NCBI RefSeq assembly: GCF_964355755.1
Contig: NC_092674.1
Location: 22,072,001 to 22,136,000 of the forward strand
From: Antedon mediterranea
Taxonomy: Eukaryota > Animalia > Echinodermata
Length of the DNA: 64,000 bases
Direction of reading: 5' to 3'
Position 1 is the first letter of the stretch; every line of letters begins with the position of its first letter. A program made the translations under genes and the position numbers. The notes beneath the pieces are model-generated. The model did no database searches. It was not told the DNA's origin and was given only the letters and a program-made list of their open reading frames with translations. Below, piece after piece: positions 1-64,000 of the stretch.

Positions 1-248
1 TCTAAAAAAGGTTAGTGGGTATAACAATTGTAGATATTGTATAGTTGAGTACTGTTATACTGTACTAATCATCGTTTATTAAACTTCTGGTATATTTTGT
101 TTATGCTATTCGTGCTTTGTGTAATGACATATTAATACGTTTTTGATATAGTTCAACAAACTTGTCATACAAAATATTAAAAATACAAATACTTGGAAAT
201 AGGCACAATTAAAATAAACATTATTTAGAAAAATATGCTTGTTTCTAC

Positions 249-3200
249 CTTAGCAGTTGGTATATAGATGAAGTTCCTCTTTAAGCCTTGGATTTCCTGT
301 TGGACTTGTAACCATTTTATTGGCAAAGTACGGATCATTTTCTTGGACAAATCAAGTATTTTTTCGATGATGTTAAAACCGTTGCTCTTGGCAAATGGTA
401 GACTGTTTTCAATTGTAAAAATAATTGAACACACCATTGCCCTGTATGGTTTGCCTTTTAGAGCTTCTTGGATTGTTTTCTTTATTTCTGCAAGCTGTAA
501 TGAAGTGAACCAGGGTGTCATCATTATTATCTAAATGTACTGTCATAATATAAACACGTGGCGGTAAAAAGATGTTTTGACAAGATTTTGAAAATATCAA
601 AACAAAAATGAAATCAATTCTTCAGTTTGACAATTGTTAACAATAAAAACATACTATCTAAAAATACTTTCTCTATTATTTTACCTTGCGTTTCTTTTCT
701 GCTTCACTACCTTTAAGGCCATTTAAATGTGTACCTATCAATAATACATGAGGACAAAGGAGACCTTCTATTTTCTTTGCGTCAGATCTACTGTTTGTGT
801 ATATTGAACAAATCCAATAAAGGATGAAATCTAGATTTGTCATTCGATGTTTGTACATTTTACCCTAAATACAAAATTAACATCGTTAGATAAGTTTGAG
901 ACTTGTATTTCCAAGAGAGTTGTAGGTATATCCATTTTAGTTGATTATTAATACATTACAATAAAGTGAAATTGATCACAGTCTATCACTTTAGGTTAAG
1001 TCAGTCATTGTGGGTTATCATTGAGAAAAGCATTCCTATTCTACATTCCACAACTGAACGTCTTTAGGGCTGTTTTTCCCAGTACCCTTTGTTGCATTTC
1101 CTAATAACAGCCGCATTTCCGGCAAATATTTCAAAACTTGTTCATTGGTCGACTCTACTAAAAGATTTAAGAGTAACCAAACTCGCCGGATTGTTTTGGA
1201 TAAGAAATTTGCAAAATGCAACAATGGGTACTTCCAAAAAAAGTTGTTGCCTACCTAGGGTAGAGGCTTCCCTGATTTAAACAAAAAAAACCTGTATTTA
1301 TCTATACTGTCAGATTGTGGTAAACATTCTTCGTATGAGAATGGCACAACTCATATTAGCGAAACACAACATCACTCAATAGCAAATTTCAGAGTTATTA
1401 ACTAAAAGTATGAATAGAGTGACAAAACATCCAGACAATTAAAGTAGTGGGATCTCCTATGGTAATAGAGTGCCAAGACCAATTAGAGAAGTGGAAGTTT
1501 AAGAGAAATATGGATTTCTAAATCAGTCATTGTATGCTTAACATGTTGTTGTGAATAACCAAAGTGCTGCCTCAAATAATAGGCGTTATGTTTTTATCAA
1601 TTATCAATTGTGACCAATTACAAATAATACAGTAAATAACTAAACAAGCACAAAATATGCTACGCCTTACAGTTGTTGGGTCCAAGACCATAGCTGGTGC
1701 CTCCAGATCATGACACAGGTTGAATACTACACAAATAACAGCAAATGAAACCATGAAGATCTACCGGTATGATATTATTATTATTATTAATTGAATTTTA
1801 CAAATGATGTGTATTGTTGTGTATAAAAAAATGTACTCGATTTGTTTAATGGTGCGCGGCAATTGCGAACTGCACACTGTCTAGCACATTCTATGTGAAT
1901 ACAAGAGAAAATACTTTACCCGCTGTATCACATGATAAATTGGTTGTCCTCCGAAGTCCCAAATATTCATCACAAACTTGTTATTAGACTCCTGGTTGTC
2001 ACTCCCTTCTTTCTGAAACTCAATCTCTAATAATTTATGGATGTTAGGAGGAATCTCTGACTGCATTTTTTCTTTCCCTTCTTCATATGCCAGTTCTAGT
2101 TTATAATTTAATAAAATTATACATTTTAATTCTTTTCAAATTCTGCAAATATGAATCAAAATTGCGCATTTGCTTTACATGTACTATGTTCTTTTTTTCT
2201 ATGGGTTCAAAAGGAAACTGCCTCCGCTCGAGTGCAGTTCAGTCGGATGTTGCACTGTTAACTCTACGCACACATAACCTTGATATTGTGTTTAAAGAAA
2301 AAACAAGGACAACACGTAAGGAATGAGACAATTGTGTTATGAGTTAGAACTCAATATCTCTACTACACTTACATTTTAGCTAGATTTCTTTTTCTATATC
2401 ATTGAAAGAGTATATACTTCTCTTTGTTTGCATATTTGTAGTTTGTATGCATAGTAGCTAGATAAAGGCGATTCCAAATATCAAGAATCTAATTGCCTAA
2501 ATTGTTTCAAATATAGTATTAATTTTCGAACGAATGTAATTTTATGGGATGGAATTACACTAGACTTACCTCCACATTCTTCATCTGTTTTTGTGGATAG
2601 GTCTGGATTTTGTGTTAACTGTGTTTCAACATGTGATTCTACAGTAGCATTTGTTAAAAGGGTTTCAGGTTGTTCTTCTCTTAAATCGTTTTCTGCGGAT
2701 ATTGTTGTATTTTGTTTTTCTTTCACCCGTTTTACCACTTCTCTTGCAATGACATTCTCGTATAGGCCTATGTCAGAAGCTTCAGCTTTAAAAAGTTGTG
2801 TTTGTTTCTTTATTATAAGTCTTGGTATTGTTGTTATACTTATTATTTTCATTATCAATACATACTCCCGAAAATACTATTATGTTCACATTTTTGCTGG
2901 TAATGTGAAGCGTGTGTGTCAAGTTTCATTAAATCACATTTATTGTTTTTAAATGTACAATTAAATTCAGAATTTCAGAAAATCGACGTACTGTAGTTAC
3001 GGTCGGCAACATCAGTTCATAAAATAAAAGTTATGTGCACAACTATTATAATATACCTGCTAGTCAACATTTGTGAACATTTTCCGAAAAACTGTGAACA
3101 ATTAAATAGAAAAGTGGATAGCCTAGTTATAGTATTACAGGTAGTATAGTTTGAGAATTAAAATTATTGTTATAAGATGTCGCTCTGTTCGCGCGTTTTT

Positions 3201-6200
3201 GCGCACACGTCTCTTGCAGACAGATCATTTTGTGCACGTAATTTAAGACTAAAGCATGGTTCTTAGGACACAACGACGTAATGTATCAACGCAATGTATC
3301 GATGCAAAGTGCCACTGTGTAATTATAAGTTGGAACCGAAAAAGAGATTGCAATATTTGAAAGCTTGTTACGTATCGTTGTACGGTATACTTACCAGTCT
3401 CTTGTGATTTTTCTTCCAAAATGATATCATCAACACTTTCTTGAGTGCACACCCTTGTTGTTGCTATGGCATCGGTAATGTCATGCTTTGGATTAAAACT
3501 GTAAAAGAAAATGTTTACTGCATTACAGTATATATAACTTAAAAACAAACAAGTAAAAATATGCAATTATTAAACCTCAATAATCACAGAAATAACGGAA
3601 ATAAATTATAAATGTTGTCAAAACTAAGTATTATCATGCGTTTAGAGTACACATGCAGGCAATCATTATAACCAAACTTAAGTTCCACATCATTTTTCGG
3701 TAACTAAAATTTAAAATTACAGTTATATTAAACTAAACTTTTACTGTATATATCACGTGATTTGTTAATACTACGTTATGTATGACAAGTGAATATGTTG
3801 AATTGTAATTGAATAATGGTTTGTGGAAGTGTTATGTGGAAATTCATCTAAAAATACAACACAGTATACATTATGAAGCTGGAGATGCCAAAACTTTTTA
3901 AAAATAATAATCTTGTTTACAAAGTTTGAACTACAAAAAGGATAACATGAATGTTATTTTAATAAATTGTCAGCGTTTGCATAATTGAGAAAGTTTAGTG
4001 TTTTTACTAGTGAAAACATATTTGATTGAAAAAAAAATATGGTAAAAACACATTGTTGATTGGGTAATATATTTCAAATATAATCTCGACTAACACTTTT
4101 AATTTATTTGACTGTTTAAAAGCTATGTTTACCTTTTCCTTAATAAGGAATTGATTGTAGAAGTTTTTCCAACTCCCTCAAGGCCTACAAAAATAGTTCT
4201 GCCTTGACTAACTTCAGTTTCCCCTTCTAGCAGTGCTTCATTGAATGCCTTTACTGCTTCTGGTCCTCGAGCTTGTATCTCCCATGGAGCTAATAGTGAA
4301 AATAAAAGGAAAAATGCTGGGTAGATTCATGAAAAAAAAATATTTTGCTTCGTTTACACTATCTACATAAATTATTCAACAATGTTTGACAAGCAACAGT
4401 AATCACTCGAAATTTACTATAGCAAGGCGTTTGACTTGATTGACCATGACTTAGCTATTTATTTATTTATTATTATTTATATTACTTATTATTCCCTGTA
4501 TCTGCGATTGTTTAATTTAGCACCAGTTATAACGTGTAAGCGTGTGGGTCGATATGTGCCACAAGAAACGGCGTTTTGATTGATTCAAGAGACAAGCTGG
4601 CCGCTTTAATTTACAGCAGAATTCCATGTGACTCACCTACAGGAAAGTATAGATCCTTTGTTAGAGTGAACTGAGGAGATGGTACTTGACAGCCGGTTAG
4701 TTGGCTTACTTCTCTATTCACACGTGTTAGCATGTCTAGAATATGATTAGTTTGATGACGTTCTTTTAAAACTCTTGTCAGGGTTCTGATAAAAACCGAA
4801 CCACTTTTGGTGTTGCTCATTTCTTTGGTTTTAGGTGCCGTAGAGTATCCAAACAGGAAATCGACATCATTGGGAATGTTGTCAAACGAATCATCTTTCT
4901 CCTTAGTTCGGCTAGCTTGTATAAAGAATACTTTTGGTTTGGAATGAAGACTTTCACATTTATCTGCTCGGAGATTACTGGCAAGTTGTAACATATTACA
5001 CGTTTTTCCATCACTACCAAAAACTTCTCCAAGTCTACCGTCAGACAATATACAACAGACAAAACAATCGTATTGTGAATGATCTCGTCTTCGCATTTCG
5101 TCCATCACATCCGTCATTTCCTGCGCAGTTTGATCGCGTTTCACTTCGACAATGAATCCCAAATATGTAAAAACACGTTCCAGCTCAACTGTTGAGAAAC
5201 ATACAGTACCAGCATTATCACAATATTACTTTATTAAATTATGAAAGTCTTTTATTTTGACATTGAATATTTTTGATGTTTGAATTGTGTTTAATTGCTT
5301 TCATTCTTCTAAACACGTTACTTGTAATGTCTTTGATATTCAGATATAATTTAAATCACTGACTAATGAAACTTATACCTTCATCATCAACTGCAGCACC
5401 AGTTCTGTCTGACAAGTTTTCTGCAAAGCTAATGTTGTTAATTATTAGGCATATTCCTCGTTGGTTGCTAGTCATTTTGTATTTAGGCCTGCCTCTACCT
5501 GGTATAACAAAATAATTTAAAAATATAGTAATACAAATGCCATTTATTAAATGAACTAATTATAAAGTACTATAATGTAACGTGCGTAACATTTAAAATG
5601 ACATCTAGTCTATATTTTACGTTTGGATGTCCATATTTATATTGTCATGAGCACATTATTTTTAAATTTGACAAAGAATTACAATTACCATTATTTCCAC
5701 AATCTATTTTGCTAATATCAATTTGTAAAAATAGGCATTATCGGTGGTGACGAGGGTAACATTAATTATGTATTGTGTACCCTACCGCTGAAGTAGTGCC
5801 TAGAATTTACTGTTACCCATAATTCAAAAACCAGATTGGCCACTAAGACCAATTGTGGACAACAATAATTCAGTATTTTATTACGTCTCCGAGGCAAAGT
5901 TGGTGTGATTTAACGGATAGCATGTAACTAATTCAAAAGAACTGGCAGACAATTTTAAACAGGTTAGAGTGATCGATAATGATTGATGACCCAATTTGAC
6001 GTTGTTTCCTTATTTACAAACATTCCCACAGCATAAGGTAAATAACATCGACCCATCTAATAGCATCACGTTCACTACAGAGATAATGTCGGGGAACAAA
6101 ATATCATTATCATGAAAACATGATTTAATAACAAACAGCATTCCGACCAATCCAATAATCACACACCACAGAGATAATATCGTGGAACAAAATATCAATC

Positions 6201-6586
6201 ATTCTTAGACATGATGATCACAATAAACTTAATACATTATTTACCACTAATCAATTTAAAAAATGGTCTGGTTCATCCGAAAGTTTAAATTAAAACAGAA
6301 GACGTTGGAGAAAAGGGACGTGCTCTTAAGATAAGAATAGGAGACCATAAAAAGGACTTCACCACACATAATCAAATGGTGAGAACAAGGGTTAATAGTT
6401 ATATCGTTCCAGGTGTTTCACAAATCGGCTATCAGGGATTATGCAATAAGAAATGACCATGTGCCAAATTAAAATTAATTAATACACAACATAAGAATAG
6501 AAAGATGTGTATAATAATAAAAACGAGATAATGTTTGATAATTCAAATGAACAACAAACTACTTTACCTTGCTTCTGGGTCGCCAT
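249..6586 (-). CDS. Pseudo-caspase (caspase-8-like fold, catalytic His/Cys lost) fused to ROC GTPase and COR start; 3' end beyond the window
   Basis: Hand-assembled exons, all GT/AG and phase-compatible: 6586-6568 (MATQKQ, tentative start), 5498-5379, 5188-4637, 4289-4133, 3498-3395, 2785-2570, 2095-1920, 1760-1671, 864-685, 494-249; 620 open codons. Caspase motifs GICLIINN, CFVCCILSDG, KPKVFFIQASR; ROC motifs GLEGVGKTS, WDFGGQ, IGTHLN; COR-like LPIKWLQVQQEI. Confidence 0.85.
4133..4289 (-). CDS. First ROC exon (P-loop) of the fusion gene; not in the ORF track
   Basis: Reads APWEIQARGPEAVKAFNEALLEGETEVSQGRTIFVGLEGVGKTSTINSLLRK, resembling the pre-ROC helix plus GxxxxGKT of invertebrate Roco proteins; phase 1 in, phase 2 out, matching both neighbours. 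Confidence 0.9.
4350..4455 (+). mobile_element. Short LINE reverse-transcriptase remnant in the caspase-ROC intron
   Basis: About 4418-4453 reads YSKAFDLIDHDL, matching the D(Y/F)SKAFD motif of CR1/L2/Rex-type RTs. Confidence 0.5.
4637..5188 (-). CDS. Inactive caspase p20/p10 exon of the fusion gene
   Basis: Overlaps ORF 4611..5162; SDG and QASRT replace SHG and QACRG; strong donor GTAG|gtgagt at 4637/4636. Confidence 0.92.
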
Positions 6587-7440
6587 ATCCACTGACAAAT
6601 CCTGTGAGACTTGCACAAGATGGTCTATTTATGTTTTTTCTCGCTTTCGCTGTCAAATAAAAGATTACAAAATATGAGTCAATTCAATTCAACATCAATA
6701 ATAGTATTTACAATTACAAACCCATTAAAATGAGTATCATTTGGTCGAGGAACGACATAGAGATACAAAGAAGTATGTTACTGCCACACCTTATCATAGA
6801 TACATACAAAAAAAACAAAGTAAAAAACATTAAAAATCATTATACATAACCATTAAAACAATTAATGACAATTGTACAACACAAGATCAAATTATAAATA
6901 GTAAACTTTAATTTAATTAATGTTTTTAAATTTTATATTTTTTTAAATTTAAATATCCAATAATACACAATTTATAATATAAATATATTTATTACAATAC
7001 AATTACAATTACAATTACAATTACAATTTACAATTTATTATTGTTACTCACATTGGCATTTTTATGGATAATCAATTTGGTTTTGAATGTTGAACGTGTT
7101 TTTGCAGATTGTTTATATTATTGTGACATTGAGTCATCTACTTAATGGAATGTTTCCTAGAAGTTAGGAAACGACGCTCTTAAATTGCTGCCGGTTCCTT
7201 AAAGAATATGTCCATCAATAGTATCTACATTTTTTTTCTGTCTGTTAGGCATACCTAATGGTGATAACATTGACTCTAATGCACGTTATTATAATACTAT
7301 AAAAATGCTTTAGATACGGTAGGCTGTATATATATTTTTACGTGATTTTCATTGTATTTTCATTTGTAACAAATTGGTTAATTAATTTGAAATAATTTCA
7401 TTTATAACGAGTTGTTATATCGATTATGCTTCTCAAGAGT

Positions 7441-8255
7441 TTTCATCAATTTTATATTGTGGACATTTCTACATTTTGTGTTAGTCCAGTTAAGAAAACT
7501 ACTCATTGAGCCTACCTTCTAACGTACAAATATAGGCGCGCCTGTTATAATTTTAAACGATGTGAATGAGTGGCCGAGCGGTTAAGACAGTGAAACCGTA
7601 ATCACGTAGCCAAAACATCGGCAGGGGTTCGAGGCTCACTCACTCCATGGTTCTGGTGGTAGAACGAGTCTTCTCGGATAAGGACTATAAACCGTAGGTC
7701 CAGTGTACACAACTTGCTCGTGTGCACTTTAAAGTAGTAACTAGTACATCTTTCGAGACGAATAGAGGGTTACCCCGGTGTATTAGTACACCACAGCCAC
7801 TGATCACCAACTGGGCCCTCTGGAAGATCAGTCTTTGACTGAAGAGGTCACCCAGTATAAAGATAAAACAATAAAATAATAAATAATAATAAATAAATAA
7901 ATAAATAATTCCGAGGTTTATTTATTTTTGTATCTAATAAATGTATTCCTAATAAAAGAAGAAAAAATACAATAAAAAAAGAAGAAATATTTTTTGATGA
8001 GTATTTTGTTTTCACATTTTTTCATCAATTTGATATTGTGGACATTTCTACATTTTGTGTTACTTAGTCCAGTTAAGAAAACTACTTATTAAGCCTACAT
8101 TCTAACGTACAAAAATAGGCGCGTCTGTTATCATTTTAAACGATCCCGAGGGTAACTTTATTTATTTTTGTATATAATAAATGTATTCCTAATAAAAGAA
8201 GAAAAACTACAATAAAAAAAGAAGAAATATTTTTTCATGAGTATTTTGTTTTCAC
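7441..8255. repeat. Local tandem duplication, first copy interrupted by the SINE
   Basis: 7441-7560 matches 8021-8143, and 7910-8015 matches about 8145-8255. Confidence 0.85.
7561..7909 (+). mobile_element. tRNA-headed SINE with a Nin/Deu-like central domain and (AAT/AAAT)n tail
   Basis: A box TGGCCGAGCGG, B box GGTTCGAGGC, central GGATAAGGACTATAAACCGTAGGTCC...TTACCCCGGTG; absent from the adjacent duplicate at about 8143. Confidence 0.8.
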
Positions 8256-8304
8256 AAGTTAATATTTTACTGGCGTCAATTAAGATTAATTTAAATGTAA
8301 ATAT

Positions 8305-8430
8305 ATTTCATTTCATTTATTTATTCGACCAAAAAACAGACACAGAACAGAACAGAAACAAAGCACAATGGCCAGGGGCAACTAAAGCAAACAATTACTA
8401 TAACTCAAAGAGTCAGTTGCCCCTTAAAAA
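8305..8430 (-). repeat. Dispersed retroposon 3' end with (ATGAA)n tail; second copy on + at about 29270-29385
   Basis: Near-identical GTTGCCCCTG(G/A)CCATTGTGCT...GGTCGAATAAATAAATGAAATGAA at both sites. Confidence 0.65.
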
Positions 8431-8848
8431 ACATCGAAATACAAAAAGTAAGTAAAGCATTGTATAAGCTTATAAAAAAGTCTCTTAATACTCAAATTTA
8501 GTATAAGGGATCGCTACATAAATATACAAAACTAGAGGGTACTCCGAGAGTAGAAACCTCCGCCTACTGTAAAATGCCCCTACATAAAATGTCCCCGGAA
8601 AATATATATATATATATTTTTTACCTTTTTTTTTAGTCCTAAGTGTAAATAGGCTAAATGCACACTACAAAGTTGTGGAAGAAAGATTGGTGCAATGGTT
8701 ACGTATTTTTGTTTTTTAAATCATACTAACAAAAGGATTTTCTTTTTTGTGAAGAAACAAGACATTCTGCATTTATTTTAGTTTGTAAGAATAACTTACA
8801 CTTCGGCGTTAATTCTACAGGTTTCAAATAAGAATAATTTAATGTAAA

Positions 8849-10078
8849 CTAGATGGTACGCGAGCGAAGCCCACAGATAAACGTTCTCGAATACACAGTA
8901 ATTTCAGCGTAAAAAAAACCTGGCGATTTCAAATGTACCGCAGGACTATAATACATTGTCGTTTACAGAAACGAATAATTAGACACGATGATTTATGTAG
9001 TCAACTAATAGTAGCACCCTGGGAATTACTTCTGAAAGAGAAAGTTGTCACAAAATGAGTCCAATGTTTGATTTGGACTCGTTTAAGCAAACGCAATTTG
9101 TGTTGTATGTAACATTAAGGTTGAGGGAAGGTGAAAAGAGGAACAATTTTTAAATATATTCTTTATCAACTCAGCAACGAAATATTTGTTTACGTTTTAT
9201 AGGCCTATAAATAATATACCACATATAAAACATTTGCGATTTAATACTTTGTTAAAACTGTCACATGTGACGATACACCACTACGTTTATATTTTTTGTA
9301 ATTATTAATTAATACAAACGTTGAGAAGCAACTGTCAGTAATATTGTTTATTTGTATATTATGTGTTTATAATCTAACAGTGGGGTCTCCCACACGTACA
9401 CTCACAGTAATACAGTTTATTTGTATATGTTTTATTATTATATATAACAGTACCAACACTCACAGTAAGAAATTTGCGATTCAAATGGCGACCAAAATTG
9501 GTTAATAGGTATTAGGCCTATTGCAATACTATATCTTAAGGTTTTAAGTTTATTCTCTAAGGGCACATAAATTGTGTTAAACCATGGAGGCAATTGGTTT
9601 AACCAAATAATTTGGAATGTTCCATTTATCGCAAATCAATACATTTGTATAAACGTATATTAAATCTATCAAAATAGTATTTTTTAAAGAAAATCGGCCT
9701 GTCTTCAACATTATGATGCTGTACTCTAGCTGTTCAACCAGTTTTCAGCTATTAAAAACAATTATCGTAGGAGGAGATAGGAAAATGCGAAGCATCCCCG
9801 TATTATTGTGTGCGGTGTTTTTCAAGATGGACATCCATTAGACAGTGTATACCACGATCGGAAAACACCCCTATATGGGGCAAATCGTTGAACCTAAATT
9901 CGTTTTAATCGTCAATAACTAATTATCGAACCCAATTTAATTAGTAAACCCGGATTACACCAGGTGGTTAAAATCAGTACCGAAAGTACGAACCAACTTT
10001 ATTATACCATCGAGTAAACATTCTAGAAATAACGCACGATTTACCGAATTTTTTCCTTACGTAAATGTATATATAGAT
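8849..10078 (+). mobile_element. Non-autonomous Helentron/Helitron-like repeat, family A
   Basis: Starts ACTAGATGGTACGC, ends CCTTACGTAAAT(G/T)TATATATAGA; homologous to copies at 10833, 17604 and 24566. Confidence 0.55.
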
Positions 10079-10281
10079 ACATGGTACAGGGACAGAAAGG
10101 GACATTCATGTTTCCACAGTATGCAGTAAGGTTACGTTGCTTCTAACAGTTATTTGCCATAAAGAAAATACTAAATTTGCTTTAATTTCCTACATGTCTC
10201 AATGTTTAAAACATGTATTACTACTATTGGTATTAATATAATAAAGAAATCTTAATAAAATTGAAATTGCTTTATTTGGGC

Positions 10282-10410
10282 TTACCTTTTCTTGAGAAAC
10301 AAGAACTATGCCTTTAGTCCATTTCGTTCCGTTTTTAATAATGCCCCACAATATGCATGCAACACCATGAAGGAAATAGAATATTGATAGTTTCCTGTTC
10401 AAATACATCA
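10282..10410 (-). promoter_or_regulatory. Putative non-coding first exon/promoter of the fusion gene
   Basis: Minus-strand donor AAG|gtaag at about 10285, plus block CAACACCATG(A/G)AGGAAATA(G/A)AATATTGATAGTTTCCT shared with 23172-23210 upstream of the paralog. Confidence 0.45.
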
Positions 10411-10832
10411 AACTAAGCATTTGAAACTACACATATGCACACCAACGACTGTGCATATAGAGTTTTACTAGTGTAGGCCTACTGTTCTTGAATGATTATG
10501 CAGTTTGTAAATTATTTAATGTATTTTAGATTTGTATAATGGTCTCTTAGATGATAGATTTTTTTTGTAATTTCATGTGTATGTTTAAATATTTTCTACC
10601 ATGACCAATGGAATTTTCCAGTGTGGGATAACAATGTTTTATAATATTCCTAAATAATATTCTTGTCATTTTATTGGACGATTGTCACATGGCGTTCAAT
10701 AGATCATATTATTTAACGGTCGTGTGATACTTTCCTTTTTTTCTTGTACGAAAAGCGTATAGTCCAACGCAGCGGAACTGACACTTTATTAGGTTTATAT
10801 GATTTTAATTTATAATATGAGTAATTATACAA

Positions 10833-13165
10833 GACTAGATGGTACGCTCGCTTCGCTCGCGTACCATCTAGGTCGTGCCCACAGATGGTTCTCGAATACA
10901 TAATAATTTCAGCGTTAAAAAACTGGCGATTTCAAATGTACGTACCGCAGGACAATATAATACATGTCGTTTACAGGAACGAATAAATAGACACTGTGAT
11001 TGTGATTTATGTACTGAACTAAAATTAGTACTTCCGAAAGAGAAACTTGTCACAAAATGAGACCAATTCTTTAAGTCAAATTTAAACAAAGTTAATTTGT
11101 GTTTTGTATTTAACATTAGGGTTGAGGGATGGGAAAGAGGATGGGTGCAAAGAGGAAAAATTTTTAAATATATTCTTTATCCATGTAGTAACGAAATATT
11201 AATTGTTTTTATGTTTTACAAATAATATACCACTAAACACAGTAAAACATTGCGATGTAATACTTTGTTGAAACTATCACCGTCCTAGTCGATTGAAATA
11301 GTACAGTACATGTAACGATACATCACTCCCGACATCACTACGACGTGTATATGTTTATATAATGTAAAACAATTTGTGAAAACCACCTCTATTCGTGGAA
11401 AATCATAAATTCGATTTAATCGTCAATAAATATTAAATTATCTAACTCAACTTAATTAGTAGGCCTAATGGTTTTCAATTGTTTCTTAAGGCCAATTCAT
11501 ACTTAAGTTGGTTCCTACCCTACCCACCAAAGTTGTTCTGCGTTTAGGGCATGTGATGCACCGTAGGCCTATCCTCTACTGGCTTTACAACGCTACTCAT
11601 GCCAGTGAGGGAAGGGTGATGATGTGGGTGGTTTAACTGCAATAATAAAGATTTGTACATAATATACGGCGACTGAAAACGCTAGCTCATTATCCGTTAA
11701 AAAAATCTATATCCAACCTCTGCAGCACAGATTGAAACAAAAATATTTCTTACAAAAAACGCTGCTCGCTTATTGTTATTGCTAAGGTCAAGTCTGGGGG
11801 TCACTTCATCACGCCCAGATACTTCAAGTATCCTATTACAAACAAAAACTTCAATGAACTGTTTTTATAATAATTCAATGATTATCTGACAGCGAATTAT
11901 AGTAATATCATGGGATTCATAAATACCAGAAATGCTTTGGGATTTGTTGTTAGACTCTTTTCCCAGCCGTTTTTTTTTATTCAACAGGTGGTACCTATAA
12001 ATTATAGTCGAGTTTCCATTTTAACAAAAATGTCAAAGTGTTGTACTATAAAGCTGCTTGATTTCATCTAATGAATGAGTCATCTCGTGTGACGTAGCGG
12101 GCTAGAGCAGCAGCGGCGTGAAAAAATGGATCGAATTTCTGTAATGAGTATAGGCCTACAGTACTTGCCTTTACGACGCCTGAGGGAATAGACACTTGTG
12201 GAACAGAGATTGGAATGTTCCATTCATTTCAAATCAATACATTTGTATAAACATATATTAAATCTATCAAAATAGTATTTTTCAAAGAAAATCGGCCTGT
12301 CTTCAACATTATGATGCTGTACTCGAGCGGTTCAACCGGTTTTCAGCTATTAAAAACAATTATCGTAGGAGGAGATAAGAAAATGCGAAGCATCATCGTA
12401 TTATTGTGTGCGGGTATTTTTCCATGGACATTCATTAGACAGTGTATACCACGATTGGAAAACACCCCTATTTGGGGCAAATCGTTGAGCCTAAATTCGT
12501 TTTAATCGTCAATAACTAATTACCTAACGCAATTTAATTAGTAAACAGGGTTATATCATAATATAAAAATAACGCTTAAAAGAGAACGACGTTTCGACTC
12601 CATCATGGGGTCATTATCAAATCCAATGAATAAAATATAAAACAACAACTAATTAAGTAGCACAAGCCAAGGGTCAAAGTTTAAATAACAAAAGACCTAT
12701 TGTCTAACATCCTGTCAAATGAAAAGCTTAGCTTTTACAGAGTCACTTTGTTTATTCAGACTAGGTTTTAATTGTCTGATATACAACATTTCATAGATAA
12801 GACAGTCAAATTTGTTTTTGCATTTCCTAAGTATACTAAAACATGAATTAATTTTACTGGGATTAACAATCACTTTATGATCCTTCAAATGCTGTCCTAT
12901 TAAGCATCTACTATCAGATAGTTAAAATCAGTACCGAAAGTATGAACCAACTTTATATACCAATTTGGAGCAAATCGTTGAACCTAAATTCGTTTTAATC
13001 GTCAATAACTAATTACCTACCGCAATTTAATTAGTAAACAGGGTTATATCAGATGGTTAAAATCAGTACCGAAAGTATGAACCAACTTTATATACCATCG
13101 AGTAAAAATTCTATAAATTAACCTCGATTTATCGAATTTTGCCCTTACGTAAATTTATATATAGA
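10833..13165 (+). mobile_element. Family A copy with internal insertions
   Basis: 5' hairpin CTAGATGGTACGC...GCGTACCATCTAG and the same 3' end; contains a Penelope remnant and a duplicated 3' segment. Confidence 0.55.
12565..12902 (-). mobile_element. Penelope-like element 3' remnant (GIY-YIG C-terminus plus degenerate hammerhead)
   Basis: Minus strand reads IGQHLKDH...FSILRKCKNKFDCLIYEMLYIRQLKPSLNKQSDSVKAKLFI*; then TTGATAATGACCCC...GAGTCGAAACGTC at about 12588-12621. Confidence 0.75.
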
Positions 13166-13422
13166 AGTGGAATCGTTGACAAAATACAGAATTAGCCTAG
13201 AACACTAGGCCTAGCCTAGCTAGTAGTAGGCATAATAGGTGGGTGTTTTATACAAACAAATGAATGTTTTGTATTTGTGTATTGGTACAAATAATTCATT
13301 ATTTTTGTATACAATTGAATTGAATATATTAAATCATTTAAGTAATATACCTAACATGTGTGTTTCTAAGAAGTATTATTGATTGGTTACACCGGCCAGA
13401 CCACATATTCTTCTTTTTTTAA

Positions 13423-15015
13423 TTAGGTGATCATTTAGAATAAAATATTCTAAAATGATCACCTATTGTTATTGTATGAAATCTTTATTTTTCTTTTTAT
13501 TGTTTCTGTACACTATTTTGTGTAACAATTATCTCAAAAAGTTTAATGTCAATGATTACCAAAATTTCAGAATATCTTTCAAATAATATAACTTAATCCT
13601 AATCAGCTTTCCAGCGTGATCACTCATCCGTGACGTCATTTATACGCCATTTTGTGAAATCACATTATCAATCATATCTCCATAATTCATTATGACATAT
13701 TAATGAAATTCACTAGAGGTAAACTTCAGGTCAAGGGTAAAAATATTAGCAAATAAAAAGTTGCGCGTTTCAAGGTCATGCACGTGAAATCGCGCGTTAA
13801 AAATTTAAAACGGGCAAAATTAGGTTTTGATCAATTTAGAGCATGAATTAGGCCATTTGCGCGTTTCAAAAAATTACTGCGCAAAAATGCGTTTTTGTGC
13901 GCACGATTCTTAAAATGCGTAAAAAATAAAATTTGATGTATAAATCACATTCTACTCACAATCCTTAGTACATTCACCAATTTTGAGTCCATTCCGACTT
14001 AAAATAACGCTATACGAGCACGTTAAAAATGACAAAATGCGCACACTAATTGTACAAAAGTGCTACAAATGGTAAAAAATAAGGACTTTTTAAAATGAAT
14101 ATAACTCTTCAGAATGGCAGATGACCCCCAATTTTTTTAACTTATTATGGAAGCCAATAAGTTGTAGATACAAATGTATATACACATTAGACGTACAAAA
14201 TGGTATGACGTCATACAAATGGCCACTTGAATTTAAAAATTAGGAATTTTTTTCTTTTTGTGTGGGTTATCACATTCAATAGAGCGCATCTCCGTTATTT
14301 GAGCCCGATTTTCGCACAACTTTTAGTATGTGCTTGCTCAATTAATTATTCTTCTAATGAGTTGTCAACATTTTTATTTTGATGACGTCATCACGCGTAA
14401 AAACTTGAATAACCTAGGTCGTGTAATTTCAGCTACACCATACATTTGAATATCTTATAGCTCTTCAGAATTAAAGGTGACCTTGAAGATTATAAGTTAT
14501 TATGAAAGCTGATGAAATGTAGATATGAATTCATATTAAAATTAAGCCTATCGGATGTTGTGATGTTATCATATGGCCAGTTGAAGTTAAAAAGTAGTTT
14601 TTAAATTTCTTTAGTCAAAGTTATACAAATTTCAAAGACCGCGCATTGCGCTTCTACGTGTCAAATTTTCTTCCAATCCTTATATTTATTTGCTCAATTC
14701 ATTATCTTTCGAAATTGTCATCTTCGAGTTTATTTTGAAAATTCCATCATACCAAAAAATTAGAACACGATGTGAGTCCCGTTATTTCACCTATGCTACA
14801 CTGTATATAGATATACAGTATGTACTGTACATATTGTATGACACATAGGTAGAACTCAGCACTATAAGTGTATATGCAATCATGTCATAGGATGGCGTAC
14901 ATCAACTTTTAACGATCGTATGTTAACGTACATGCATGTTTAAAAAATGTTAATTTTATTAAAATGATAAAAATGATCACCTATAATTCGTCAAAGTGAC
15001 GAATTAAATTCTAGT
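13423..15015 (+). mobile_element. Helentron-associated (HINE-like) non-autonomous element
   Basis: 5' TAGGTGATCATTT with nearby inverse AAATGATCACCTA; the same motif recurs at about 14971, followed by hairpin AATTCGTCA-AAG-TGACGAATT and CTAG-T(n). Confidence 0.65.
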
Positions 15016-15227
15016 TTTCTTTTATATTTATTTGATTTTTTTATGGACAAACACTCTCAACTTGATCATTATGACGGTCATTTTTTGGGATCGAAATTGT
15101 TTTGATTGCCTAATAGTAATACTAATAGGTTTATAGGTAATTTCTGTAAGTTTCCTTTGTAAACAACACCAGTGCTTATTTTGGAGATAGACCAGCAATA
15201 TACAAGTTATTTTAACTTATACTTTGT

Positions 15228-15710
15228 TTTTAGTCGCGTTCAACGCGACTCTGCAGCTCACTATGTCTGTCGGTTGGTTGGTTGGTCGGTCGGTCGGTCA
15301 ATTGGTCGGTCGGTCGGTCGGTCAGTTGGTCGGTAAACACTAACTTGTGCACGCGACTGCAGCCATGTATATGGCCTTGATAAAATAAAAGTTTTCTGAC
15401 GCTAAATGTACAGTATGGTACATTTATACATGAACTCTGATTTCCTTTCCAGTAATAATCTTTTCAGATCACCGAAGTATAATTTGGCCCTATTACGTTC
15501 TTTGATGGGAGACCATCTGCGAATATCGCATCGGGTGCCGTATTGACCAGAGAGAGTGATGGTGTTATGATGAGGTAAGCATGAGTTCAACATACCACAC
15601 ATCGTAGCTTGTGTTGACTTTACAGCTCACTACGTTGGTCGGTCGGCCAGTCGGTTGGTCGGTAAACACTAGCTTGAGCACGTGACTGCAGCAATGTATA
15701 TGGCCTTGTT
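15228..15710 (+). mobile_element. DINE-1/HINE-like repeats with (GGTC/GGTT)n microsatellite, two partial copies
   Basis: TTTTAGTCGCGT...ACGCGACTC hairpin then (GTCG)n; related ends at 36985-37060 and 46965-47750. Confidence 0.6.
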
Positions 15711-16896
15711 ATTTATTACATAAGCTGTTGGTGTTTCTACATTGGCTGGAGGTTTTAATACATTTTAGGACTAACTATTCACTTTCAAGTTTGAGGACAA
15801 TAATACTACCTTTATCGCATGACAAATTTTATTAAGAAAATAATACATGTATAATATAATACATTTAAATTATGTTAAATATGATATTTTGCTGACCTGA
15901 AATTCGTTTGCACTGGCAGTCTCGGCAATTTTTAAAATTAGAAAGCATGATGTTGATATGTTAACCGATGCCTAGTTTCCTGTAACAGTCAAGCTACTGA
16001 GTAGTAGCACGAAGTCTACTAGAGTGTAGGACCTAAAAGCCTAGCTAACAAACCATTGTGTTTTAGTACCTGACATAGAATTTTAGGTCGTTCTGGCTTG
16101 TTGGCAACATAATTATTGTTTGCTTAATCATAAAACGTTTTCGTACCGTGTCGTATTTTTAAACAGTAGTAAACTATAACCCAATTATCCATTGATGATA
16201 ATTATATAAATGTGTTGCTCAGAATCATCTTTGTAACTGAAGGTATCAATTATTATTAAGTTACCACATATTCAAACAAATTTATTTCGATTAGTGTACA
16301 TGTATTTTTGCTATAATTTATTGTCTATAATCCCAAACTTATTTATATTTTATATTTAAAATGACAACTTTTACTTCAGCAGCGTAGCTTGCATATTATG
16401 ACACACCTGATTGTATGCTTGCAATCCCATTTGTTAATTACGAATCGCGTGTCATTTAGAATGAGCCCTATCTAACGAAAAAGTGATATTATAATGGTGA
16501 TAATTAACGCGCGCTCTAATGCACGTTCGCGTTTCTGTAAGCATTTTTGAGAATTATTGCCACGCGAATGTTCGTGTTTGGAAATGAACTTGTGTGCGCG
16601 CCGTCTATAAATGTTCCGCGCCGTCTATAAATGTTCCGTCCCGTCTAAAGTTGGAGCACTGCCTTGTTTTAATGGTCTAGCTTCCAGGCCTACCATTCGT
16701 CAATGATTTACGATGGGTAAATTGTATACAAGTAGGTGTGTATAAAACAAAATAATGAATGTTTTGTAAATCGTTGAATGGAGAGAATATTTTCTTAGAT
16801 GGCTCCGCCTCATTACAATTAGAGAAGTCAATGTTTCAACTCATGAAACATTCTCACCTGCATCTAACTCATGAATATTCTTTATTGTATACTAAT

Positions 16897-19800
16897 TTAT
16901 ATGCTGGGGAAGTATAGATCCTTTCTTAAAGTGTATTGGGGAGATGGTGCCTGATACACTTTATCTATTTTACATACATTATAATTCACTTGTGTTAGAA
17001 TATCTAGAATGTGATCGGTATGGTGACGTTCTTTCAAAACCTTGGTCAGACATTGTATAAAATGTGAACCAGTTTTGATCTTCAATGATTTCTTTAGAGG
17101 TGTTGTCGAGTATCCAAATAGGAAATCAGCGTAATCAAAATATTTGTGAAGAGAATCATCTTCCATTTTTTTGTCTCGGCACGCTTGTATAAAGAATACT
17201 TTTGGTTTTGCATTCAGACTTTCACACTTATCTGCTCGTAAATTGCCGGCAAGTTGTAATATATTACACGTTTTTCCATCACTACCAGCAACTTCTCCAA
17301 GTCTACCATGAGACAACAGACAACAAACAAAGCAATCGTATTGTGAATGATCTCGTCTTCGCATTTCGTCCATCACATCCTTCATCTCCTGAGCAGTTTG
17401 ATCGCGTTTCACTTCGACAATGAATCCTAAGTATTTAAAAACACGCCTCAGCTCATCTGTTGAGAAACATACTGTACAATTACTACCATAGCAGGCATAT
17501 TGTTTTTTTTATTTATGAAATATAGATATCCCTATATAAAATTAATGTCTTTTATTAAAACGTAATTCTGAAGAATATTGTTAAAGCTTTAAATTGTGTT
17601 TAAACTAGATGGTGTGCTCGCTTTGCTCGAGTAGGCCTACCATCTAGGGCGTGTCCACAGAGGGTTCTTGAATACACAATAATTTCAGCGTAAAAAAACT
17701 GGCGATTTCAAATGTACGTAACGCAGGACTATAGTACATTGTCGTTTACAGAAACGAATAAATAGACACGATGATTTATGTGTGAATTAGGCCTACTTCC
17801 GAAGGAGAAACTTGTCTTAAAAATGAGTCCAAATTGTTTATTTTAACTCATTTAAACAAACCCAATTTGTGTTTTGTATATAACATTAGAGTACAGTAAT
17901 TCAGTAAAACATTTACGATTTAATACTTTTTTTATAACTGTCCCTGTTATAGTCGATTGAAATAAAAAGCACATGTAACGATACACCACTACCGTACAAC
18001 GTTTATATTTTTTATAACTATTAATACAAACGTTGAGAAGCAACTGTCAGTAATACAGTTTTTATTTATATATTATGTGTTTATATATCCAGCAGTAGAG
18101 CCTACCCACAGTCACATGTTCTTTGTATATGTGTTTATATATCTAACAGGAACCACATTCACAGTAAGACAATTTCGATTCAAATGGGGACCAAAAATGA
18201 TTAATAAGTATTTTACAATATTGTCAAAGTATTGCAATACTATATCTCAGTTTTAAGTGTATTCTCCAAGGACCCATAAATTTACCTACTTGTGTTTAAC
18301 CAAGAGCTCATAAATTTACCTACAAACTGGGAGTTTGAGAGATTGGAATGCTCCATCCATCGCAAATCAATACATTTGTATAAACGTTTATTAACTCTTT
18401 CAAAATAGTATTTTTAAAAGAAAATCGGTCTTCAACATTATGATACTTTTCAACCGGTTTTCAGCTATTAAAAACAATTATCGTAGGAGGAGATAGGAAA
18501 ATGCGAAGCATCCTCGTATTATTGGGTTTTTTTTCAAGAGGACATCCATTAGATAGTGTATACCACTATCGGAAAACACCCTATTTGGGGCAAATCGTTG
18601 AACCTAAATCCGTTTGAATTGTCAATAAATAATTATCTAACTAAATTTAATTAGTAAACAGGGTTACATCAGGTGGTTAAAATCAGTACCGAGATTCTAA
18701 CCAATTTTATATACCATCGAGTAAACATTCTAGAAATAACGCGTGATTTACCGAATTTTGCCCTTACGTAAATTTATATATAGACTCGAGCTGTTCAACC
18801 GCTTTTCAGCTATTAAAAACAATTATCGTAGGAGAAGATAGAAAATGCGAAGCATCCTCGTATTATTGTGTGCAGGTATTTTTCAAGAGGACATCCATTA
18901 TAGTGTATACCACGATCGGAAAACACCCCTAAAGGAGTCGTCAAACACACGGCCAGCCTGTGGTTCTTTTTTGGCCAGCCTGTGGTCCGAGGGCGCTAGA
19001 CAATTGGCCAGCCCCTGTGGTCCCGAGAGCGCTAGCATGAAAACACACAACAGCCCGTCTCAGCTCTGTGACATACTTGCCAGCCTGTGGTCCCAAGGGC
19101 GTTAGACATAACTTTTCTATGCTTTTCTAAAGTGAGCCCTCTACAACTGTTTTCATTTTATAAAAACTTCACTGTGCTTTGACAAGAATATATGTTGTAA
19201 TTTATGGGTCTTAATGTATTATATTAGATTATTATTTGTTATATTAAATAATGTTTTTAGACATATTTACGGCCGCCATCTTGTTGGTTCCCCCTCCTGT
19301 TGGAATCACTTTTCAGTCTGCAGTACGCCCTCTAGTGTTCTTATTACATCTCTCTATCTTTGGCGGCTCTCTGGCTGACCAAAATGTCTAGCGCCCTCGG
19401 GACCACAGGCTGGCCAAATATCTAGCGCCCTCGGACCACAGGCTGGCCATAAAAGAACCACAGGCTGGCCGTGTGTTTGACGACCCCTGCTCGGGCAAAT
19501 CGTTGAACCTAAATCAGTTTTAATTGTCAAAAACTAATTATCTAACTAAATTTAATTAATAAACAGGGTTACATCAGGTAGTTAAAATCAGTACCGAGAT
19601 TTTAACCAACTTTATATACCATTGAGTAAACATTCTAGAAATAACGCGCGATTACCGAATTTTGCCTTTACGTAAATTTATTCTGTTGATTCTGGTCAAC
19701 ACTTAACGTATACATCATATTGATGCATATGATTACAGGATGGATGCTACCCAAAAGAAATTTCTTATACCTTCATCTATTTCAGAACTAGTTCTTTCTT

Positions 19801-22150
19801 TCATTTGGCTTTCCTCTTGAAACTTAATGTTGTTTATGATTAGGCATATTCCACGAGGAATGCTGGTCATTTTGTATTTAGGTCTGCCATTATCTGGTAT
19901 AATAAAATATTAAAATATAACTTTATTAAATGTCAATTATTCAATAAATAAAAAAACTTTACATGCGCACATTTATAGCGACATTAATATCATTAATTTT
20001 AACAAACATATTACAGAATTACTATTTCTGTAATTTGTTTAATAGAAAATACATGTGGAGACTTTATTAAATAAATTCCGGAAAAAAAAAATTAACTATT
20101 ATACTAATACCAATGTTAGCCTACATGTATACATAGCCATGCTTGCTGTGATAGGGGAAATGGTATTGGTGGAAACGAAATTCATAATGATAATGGCAAA
20201 TATCACTTTTTTCTTTAGAATATCTATAATAAAACAATAATAACATTTTTGTGCTCATTTTCTTGATGATAATCAATGTTCAAAAAGAGATAAATTACTA
20301 CTTTACCTTCTTGAGTCACTGTGGAATCAGTCAACGAATTCAATGAATGTATTGTCCCCAAAAACATGAAAAACAAAGAAAAAAATCAGACTTTGAATAT
20401 TTTTTAGTAGAAAAACATAAATAATGTTTTTACATATAAAATGACAAAATAAACAGTTAGATTCAATGCTTTAAATTACAGTTTTTCAGAAAAATTGTTT
20501 ATATTTTTAATTTTTCTTTACGTTTTTTTATTTTATGCTTACAGCGTGGTACCTTTTTTCTCAAGATGTTAGTTATTGATTTTCCTGTTTATATTTAAAA
20601 ACAATAGATTTACTTTGAATGAATATAAGTTGTGATGTGGAAGTTGTTCCCATTTTATCGTTATAATTTTAATGCAATTTCGCTATGAAATCATGAATCA
20701 TTTTAATAATTTGGTTCATCTCTAGTAATTATGTTGCATCACGGCACCCCTAGTTAGCACTGAATTAGCATACGTTGTTGTTAACATTATACCTCACGGT
20801 TATAAATAATTCACTATTTGTCTACTAGTTATCGATTCATAGAAGCGCTGGTGGTGACTATAGATTGTTCCCGTTCGACAATGACTTATACTTATGAAAC
20901 GCCATATGTGCCAAAATATTTATCTTTTTACTAATATTAAGTCAAAACTCCGTCTGGGACCAAGACTGTACAATGACTACACTTCGGCTTTAGTTAATAA
21001 TATAGGCCTAATATTGAAATATTTTTTTTAGAAATAGAGTACACAATGTTTAATTATATTAGTGTATATAGTTGGATATAATGATCTTGTATATAGATTT
21101 GACTGTCGTTTGATGGATTAGTTAATTCATTATTAAATATATACATTAGGTTATTTTTACGAATTATAATATTGATTAAAAATACAAAACAAAGATATAT
21201 GTCAGTAAATAATGTTACATTATAAAAAGAATATATAGATAAAATGAAGAAAATCACAGAGATTATGAAGCGGCGTTTCTGAATATACAATACAAAGCAT
21301 CGTAAATTTAAATTTATAAATTTTAGGCGACCTTGTCAGAGGTCAACCGACAAGCCTGCCACGTTTTGATATTCAAACGGTTTTAATCATTCGGCTTAAG
21401 TTTTTAAGAATATAATTAAGATATTGTTTGTTCATTCCTCATGGAAAACCTACCCGAGTTTTCAGAAAATCCTCCAGACGAAACGTCAGAATTAACCTAA
21501 AAACAGATTTATAAATAATTATTTAATTAAATTAAGTATTCTGTTTTATAACACACATGCGTGTATTCTTCCAATTTTATTCGTTTTATTTGCAATTAAC
21601 CCTTCTATCTAACATCTAATGGTGATGATTAGCACAATCTAATGCGCATGAAGCTTTCTGTGCATCGTGGCATTGCTTGTATCCTTGGGCAAGTCACTTT
21701 ACTTAAGTTTGTCTCTCTCCACCCTGGTACACATGGGTACCTGTTTAGGTCCACACATAACTTATTACTAGCTGCATTGTGGAAGTATGTGTCCATACGA
21801 TGACGTTTCACAACATTAGGCTTTTTATAAATCTAGAATATATTTATTATTATCTTTGGTTGACTAGCCGTTGTAATTAATAAAGATCTCAGAATGTTAT
21901 TTACTATAGTTTTTAAGCAGCTATTGGCTAATTGCTGGGAAAAAATAGTACTTACTAGTTCTTTGTCGTCTGACGGTTCGGGTAGTTGCTCAGTCGGGTT
22001 GTGATCGGCAGAGATTTGTAGGTCAGGTAGATCAGTACTACCTGTAGTAGTAGGATGGCCTTGATCGTCATTTAAACCATCGGCAGACTGCAATTGGATC
22101 TTAGATTTTACGTTAGATCGTTTAGGTCCGGTGGCCGATCTAGCTTCCAT
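16897..22150 (-). CDS. Caspase-8-like paralog with a low-complexity non-DED N-terminus; catalytic dyad intact (SHG, QACRD)
   Basis: Firm exons 19893-19771 (DNGRPKYKMTSIPRGICLIINN...EIDE) and 17456-16897. Probable upstream exons 22150-21956 and about 20355-20307; the acceptor of the latter is unresolved. Confidence 0.8.
17604..19680 (+). mobile_element. Family A copy with duplicated 3' end in a caspase intron
   Basis: Homologous to 8849-10078; the 3' block is repeated at about 18790-19680 and interrupted by a MITE. Confidence 0.55.
18932..19489. mobile_element. hAT-like MITE
   Basis: TIRs (A/C)AGG(A/G)GTCGTCAAACACACGGCCAGCCTGTGGTTCTTTT at both ends, with subterminal GGCCAGCCTGTGGTCC repeats; TSD not clear. 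Confidence 0.75.
21665..21750 (+). mobile_element. SINE conserved central-domain fragment (CORE/Meta-like)
   Basis: TCCTTGGGCAAGTCACTTTAC...TCTCTCCACCCTGGTAC...ATGGGTACC. Confidence 0.5.
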
Positions 22151-22844
22151 TTCGTCTTAGTATGTTCAATATATCAGTTTTGTTGTTAACACTATAGATA
22201 TACTAGAATAGAGTGGTGCAATTTTAATTGTTTTCCTGAGTGGCTGTGACAGGTCATGTCATTTTAAACACCATTAGTAAAATTGTTTTTTAAAGTGTAT
22301 TTTTCTGGCAATAACAAAGCAATACAAAAACACAGTTGAAAGGCAAAAAACATAAAACATAAACATTAGGTGCTAAACCTCTACGGCAGTAGCGGTCAAC
22401 CCAAAATTCAAATCTATCTAAATTATTATCTATCATATCTATTATATACGATCTGCAAACATTTTGGACATATTAAATTAGTATTGTATTGAAATAATTA
22501 TGACTTTTTGAAAAAAAAAATATAGAAACATATATTTAAATTACGAATTTCAACGCGAAATGTATTCCAACATGTGGAACGTACGTTTTAAATGATTACG
22601 GTATTCCTGCAACGACGAACATTAAAAAGGGTACCAGTCAGTTACAAGTCATAAGTTATGAATTAAGAAGGCCTAATTAAATTAGACTTTGAATAGGTTA
22701 TTTTGTAGTTAAGTTAATCACTTCCGTAGGAAAAAAAAGAAAAAAAATAATGTTTTCACTTATAAAATAACATAATGATGGTTAAATTAAACCAAAAATC
22801 TATTAGCTGGCACCCAATTTGACGATTTTTTGCCTTAAATTCCG

Positions 22845-24550
22845 TTTTTTCAGGTAAATAATTTGTTTTGATGCAATTTTCGGTTGAAGTCAATAACTAT
22901 TTTGTGACATTAAAATGACATACTCACCAAAAAAAAAATTAAAAATTATTTTTTCAGGGGACAATACATCTTTAAAATAATTAATAATTGTGGTGATGAC
23001 GCCTAGAACATAAAGGAGGTAAATTGAAGTCGACATTTATCTAATGTATGTATCTTAATATAAAGTAATCTTACTAAAAATTGGTTTACCTTTTTGTAGA
23101 GAAACAATTAATTCGGCATTTAGTTGAAAGAATGAATTGCACTTCTTGATAACACCCTCACGGCATAATGAACAACACCATGGAGGAAATAAAATATTGA
23201 TAGTTTCCTTCTTCGAATACATCATACACAGATTGCTTTGAATCTGCACAAAATAAAAAGCAATGACTCTGCGTATAGACTGACATGCGCACTGGCCTTG
23301 AACGAGTAACATATGTGCACTGTTTCTAAACAGTTTTAGTGGCTGGACCACATTATCGAAAATCTGTCTTTCATTTTTCTCTCCTGCTTTTTTATTGTAC
23401 ATCTTCTCGAAGTTGGCAATGGCAACAAGATTTGAATTAATATATAATGATTGACTAATAATAATGAATTTAAATTGTCTTTTAATTTGTAGACAATGTT
23501 AGCACTTCGTTCTTAATATTTTTCAAACACCATTCTTTCTGGTAAATAATTTTTTTGATGCAATTTTCGGTTCAAGTCAATTTTTATTTTTGACATTAAA
23601 ATGACATACTCACCAAAAAAACAAATTAAAAAATATTTTTTCAGGGGAACAATATATCTTTAAAAAAATTAGTAATTGTGGTGATGACGCCTAGAATATA
23701 AAGGATGTAAATTGAAGTCGACATTTATCTAATGTATGTATCTTAATATAAAGTAATCTTACTAAAAATTGGTTTACCTTTTTGTAGAGAAACAATTAAT
23801 TCGGCATTTAGTTGAAAGAATGAATTGCACTTCTTGATAACACCCCTCACGGCATAATGAACAACACCATGGAGGAAATAAAATATTGATAGTTTCCTTC
23901 TTCGAATACATCATACATAGATTGCTTTGAATCTGCACAAAATAAAAAGCAATGACTCTGCGTACAGACTGACATGCGCACTGGCCTTGAACGACTAACA
24001 TATGTGCACTGTTTCTAAAAAGTTTTAGTGGCCGGACAACATTATCGAGAATCTGTCTTTTATTTTTCTCTCCGGCTTTTTTATTGTAAATTTGTTCGAA
24101 GTTGGCAATGGCAACGAGATTTGAAATAATATAATGATTGCCTATATAGTAATGAATTTAAATTGTTCTTTAATTTGTAGACAATGTTAGCACTTCGTTC
24201 TTAATATTTTTCAAACACCGATTTTTTCAGGTAAATAATTTTTTTGATGCAATTTTCGGTTCAAGTCAATTTTTATTTTTGACATTAAAATGACATACTC
24301 ACCAAAAAAACTAATTAAAATATATTTTTTCAGGGGGAAAATACATCTTTAAAAGAATTAATAATTGTGGTGATGACGCCTAGAACATAAAGGATGTAAA
24401 TTGAAGTCGACATTTATCTAATGTATGTATCTTAATATAAAGTAATCTTACTAAAAATTGGTTTACCTTTTTGTAGAGAAACAATTAATTCGGCATTTAG
24501 TTGAAAGAATGAATTGCACTTCTTGATAACACCCCTCACGGAATAATGAA
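22845..24550. repeat. Tandem repeat of about 690 bp, 2.5 copies, covering the putative first exon/promoter of the 16.9-22.2 kb caspase
   Basis: Near-identical units start at about 22845, 23535 and 24225; each holds the donor-like TTTACC at about 23085, 23773 and 24462. Confidence 0.9.
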
Positions 24551-25614
24551 CTGAAATTATTATGTATTCGAGAACCATCTGTGGGCACGACCTAGATGGT
24601 ACGCGAGCGAAGCGAGCGTACCATCTAGTCTTTTATAATTATTGAAAATATTATATTTCAAAGATTTACAGTTATTGAACGGATATATATACTTCTAATA
24701 TTTCATAAACCGTGTGTCGTTTTAACAAATTTGAGATTTATGCATGCTTTTTTAAGTCATAATTGGTGTGTTGTAAGAGGTTTTGAAGATTTGTGGTGTG
24801 CTCTTCCTTTAAACCTACTACCTACCTTGTATTGACAAACACAATTGACGATGATGATGTGATTTATTATCGTTTATTCTTATTACAAACATACGAGAAC
24901 ACACGCGTACAAACTAATACTTTTATACATATTATTTCCTCATTTTTCATTTTCATTTCATTTGCATTTTTATTCCAAAACAAGACAAAATTCTACATAA
25001 TAAAACAAAATAGGAAAATAGAATGGTATAAAAACTAAACACGAAAGCTTTAAACATTTTAATTCAAAATAAGCATTACGAGTTGTATACAAAGTGACAA
25101 GAAACAATAAAATCCTAATAACAAAAGAACGTGTTGAAAGAAAGTTGTGTAAGTAACATCATGGAACTATATATATATATATATATATATTACAGTTCCA
25201 TGGTAACATAAAACAAACATTAACTCTAAAGCGTGATTTCATGGTATTAACCTGTCTTTACCTATTATCACAAAACAATTCATTACATGGAATACATTTG
25301 ATACAGCACAAAAGGATTAAACTAATATGTCATATATAACACTTGAAATAAGAGAAAATACACAAATTAGCTTAAAAATTATCTGAATAAAGCATTGAAA
25401 TCAAAGTAATAACAACAATACAGTCTCACAGCTAAGTAAAGTGTACTTTTTACCAAAGTTATCGAATTACCGAAATCAATTTAATGTAATGATATTGTTA
25501 ATATTAGTTGTAAATACTTTAATTTAGGACTCATGCATAACGAGATAGTGAGTAAATTAATTGAGTGTTTTATCAATGATGAACGGACATTTCAATCGGC
25601 ACATAAGTTATAGT

Positions 25615-28600
25615 TTATTGGTCTACGCTAGAAAAGTATAGATCCTTTGTTAGGGTGTACTGGGGAGCTGGTACCCTGGTGCGGGTAACTTTATTTACCT
25701 GATCATTCACAATTGTTAGAATATCTAGAATGTGATCTTTATGATGTCGTTCTTCTAAAACCTTTGTTAGATTTATAATGAAATGCGTACCTTTATCCGT
25801 GTTTCTAACTGACTTTGTTAGAGGTGGCGTCGAGTATCCAAATAGGAAATCCGGATCACTAGGAATTGGTTCAACCCCATCTTCACCTGAATTTTGTGGT
25901 CGGCATGCTTGTATGAAGAATAATTTTGGTTTGGAAATAAGATTTGTGCATTTATCCTTTCGAAAATTGTTGGTCAGTTCCACAATCTTACAACTCTTTC
26001 CGTCACTACCATAAACAATTCCAAGACGACCATGAGACAATATAAAGCAAACAAAACAATCATATGTTTTATGTTGCTCACGTTTACTCATTTCGCACAT
26101 CACATCTTTCATCTCTTGAGCAGTTTGATTGGATTTCACCTCAACAACAAAGCCTATGTTTTTAAAAACACGATTTAGATGAGCTGTTGAGAAACGTACC
26201 AGTATATTTTATTTACATTATAATTATTTGGTAAATTTATCGATTCAAATTAATCAATTAAATGTCTAAACCACCCGGTGATATACTGAAATTGAATTAA
26301 TTAATTTGAAACGACAAGATGAGGAAATCTGTGAGAAAGAGAAAAAGTCGCCCCAACCGAGACTCTCTTCTGCTTGATATGCAGCTGTCCTAACCATTAG
26401 ACCACTGGAGATGTCATGGTATTGTTCAAACTCAATTGGATAGCGACTCTTTAATATTCTCGGCGTGGTACGGCGGAACAGCACTAGTCCCTCAATTGTA
26501 AGCACGCGCACCAGAGATCAAATTGATACGCCCTCATCTTTCAGTATTTTATTCACGAAGCGGGATCTCCAAAGAGATACTTTTATATATATAAACACAT
26601 CAGGCATAGAACATTAATTCTAAACCACCCTGTGATATAATGAAATTTAAATTTGAAACATTAAAGATGAGGAAATCTGTGAGAATGAAAAAAAGTCGCT
26701 CAACCAAGGCTCGAACGCGGAACCTTCTCCTTGATATGCAGAATACTGAAAAATTACAATGATGTGGGTATCAGTGGCTGGATCTCAATGGAGATACAAA
26801 AAAAGCAAACATCAAAACGATAAAGAAAAACAGCCAGAAAGTTATCAGCGCTTTCGGGCAACACTAGCCCTTCATCAGTGCAAATGAAGGTACTTGGACA
26901 AAGATAGATAGATATATAAGGCAAGCACTGCCTGAGTAGACAGGAATAAAAGAAATAAAACCAAAGAGGCACAAGGCTTGTGAATAGAGGGTGGATATAG
27001 TATTGGGTTAGAAAACAAAGAAGATTAGATAGCTTGCTTATAGCTTAACAAAAATAGCTTAATAAACAGCTTAAATGGTCGTTAATATTGAAACATAAAT
27101 TTAGGTAGTCAATGGAGTAATTTTAAGTCCAAAAGGTTTTGTGGTTTTAAGAAGTAATTTCCACTGGTTTCCTTTGTCTTTACGAGTTTTGTCGCTCCAT
27201 TTGACATCGTGGTCTATTGTAATAACTCTGAAATTAGCAATCGAGTGACCAGCTGAATTAAAATGTTCGGCTACAGGTTGATCAAGCTTTAATGTTTTGA
27301 TAGCTGATCTGTGTTGTGTCATTCTCATACAGGGCGTGTTTTTTGTTTCCCCGACATACTCTTTGCAAGATTTGCCGCACAGGCTTTGGCTGTCATGAGA
27401 GTTAATTTCACTCATTTGGATATTACTAATATATCACGAAGGTTGGGAGGTCTATGAAATGCAATGATAGGTGGTTCCGGAAAAACAGTCCTGAGACGTT
27501 TTGTGGACTGTAGAATGGGCATATGTTTTCAATAATAGCCCGTAATGGAGGCAACATAAGGTGATAGGTTGTGACCAATGACACTCTGGTCGAATTTGGC
27601 TGACGTGGTTTGTACATCAGTGTCTGATATTGAGGAATGTCTTTTGCTTTCTTTATAACAGTTTTAATGTATATATATATATAAAGAGTCGTTATCCAAT
27701 CGAGTTCGAACAATACCATGAAAGCCCCAGTGGTCTAATGGTTAGGACATCTGCATATCAAGCAGGCGGTCCGAGTTCGAGTCTCGGTTGGGGTGACTTT
27801 TTCTCATTCTCACAGATTTCCTCATCTTTATCGTTTCAAATTAAATTATGTAATTAATTAAATTTCAGTATATCACCGGGCGGTTTAGAATTAATGTTCT
27901 TTGCCTCTTGTGTTTATATATATATAAAGTATCTCTTCGGAGATCCCGCCTCGTGAATAAAAATACTGAAAGATGAGGGCCTATCAATATGATCTCTGTT
28001 TCGCGTGCGTACAACTGTGGACTAGTGCTGTTCCGCCGTGCCACGCCGAGAATGTTAAAGAGTCGTTATCCAATCGAGTTCGAACAATACCATGAAAGCC
28101 GCAGTGGTCTAATGGTTAGGACATCTGCATATCAAGCAGCCCTAACCATTAGACCACTAGGGCTTTCATGGTATAGTTTTTTAACTCTATCGGATAACGA
28201 CCCTTTAACAATTCTCGGCGTGGTACGGTTGGAACACAACTAGTCCTCAGTTGTACGCACGCGCACCAGAGATCAAATTTATACGCCCTCATCTATAATT
28301 CAGTATATTTATTCACTAAGCGGGATCTCGAGAGATACTTTTATATATATATAAACACAACAGGCATAGAAATAAATATATATAATTTCCGATTTATATC
28401 TTTATAGCAGTTTTTATATCTTTATAGTAGTTTCAATGTATTTATATATTTCCAACGATTTATATCTTTTGACAGAAATACGCTGAAATTCCCGAGGAAA
28501 AACATAAACCGAGTAAACTATTACTATTATTACTATACCTTCATCTATTTTAGAACCAGGTCGTTCTGACAACTCGCTTTCCTGATTAAAAACATAGTTG

Positions 28601-31600
28601 TTTATAATTAGGCATATTCCAGGTTTGCTTGACATTGTGTATTTAGGTCTCTCCAAGCCTGGATATGTAAAACAAGCAAAAAATAAAACAATATAAAACA
28701 ACTAAACATTTAAATAATGTCGACTATGTTTACAGTCCAGATGTTAAAAGTATATAATTTGGAAGTTCAGGCTGTTTTCCAGTCGACGTTGATTTGCGTT
28801 GAATTGACCGGATTCAACGATTTTGAGGTAAAACGAAAATGAGGTAAAAATAAACGTTAAAAATCGTTAAACCTGCTTTTCAGTTGACGTTAAGTCGCCT
28901 TGATTTGCTTTGACATTTAAATCGTAAAAAGGTTTAAAACAAATAACGATAGCCATGATCGAGCCGGACCAATGTACAAAAAATGCAATGTTTTTTTGGG
29001 GCAACTAATAATAATAATAATAATAACAACTTTATTTAAAAACGGATGCAACACTTGAATCACCATAATTGTGTTTTTCGCAAGGCCGTTACTTACTACA
29101 AACTATTTATACTATTACACAAGTTATCATTTACAGTACAAAAACAACAACAACAACAACAAAAAAAAGATTTCATGAATAAATATAGAGTTTCAAGTAT
29201 ATTTTATCTTTGGTCATTATCATTGTTTTAAATATATGTATATTAGGAGCTGTAATTGCATTTGAGTTTATAGCAACTAACTCTATGAGTAATTGTTTTG
29301 CTTTAGTTGCCCCTGACCATTGTGCTCTGTTTCTGTTCTGTTCTGTGTCTGTGTATTGGTCGAATAAATAAATGAAATGAATGAAAAACATCGTCGCGTT
29401 GTATACATTCAAGATTGTCTGCTAGTACGTACTTTTTCAAAAGCTATAATGACATAATTTGTGAACCATTTGGTTGGTCAGTTCTAACGATCTAACGTTG
29501 AAGTTGAACTCGGGTAAACTTCAACGATTGCATTGATTTTAAAGTCTATTTTCTAGTAGATTTTAGCTGAATTGACCGGATTCAACGATTTTACAGGAAA
29601 ATGGAGTTATAAACACTGAAAATCGTTACAATTTGCAATCGATCGTTAAAACTAATCAATTAATTCACTAATTACGTCAGCATAGTTTGTGAAAAGAAAC
29701 CGCATTTATTTTAGCGTTACGAACATAACTGATTATTAATAACGTGTTTTAAGTAAACAAACACTCTTCATAGGCCTATACGTTGTTTTAACAACTTATG
29801 ATGAGTTGATCAAATCAAAATGTTCTGAGGATGTCGGGTAAAAGTGTTTAGTATCTATCTGGAGAATGATTGCTATCATCAATTCCAAAACAATAGTAGT
29901 GCTGTATATATTAAGATACATTTTAAAAGTAATTTAACACTTATGTATATATGATAGTGAATGTTTTCTTACATTCTTTTTCCAATATCCCATGAGTTTA
30001 TAACCTCTTTATCCCAACACGAACAATTGTTCTATCCCGTTTTACTACTTTACCTTGTTGCGTCTTCGGATTTTTCTTAAAGGGAAGCGCATTTATACGC
30101 GCTTGTTCCTCTCTTGTCTCACTTTCTTTGTCTAAAGAGAAGAAAATAACCAACAAGTTAGAAACTTTGGGAGTAGGATTAAGAATAAATGTAAACATTT
30201 TAATCTGAATATTAATGGTTAATACACTGCGCCTTACTAAAAATGAATTAGTGTGGTGATATCATTATAAATCAACATGTTGACTATAACTACTCGTGTT
30301 TTTTTTTATTCCCGCAAAGTAGACTTTATTTGATTTCGGAATGATTACTCTATATTAATTGCATTGCAAGACATTATTTAGATAGATATATACACAACTC
30401 AACCCAGAATCATCCGACTTTAATCTTGCATTTGACACTATGACTAAGTTAGTAATAAGGAATTTCTTAAAAATTGTAGGAAGGAAAAGAAAACCAACAC
30501 TTAAATTATAGGTTGATTAGTTCAAAGTGTATGGGTTACAGGAGGCCTATTTATTTTCGATTGACTACTATGTTGTAGGTAGGTAAAGATGCTAAAAACC
30601 GCTATGGCACTCTTGAATACTGTCCAGTCTGGCTTTGCACCGAACAGGTGATGTTTGACTCTTCTTCATTGTTTAGGTTGGAACCTTTCTTGTGCAGAGT
30701 ATAGATAGTTTGTAACAATTAAAACCGCTCTAATCTTCACGAAATAGCGCTATAGAAATATCTCATTATTATAATTATTATTAAGAAATATTTATTTGAA
30801 AAGAGGAATAGAAGGAAGAAGGATTATTTGGGCAAACAGTCTTCAGAAAGTAAAGGAATATATCAAATATATGAAAGAACTGAGAGTGGTGCGATTCCAA
30901 GAAATGAAATGTTTTGAAATAGTAGTAGAATAAAAGCATCCAATTGGAACAATTTTGATATCTATTTTCGTTACTGCTAAAGACAAATATATATTTGTGT
31001 GTATGTGTTATATTATGTAAAGGATCAATAAAGCCAAAAAGAAAATAACGACGCTTTACCTTTTTTTGCCGGAAGCAAGTCAACCAATTTGTCTAAAAAT
31101 ATATAACAATATAATTTAGTATTATATCTTCCTTGTTTATAACATTATCTTCTATCTGCATCTTTTCAACGTTGTGACCTGCCTGGTGAAGTTTCTGTTC
31201 ACTCAATTAAGACAATCACAACGTGACTATGGTATTTGAGTTATTCGCTTTTGTTTAAAAAAAAATAATAATAATGTACACAATAATTTGTATAGTTGAA
31301 AGTAGACTTTAAAAACACTGCTCTTTATGTCTAATTGTTTTTTTCTAATTGATATATTTCTACATCAAAATCATTACCAACAAAGTAGTACCGTAAATGT
31401 AACTTAGAATACTGTACCTTTGTCATCACGCTTAATATCTGCATCTGAAGAAAAAAAAACTTATTAATGAATAATTTATTTACAAGTAGAAATTCTCGTG
31501 AGTTCAACTCACATACATAACATTTTACATGCCTGATATTGTTTAGACTATTCAGTATAATCGATTCAATAGTTGAAGTCAATGGAACTAAAGGCGGGCT

Positions 31601-33316
31601 ACTACCATCAACCATAACGTAAGCAACACGTTTCTCACGGAAGTTTTAGTGGATATATTACTTTGCCTCTGACAATTACAACAAAGTACATCGACAAATG
31701 TATACCATTCTTGAAAATTTGACTACAGTACCTTTCACTGTAACAACAACTTCGTCTGAAAGAAAGAAATCGTACATTGTATCTGTGATATATCATGTTT
31801 ATTTGCATATATTCGTTATGATTCTTTCTAAAATCCTGATAGCGCATGTTGTTTTAGACCATGTAATTACGTGGCATAAACATTAGAAGTCCGTTTTTAA
31901 GTCAGGAAATCCTACATCATGTTTAATGATTAAAACTTTATTCACTTTATTATTTATTTATTTTTTAATCTAACACATGGTTTATTATTACGGGTGGGGT
32001 TAGTTCATGTTTATGAGTGGGTGTTTTTTTAAATTAGACTTGGTGAACATAGAGAAACAATTTTAATACCTTAAAATAAGCTTTATGGTAGGTGAAAAAA
32101 TGTTAACGTTGTCCCCACCTCTGCCCAGCACAACTACATCATTACAAATACTCCCACCCCATTGTAATATTGGAAGTTTGACATTCGTAAACAAACTATT
32201 TTAATTGTCACATAATCTGTAGCTTGATTGTCTGTATCCTGATTCAGTTAAATTAGTTTATAAACGTACCATAGTATATAAGACATGTATACAGTAATAA
32301 TAAATAAATATAATAATGAAGTACAGTACATACCTCTTCTGAATACCAAATTGTTCAGCCCATCTAAAAATAAGAATTAATTAGTTCATTGCTATGCTTT
32401 CTTGACACATTAAAATTACAAGCGTATAAATGTAACATAAACGGAGATGCGTTAAGGAGAAAAACAGGTATAATGTTGATTCAGGGAGATATGGTAACTC
32501 GTTCCAAAAGGCTTCAATTAATTTTATTTCATATATACATTTATTCGATTACGTATAACGACCACAATAGTTGGAATTGTTATGTTAATTTACAGTATTT
32601 AAAGTTAAAAGCTGAAATAAAAAGTCACATCTATTTTGAAGCTTTATAAGTTTGGATGCGAAGGGTGTTGTAATGGTTTTTAATGAATAAACATGTTAGA
32701 GTTTGTATAGTCGACCCCATTAAATACTTAAACTGATCATTAGTAAATCTACGTGTTGTATGTAGCGCCTATTCTCACCTTTAATTATTCCTTTTGCTTT
32801 TCCACTGAGACGATCAGCAAACCTGTTCAAATCTTTTCGCGTAACCAAGAAGTCATTTACTTGTAAGTATAATGCCAAATCCCACAAATCTTTAATATCA
32901 CTGTTGTGCGTCTGATCGTAAAATGCACGTGCCTCATTGAAATCTTTACTTGGATCAGCTTGCTCTATTCCATTAAAAAATAAACTACGATACGGCTTTA
33001 ATCCTACGCCTTTGTGTACAAATTTTGGTTTGGGCACAGTGACTTCAGTCAGGAGATCTTGAAGAGAACCAAGTTTCGTCAGCTCACCAATCTCAGAAAA
33101 CAATTTCAAGGCATTGAATGAAGCAATAACTTCGTTCTGTTCTCTGTGCTTTGCCAAGTCATCCAGCAATTCGATTGCAGTCACTGAGTTTTTTCCAAGA
33201 ACCGTACTGCTAATGTAATCCGATAGGAGAAATTTTAATTTTTTTAAATTATCTCCCTGGAAACTCCTACCAAACTCTGCTGAAAATTCTTTATATTCAA
33301 AGTCAATATTAGCCAT
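25615..33316 (-). CDS. Caspase-8/10-like initiator caspase with two DED-like domains, about 472 aa (SHG, QACRP)
   Basis: Exons 33316-32779 (DED-like LKKLKFLLSDYI and YRSLFFNGIEQ), 32363-32334, 31755-31732, 31444-31418, 31092-31060, 30131-30054, 28658-28539, 26183-25615; all phase-1 junctions, open frame. Confidence 0.85.
26255..26745 (-). repeat. tRNA-derived unit of about 365 bp, tandem, (TA)n-bounded
   Basis: Same unit as 27680-28380, 34500-35015 and 36150-36412. Confidence 0.8.
26755..27665 (-). mobile_element. Penelope-like retroelement remnant (GIY-YIG endonuclease plus 3' repeat)
   Basis: ORF 27101..27415 CKEYVGETKN...RMTQHRSAI...PVAEHFN; upstream RVSLVTTYH; hammerhead-like motif at 26845-26882. 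Confidence 0.85.
27680..28380. repeat. tRNA-derived units, direct then inverted
   Basis: Cloverleaf-like sequence at 27724-27795, second head at about 28098, orientation switch at about 28140. Confidence 0.8.
27724..27795 (+). pseudogene. tRNA-like cloverleaf (Asp/Glu-related, ATC at the anticodon position), repeat-borne
   Basis: Acceptor GCCCCAG/TTGGGGT, anticodon arm TCTGC-ATATCAA-GCAGG, T arm CCGAG-TTCGAGT-CTCGG, then TTTTT; other copies at 34620-34691(-) and 42657-42728(+). Confidence 0.6.
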
Positions 33317-35013
33317 AATTCTACAACAAAAAATAATTTAGTTACATTTGTATTAACCATAACCCGTTTTAACTTACATCAAATGTATTATGTATTCACT
33401 TCTCACAAGCAAAATAGATGAGAGATACATATAAATCAAATAACACAAAAAAACAAGAAATCATATCAATACTAATATTTGGTGTTATTTTCTTGATTGA
33501 CTCCCAAACACATTAATAAAATCAGAATTTGAATAGGTCATTTTGCAGTTTTAATAGTTATTCAGTTCCACAGAAAACCACAAATTAATAACTATTTACT
33601 AAAAATGTTCTAAAAACCATTAAAAAATAGATAAGATAATATTTAAAACATTCGTTTAAACGGACACTAAAACTTATTTTTAAAATATTGTAGCGTCTAG
33701 TTATGGCGTTCAGTTTGATAGAAGAAGTGATTAATAAGGGCATCATCTGATGGATTCAATTAGGTTAATATTGGCAAGTTCACAAACACGTTCAAAATTT
33801 TGCTTAGTCATAGATATTCCAATGTAATATATATATATGATAATAACAATAGTCATTTATATTCTATAGAATGTGGCCATAATAATACATTGTAAAATGT
33901 GAATTATATTTGTTTCAATACGGCAACATTAATGAACGACAAACACTATATCGTTAATTTTAATAGATTGAACATATACTTTTTAATTTCTTTAAATCTG
34001 TCTTAAGTTAATAAAATCAAATATCTTTAGTTATTTTTATTTAGCTTCTGAATTACATTTGGATGTATGCAATGTTTTTGTAATGATAATATTATTGGGT
34101 CATCAGAGGTAAAACTACATAGTTTTCCTTTAATCAGCCTGAACAAAAGAAATGTGACAGAGTTATGCATTAAAGCCCACACGTCGATGGAATTCTACTT
34201 TACAAATCAATATTCAATTAAAAGAGGGAGGTAGAGGAGTAATCTGTTTCGTAACCAGCTCATTTTCATTATGGTTTACTTTAAACTTTGGTTTATGATT
34301 TTCAATCAGATATCTCTATACGTATTGTTTTGTATGTTAATATGTTTCCGAGCCTTTTAGTATTTACAACTGTCCATATTACTGTAGGTATATGTATTTA
34401 CAGAAAATCTGTTGAGTCAGTTTTTCTCGTCAATACTACCCTGATTTATATATATATATATATATATATATAAACAAATCAGGCATATAACATTATATAT
34501 ATATATATAAACAAATCAGGCAAAGAACATTAATTCTAAACCGCCCGGTGATATACTGACATTTATTTAATTAATTTGAAACGATAAAGATGAGGAAATC
34601 TTTCAGAATGAGAAAAAGTCGCCCCAACCGAGACTCGAACTCGGACCGCCTGCTGGATATGCAGATGTCCTAACCATTAGACCACTAGGGCTTTCATGGT
34701 ATTGTTCGAACTCGATTGGATAGCGACTCTTTAACATTCTGGGCGTGGTATAGTACGGCGGAACAGCACTAGTCCTCAGTTGTACGCACGCGCACCAGAG
34801 ATCAAATTGATACACCCTCATCTTACAGTATTTTTATTCACGAGGCGGGATCTCCGAAGAGATACTTTTATATATATAAACAAATCAGGCAAAGAACATT
34901 ATTTCTAAACCGCCCGGTGATATACTGAAATTTATTTAATTAATTTGAAATGATAAAGATGAGGAAATCTGTGAGAATGAGAAAAAGTCGCCCCAACCGA
35001 GACTCGAACTCGG

Positions 35014-35053
<40 letters not shown>

Positions 35054-35178
35054 CCAAAGGCAAATCACTGAAAAAAATGACAATGCTGTGGGTATCAGTG
35101 GCTGGATCTCAATGGAGATACAAAAATAAAAAGCGAAAAGCTAAATCAAAACGATAAAGTAAACAGCCAGAAAAGTTA

Positions 35179-35216
35179 TCAGAGCTTTCGGGCAACACTA
35201 GCCCTTCATCAGTGCA
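35179..35216 (-). ncRNA. Minimal type I hammerhead ribozyme motif (Penelope-type)
   Basis: GCA-CUGAUGA-AGGGC-UAGUGUU-GCCC-GAAAGCUC-UG: conserved core, 4-bp stem II, palindromic AGCU stem III. Confidence 0.7.
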
Positions 35217-35494
35217 AGTGAAGGAATTTGGATAACGTCATAGTATAAAGCTGGCAAGTGCTGCCTGGGTGGACAGGAATAAAAGAAATATATTTCAATA
35301 TATACACATTAGGCAATGAACATTAATTCTAAACCGCCCGGTGATATACTGAAATTTAATTAATTAATTTGAAACGATATATGTTTTTTAGTCTCATTCC
35401 AAAATTGTTTATATCTCAACCAAGCTACCTTCTTTGTTTCTACTCTTATTCAATTTTTCACAGTATATTCCTTATGGATTGGATAGCGACTCCA

Positions 35495-35880
35495 CCGTCG
35501 GGCTGGTAAAATGATTGGTCTGGAACTGCCTTCCTTTACCGATGTGCACCTAGAACACCTCCAGAAAGATTTCGAACGCATTGAGTCGGATGCCTCTCAT
35601 CCTCTCCACAAAGTGATCATAGACCAACTTAATCCAAGTGGTAGATTGAGGCTCCTCAGTGTGAAAACAAATCGATTTGCTAAATCCTTTATTCCCTCCG
35701 GTATCATCCAGTACAACAGGAAGTCAAGAAGATAATTTTATCTTGTAATTTTTTAGATGTTTTTATATGAATGGTTTTATGCTATATTTGTTTTTATTGT
35801 GTTTTCTTTGTTCTTATGACGAGCAATGAATTTCCTTATTGAGGATCTATAAAAGTTATCTTATCTTATCTTATCTTATC
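35495..35880 (+). mobile_element. 5'-truncated LINE 3' end (Rex/Babar- or L2-like)
   Basis: ORF 35511..35735 SHPLH...KTNRFAKSFIP; tail (TCTTA)n. Confidence 0.7.
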
Positions 35881-35974
35881 ACCCTGGCTCCCTTTGTTAT
35901 ATTTCTTTTATACCTGTCCACCCAGGCAGCACGTTCCAGCTTTATACTATTACGTTATCCAAATTCCTTCACTT

Positions 35975-36011
35975 GCACTGACGAAGGGCTAGTGTTGCCC
36001 GAAAGCTCTGC
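35975..36011 (+). ncRNA. Minimal type I hammerhead ribozyme motif (Penelope-type)
   Basis: GCA-CUGACGA-AGGGC-UAGUGUU-GCCC-GAAAGCUC-UGC; stem I GCA/UGC. Confidence 0.72.
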
Positions 36012-36414
36012 TAACTTTTCTGGCTGTTTTACTTCTCGTTTTGATTTAGCTTTTCGCTTTTATTTTGTATCTCCATTGAGATCCAGCCACTGATACCCAC
36101 AGCATTGTCATTTTTTCAGTAATTTGCCTTTGGATTTATATATATATATATAAACATTAGGCAATCAATGAACATTAATTCGAAACCGCCCGGTGATATA
36201 CTGAAATTTAATTAATTAATTTGAAACGAGACTCGAACTCGGACCGCCTGCTTGATATGCAGATGTCCTAACCATTAGACCACATGGTATTGTTCTCGAT
36301 TGGATAGCGACTCTTTAACATTCTCGGCGTGGTACGGCGGAACAGCACTAGTCCTCAGTTGTACGCACGCGCACCAGATATCAAATTGATACGCCCTCAT
36401 CTTTCAGTATTTTA

Positions 36415-37100
36415 TCTATAGTTCACTATGTCGGTCGGTCTGTCTGTCGGTCCAGTATCACTATGCGTTTTATCGCTTTCTGACCTTATCTTGATATCAG
36501 TTTAATCTAGCTTAGTCAATTTTTCACAGTATATTCCTTATGGCCAGGAATCGACGTGGTTATGTTTTTACGGTGCGCAATAAAAAATTACGCGGTCTAC
36601 GCACGATTTAACGAAATCACGTTTGTAATCAATATCTTCACAACCATGAATCACAATTAAATAAAATTTGGTACTTATAAATTTCAGGGCATAAATCATC
36701 ATATGGCAATACAATTACGTGCGTAGCGCATGTAACGCATGCGTAGGCGCGCTTAACATTTTCAAAAATGTATTTTCGATGAAATAAGAGTACGTCTCAG
36801 GCAATTTTAAGCGTTTACAAAATTGCCATGAGTGCGCATATTTTTGCGCGCGCACTGCGCGTTAAATATTATTGCGCACTCTTTTTGCCCGATTTCTGTT
36901 TTCTTGACTTACTTTTCAACTCGAAATTACGTTATACGAGCACGTCAAAAGTGACAGGCTACGCACGTGTAAATTAAACAAGGCCATATAGATGGCTGCA
37001 GTCGCGTGCTCATTAGTGTTTACCGACCGACCGACCGACCAACCTACCAACTGACCGAAGTTACCGTACTAAACATGTTTAAAAATGTTGAAATGTTTAA
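36415..37100 (+). mobile_element. HINE-like element, near-identical inverted partner of the 47 kb copy
   Basis: 36415-36975 is the reverse complement of about 47128-47728; (GTCN)n microsatellite. Confidence 0.75.
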
Positions 37101-40100
37101 AAACATTTATATTTTTTTAATTTGTTTGAAGTTCAACGAGAAACAACCAGATATTACCTCCTATTTACATGCTTTCATGAAGGGAGTCTCCAGAAATTTA
37201 GATTAGAATGCTATACAGAGTAAATAGTTTATTTGATTTGTGTTTATTTTGTTAAGTAGGCAATACTTCCGAAATCTAACATAAACAGTATTTCCAACAA
37301 CATTTTGTGCGTTAACATTATTTTTCCCATTATTATTTCTAATATGTAATAAAACGACCTTAATTTCTAGATCTATGTTGTTTTTAGAAACTAGGCCTAT
37401 TCATGTTCCAAACTGATGCTTTTCATGTTGTAAATAGTAATTCTAGTTTACGCATATGAATATTAATATTATTAACATTTTGCTGACGAACAATAGTTTC
37501 AGACTTATGTTCGACTATTCTACGTTTAGGCACAAAGATCATTTGTTATTCTAATTTCCTTTTTACTTTTAAATAGTGTTTAGATTATTACTTTAATATA
37601 AACATACAAAATATGACAAAACAAAAAAATATTTACCTTTTTTTGTGAATAAACAAAAGATTATACCAGTGTCGAGTTTAAAAAGATTTCCACTTCGTGC
37701 CGTTTGTAATAGCAATACTAGGCTAAACACAATACATACAAGTTATGCATGACTGACTTTCAAACTAATGACATGCGCATTTACCCAAATGATTATTCAA
37801 GTTATATCGAGTGTAATGTATGTGTTATTTCCTATTTTTTCTATAAATAATTCGCTCTAATTCGGCCAATCATGTATTGCAAACTTCGTGCCGTTTGTAA
37901 TAGTAATATTAAACAGAATACACACATGTTATGCATGAATGACTTTGAAACTAATGACATGCGCATTGAAACGAATGATTATGCAAGTTATATCTTGGAG
38001 TTTACCCCATGGTTATGATGTGCAATGTATGCTTTAATTTTTTTCTTTTTTTTCTTTTGATGATTCGCTCTAATTCGGCCAACCAAGTAGGCCTATTGCA
38101 ATTGTCGAAAATCTGTCTTCTTCACTCTTTCTTTCCTACTTGTTCCCGTTCTCAAATTTGCTATTTGTACGAATAATTTGCCATGGTCTGGTATATGAAA
38201 TGTGAGCTTTCTGAATGATTATTTTAGGTTGGCACTAGCACTTTAAAATTGACAGAATCATTCTTTTTAAGCGGGAATAGACAATACAAACTAACATAAA
38301 GTAGCCCGTAAAGTAAGCCATGTTACAACAATCTTAATTTAGTAGTAGGCCTAATTAAAGTTGTGTGATCTCTGTCGGTTACTTAAGCCATGTCACGTGT
38401 ACGGTAGCATTTTGCTACTGTATTGCGTTGCAGCTACTGTTACGCCTACATGTCAATGTGAACTGAGTATGACCTGTATTGCCTATTAACTAGCTGTGAC
38501 TTTCTGTATTAATAACTAAACAACAAAGGGGTTTGTCGTTGCTGTCAAAAAACTAGGCATAGTTAAGCGGGTACAGTAATAGTCAGAAACATTGTGTCTA
38601 ATGATAGTAGCCTACAATTGTTTCTGCTCATGTACGATTTGAAAATTAACGTTTTAAAGTTCAATCGTGTTTACTTCTACATTTATATAAAATATGCTTA
38701 GTTCTTAGATGTTTTTATGTTTAAATGTTCGAAACGAAAATAATTTTCCTGCTAATGTCGCAATATTCTGTCTATTGTCTTTTAAGATTAATGAATGACT
38801 GTTCTGAATTTTTTAAATCAGGATTATTATAACACTTATAAATAAATATTGTATGCCTGCCATCGGTTTTATTTAGTTTAATGTCTTAATTGTTTTCCAT
38901 TTTCTTGACCGAACTCTAGATCTTATGACGCCAAGTTATTGTATATTTCTAGTTTCTCTGTTTTTCATGGTTTGACTGAAACAAAATATCTATCATATTT
39001 ATTACAGTATGGTAGTTTATATTTATTGTTCAATAATAAAACATTACATGTTTACATTTCTAAGATGTTTACATTGTTTTTCTAACAATAACATACTGTA
39101 TTTATTTCCAAGTAAAATGATCTCATTGTGGTAATAGTTCAGTATTGAATCCGGAAAATTGATATAGAGAAAATCATTGGAAGGTTACTGAATTAATTCG
39201 TAGAATAAACCAGAATTTGCAAATTCAGAAGTTTTACCATTCACATCAACAAAACGATGTGCCGGAAGTACTAAAAAATCTTACAACACTATTTCAATTG
39301 TATATAAGTCACGTAAACGGAACAATATATACCTGCTTATTGAATCAATATTATGCATAGTATCTTTATTCATCCTTCAGAAGGAAATTATTAAAAATAA
39401 CATATACACTTTAAAAATAAAAACAATCCCCACTGAGATACCCACAGCATTGTCATTAATTTCATATGCATATAGTATGAAAACATAAATATTATATTGT
39501 AAAACATAGTGTATTATTTAAATATTCGTATAAATAGCGACATAACGATTACATCCAATTACCTATTCAACATAATGTTTTTTTTCTCTTTCGTGGTTGT
39601 AGCCCACTTTTATTCATTCTTTCATTCCATGACGAAAATATAAACAATAAAAAAAATATGTGTTTATAACATGTAATTACGTACTATATCTTTTTTTAAT
39701 GGCCAACGTGTAGAAGCGTTTATTTTTCTATTTTTCCTTTTTTCCTTTTCCATTTTATAGATAAAATACGATCAGTGTTTAAAAAAACTAAAAAACAGTT
39801 AATACAATATTCTTTAAAGACAAAAAGACGAGCTTGCATTTCGATTTTAAGAAATGTGATTCAATCATTAATTTCTCTTTTACATTAAACAATTTATTGT
39901 GAACTTTGTTTACATTATAAGCATATTGATAGCTATTGCATTTCTGAGTTCTACTCGGAACAAGCTCAAAATCATTGTTGATCGTTTTGTATGTTCAACA
40001 TAATGTTCATGCAATATCCGATTTCCGAACAAAAATGGGCCTAAAAGAGCATATAGGCCTACATACAATATTTAAACAAATCTAGGCATTGAGGAGGAAT

Positions 40101-40704
40101 TTCCAAATTATGTCCTAACCATTAGACCACTAAGACTTGCATGGCATTTTTTGATAGTGAATATTTAACCCTCGGGGTGGTACGGCGAAGGTTGTACGCA
40201 CATGCAACAGCTTAATCTGAATATTTGTACTGCAAAAAATTAATATTAGATGCAAAGTATTGTATTCTTATATTTTCTGATTGTATGGATCACATGTTGT
40301 AGCATTATGACATTCAATCAACAGTCGATAGGAACATTAATCAAAACAGGTATCTGGTGCTAGTCAATTTAACATCATGCTTATAATTAAATTTAATAAA
40401 ATTTAAATTCAACAAAATAGTGAAAGTTTATGGAGTGAAATATTAGTAATCCGTCAAAAACAATTTGGCAACAAGTATAATTATCTACAAGAACAATCAA
40501 AAGAAAATGTTATAAAGATTGGTATATAACATATTTAATGAAATGTTATCACATATACTATTAATGCTATAAATGTATATTGTAGAGGGAGTATAACCTC
40601 TTTTTTTGTTTTAAAGTTTGACTATATTAAACGAGCTTTGTCGATATTGAACGAGTTATGATGGCTATTATCTAAGATGAAGTGCAACTGATCTTACACT
40701 ATAC

Positions 40705-42040
40705 TTAATCAATCTCTAACCCAGGAAAGTATAACCTCTTTGTTAAAGTGTATTGGGGAGATGGAACCTGACCGCCACCGCCGCTGGTTTTCTTGCAGCT
40801 GGTAATCTTGAAGCTGGCAATCCTGCGGCTGGTAATCTTGCTTACTTCATAATTCACATGTGTTAGAATATCTAGAATGTGATCGGTATGATGACGTTCT
40901 TCCAAAGCTTTTGTAAGATTTCTAATGAAATACGAACCATGTTTCCTGTTCCTCTTTGCCTTTGCAAGAGGTGTTGTCGCGTATCCAAGAAGAAAATCGG
41001 GGACGCTGGGATTGTTTTCAGGAGTAAGCTTGTCTTCCTCTGTTTGTTTATAATTTCGACACGCTTGTATAAAAAATACTTTTGGTTTGCGGCTAAGACT
41101 TTCACATTTATCTGGTCGAAGACCATCGGCGAGTTCTATTATATTACAAGTCTCTCCATCACTACCCGCAACTGTGCCAAGACCACCATGAGACAGTATA
41201 CAGCAAACAAAACAATCATATTCTGTATGATCACGTTTTTGCATGTCAGACATCACATCCTTCATCTCCTGAGAAGTTTGGTTGCGTTTCACCTCAACCA
41301 GGAATCCCAAATATTCAAAAACACACTTGAGATTCACTAATTTGATAATGGAAATGATGGCAATTAAATCTTACATATTTATTATAATAGCAGTTTCTGC
41401 TAAGAAATTTGACATGCCTGTCACATGGTTAACACATATCAATATTACATATATTGCATAGGCCTATTATCCTTCTACAAATAGAATTCAGTTAAAATAA
41501 ATACAAAGAAAAACAATATTTTGTATATACCTTCATCGACTTTAGAACCTTTTCTTTTCTTCAATCTTCTTCCTTGTGTAAACGTAATGTTGTTAACAAT
41601 TAGGCATATTCCACGTGGAACGCGGGTCATGCTGTATTGGGGCGGTCTTTCGCATTCTGATAAAAGTAGAAATGAATTATTATTGTTAAATAAAATAATT
41701 ATTACATTATTATTATTATTATTATTATAAATTAGCTTTAAGTATATATTAGGGTTTTAAATTGAAAGTGGAATAATTATATTTAAATCAGTAATTATGA
41801 TTATAAATCATTCGAATAAAAGTAGAGTGACATTCCAATATCATTTAAATTGACCACAGTAAAATAAGTATCAATCTTACCGACAGACGAAAATGTGTTT
41901 TTAATGCGTTGACAATTCAACTATAGAATAGTTGCATTGTCATTCAAACGTTTAATACAAAGGTAATCGGGTAAGAACATTGTAACTTGTATGTTGGAAA
42001 TACCTACCGACATCTTCTGCTTTTGGTATAACGTCAGCAT
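40705..42040 (-). CDS. Short-prodomain caspase-8-like paralog, about 276 aa (SHG, QACRN)
   Basis: Exons 42040-42008 (MLTLYQKQKMS) and 41920-41881 (both tentative), 41656-41531 (PRGICLIVNN) and 41336-40705; canonical splice sites, open frame. Confidence 0.85.
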
Positions 42041-43429
42041 TAATGCTATAAATAATAATTTAAATACATCAGCAAAATAGAATGATTTATCTAATAAGCT
42101 TTACATATTTTTCCATATAATATACTTCATCTATCAGAAGAGTAGCCAATAATATCTCTTATGAAATGAAATTATGGATAGAACGTTAAAATACCGTTCG
42201 TTAAAAGATATACGAAAAACAATCGATCAATGTAAATACATATCGGTAACGGTTATTATCGGTATTCATATCATATAAAGATAATTGATTTTCAGGTAAA
42301 TATTTATTTCTGATTATTTCGCGAAATTGTCATGAAAAATTTGTCAGGCTGTACCAACCCTACCAGCCAAAAGCAACGTTATATTTTAATTTTCTTCCTA
42401 TTTAATTCCTAATATGTGATATAAAAAATATTACTAATGACTTAAATATGTTTACAATAACAATTTGATTACCTTTCGTTTGGGGAAGAGCATTGATTCT
42501 GCATTTTAGTTGGTAAGAATTAATTCCACTTCGTTCCGTTTGATTTTATTATTGCCTAACTATAATATTGATTATTCATGCGTGTAATGTGTTGAAATGC
42601 ATACATTACACGCATGAATGATTTTGAAAATATAAATAAATATATATACCATGAGAGCCCCAGTGGTCTAATGGTTAGTACATTTGCATATCAAACAGAA
42701 GGTCCGGGTTCGAGTCTCGGTTGGGGCGACTTTTTCTAATTCTCAAAGATAAGTATAATAAAATATGATATCAAAAGTTCACATATACTAAAGTTTAGCA
42801 GGTTTTACGGTTCTGCTTCACAAACGAAAAGATGTGTCCATTATATCATAGTGAAATTCGGTAATACATATCTCATGTGTGTATCATATGTGCTTTATCA
42901 TGTAAAGTTAGGTTAAGGTACATAATACAAGTGATACACATTGTGCATGATTTTTGTCCAGGTTTACGTAGGCTTCGTGAAATGACAAATGCCATAATTA
43001 TATATACATGATAGCTATGTTAGTTATGGTGGAGAGAGTCGCCGTATTCCTTTAAAGAAATTTCTATATTTTTCTGAAGAAATATATGTCCACCCGATTT
43101 TGCTACTGTCCACAGGTGCTATCTGTAAAACTATAGCAAGTTATACACGTTGCTGTCTGCTATAAATGCTGTACTTTTAACACACGGTACACTGTCTGTA
43201 GCACAGTGTGTGTTGACAATTTATAATGATGTACAACCATAGGCAGGTTTTCGTACTGCCATGCAAGAATGGATAGGTGTTTTCCGCCGCTTTTAGGCTT
43301 TCTAGTCAATTATTGTTATTATTATACGAATTACGTAATTAGTCTAGTAGCTCATCTACCTTTTTAGCAGGGCATAATGAATATTGTAGCTAGGCTAGGC
43401 CTACTAGTCTAGCGGGAAATCAACCAATT

Positions 43430-43990
43430 ATTTGGTTGGATACGAGTTTAGGGTAGGAAGTTAAGTACGAGTTGGCATGGGTACGAGTCGACCAGGGGTG
43501 AATCGACCAGAGTACACCCGGCCGCCCTACTAGAGCATAGGCTACAGGCCTGCAGGAATGGGAAATCTGTCCTAGCTATAGGCATAGGCCTACATTGGGA
43601 CGCCCAAAAAAGCCATCCTATGAGCATAAAAAGGCCTCGTAGAGCCAGACATGTTAACATATACTACACAGTACTAGTACGTCTACCATTTATTATAGTT
43701 CCATGGTACTACGGATCACTACAATCTAGGTCTAGCAGGCTAGGGTAGGGTTCCAGTAATTTCGGTCGCGTTTTTCCAGGGGGGCATGTGAGAGGTGAAG
43801 TAGGTTAGCCCAGCTAGGCTAAACTAACATGTAAGTAGTATTCTACCATGGGATGGGAACGAGTCGGCATGGGGGTACGGGTTGATCTTTATCCGTATTC
43901 TAGGGTGCTGGTCAACCCGTAACGTACCCATGTCAACTCGTACCAAACTTGGCTAACTCGTACCCAAATAATTGGTCAACTCGTACCAAT
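43430..43990. repeat. MITE-like region with inverted arrays of GGTACGAGTTG(A/G)C
   Basis: GTACGAGT(T/C)G units at 43440-43495 and the inverse CAACTCGTACC units at 43930-43988. Confidence 0.45.
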
Positions 43991-46964
43991 AGCTTTATGG
44001 CTTTATTGATAGCTGGGTTCAAATCTAGGTTGGGACGGTTTTTTCTCATTCTAAAACAGATTTCCTTATAATAATAAAATAATATCGACCTATAAATTTA
44101 ACTGTAATATTGTATTGTATACATAGGCCTAATATTAGTAGTAATAGTAATTCCCATTGCATTATTTTATTATTATAATATATTTTACGGTTACCCCTTA
44201 ATTATACTATAGTATAACTTCCTTGTTATATTTTACAATATTTTCTTCATAATTCAAAAATTTTTTTTCACTTATCAAACTGAATCATCACACACCAAAT
44301 CTCATGAAATCTCTAGTGTATTTCTCCAAGCTAATCCAGCTACATGGTATTGCCTTGAGGCTAAACTACACTGTATACTGGGCACTACCATCATTCCTGG
44401 CCCGTCAACTTGGACCACATTATGGTTCAACACAGTCGTGTACTACTGATTCCAAATAGTGAATTACATCCTGTGGTCAAGGATTTATTTGCACTTATGC
44501 TTATTTCCTCCAACATACAGAGTACGTAGGGCTTTTAATTTGCTTTTATACCTGTTAATTAAAAAATCGTTTATGCCTATTGTTGCATAAAGATCAAATT
44601 TAGACTGTAAATACTGGGATGATCACCCTAAATTTTCTTTTTCATTGAACAATTTTATATTTCACAGCCAGAAAAAAGCATACAGGTTTTTTTTTATTCA
44701 TAACTGTTGAATTGCATCCCAATACATGGTACCTATTGGTATTATATCTATAATAATAAAGTACTCTCTTATAAATAGATGTATCTCTCCAAACTACTCC
44801 AACTACCTAATCTAATAATAGTACTATTAGCATACTAGGCCTACTGTACACTTTGTAGACAAGAAATAAGTTGTATCCACCTAGAGGACTTATGTTAGTA
44901 CTGTACAGTCGATCGTCCTCTCACTGGTCTGGTCAACATAATCTACGCCTAGATTATTACAGTAATTAAAGTACATTATTACAGAGATTTTTTTTTTTCA
45001 GAAATCAAAGTTATGTGTATAGAAAGCAGTACTCGTATTAAAAACTAAGCAGGTTGTACTCTTGAACGCAAACTGGCAGGAAAATTTTGAATATTTGTTG
45101 TTGTTGAAATGATGGAATCCTAACTTCAATTTCCACGAACTGGAGACGAAGACATATTACAACCCTTATATTTAAATTTTTTTGGATAGAGCTCCATGTA
45201 AATTCATTAAAGGCTATATGATTGTTTTATATTTTAATATGTGATAGTAGAAAATCATTGTGTATAATGAGGACTATGAATCTGATATTTACTTGCATTC
45301 TCATCTTTTTAAAATTTTATTTATAATGCTGGTAATGAATTTACTATTGAAAAAGTCATGTGTCCACTTATCTCAAATTGTGGCACACCTCTAACCTTGG
45401 TAATAATAATAATAATAATAAGATTTTTATAGCGCACATACCACTCCAGAGTGCTCAAGAACTGACTGTGTTCTATATGAGTACATTTAATTTGCCATAT
45501 AGTAGTGTTTCCACCATACTTCAACCTGGTAGTTGAATACATTTCATCGGGGTAAAATTATCACCTTTAACATAAAGTATCCTCCTGAAACATGTATTTG
45601 TACTGTACTGCATCTACTATTCATTTAATTACTTAATACTAATTTGGGTGATTTATGTCTAACTTCAGGAATGATCTGAGGCTAGAAGAACGAATTTCTG
45701 CACATATAATTTATATAAAAAATAAACCAATGTTTTCCTAAAAATTTAACCCCTAGGTTGATAACTAACAAAGAAATTATTGAAATTGTGTTCTCACAAT
45801 ATATGTGTACTGTATCTACATATGCATACTGCTGTACTTGTTTTTAACCGCAAAATGGCATTAAAAAAAAGAATGTTTTATAATTATTATGTTGTTTCCA
45901 AATATTAAAGGTCTGAAACAGAAACTAAATGTTACCAAACTATGTTTTTGAAAATCTCTATGATATAATATAATAATATGAACATAATATTAAATTATAT
46001 TGACTATTTTTGATAATCATCATGTCCTTATAAATTCATTTATATTTCTTTTGTGTAATATAGTTCATATATTATGTATTAAATAAATTGGTAAGGCCCT
46101 ATACTGTTTATATTTAAGGAAAGTTTATATACACTATTATTTTATGCCTACCAATATTAGTATTAATTGTTTATGTAACTATTTTGTCTAATTGCATTAA
46201 TTTTTTGTATAGGCCAATGGCATTAATGTTTTCTCAAATCAAATTAGCCTAATAATGCCATATTTAGAAACATAATTCATTGATTTCTGATATTCTGTAC
46301 TTGTGTATGCATTACTAAAATAGTAGTTATTTTATTTCATTTATAATGTATGTATAAACTTTTATTCAGTTTTTTTTTTTACATTTTTAAGTTTAAAAAT
46401 TATTAAAATACCTATCTACCTTTCTGTTATTGTTACTATTATAATATTTTTTGAGGCAGATTGATTTCAATAAAAAAAATTTAAACAATCAATTTGATTT
46501 ATACTGTACTATGTTAGTTCAGTGTTGGTAGAATCTGGTGTGTTGGAGGTTGGTGATGTGAGGTGTATTTTTGTCACTTTAAGACCTAAATTAGATGTTT
46601 TCTGAAGAAAAGAAGTAAGTGGATAGGCTTTCAAACAACTCCAAGAAGATTCACACAAAAATAATTACTTCCCAATAAAATAGTATGTAACAGTGTATAT
46701 TACACTACATTGAATAAACTCGAGCGGAAAAATAACACGCATAAAAAAATCATTCATTTCCTTGTCGAAAAGCGCACTCTCTAGTTTTCTATTAATTTAT
46801 TAATAATTATTATTAATTAATGAGTAATATAAACTTATTTTTAACATTTAATGCTGGAAGCTGATTCTACTCCTAACAAGGTGTCATACCTCCAAATTTC
46901 GTCAACGTATTCAAAGCAGTTCAATAAATATCACATTGAACATTAACAAGGCCAACAGCCATTA

Positions 46965-47750
46965 AGTCGCGTGCTACAATGCATAGTGATACCGGACCGA
47001 CAGACAAACAGACCGACAGACAGACCGACAGACAGACGGACCGACCGACATAGTGAACTATACTGACCGAAATTACTGAACATGTTTAAAAATGTTGAAA
47101 TGTTTAAAAACATTTATATTTTTTTTAATTTACACGTGCGTAGCCTGTCACTTTTGACGTGCTCGTATAACGTAATTTCGAGTTGAAAAGTAAGTCAAGA
47201 AAACAGAAATCAGGCAAAAAGAGTGCGCAAAAACATTTAACGCGCAGTGCGCGCGCAAAAATCTGCGCACTCATGGCAATTTTGTAAACGCTTAAAATTG
47301 CCTGAAACGTACTCTTATTTCATCGAAAAAATTGAAAATTTTAAGCGCGCGTACGCATGCGTTACATGCGCTACGCACGTAATTGTATTGCCATATGATG
47401 ATTTATGCCCTGAAATTTATGAGTACCAAATTTTATTTAATTGTGATTCATGGTTGTTAAGATATGATTACAAACGTGATTTCGTTAAATCGTGCGTAGA
47501 CCGCGTAATTTTTTATTGCGCACCGTGAAAACATAACCACATCGATTCCTGGCCATAAGGAATATTCTGTGAAAAATTTACTTAGCTAGATTAAACTGAT
47601 ATCAAGATATGGTCATAAAGCGATAAAACGCATAGTGATACCGGACCGACAGACAGACAGACAGACCGACAGACAGACCGACAGACAGACAGACAGACAG
47701 ACCGACCGACCGACATAGTGAACTATAGAGTCGCTTCCACGCGACTAAAA
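46965..47750 (-). mobile_element. DINE-1/HINE-like element with (GACA/GACC)n
   Basis: Ends GAGTCGCTTCCACGCGACTAAAA; body shared with 36415-36975. Confidence 0.75.
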
Positions 47751-48055
47751 ATTAGGGTTATGGATAGAATTTTGCTTAAGCAGATCCTCAAGAACTCCTA
47801 TGACGTCTTTTCTCGTTTCATTTTCATTTTCTTGTACATCATTTGCATGACTGTCAAGTTCGATTTCCTCACTACATTCGGCTGAATGGGTTTCTTCTTC
47901 GTCACTGACACTAGAAATGTGAGAGAATTGTGGTAACTGCTGTTTTGTTTCTAATGTTTGATGCTGTTTTTCTGCTGCATCGCTTGTGTTGTTTTTACAG
48001 TTCTTTGCTAAGTGGCCAGTTTTATTACAGATGTAGCATGACATTTTCTCGAGTA
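47751..48055 (-). mobile_element. Gag/ORF1-type zinc-knuckle fragment
   Basis: CYICNKTGHLAKNC (CX2CX4HX4C) in ORF 47745..48131. Confidence 0.6.
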
Positions 48056-48059
48056 ATTT

Positions 48060-50605
48060 TGGACATGTTTCTGTATAGCGAGGTGTTGGCGGTCTTAAAT
48101 TGAACACCCCTCTAAGAAATCTCTTAATCATTGGTTGATTACCAATACTAGTGAAATGTCACATCTAATGTTATAACTGATGTCACAGCCAGAGCGCTCT
48201 TTGCTGTGTTGATGGCACTATATCCGAGTCCATTTTGGTACTGTCTCCAAGGAAAGTTAGGACTTCGCCAGGAGTTGTTTGCATCGGATTAGTTTTCCTT
48301 TCAACGCAAAACTGCATCCATTGTTTGAGGTAGGTTTGATACTGTTTCCTCGTTGATCCCCTCTATGATTCCAAAATGATGGCTTGAGCTGAGCTTGGTA
48401 TTCAATTTGTCTTGAGTGATTCCAGGATAATCTGCAACATAATAATTGTAATTTATGAGATAGTGGGTGTTCCGCATTTGACCCCACCAAACCCAGTGTA
48501 TTTTTTCCCTTCTGGCAACACCACCGGGTCATCAATTAGCATTTTTTAATAATCTTGGGAACCATGGCTGAGTTGGCCATTTTGGTACTATTAATGTACC
48601 CTCTGCCCGATCCTGGGAAATTGTTGGTAAACACCTATCTATTACACTAAATTATGGCAATGCATACAACTTTAGATCACCTAAGTTTACTGTAAAAGCA
48701 TCTACAGCCACTGCTCCTGGGTCAGTGTGCCAAGATATGTAACATGGTAGTTGTTTATTTAGTCTGGTTGCGAATAGGTCAATATTTTCTTCGCCTATAA
48801 TACTCTTTTTTGGGTTATTAATTTCCATAAAATTATGTCTGTATGAAGCGTCCATTCGGATTGCTTCTTAAAAACCTAGATTATGTTTTACTCGTGGTAG
48901 GTATGCAGCTGATACCCATATTTGTCTAGCGGCACACCATTCCCACAATGATAATGCTAATAATTTACATTTTGTGGATTTTATTCAACCCATGTTATTT
49001 ATGTAGGTCACGGCTGTGACATTATCAAGTCGAAGGCGATAATGGACATTGTTAACATGTTTACAGAAGGATTGTAAAGCAAAAAAGGCTGCTTGCAGTT
49101 CCAAATAATTTATATTTGGTCCTATAACTTTAATATCTTCATTTGCTTTCCATCTGCCACCTATCTAGGCCGAGCAGTTTGAAGCTCCCCGTCCCAAACC
49201 ACTGGCATCAGTTTCTAGAATTATTACTGGGATTGGTTTGTGAATGTGCCTATTTGACTGCCTTATATTAACTAGCCACCATCCAGCTTCCCTTTTTATA
49301 TTCGCAGTTACTCGTATTTTTGCATCGTAGTTACCCTTATTAATTGTTAGGGCTTTTTCCCCTTGCCAGAAAAACATTAAGTATTTTCGGTGTAATTTGT
49401 GTATCAAAACAGAGTAGTATGCATCTTTCAGGTCTAATGATGCCATGAAACAGTCCTTTCTGGCAGCCTTATCAAACGTATCCATTTTAAAATGGTGATA
49501 TTGGACATAATTCAAGTATCACTCGAATACCCCCACCCTTTTTCGATCTCGTAAATATATTTGAGATGAACTCTCCAGTTTCTAATGTAGTTTGTTCTAT
49601 TACCCCCTTTTTTGTGAGTAATTTAATTTCATTATTAACGGCCTCAATCTCATAAGGTTTGAGTTTATTTATGGGTATGGAACCCATGTTGGTACAGGGG
49701 GGCGGGGGACACTATCAAACTTTTATAGCCTTGTATAATAGTCAGCATATTAGGGTCTGACGTATATTTTTTCCACTGTTCTAGCTTTGATGATAGTTGT
49801 CCCCCTTGAAATAATATTTCTTTCCCTTCTGGGTAGTTATAGAGTATACATACCTCATCCCCAGCATTTACTTTCCTGGAGTTTTGGCTTTGAAGGTCTG
49901 CCTTGTCGATAATGGTTTCCTCTTGGTTAGTTCATGTAGCTCTTCCCTAAAAAAGGTGTCCCTTGTTTGGGTGATTTCTATATGCGCCCCTACCTCGATA
50001 AGGTACTCGAAAAGACTGTGTTCCTTTTGAGTGGCTATATCTTGTGACAGTAGCGCCAACACCTCTTCCTGAACCGGTGTTGTTTGACCCTGCTGAGTCG
50101 TTAGCAGTGCAGTTATACCACTGATAAGAGGTATCTGAATCCTCTGTAATCAGAGGTCTTTTGACCTCGAGCTAGCAGTTACATTTTCCCATATAATCGG
50201 GTTCTCCTTAGGAACCAATAAGTTCGGGATATTATTTCCCGGAGTGGGGTATTTCTCCATGGTTTTTGTCATGTCTCTTCACCCAATTTTTCTGAAATCT
50301 TTACCTACGGCTGTTTGCCAGCTTGTCGTAAACGTTTGGCCCAGTGGGCATGTTGACCTTGAATCTATTTTCAAACCCAATAGATTCGCTTTCTATAGAT
50401 TTATCATATCTATGATTGTTGCCCCCACCTCTGGGCATACGCTCCCTGTGGGAGACTTGGCCTGAATCCCTGTGGGAGGCTCAGCCGCAGAACCGGTTAA
50501 TTCTACCACATCATTTGGGTCTTGAATTACGTTCCCAGTAGGAGACTCAATTCTAGGCCTATAAGCATATGGGTTCTTCCCGTAATACTCGGAGTCATCA
50601 TACAT
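48060..50605 (-). mobile_element. Degenerate DIRS-type tyrosine-recombinase retrotransposon
   Basis: RT (HFKMD...ASLDLKDAYYSV), RNase H (LETDASGLG), methyltransferase-like (IDLFATRLNKQLPCYISW...DAF) and recombinase N-part (IKRFLRGVFNLRPPTPRY); many stops and deletions. Confidence 0.88.
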
Positions 50606-50609
50606 ACGG

Positions 50610-51062
50610 GTGTTGCTAAACATAACGATAATTAAGACTTTAATAATGCCCATGCTTACTTTCTTGTTTACTGTGATAACCAATCCACCTATATCATTTT
50701 TTAAAACATTATATAAAATTCTGTACACTTTCATTTGGAATCGCAAACCGGGTAAAATAAAGAGAAAAGTAATTATAAATACAATAGAAAACGATTTCTA
50801 GATTAAGACAACCGGGGTCGTTGGAAAGGCATATGGCGAGAGTTTTTACACCCGGCTTGGGGTAGTTTGATTTGGTATTGTAATATATCACATAATGACT
50901 CAATTCTCAATACAATAAGTGACAATGTGTTTTTATCTCAAGTAATTAAATGTTGGCTCTCTGTTACTTTTAAGCAAATAAATGAGGTTGTAACGTTCCA
51001 CAATGAAATGTTATGGTATAAGGTGAAACGATTTTTTTTATAAATTGCTATATGATAGGGGT
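50610..51062 (+). mobile_element. Tx1/L1-clade LINE ORF2 fragment, left part
   Basis: ITIIKTLIMP...FIWNRKPGKIKR; ends FYKLLYDRG at the insertion junction. Confidence 0.75.
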
Positions 51063-52690
51063 TTTACGCGTGTTGCTAAACTGCGCAAACCTAAAAAAAA
51101 CCTGCGCAAACCTCCTCCAAATGGCTTCTTATTGGTTCTATCATGACTAGGAATATCATAGCAGGTAATTTTCACTAGATACGATAACGACACGATAACG
51201 ACACGAATGACGTTGTCGTGTCGTCGTCGTAACAGGTCCGCGTTTACATTAATTGAACGATTTGGTAACGATTGTCGTGGAGGTGATGACATTGACCGTG
51301 ATACGCTTACTACTATGCAATGTTACAAATTGATAATTTGTAATTTATACAATAATGTTGCCAATTTTTTTTTTAAGATGGAGAATCATGAAACAACTAT
51401 TTTTTATGTAACAAAATTTAATGACAAAATTAATTTTATAACAAAATTAATGATAAATTTAAATTTATGTAAAAAAAGATTCTTGATAAATTATTTTTTA
51501 TGTAACGAATTTCATGACAATTTTTGTTTCTTGTGTAACATGTTTCTGAATCTGAAATTAATCGACATACTAAATAAAGAAGAAATCTATAATTACGATT
51601 AAATTTATAAACAAATATTGATTCCCATACAAAAAAAAAGTATAAATAAATTCAATTATTTACGAAAAAAAAAAATGCATACATGATATTTACAAAATAA
51701 TTACAAAGGTTAAAAGTAAATTCTTTTATTTACAAGAATATTACACAAACAAGACTTAACAACTTAAACAAACTACTGAGCAAATGGACTGAATTACAAA
51801 ATATTTTATTCAACAACATAATTTTTCTATGTTACATAAGTTTGATAAAATCAATTGATGCAACTAATTCTTTGCAAAATAATTTTCTGTTACAAACTTC
51901 TTGTAAAAAATAAATTTATGTAACAAATTTCTTTACAAAATTATTTTTATGTAACAAATTTATCTTCACAAATATTTTTATGAAACAAACTTCTTAACAA
52001 ATTTATCTTATGTAACAAATTTCTTTACAAAATTATTTGTATGTAACAAATGTCCTTGAAAATATATCTAACATGACATAAATTAAATTTAAATATGTTT
52101 TATTAACATAATGACAGGTAAATAAAATTATAACACTGAATCATTATTTTTTTTTTTTTTCACAATCATAAATGAACAACAAACCTAATTACGGCCTAAA
52201 TTAAATAAATGTACAAAGTAAATTCAGTATAATATATTTTATTTATTTTTTGACAACTATCTTGACAAAATTTAATTATGTTATGCGGTATTTATTCTAT
52301 TCAAAGTGTGTCATCCTTTGTAAATGTCATTAGCTTCTGTCGGAACAATGGGTTTCTTTTCTTTGATCATGTAGATTTCCAATTTCAATCCATTTCTATA
52401 TGTCTAATCTGCAATCATTAATTTCCGTTCGCTCTTTTTTTGTTTATAAAATCTCTCAGTATACTAAGGATTAAAAATTACAATCGGCTCCGTATATTCA
52501 CATTTTTTTACCAAATTAAATGTTAATGTTGTAACTTTCTAAACACAAATAAATCACATACATAATAAAAACACATTTCCTGACAAAATTAGTTTCTATG
52601 TTACAACTTCTTTTTAAAAACAAAAATAAAGGTTTTAAGTTGTAACTTTCTTGGTAATTACATCCATTATCATTTGTTTTGTCGAGCGTT

Positions 52691-53182
52691 ATGGTTGATT
52701 TAGAGGAAGTAGTTTTAGCATACATTGAATATAAAATGACGGGGTTAGTTGTTTTGGATTCACCCATCCTCCAGAGTACTATTCGTGCTTGTAAAGAGTT
52801 GGAAAACAATTTTAATGTGTTAGAATTGTGTAAAGATATTTCTTTGGAAGCGCTGTATTATGTATTAGAACAAATGATGAGCGATAGAAAAATAAACGTC
52901 GGCAGACTTGTGACAGGACTCGTTGTATGTACATGTGTTGCGACACAATGTGACACAGAATTGCAGTTAGAAAATGTAAAACGTGTCTCCTGTGGATTTT
53001 TCAAGAAAAAGTTTTCGTTATTTGAACTTCGTAATGACGATGAGTCGGTTAGTATGTTTCGTTTTTTGTTCGTGGGTAGTTTAACAAATATTCTTAAATT
53101 ATTCATTTTATTTATAATGCGCGTGTTTTGTTTACTAATTATTTTTATTTATTATTTTCGTTCAGAATTTGTCTCTGTGTAG
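52691..53182 (+). CDS. Intronless divergent Bcl-2-family protein (viral-type), 163 aa
   Basis: BH4-like EVVLAYIEYKM, BH3-like IRACKELENNF, BH1-like MMSDRKINVGRLVT (NWGR variant), hydrophobic C-terminal tail; BH2 not recognisable. Confidence 0.7.
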   Translation: MVDLEEVVLAYIEYKMTGLVVLDSPILQSTIRACKELENNFNVLELCKDISLEALYYVLEQMMSDRKINVGRLVTGLVVCTCVATQCDTELQLENVKRVSCGFFKKKFSLFELRNDDESVSMFRFLFVGSLTNILKLFILFIMRVFCLLIIFIYYFRSEFVSV

Positions 53183-54339
53183 GAAGGGAGATGTTTTTTT
53201 CAAAGCAGTTGCATTTTTAGTGACTGGTATGGTGTTAACGCTTGTTCTTCGTTGAATGTCTTCAGATGTTTCCTCTAGTCATCAAAACAAATTATTATGA
53301 ACACCATATTGTATTGATCTCTCTAATTAATTTTAGATGTGTTATCATTTATCTAAAATGTATATTTCTCAATAATAAGCATTTACTTTATAAATTTGGT
53401 AAAAATACATTTATAATATTCCTTCTTATTGAAAGTGTCGTTACAAACCGTGCGTCTCAAATTTGTTTCCTTTTGTGTGCGTTTTTATATCAGTACGTAT
53501 TGTGTCTTTCTTAAAAGATTTAAAATTGAAAACACGTATAAAATGAAATTCATTTTGAAATAAAGAAATTGTATTTAAATTTAATAAGTCTATGCTTTAT
53601 ACATTTTGTATGTTTATTTTTGTAATATTATACCTATATATAAAATATAACTACTGTTAAAAATACTACTGTTTAAAATAAAAAATAAAAAGTAAACAGA
53701 ATATTTTTAATCACAATCATTTAATATGTATGTTTGCAATTACATTTAACAAATTCAAAAACTTCATACACGAGTTAAACAACACGCAAAGATCAAATTT
53801 CATTTTTGTTGTTGATGTTAAAAACAAAATGTATTTCAATACAAATTCTATTGTAATACACTTTACAAAATATAATTTTTAATCGCAATCATTATTATGT
53901 ATGTTTGCAATTACATTTTAACAAATTCAAAAACTTGTTTTCTTTTTTTCTTTTTTTTGTATAAATAAATTAGAAAAACATCATACACGAATTAAACAAC
54001 ACGCAAAGATAAAATTTCATTTTTTGTTGTTGATGTTAAAAACAAAATGTATTTCAATAAACATTCTACTTTTAACAGAAAAGAAAAAATTAAGTAAAGT
54101 CAAGAAATAAACTTATCATGAATTAAAATAGGAAAACTACTTTTACAAATTTACACTGACATAAATTAAGTCAAAACATAATTAATTTATTTTATTAAAC
54201 AAATCTATTGCAATACACTTTACAAACATAATAATAATAAAAATTCAACAGAAAATAAAACAAATTAAATTAATTCGAAAAATAAATTTACCATGAATTA
54301 AAATAGGGTAACTACTTTTACAAATTTATAAAAAATAAA

Positions 54340-54528
54340 TATTAAGTGAGATTTTGGTTTACGGTTTATTTTGTTAGGATTAGTTGTTGTTATTTTTTCC
54401 AGTCCGATTCCTCGTACCATGCTACCAACTATTTCAAAATTGACTTCCTTTGATTTTTGGAAATCTAGAGTCAAACCTTTGATTTTGCAAACAGTTTGTC
54501 TGAATCAAATTTTATACACGTTATTTTT
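54340..54528 (-). pseudogene. Polinton/Maverick protein-primed DNA polymerase B, C-terminal fragment
   Basis: Reads TVCKIKGLTLDFQKSKEVNFEIVGSMV...NPNKINR, matching the CKVKGITL...INF motif of Polinton pPolB. Confidence 0.75.
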
Positions 54529-54529
54529 C

Positions 54530-54758
54530 CAAATCCATTCCCCATTGTTCATCAATAGCACTTACAAGTACCCAGTTTTGTTTGAATTTACGTTGAATGG
54601 ATGTGTGTAATGTATTGCTTGTTCAGTCAGTCTTGAACTTGTCTCTTGGTAATATTTAAATCGTCTTTTACATTTTGATAAAGTCGGTCCACACCACCAA
54701 AACTATCAGGATGCTTAGGATCTTAATATACTTTTCTTAAGTACTCATTCATATTCAT
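54530..54758 (-). pseudogene. Polinton/Maverick integrase, N-terminal fragment
   Basis: MNEYLRKVY*DPKHPDSFGGVDRLY and TLHTSIQRKFKQNWVLVSAIDEQWGMDL; stop and frameshift present. Confidence 0.8.
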
Positions 54759-55011
54759 TACCCTCATTCACCCAAATGAAAATTAAAAAAATAAATCAAA
54801 TACTTAAATAACACGCAAAGATCAAATTTCATTTTCGTTGTTGTTGCTTTTAAAAGAAAAAAACACAACCTTTATTTTAACACACATTCTATTTCAATAT
54901 AATTTATAACCATAATAATAATAAATTTACCGAAAAGAAATAAGAATTATAAAATTATGTTACTAACATTAATTAAAAAAGTGTTAAGATATTATTTTAA
55001 ATTTGTACAAA

Positions 55012-55704
55012 TTACAATTGGTAAAGAATCTTATTAAAAAGTTCTGAATCATTTGTAATCAACTTTATGGCTTTATCGAACGCATCAAAATTGATACAAC
55101 GTAAATGAAAGTAGTTTAGCGCCCATTCAAAATGGGTAGCGCTATTGTCCACAAGTTTCAATGCCAGAATTGGTCGAAAAAATGTTGGGAGTTGTTCATA
55201 TCTTGAGCCGTGAAAGTTATAACGTTCAACCATGTCCTTCAGAATGAATATAAATTCTTCTATGAAAACCTTCTCAATTGTTCTCATTATTTCTTTGTAC
55301 TCAAGTTCGGTAGTTTCTTTCTTAATCTCCGCCTCCAGCACAGGGTTCAGGTACTCTTCTGCAAACACCTCATCTTCTACCTCATCCTCTACATCGGCTT
55401 TTCTTGCCAGAAATAGGTGGTAGTCAACTACCGATGACGTGTCGTCGTATACAATCCTCTCCTCTTCAGAAATTATTCTCGATCTATAATGTTCGTCTTC
55501 TTCAGTATTAGATACATTATTGAAATCAACGTTCATTGGAGGTGGGGGTTGAATCGCCATTAAACACGTCATACAATTTGAAGGTACTGCTGTGCCGTGT
55601 TGATGTGAAACTTTGTGTATCTTTACTCGATTAGATACAGCACTCTGTCCTTTTGAAGAAGAAAAAACTCTCTTACTACCGGATTGATTTTGAGTAGAAT
55701 TCAT
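55012..55704 (-). CDS. Intronless hypothetical protein, 230 aa from first ATG; probable Polinton accessory gene
   Basis: Long open frame in very AT-rich DNA, acidic centre and helical-looking C-terminus; no motif recognised. Confidence 0.5.
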   Translation of the reverse strand: MNSTQNQSGSKRVFSSSKGQSAVSNRVKIHKVSHQHGTAVPSNCMTCLMAIQPPPPMNVDFNNVSNTEEDEHYRSRIISEEERIVYDDTSSVVDYHLFLARKADVEDEVEDEVFAEEYLNPVLEAEIKKETTELEYKEIMRTIEKVFIEEFIFILKDMVERYNFHGSRYEQLPTFFRPILALKLVDNSATHFEWALNYFHLRCINFDAFDKAIKLITNDSELFNKILYQL

Positions 55705-55849
55705 CCTGATAGATAATAACAGCAGGATAAAAAACAGATGACTAAATGTTAAAAATCTAAAGCAGGAAAACTGTACTGTTTTCAAATTAACAATCTGTAT
55801 ATATATAGTAAATCAGGTACCGTGTTAACAATAAAATAATTTAAATATA

Positions 55850-57161
55850 TCATACTTAATTCAATAATTCATAGAATAAATACCAACGCAATTACTAAGT
55901 ATTCATTAAAACACTCTCATATTAATAAAAATATATTAATATTCACGAATATTAAAACATCTCATTACTTATTCATTGGACTGAGATCGCTACGCTTACA
56001 AAAACAACGAATTATGATTGGTAGATTAATTCATTAGCGCTATGTTTATAAGGAATCTTATTGGTTCATTGCCTGATGACGTCACATACCCGCTAAAATC
56101 ACAGGATTTGAAAAAATAGACAGCGGATTGATGTTATGATTTTGTTCTTATACAAACATAAAAAAAAGCAGTAATCAAAGCTGATTAAACTTGTAGATTT
56201 TATTCATTAAAATATACTATAATATCAGACTTCTCAATGAAGGTAAGCACATTATTTTTAATTTTTATTTATTTATTTATTTATTACCATCTTTATATAT
56301 TGAAGGAATACCCTTAAAAAATAATGCGGTTATGTAACTAAACGAAAAAACAAAAGGATAAAAACTAATAAAATAATTAAACAACTTTTAATATCTTTGA
56401 ATATCTCAACAAGGACAACGAATTCTAATTTCATTAGCATTATGCTTATAAGGAATCTTATTGGTTCATTGCCGGATGACGTCACATACCCGCTAAAACC
56501 ACAGAATTACAAAAAATGACCTGTCCACGCCTCACATGTAAACTAATTCCATGGAAAGACAGCGAATTGATGTTATGATTCCTAATATATACAAACATAA
56601 AAAACAGTAATCAAAGCTGATTAAACTTGTGGATTTTATTCATTAAACTGTACATCAGACTTCTCAATGAAGGTAAGCACATTGTCTTTAATATTTAAAT
56701 GTAAATATTTATTTAAACATTATGTAATACATGTATTACGTTTGAAAATTATACTTAAAACTATCACTCATTTACTAATTATTCATTAAAACACCCCTCA
56801 TATTAATAAAAATATATTAATATTCATGAATATTAAAACATCTCATTACTTATACATTGGACTGAGATCGCTAAACAAATTATTAATTAATTCATTTATT
56901 CATAAATAATACCCTTTAAAATATTAATATTCATAAAAACTACTCTTCATAATTAATTCATTTATTCATAATAATACCTTTTAAAATATTAATTATTCTT
57001 AAAAACTACCCCCTCATAATTAATTAATTTATTAATTTATTAATAAATAATACCCTTTAAAATATTAATTATTCATAAATACTACACTCATAATTAATAT
57101 ATTAATATTCATTAATTAATTTATGAATTATTCATTGGACTGTACGGGATATTATACTACT
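55850..57161. mobile_element. Putative Polinton terminal repeat region
   Basis: Ends ATATTATACTACT (AGTAGT... on minus, the usual Polinton terminus); internal duplications 56030-56260/56430-56690 with TGACGTCA and ATTGG boxes. Confidence 0.6.
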
Positions 57162-57574
57162 TAGGCCCAAGCTAGGCTTAATTAATAATAGTATTATTAT
57201 TTAATTGTATAGCTGGCCTAGACCTAGCTAGGCTAATAACAATACTACTATATAATAATATAGTATTAGCCTACAGGCCTAGTAATAGTAGGCTAGTAGT
57301 AGTACTGTACCATTAAAACAGTTTATATATAGTTAAACCTCTAGCTAGCCCCCCACCACTAGCCTAGAAGGCCTACTACCAAATGTAGCATATCACAGGT
57401 CTGCTGCTGCTTGCTAGCCCTATCCGTCGTCAGTCAGCAATGGAATGCATGTATAGGTATACCTTTACTAGGCCTCAGTCTAGGCGCGCTAGGTCTAGCC
57501 TAGACCTCTAGGCCTAGCCTAGGCCTAGTAGGTAGGGGCCTAGGCTAGGCTTAGCTGGCCTTGGCTAGCCTACT

Positions 57575-57836
57575 CCTTTCTATCTAGCCTAGCTAGGCCA
57601 GGCCTTTATAATAAATAGCCTATCTATACCTATGACTTAATTTGATAAGATGATAGCACGTAAGATATTGGTTCAATTAAGGCTAATAAACTGTATATTC
57701 TATTAAATTTGTAGCTGAATTTACGTACCATTTTTAAACGTCGCGGTGCACAAACCAAGTGACGTCTTTGACATTATAGGTGCATCCTGATTGGCTATTA
57801 TAAAATCGTGTCGTGTGTCGTGTCGTGAAAAATGTG

Positions 57837-57894
<58 letters not shown>

Positions 57895-58475
57895 TATTAA
57901 TAATACTTACTTACTTACTTACTCCTTTCTATCTAGCCTAGCTAGGCCAGGCCTTTATAATAAATAGCCTATCTATACGTGTCGTGTGTCGTGTCGTGAA
58001 AAATGGGTTGTAAGTAAGTAAGTAAGTAAGTAAGTAATATTAATAATACTTACTTACTTACTTACTCCTTTCTATCTAGCCTAGCTAGGCCAGGCCTTTA
58101 TAATAAATAGCCTACCTATACGTGTCGTGTGTCGTGTCGTGAAAAATGGGTTGTAAGTAAGTAAGTAAGTAAGTAAGTAATATTAATAATACTTACTTAC
58201 TTACTTACTCCTTTCTATCTAGCCTAGCTAGGCCAGGCCTTTATAATAAATAGCCTATCTATACCAATGACTTAATTTGATAAGATGATAGCACGTAAGA
58301 TATTGGTTCAATTAAGGCTAATAAACTGTATATTCTATTAAATTTGTAGCTGAATTTACGTACCATTTTTAAACGTCGCGGTGCACAAACCAAGTGACGT
58401 CTTTGACATTATAGGTGCATCCTGATTGGCTATTATAAAATCGTGTCGTGTGTCGTGTCGTGAAAAATGGGTTGT
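57575..58475. repeat. Tandem units with head-to-head (GTAA)n-TATTAATAATA-(CTTA)n palindromes
   Basis: Three palindromes at about 57839-57923, 58010-58066 and 58153-58209; 57575-57840 is duplicated at 58210-58475. Confidence 0.9.
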
Positions 58476-59069
58476 AAACCCATTCAGTACGACCGATTTT
58501 TTCCCGTACACGACACGGTTGTCGGAGACGGTTCTAATGTAAACGTTTATATTCTACAACACGTAACCCAATTTATCGTGTTGCCATCGTGTCGTTATCG
58601 TGTCGTTATCGTATCTAGTGTTAATGGCGTTTTACACTGTAAAATCTGACATTTTACCCACAAAAATTATGTTTTCCCCCAAAAAAAAGCCAATAGGCCT
58701 ATACAGCAATTTTATTTTTTTTTTCATAAATTACTTGATATGATAGTCCCAGTCATGATAGAACCAATAATAAGTGATTTGGAGGAGTTTTGCACAGGTT
58801 TTTTTAGGTTTGCGCGATTTACACTGTAAAATCTGACATTTTACCCAAAAAAAAGATGTTTTTCCACCCAAACAAGCCAACTTACAGCAATTTCATAATT
58901 TTTTTTTCATAATTTACTTGCTGTCATAGTCCTAGTCATGATAAAACCAATAATAAGTGATTTAGAGGAGGTTTGCGCAGGGTTTTTTTAGGTTTGAGCG
59001 ATTTACACTGTACAATCTGACATTTTACCCCAAAAATGATGTTTTTCCCCCAAAAAAAAGTCAACTTAA

Positions 59070-62000
59070 GAGCCATTGTCTGTAAGAATCAAAGAAATAT
59101 CAAAAAGAGTGGCAGACTAAAAAAATGGATTTCTTTCAAATTTTGCACATGGCTATATATGTGTTGAGAGAAATCAAATATGAAGTATTTTTTATTTCAC
59201 ACGTATATTGCCATGGCAACGGCCAAATTTGTGTTTTTGACAAATTTTGTCCTTTTTTAAGGTTTTTTAAAATGGATATTGGTACTACTTTGATGATCGA
59301 TATTTTTGTTTTGTTCATTTAATTATAAAAAATAATTAGTGTATGCATAATAACAATGCATTGTGTACCTGTTTCAAATTTTTTTATTTTTTTTTATTTC
59401 ATACTTTGGGAGATACCATTTATTTAAAAAGGGGTGTTTTTCACTTTTTTTAAATTGTTCAATGCAACTAAACTTTACTTCACCATAACGCCCAAAGTGG
59501 TGTATTTTTTTAGCTGATTTATTACAAATAGGTAGTTCTAATGTTTAATAATTGATTTCTAAAATAAAATACTGGGGTAAATTTAAAATCTACAAGCAGT
59601 GTTGCGAGAAACATAGGCATTTTTATAAAAAAAAAACATGGTATATTAGTAAAAACATTTTATTTTCTTTGATTATTTGATTTTAAACTCATTGGTCAGA
59701 AAAAATTCTTAATGTTTTATATAGTTCTAGTTGTGTTGTGAGAAAAAAAATTAATTCTTAATTATAGATTCTGTAATTCCCAGTTTTAATGTCATTTTAT
59801 AGGTTATATCCTCTGGAAATTTGAATAAATTATCAGATCGTTGTGAATTTTAATCTTTGCAACAGATTACTCCTCTCTTATTTTGAAGCTCCTCTTTCAT
59901 TTGTTTACTTCTTTTATTTGCTAACCTAAGCAGATCCCACATGCCCATCCACCACCACTTTCGACTACCACCCCTCCCCCCCCCCGCCCACCCCGACTAT
60001 AACCACAAAAAGATAAACTTTGGTCGACCATCCACTATAGAGTGTCAAATGCATGCATTCAAGCACCACCCACACTGCCGCTACTATCGCCCCAATGAAT
60101 AGACGGATTCAAACTCCTCCATCCCACCCCCAAGTTAAAAATTGCAATGCAAAAGATAGGACATAAAGTTAAGTTTTTAGACCCTCGCCTTCAACCCCCT
60201 AACTATTTAAAAGTCCTGGGTCCACCACTTTCCCCTCCCCAAAATAGAACCAATCAAAAGTCAATAATATACTCGGGTATGTTAATGCTACATAACAAAT
60301 ATTGAAGCCCTGATTTGAAATTTCATTTCATTTAAGGTCAGCATGTAAAATATCACACTTTATTATTAAATATTGGTTTTAAATTCTATATTTTGTTTAC
60401 TGTGATGGTTGGATTCAGTACTAATTATTAATTAATAATTATCTGATAATTATTTAATTTCCCTTAGTTATGCATAGCAACAGTTACTATGGTAACTAAA
60501 AATGAGATATTCTTTAGATTTTGCATATTTATCTCATACAAATTTAAATTTGTAGATTATTAGCAGGCATGCCTTATTTGCATTTTCAAATTACCGTTTC
60601 ACATGGTCATATTCGTAAGCACTTTCTTCTGTGATTATTTTTATTAACGGACGCACTTTGAAAAGCCTGTTTGTTCTTCCTATCAGTATCTAATTAGTGC
60701 ATTTGGTGCTTACCGTAAGCAGCTGCGGGCACCTTTTTATACTAAAAATGAGATTTTTTGTAAGCGGCCAATCGAAAAATGTGATACTTATTGCATGGAC
60801 CTATGAATTAGTGGTGCATGTTTATTGTATTTCTTTATATATTAGCTTTATTTTGAAGAGGTTTTAAAAACATTACTGTGAAGAGATGAGAAAACTACAC
60901 AGATTTTGACCGACCATTTTTCATATGATAAAAGTTTTTAAAATTTGTCTGAAAATGATAAAAAATACTAAACCACCTGATTATATATAATAATAGGCCT
61001 ACAATTAGCTGGAAAATTGAGAGGCTCGTTTCGTTAAGAATGTCATATATAGCCATAATAAGTGATTTTGGCCCTTACCTCCTGTAAGGGGTCCCGAGGG
61101 TGGCCACTTACGGGAGGTTCAACTGTATTTAAAAGAACCATTATCCTTAGTTATGCATAGAAACAGGTTCTAAGATAACATAAATAAAACATTTTGACAT
61201 AACTTGACCCAACAAATGACCCTTTCACAAGGTCAGACATTTTCTGGGATTCAGTAGATAAGTAAATTTGGGAAAAGGTAGTAAAGCTATGTAATCAATT
61301 GTTTGTAGTCAAATGACCCTTTCACAAGGTCAGACATTTTCTGGGATTCAGTAGATAAGTAAATTTGGGAAAAGGTAGTAAAGCTATGTAATCACTTAGT
61401 TACGTATAGAAACAGTTGCTACAATACACTATTGGTAAAATGTTGATGTCATTTTACCTCAATATGTAAAATTTTTTTTTTTCATGAAAACTCCATATTT
61501 ACTTTTTTTTTTAAATATCATTAGTTATGTAAACAGGTTTAAGATAACACTAAAGGTCATTTTTTTACCTTTATTCAGATTCGTCAAGACTTTCTTTCTG
61601 AGATTATTAGGATTCAGTATTTAAAGTAAATTTGGCAAAAAGTAGAAATGTAAAACTATGTAGAAAAAATGTTTTGTATTTATGAAAAACCCCTTATTTT
61701 TGTGAAATTTTCGCATAGAAACAGTTACTATGGTAAAATGTTGACCTCAAAATGAATGAATTTACAATGTCAAGTTTGTCATTAATGGAATGCAGTAGAA
61801 GTAAAATTGAGAAAAATTACAAATGCAATCAATTCTTTGTATTTATAAAAACGCAATTTTTTACGTTTTTTTAAAAATTACTTTCCTTAGTTAATGACCT
61901 CAAATGACCTATTTACAAGGTCAGATTTTTTGGGAGGTCTTTCTGTATCTCTTTACACAAAATAGATTTAAAAATTTATAAAAACCATTAACGCAATTAT

Positions 62001-62775
62001 TTCCAAGTTTAACATTATTTTCCATCAACTAAATATTTCAATGCAAAATACTGTTTTTCTGGCAATTAATTGAAATAAACCTGGCAACACATTCTCCTAT
62101 TTTATCTAAACTATTCGTATGACTTTAGAAGCATTATGACAAGCCACATATACATTTTATTATTGGATTAGCCGTATTTAAATTGTGTTTCATGTGTTTT
62201 GTTTGTTGATATTTTGTTATATTTTTTTTATTTTTCGTATTTTCCTGGCAACAGAAAACCTATGTACAAAATTTGCCCCAGTATTTTTTTTGTGATTATT
62301 GTTGACAAACCTATTGACTATCAAATTAAAAAATCTCATTGATTTAAAAACACCACTTTGGAAGTTATAGGTACGTTTATGAGGTATACTTTTATTTAAA
62401 AAATATTTTTTAAAACACCCCTTTTTAAAATAATGGTATCAACCAAACTCCATTTTGTAATTTATTTTTTTTCAACATTAAATGGAACTCAATACATGTT
62501 GTTTACACTGCTATAAACAAAAAATGTATACTGTAAGTATTTTTGGTTAAAATAAGTATACAAGTTTGTACTTTTTCACTATAGAAAATCTGTGAAAAAT
62601 GGCAAAAACATCAAAATTTGGATAATTGACCGTTGTCATGGCAACGGAGGCTAAAAATTTAAATGAATGTTGTAGATATGCTTTTTATTGAAATGTCTAT
62701 TCATGGTAAAAATTTGAGAGAAATCCATTTTTTTACATCTGCCACCAAATCTTTGATTTTTACAGAAAATGGCTC
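59070..62775. mobile_element. TTAA-flanked non-autonomous DNA transposon with long imperfect TIRs (Kolobok-like)
   Basis: TTAA|GAGCCATTGTCTGTAAGAATCAAAGA ... TCTTTGATTTTTACAGAAAATGGCTC|TTAA; inverted similarity extends several hundred bp. Confidence 0.7.
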
Positions 62776-63009
62776 TTAATACAGCAATTTCATAATTTTT
62801 TTTCATAAATTACTTGCTGTGATAGTCCTAGTCTCGATAGAATCAATAATAAGTGATTTGGAGGAGGTTTGCGCAGGTTTTTTTAGAAATGGTCTACCGT
62901 ACCTGATCAGGTAAGAGCATTCGGCGCATGAAGCCAAAATGTATCGTGATAATCACTTCACCATCACTTGGCGAATATGCATTATTTGCAGTAGTACACA
63001 ATATGGAAT

Positions 63010-63226
63010 ATTAAGGTCTACATAATTTGGATTAAGGCCTACACAATTTGGATTATTAAGGCCTACATAATTTGGATTATTAAGGCCTACATAATTTGGA
63101 TTATTAAGGCCTACATAATTTGGATTATTAAGGCCTACATAATTTGGATTATTAAGGCCTACATAATTTGGATATTAAGGCCTACATAATTTGGATTATT
63201 AACGCCTACATAATTTGGATTATTAA
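63010..63226. repeat. 24-bp minisatellite AAGGCCTACATAATTTGGATTATT, about 9 copies
   Basis: Direct head-to-tail copies with no spacers. Confidence 0.95.
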
Positions 63227-63385
63227 CAATAATAGCATACACAATTTACAAAATTACTTGCTATGGTAGTCCTGGTCATGATAGAACCAATAATTAGCCA
63301 TTTGGAGGAGGTTTGCGCTGGTTTTTTTTTTTAGGTTTGCGCTGTTTGCGCTTGGTTTGCGCAGTTAAGCAATATCCTTTACGTG

Positions 63386-63905
63386 GTATAACAGTAGTTA
63401 AGGATTTGCTTAATGATAACGGAAGTATGCTGTCTTATGAAAAGTTTCATATTAAATATGATATACGTGTGGATTTTTTGACATACCATAGTATAATTGT
63501 AGCTATTCCTAAAATATGGAGAGATGCCATGCAATATAATAACTATGATATAATGTTAAAACAAACAAAATGAAGTAATTATAGCATCGAATTTAAAATT
63601 GATAGCAAAACTTGCATATACCTTAATAATAATCGCATTAGTGCCGCATACCTGTATCAAATGGGAAAACGAATTTGGACATATAGCCGACTGGGAGGTG
63701 TTATATAAATTAACATACATAAGTACAATGGACATAAGACTGAGATATTTTTAGTATAAAATATTAAATATGTTCTTGACTACAAATGTTTTACTACATA
63801 AATTTAAAATTAAAGATTCTGAATTATGCGATACTTATAAGGAAGAGCCGAGTGTTTGCATCATCTTTTTTGGAAATGCAAAAAAGTAATATCAATTTGG
63901 AAAGA
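63386..63905 (+). mobile_element. Tx1/L1-clade LINE ORF2 fragment, right part
   Basis: GITVVKDLL...FLTYHSIIVAIPKIW and degenerate C-terminal zinc region (ELCD...HLFWKC). Confidence 0.75.
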
Positions 63906-64000
63906 CAAATTAATCAAACAAAATGAATTTTTAATAAACCACTACAAACAAAACAGACAGTAGGCCTGCCACTACTACTAGAATAGTTAGTTATCATTTC

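Follow-up and report, generated by a model that had tools for sequence, protein, structure and literature searches.

A predicted pseudo-caspase spliced in frame to a ROC GTPase domain in the crinoid Antedon mediterranea

What is a caspase domain that has apparently lost its catalytic residues doing immediately before a ROC GTPase domain, and do the two belong to one gene at all? These questions are raised by a minus-strand locus of Antedon mediterranea, situated in a stretch of 64,000 nucleotides (NC_092674.1, positions 22,072,001 to 22,136,000) that is referred to here as the window. The gene corresponds to the RefSeq protein XP_071950866.1, which is uncharacterised and whose model stops early, at 567 aa. 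A preliminary description of the same DNA had read the locus as a dead caspase fused in frame to ROC-COR, an architecture unfamiliar from characterised proteins.

The locus can be assembled into ten minus-strand exons which join into 620 open codons with no stop, and all nine introns are GT-AG with matching phases (Table 1). The strong phase-1 donor at 4637 (GTAG/gtgagt), the phase-1 acceptor at 4289 and the 347-nt gap between them were found as the preliminary description had them. An in-frame TAA lies 15 codons 5' of the start Met, and inspection of the DNA between exon 1 and the next caspase gene found no DED-like prodomain exon, the sole DED-like exon of the window (33316-32780) being part of another gene. 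At the other end, exon 10 has a phase 0 donor and the acceptor AG that follows it falls at positions 3-2, the window edge. A derivation of exon 1 from a paralogue's linker exon drew support from the donor only (a score attained in 20 and 10 of 500 shuffles) and was set aside.

Table 1. Features of the fusion gene and its active sister caspase, in window coordinates.
Feature	Positions	Strand	Remarks
Active sister caspase XP_071949585.1	16897..20358	-	247 aa; prodomain absent; intact His and Cys
Exon 1	6568..6586	-	Start Met, 6 codons in all; RefSeq protein uses the same Met; transcript joint 5495/6565
Exon 2	5379..5498	-	Caspase domain start; S1-pocket Arg38 kept
Exon 3	4637..5188	-	Predicted pseudo-caspase body; His96->Asp, Cys139->Ser, Arg171->Ser
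Fusion intron	4290..4636	-	Phase 1, 347 nt, likely old 3' UTR
Exon 4	4133..4289	-	ROC entry helix with its P-x-E-I motif; G1 P-loop GLEGVGKTS (4185-4159)
Exon 5	3395..3498	-	G2/switch I region (ITDA)
Exon 6	2570..2785	-	Acidic variable insert inside ROC; 2785 acceptor used in X1 contig
Exon 7	1920..2095	-	G3 WDFGGQ (1961-1944)
Exon 8	1671..1760	-	ROC core strand
Exon 9	685..864	-	G4 region GTHLN (735-721), without Asp
Exon 10	249..494	-	ROC end and ~25 first COR-A residues, by paralogue alignment

Sequencing evidence for this model comes from assembled contigs of three of five public runs (X1, X2 and X3), of which X1 is putative RNA, none of the runs being recorded as such. Transcript support is that of contigs from one sample in one study. 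Contigs of X1 skip nine of nine introns and those of X2 and X3, which look genomic, skip none; precise GT-AG skips that are present in X1 and absent from X2 and X3 are the pattern given by spliced transcripts. The in-frame fusion proposed earlier is borne out in this run, where the 4289/4637 joint, the junction across which reads had been sought, has a depth of 15, which equals that of the ROC-exon joints on the same contig, and the shorter of its two sides has 157 letters. A single 957-nt X1 contig spans from 5088, within the caspase exon, to 2570, and its only difference from the window in 4637-5088 is a single synonymous site, which places the dead residues in the transcript too. Depth in X1 falls to about 2 over the fusion intron. 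Among the joints listed within 1-7200 none leads from any other exon into 4289, and beyond 7200 alternative 5' exons were examined in the DNA alone. No in-frame start lies in the ROC exon itself, and RefSeq likewise joins caspase and ROC in one protein. As exons 1 and 4 are both phase 1, caspase-skipping isoforms are possible. The stop of the RefSeq model at 567 aa comes about through a 32-nt gap, whereas an X1 contig reads 252-494 gap-free, and some haplotypes may carry a lesion downstream. Among 11 coding differences taken as alleles of the gene from a listing short of 14 rows, 6 are synonymous, which is therefore a weak signal.

The identity of the N-terminal domain is clear from Pfam, which detects Peptidase_C14 (PF00656) in the RefSeq protein at E=1.2e-49, above the cut-off. 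At the position of the catalytic His (S-H-G) the protein has Asp96 (codon 5042-5040, GAC, with CAT in three paralogues), a replacement that requires two base changes, while His is kept in all 83 other rows of an 84-row alignment. The catalytic Cys position (QACxG) is Ser139 (codon 4913-4911), with Cys in 82/83 other rows. The S1 pocket, which we take to be Arg179, Gln283 and Arg341 in caspase-1 numbering, maps to Arg38, Gln137 and Ser171; the first two residues are kept and the third (codon 4817-4815) is Arg in 82 of the 83 other rows. Judged by its sequence, the domain is catalytically dead, as the preliminary description had claimed. The loss of catalysis also appears to be targeted. Six of the 74 columns that are invariant in six active Antedon caspases are altered in the dead domain, four of them conservatively, and the remaining two are the catalytic His and Cys; by hand calculation, six random picks from 74 would include both dyad residues with p ~0.006. 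Branch dN/dS is 0.40 (bootstrap 0.22-0.73; 1/500 replicates >=1), compared to 0.37-0.49 for the active sister, and this suggests that the domain is under similar constraint, although the value covers the whole branch, before and after the fusion, and part of the signal may predate inactivation.

The caspase fold is retained in an AlphaFold model built from the 84-row alignment, the depth of which covers the caspase part only, with the ROC part unused. Block means of pLDDT are mostly 79-98 over residues 11-230 and 60 at the inter-subunit linker, and VIA comparison of the predicted model gave Z 33 to a caspase (rmsd 1.8 A, 213 residues aligned) and Z 26 to cFLIP-L. The C-terminal strand of caspases forms the dimer interface, and this strand is conserved across four window paralogues.

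The source of the domain appears to be close at hand. Its closest relative is XP_071949585.1, and in the caspase tree the dead domain is sister to P0092 with an SH-aLRT of 88, the five-row Antedon group having 97; by these sequence comparisons it is derived from the adjacent local caspase tandem array. Another paralogue, XP_071950576.1, bears DED. The donor at 4637 is missing from three paralogues, and without splicing the caspase frame would stop 8 codons past it. The fusion intron is weakly similar to the 3' flanks of paralogues (z 4.9 and 3.3, with 1.0 for a third) and holds four AATAAA/ATTAAA hexamers, and it is likely a former 3' UTR. The fusion most likely came about by a new splice donor just ahead of the old stop, which would have captured the first ROC exon.

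The second half of the protein is a ROC domain by its Pfam match (E=6.2e-12 on the RefSeq protein, above the cut-off), and its family profile best matches the solved Roc-COR structures MbRoco and CtRoco (E ~1e-17). G1-G3 are intact (GLEGVGKTS, ITDA and WDFGGQ), while G4 is THLN with Asn in place of Asp, a residue that is present in 11/41 and absent from 30/41 G4 motifs of collected ROC proteins. A G4 without Asp makes guanine specificity unsure, and the available text of one source describes G4-G5 as varying among Roco proteins (PMC6337361). In-window COR consists of ~25 residues aligning to the COR-A start of paralogues; Pfam gave no COR-A match on the RefSeq protein and no match of any kind on exon 10 alone. 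A full COR after ROC is predicted from the paralogues. Feature searches of the ESM Atlas returned nothing usable for the whole protein and, for the ROC part, only leads <0.9. The preliminary description had read G2, WDFGGQ, G4 and the COR start in the later exons and had proposed profiles of all three domains as a check: G2, G3 and the open frame stand, as do the caspase and Roc profiles, but G4 has no Asp and COR-A, placed by paralogue alignment, goes unmatched.

How unusual is this architecture? Caspase and ROC share one chain in 8 of 229 other collected proteins, all of them ROC-first with the dyad intact. Proteins of the ROC-COR-caspase type include XP_013407220.1, XP_013401300.1 and XP_013412607.1 of Lingula and KXJ13106.1 and XP_020902336.1 of Exaiptasia, as well as P0139 and P0141. 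A common origin with the ROC-first proteins was rejected for both ROC (6 rows vs 14, p-AU 4e-57) and caspase (8 rows vs 12, p-AU 2e-05), and these trees indicate that the eight arose separately from the dead-caspase gene. The RefSeq protein forms a cluster of one, and a sequence search found no caspase domain on any Anneissia japonica Roco match. Among the matches listed in word-seeded searches and the best 150 of 5649 in a further search, which may miss weakly similar caspase-first ROC fusions, a dead N-terminal caspase with ROC was found in Antedon mediterranea only. No paper on such a fusion or on crinoid Roco expansions was found in PMC open-licence and bioRxiv full text, which include few subscription journals. 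In the available portions of the literature, Horkan et al. (2024, PMC11463336) describe a caspase with a ROC pro-domain from Owenia fusiformis, and Kaur et al. (2021, PMC8195603) include caspase among the effectors that bacterial Roc-COR proteins carry at their C-terminus. The novelty suspected at the outset is confined to the inverted domain order and the dead state of the caspase, since caspase and ROC in one protein are already known. Related architectures may be present in figure S1 of PMC11463336 and in the tables of architectures that supplement PMC8195603.

The position that the caspase occupies is also shared. Thirty-four of the collected ROC proteins start, after differing modules, with one common P-x-E/I motif situated 34 residues ahead of the P-loop, and in predicted sister crinoid Rocos this slot holds DED-like, ankyrin, CBP TAZ-KIX, N-WASP GBD or Macro modules. 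DED-like pairs or a DD fill it in P0052, P0060, P0072, P0074, P0075, P0082, P0126 and P0140. Other occupants, all in gene models, are CBP/p300 TAZ and KIX (XP_071945975.1; PDB E=1.6e-40), the N-WASP GTPase-binding region (XP_033111221.1; E=1.8e-08) and a Ras-type GTPase with Macro (XP_033101038.1). The TAZ-KIX Roco shares a five-row group of the ROC tree with the dead-caspase gene (SH-aLRT 90), and related Rocos terminate in death or DED-like domains. Taken together, the spliced fusion, the slot modules and the caspase tree present the gene as a host-derived domain placed on a member of a shuffling family of switch proteins.

What, then, might the fusion do? We tentatively favour, at somewhat less than even confidence, a role in which the dead caspase is a caspase-binding module and the nucleotide cycle of ROC-COR switches the activation of active paralogues on or off. 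A dead copy of a local caspase-8-like protease would directly precede ROC and the predicted COR, ROC would bind nucleotide, and a full COR and then a death-fold tail would follow. The dead domain would heterodimerise with the adjoining prodomain-less sister caspase, and the partner would be either activated, as with CASPS18 or cFLIP-L, or dampened. The most likely partner is predicted to be XP_071949585.1, and the lack of a prodomain of its own in this 247-aa sister supports such a role. Loss of the S1 Arg besides the dyad fits a domain in which substrate binding is gone and the partner surface is kept. The slot in crinoid Rocos is often filled by caspase-recruiting death-fold modules, which makes a dead caspase a like-for-like substitute, and in Lingula, Owenia and Exaiptasia ROC-COR is coupled to caspases that are intact, which suggests that this switch has repeatedly been wired to caspases. 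Weighing against a regulator are the finding of the fusion in one species, the G4 without Asp and a C-terminus beyond the window.

CBP, N-WASP and caspases are pathogen targets, and the captured CBP TAZ-KIX and N-WASP GBD in sister Rocos favour a decoy over a regulator. The dead caspase may be bait for a pathogen anti-caspase protein, the binding of which would flip ROC-COR and allow the C-terminal death-fold to recruit DED caspases. This is unlikely in our judgement, although the common P-x-E/I start behind differing modules in 34 ROC proteins, the plainly captured host domains of some slots (TAZ-KIX, N-WASP, Ras-type GTPase with Macro), the tree group shared with the TAZ-KIX Roco and the death or DED-like ends of relatives all agree with it. 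However, known caspase inhibitors for the most part engage the Cys of the active site and the S1 pocket, and these are exactly the features lost. Furthermore, a dN/dS of 0.40 carries no diversifying signal, the evidence for the TAZ-KIX, WASP and Macro fusions comes from gene models, and an output domain at the C-terminus is a prediction. The wider proposal that the crinoid ROC-COR-death-fold family as a whole consists of integrated-decoy sensors, with host domains shuffled into one pre-ROC slot and the bait triggering caspase-dependent death, is likewise doubtful. It draws on the plant integrated-decoy concept (PMC5067614) and on Rocos as candidate immune receptors (PMC11378527), as given in the available text of both.

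It is similarly improbable that the domain is a young passenger, in which a redundant caspase copy became the 5' end and promoter of a Roco gene, lost catalysis so that a harmful protease was removed and is now a folded spacer. The fusion in one species only, among the matches listed, the intron resembling a former 3' UTR with polyadenylation-like hexamers and a branch dN/dS that mixes time before and after the fusion would suit such an origin, and a newly dimerising fusion would need catalysis removed to avoid self-activation. On the other hand, three active-site codons have changed where one inactivating change would suffice, the remaining invariant columns show four conservative changes only, the frame is open across ten exons and, weakly, the allelic differences listed lean to synonymous (6/11). 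Two separate genes linked by rare read-through splicing or an annotation artefact are very improbable, as the caspase-only frame ending 8 codons after the donor, the intron depth of ~2 and the shared phase of exons 1 and 4 are outweighed by a fusion joint as deep as the ROC-exon joints, a ROC exon with no start that RefSeq also joins to the caspase and no other joint into 4289 listed within 1-7200.

Very few of the many Roco proteins of invertebrates have been put to the test. The Antedon gene offers a spliced case with a biochemically well-understood accessory module, in which ROC-COR output is open to caspase assays. The gene further records how a putative pseudo-caspase and a domain fusion were born, most likely through a single new splice donor, and the adjoining active sister serves as a control. 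Together with the separate brachiopod, annelid and anemone ROC-COR-caspases, it suggests that Roco-caspase wiring arose more than once in animals, here inverted and disarmed. If the captured CBP and N-WASP domains are real, crinoid Rocos would be a candidate animal family of integrated-decoy receptors, and if the decoy reading is true, their expansion would parallel the plant NLR-IDs in an animal, with a GTPase as the switch.

Comparison with known systems, made here with the available sections of the cited papers, sets the predicted pseudo-caspase regulator among several partial likenesses. The Owenia, Lingula and Exaiptasia proteins likewise unite caspase and ROC(-COR) in a single animal chain, but their caspase is C-terminal and intact whereas that of Antedon is N-terminal and dead by sequence. 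Bacterial LRR-AP-GTPase(Roc)-COR counter-invaders share with Antedon a constant Roc-COR switch, swapped accessory domains and several paralogues per genome; their LRRs are N-terminal and their caspase effector is C-terminal, while the Antedon gene has no LRR (PMC8195603). cFLIP combines DED with an inactive caspase (PMC8195603), and in Aedes mosquitoes the decoy caspase CASPS18 enhances its paralogue CASPS19 (PMC4840389). Both cFLIP-L and CASPS18 (the latter in PMC4840389 and PMC3141678) are, as in Antedon, a non-catalytic caspase fold duplicated beside an active paralogue, but the Antedon gene has no DED prodomain and a fused Roco GTPase, and its paralogue binding is putative. It was rejected as a cFLIP orthologue, as it has no tandem DEDs and nests among active Antedon paralogues in a tree without a cFLIP row. 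Among invertebrate death-fold Rocos, those of Trichoplax carry CARD or death domains (PMC4104024) and the DAPK1-type Roco has no LRR (PMC6337361). The Antedon gene is alike in its Roco-type ROC, absence of LRR and relatives ending in death domains, and differs in its crinoid expansion, long ROC insert, degenerate G4 and captured host domains; the available sections of these two papers mention no caspase domain. Lastly, the plant NLRs into which decoy domains are integrated (Kroj et al., 2016, PMC5067614) are built on NB-ARC and not on ROC-COR, and the Antedon gene has neither LRR nor a recognised pathogen effector, but in both a host-protein domain is grafted onto a nucleotide switch, in Antedon as a seemingly inactivated domain within a fast-shuffling family.

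The focal gene is assembled from ten minus-strand exons separated by nine introns, all GT-AG and with agreeing phases, in animal DNA of ~32% GC. The preliminary description had it run in frame from a caspase domain into ROC, and the ten-exon join indeed gives 620 open codons with no stop. The phase-1 donor (GTAG|gtgagt, 4637) and the phase-1 acceptor (4289), with 347 nt between them, are both as described, and since the next acceptor after exon 10 lies at the window edge, the gene runs on to the left. The stretch was present in five public sequencing runs and the joints were examined in three: X1, presumed RNA (contigs from one sample of one study), and the genomic-looking X2 and X3. X1 contigs skip all nine introns at GT-AG ends; the 4637/4289 joint is crossed at depth 15, with 157 letters on the shorter side, and a 957-nt contig spans it and continues via the ROC exons as far as 2570. 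None of the nine joints occurs in X2 or X3, though both cover the region. The X1 contig differs from the window over 4637-5088 at one synonymous position, thus the altered active-site codons are transcribed. A further 264 letters of the 680-nt exon-10 contig fall off the window, as onward splicing would give. The fusion is real and spliced, and it is already in RefSeq as an unnamed model. This model (XP_071950866.1, Antedon mediterranea; uncharacterised, 567 aa) matches the caspase exon at 100%, equals the ten-exon model over 558 residues, and then ends via a 32-nt gap that is absent from the X1 contig; Pfam finds both caspase and Roc in it.

The caspase had been called catalytically dead, and an 84-row alignment agrees: His96 is replaced by Asp and Cys139 by Ser, while Ser171 stands in place of the second S1-pocket Arg, at positions where the 83 other caspases hold His (83/83), Cys (82/83), and Arg (82/83). 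Six active Antedon caspases share 74 invariant columns, of which six are changed in the dead domain, four conservatively and two at the dyad; leave-one-out controls with active Antedon paralogues gave 2-12 changed columns. By this comparison the total is ordinary but the placement at the dyad is not (p ~0.006, by hand), and on its residues the product is not an active caspase. The branch dN/dS of the dead domain, 0.40 (0.22-0.73; 220 codons), is near that of its active sister, on a branch that may in part predate inactivation. AlphaFold (84 rows) predicts a confident caspase fold, with Z 33 against caspases and Z 26 against cFLIP-L, and Foldseek concurs. The gene is not a cFLIP either.

Upstream, the same strand carries three further caspase genes, a tandem array of caspase-8-like type, each with His and Cys intact, and the tree places XP_071949585.1 as sister of the dead domain. 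The S1 Arg position of this sister is altered too. The paralogues' stop codons fall 2-6 codons past the LYF motif, where the focal gene has a splice donor instead. Its fusion intron contains four polyadenylation-like hexamers and shows weak likeness to the 3' flanks of two paralogues (z 4.9 and 3.3; z 1.0 for the third). A new donor probably turned an old 3' UTR into an intron, and so captured the opening exon of a Roco gene lying downstream.

Features of the window, by position and strand
Feature	Position	Strand	Remarks
Focal gene	6586-249	minus	ten exons
Caspase exon, focal gene	5188-4637	minus	3' end is the phase-1 donor
P-loop exon, focal gene	starts 4289	minus	347 nt past caspase exon; phase 1
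Sister caspase XP_071949585.1	16897-20358	minus	247 aa, no prodomain; nearest to focal gene; dyad intact
Tandem repeats	22842-24551		~690 nt
Caspase-8-like gene XP_071950576/7.1	25615-33316	minus	divergent DED-like pair; dyad intact
Third caspase-8-like gene	exons at 40705-41656	minus	insertion ahead of last strand; no prodomain exon located; dyad intact
Retroelement remnants	47745-49518, 27101-27433		CCHC knuckle, reverse-transcriptase fragment, weak GIY-YIG match
Bcl-2-like ORF	52691-53182	plus	intronless; weak Pfam PF00452 (E=2.5e-4, under cut-off); hydrophobic C-terminal tail
266-codon open frame	55012-55812	minus	intronless; no Pfam match; close to Bcl-2-like ORF

The ROC motifs G1-G3 are all intact, and they match a crinoid family whose 17-member profile finds solved Roc-COR structures as its best matches (E ~1e-17). 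G4 reads THLN; Asp stands at this position in only 11 of the 41 G4 motifs counted among the ROC proteins compared, and passages of one study describe G4-G5 as variable among Rocos (PMC6337361). The start of COR, also claimed earlier, is encoded within the window as ~25 residues of COR-A, placed by alignment; full-length relatives have COR-A next and death or DED-like domains at the end. By its ROC motifs and family the product is a Roco protein, with a putative COR. Several crinoid Roco models (P0052, P0059, P0060, and P0082) stop close to the exon boundary that coincides with the window edge; either mis-annotation of COR exons is common or there are forms with ROC only. Within the compared set, 34 ROC proteins begin at one common motif 34 residues ahead of the P-loop, and in these predicted gene models the N-terminal slot holds DED-like pairs, ankyrin repeats, ankyrin with a death domain, DED with Macro, or a Ras-type GTPase with Macro. 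The slot is filled by TAZ and KIX of CBP/p300 in the predicted Antedon model P0084 (XP_071945975.1), which continues with ROC-COR and closes with a DED at its C-terminus, and by the basic/GTPase-binding region of N-WASP, followed by ROC, in the Anneissia model P0065 (XP_033111221.1). Captured host domains in these predicted sister Rocos are a family-level pattern that deserves follow-up.

Our leading, if tentative, reading is that the dead domain serves as a caspase-binding module under a ROC-COR switch, since the domain has lost its catalytic function along with part of its substrate pocket while keeping fold and dimer strand, the slot often holds caspase-recruiting death folds, and the sister caspase has no recruitment domain. 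In other Rocos, as parts of PMC6337361 describe, ROC-COR cycles between a GTP-bound monomer and a GDP-bound dimer. Such a cycle could bring partner caspases together or hold them apart; binding to the partners, the use of nucleotide, and the direction in which the switch acts are all inferred. Caspase inhibitors usually engage the substrate pocket. The domain is unlikely to be an integrated decoy: the capture of CBP and N-WASP domains in sister genes (predicted models) speaks for it, but the pocket that such inhibitors engage is lost and there is no sign of diversifying selection. We are just as doubtful that a young fusion disarmed the protease and merely tolerates it as a passenger, although the fusion is found in one species only. 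That separate genes are joined by rare read-through is highly improbable.

Searching 1.84 billion representatives with phmmer (best 150 of 5649 hits), together with three word-seeded searches, yielded 230 proteins, of which 176 have a caspase domain, 60 have ROC, and nine have both. Among these nine (the phmmer part again being the best 150 of 5649), eight place ROC first and a caspase with intact His-Cys at the C-terminus. Lingula supplies three of the eight and Owenia one, which opens with a Bcl-2 domain; two more are Exaiptasia models of one cluster, and the other two are unnamed. Of the nine, the focal gene alone has its caspase first and dead. In the Owenia protein P0114 (CAH1786849.1) a single chain holds Bcl-2, ROC, COR, and an intact caspase, and the ROC tree puts Lingula P0111 in a group with this protein; multi-switch fusions are also seen in the unnamed P0139 (NACHT-ROC-CARD-caspase) and in Exaiptasia P0229 (HEPN-ATPase-ROC-COR-caspase). 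A snail protein, P0138 (KAK7490356.1), is a second caspase-first GTPase fusion, with an AIG1/GIMAP GTPase. The Bcl-2-like ORF of the window does not resemble the Bcl-2 domain in the Owenia fusion; it lies near retroelement fragments and may be a Bcl-2 of viral type or a retrocopied one.

Among known systems, an Owenia caspase bearing ROC as its pro-domain has been reported, the pro-domain alone being mentioned in the relevant passages (PMC11463336), and sections of other papers describe bacterial Roc-COR proteins with caspase as C-terminal effector (PMC8195603), inactive caspase domains of bacterial conflict systems as likely dominant-negative or binding modules (PMC7159879), CARD and death domains in Trichoplax Rocos (PMC4104024), Roco-TIR proteins in Aplysia (PMC9334734), and decoy caspases in mosquitoes (PMC4840389, PMC3141678). 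The literature searched, as main texts, held nothing on a dead-caspase-first ROC order or on crinoid Rocos. Neither the ROC (p-AU 4e-57) nor the caspase (p-AU 2e-05) of the focal gene forms a clade with its counterparts in the ROC-first fusions, in quick trees with some long branches, the ROC tree built without the proteins P0141, P0160, and P0196. The architecture had been presented as unrecognised: caspase-Roco fusions as such are already known, whereas in its dead-caspase-first order the focal gene is so far unique among the proteins and literature searched.
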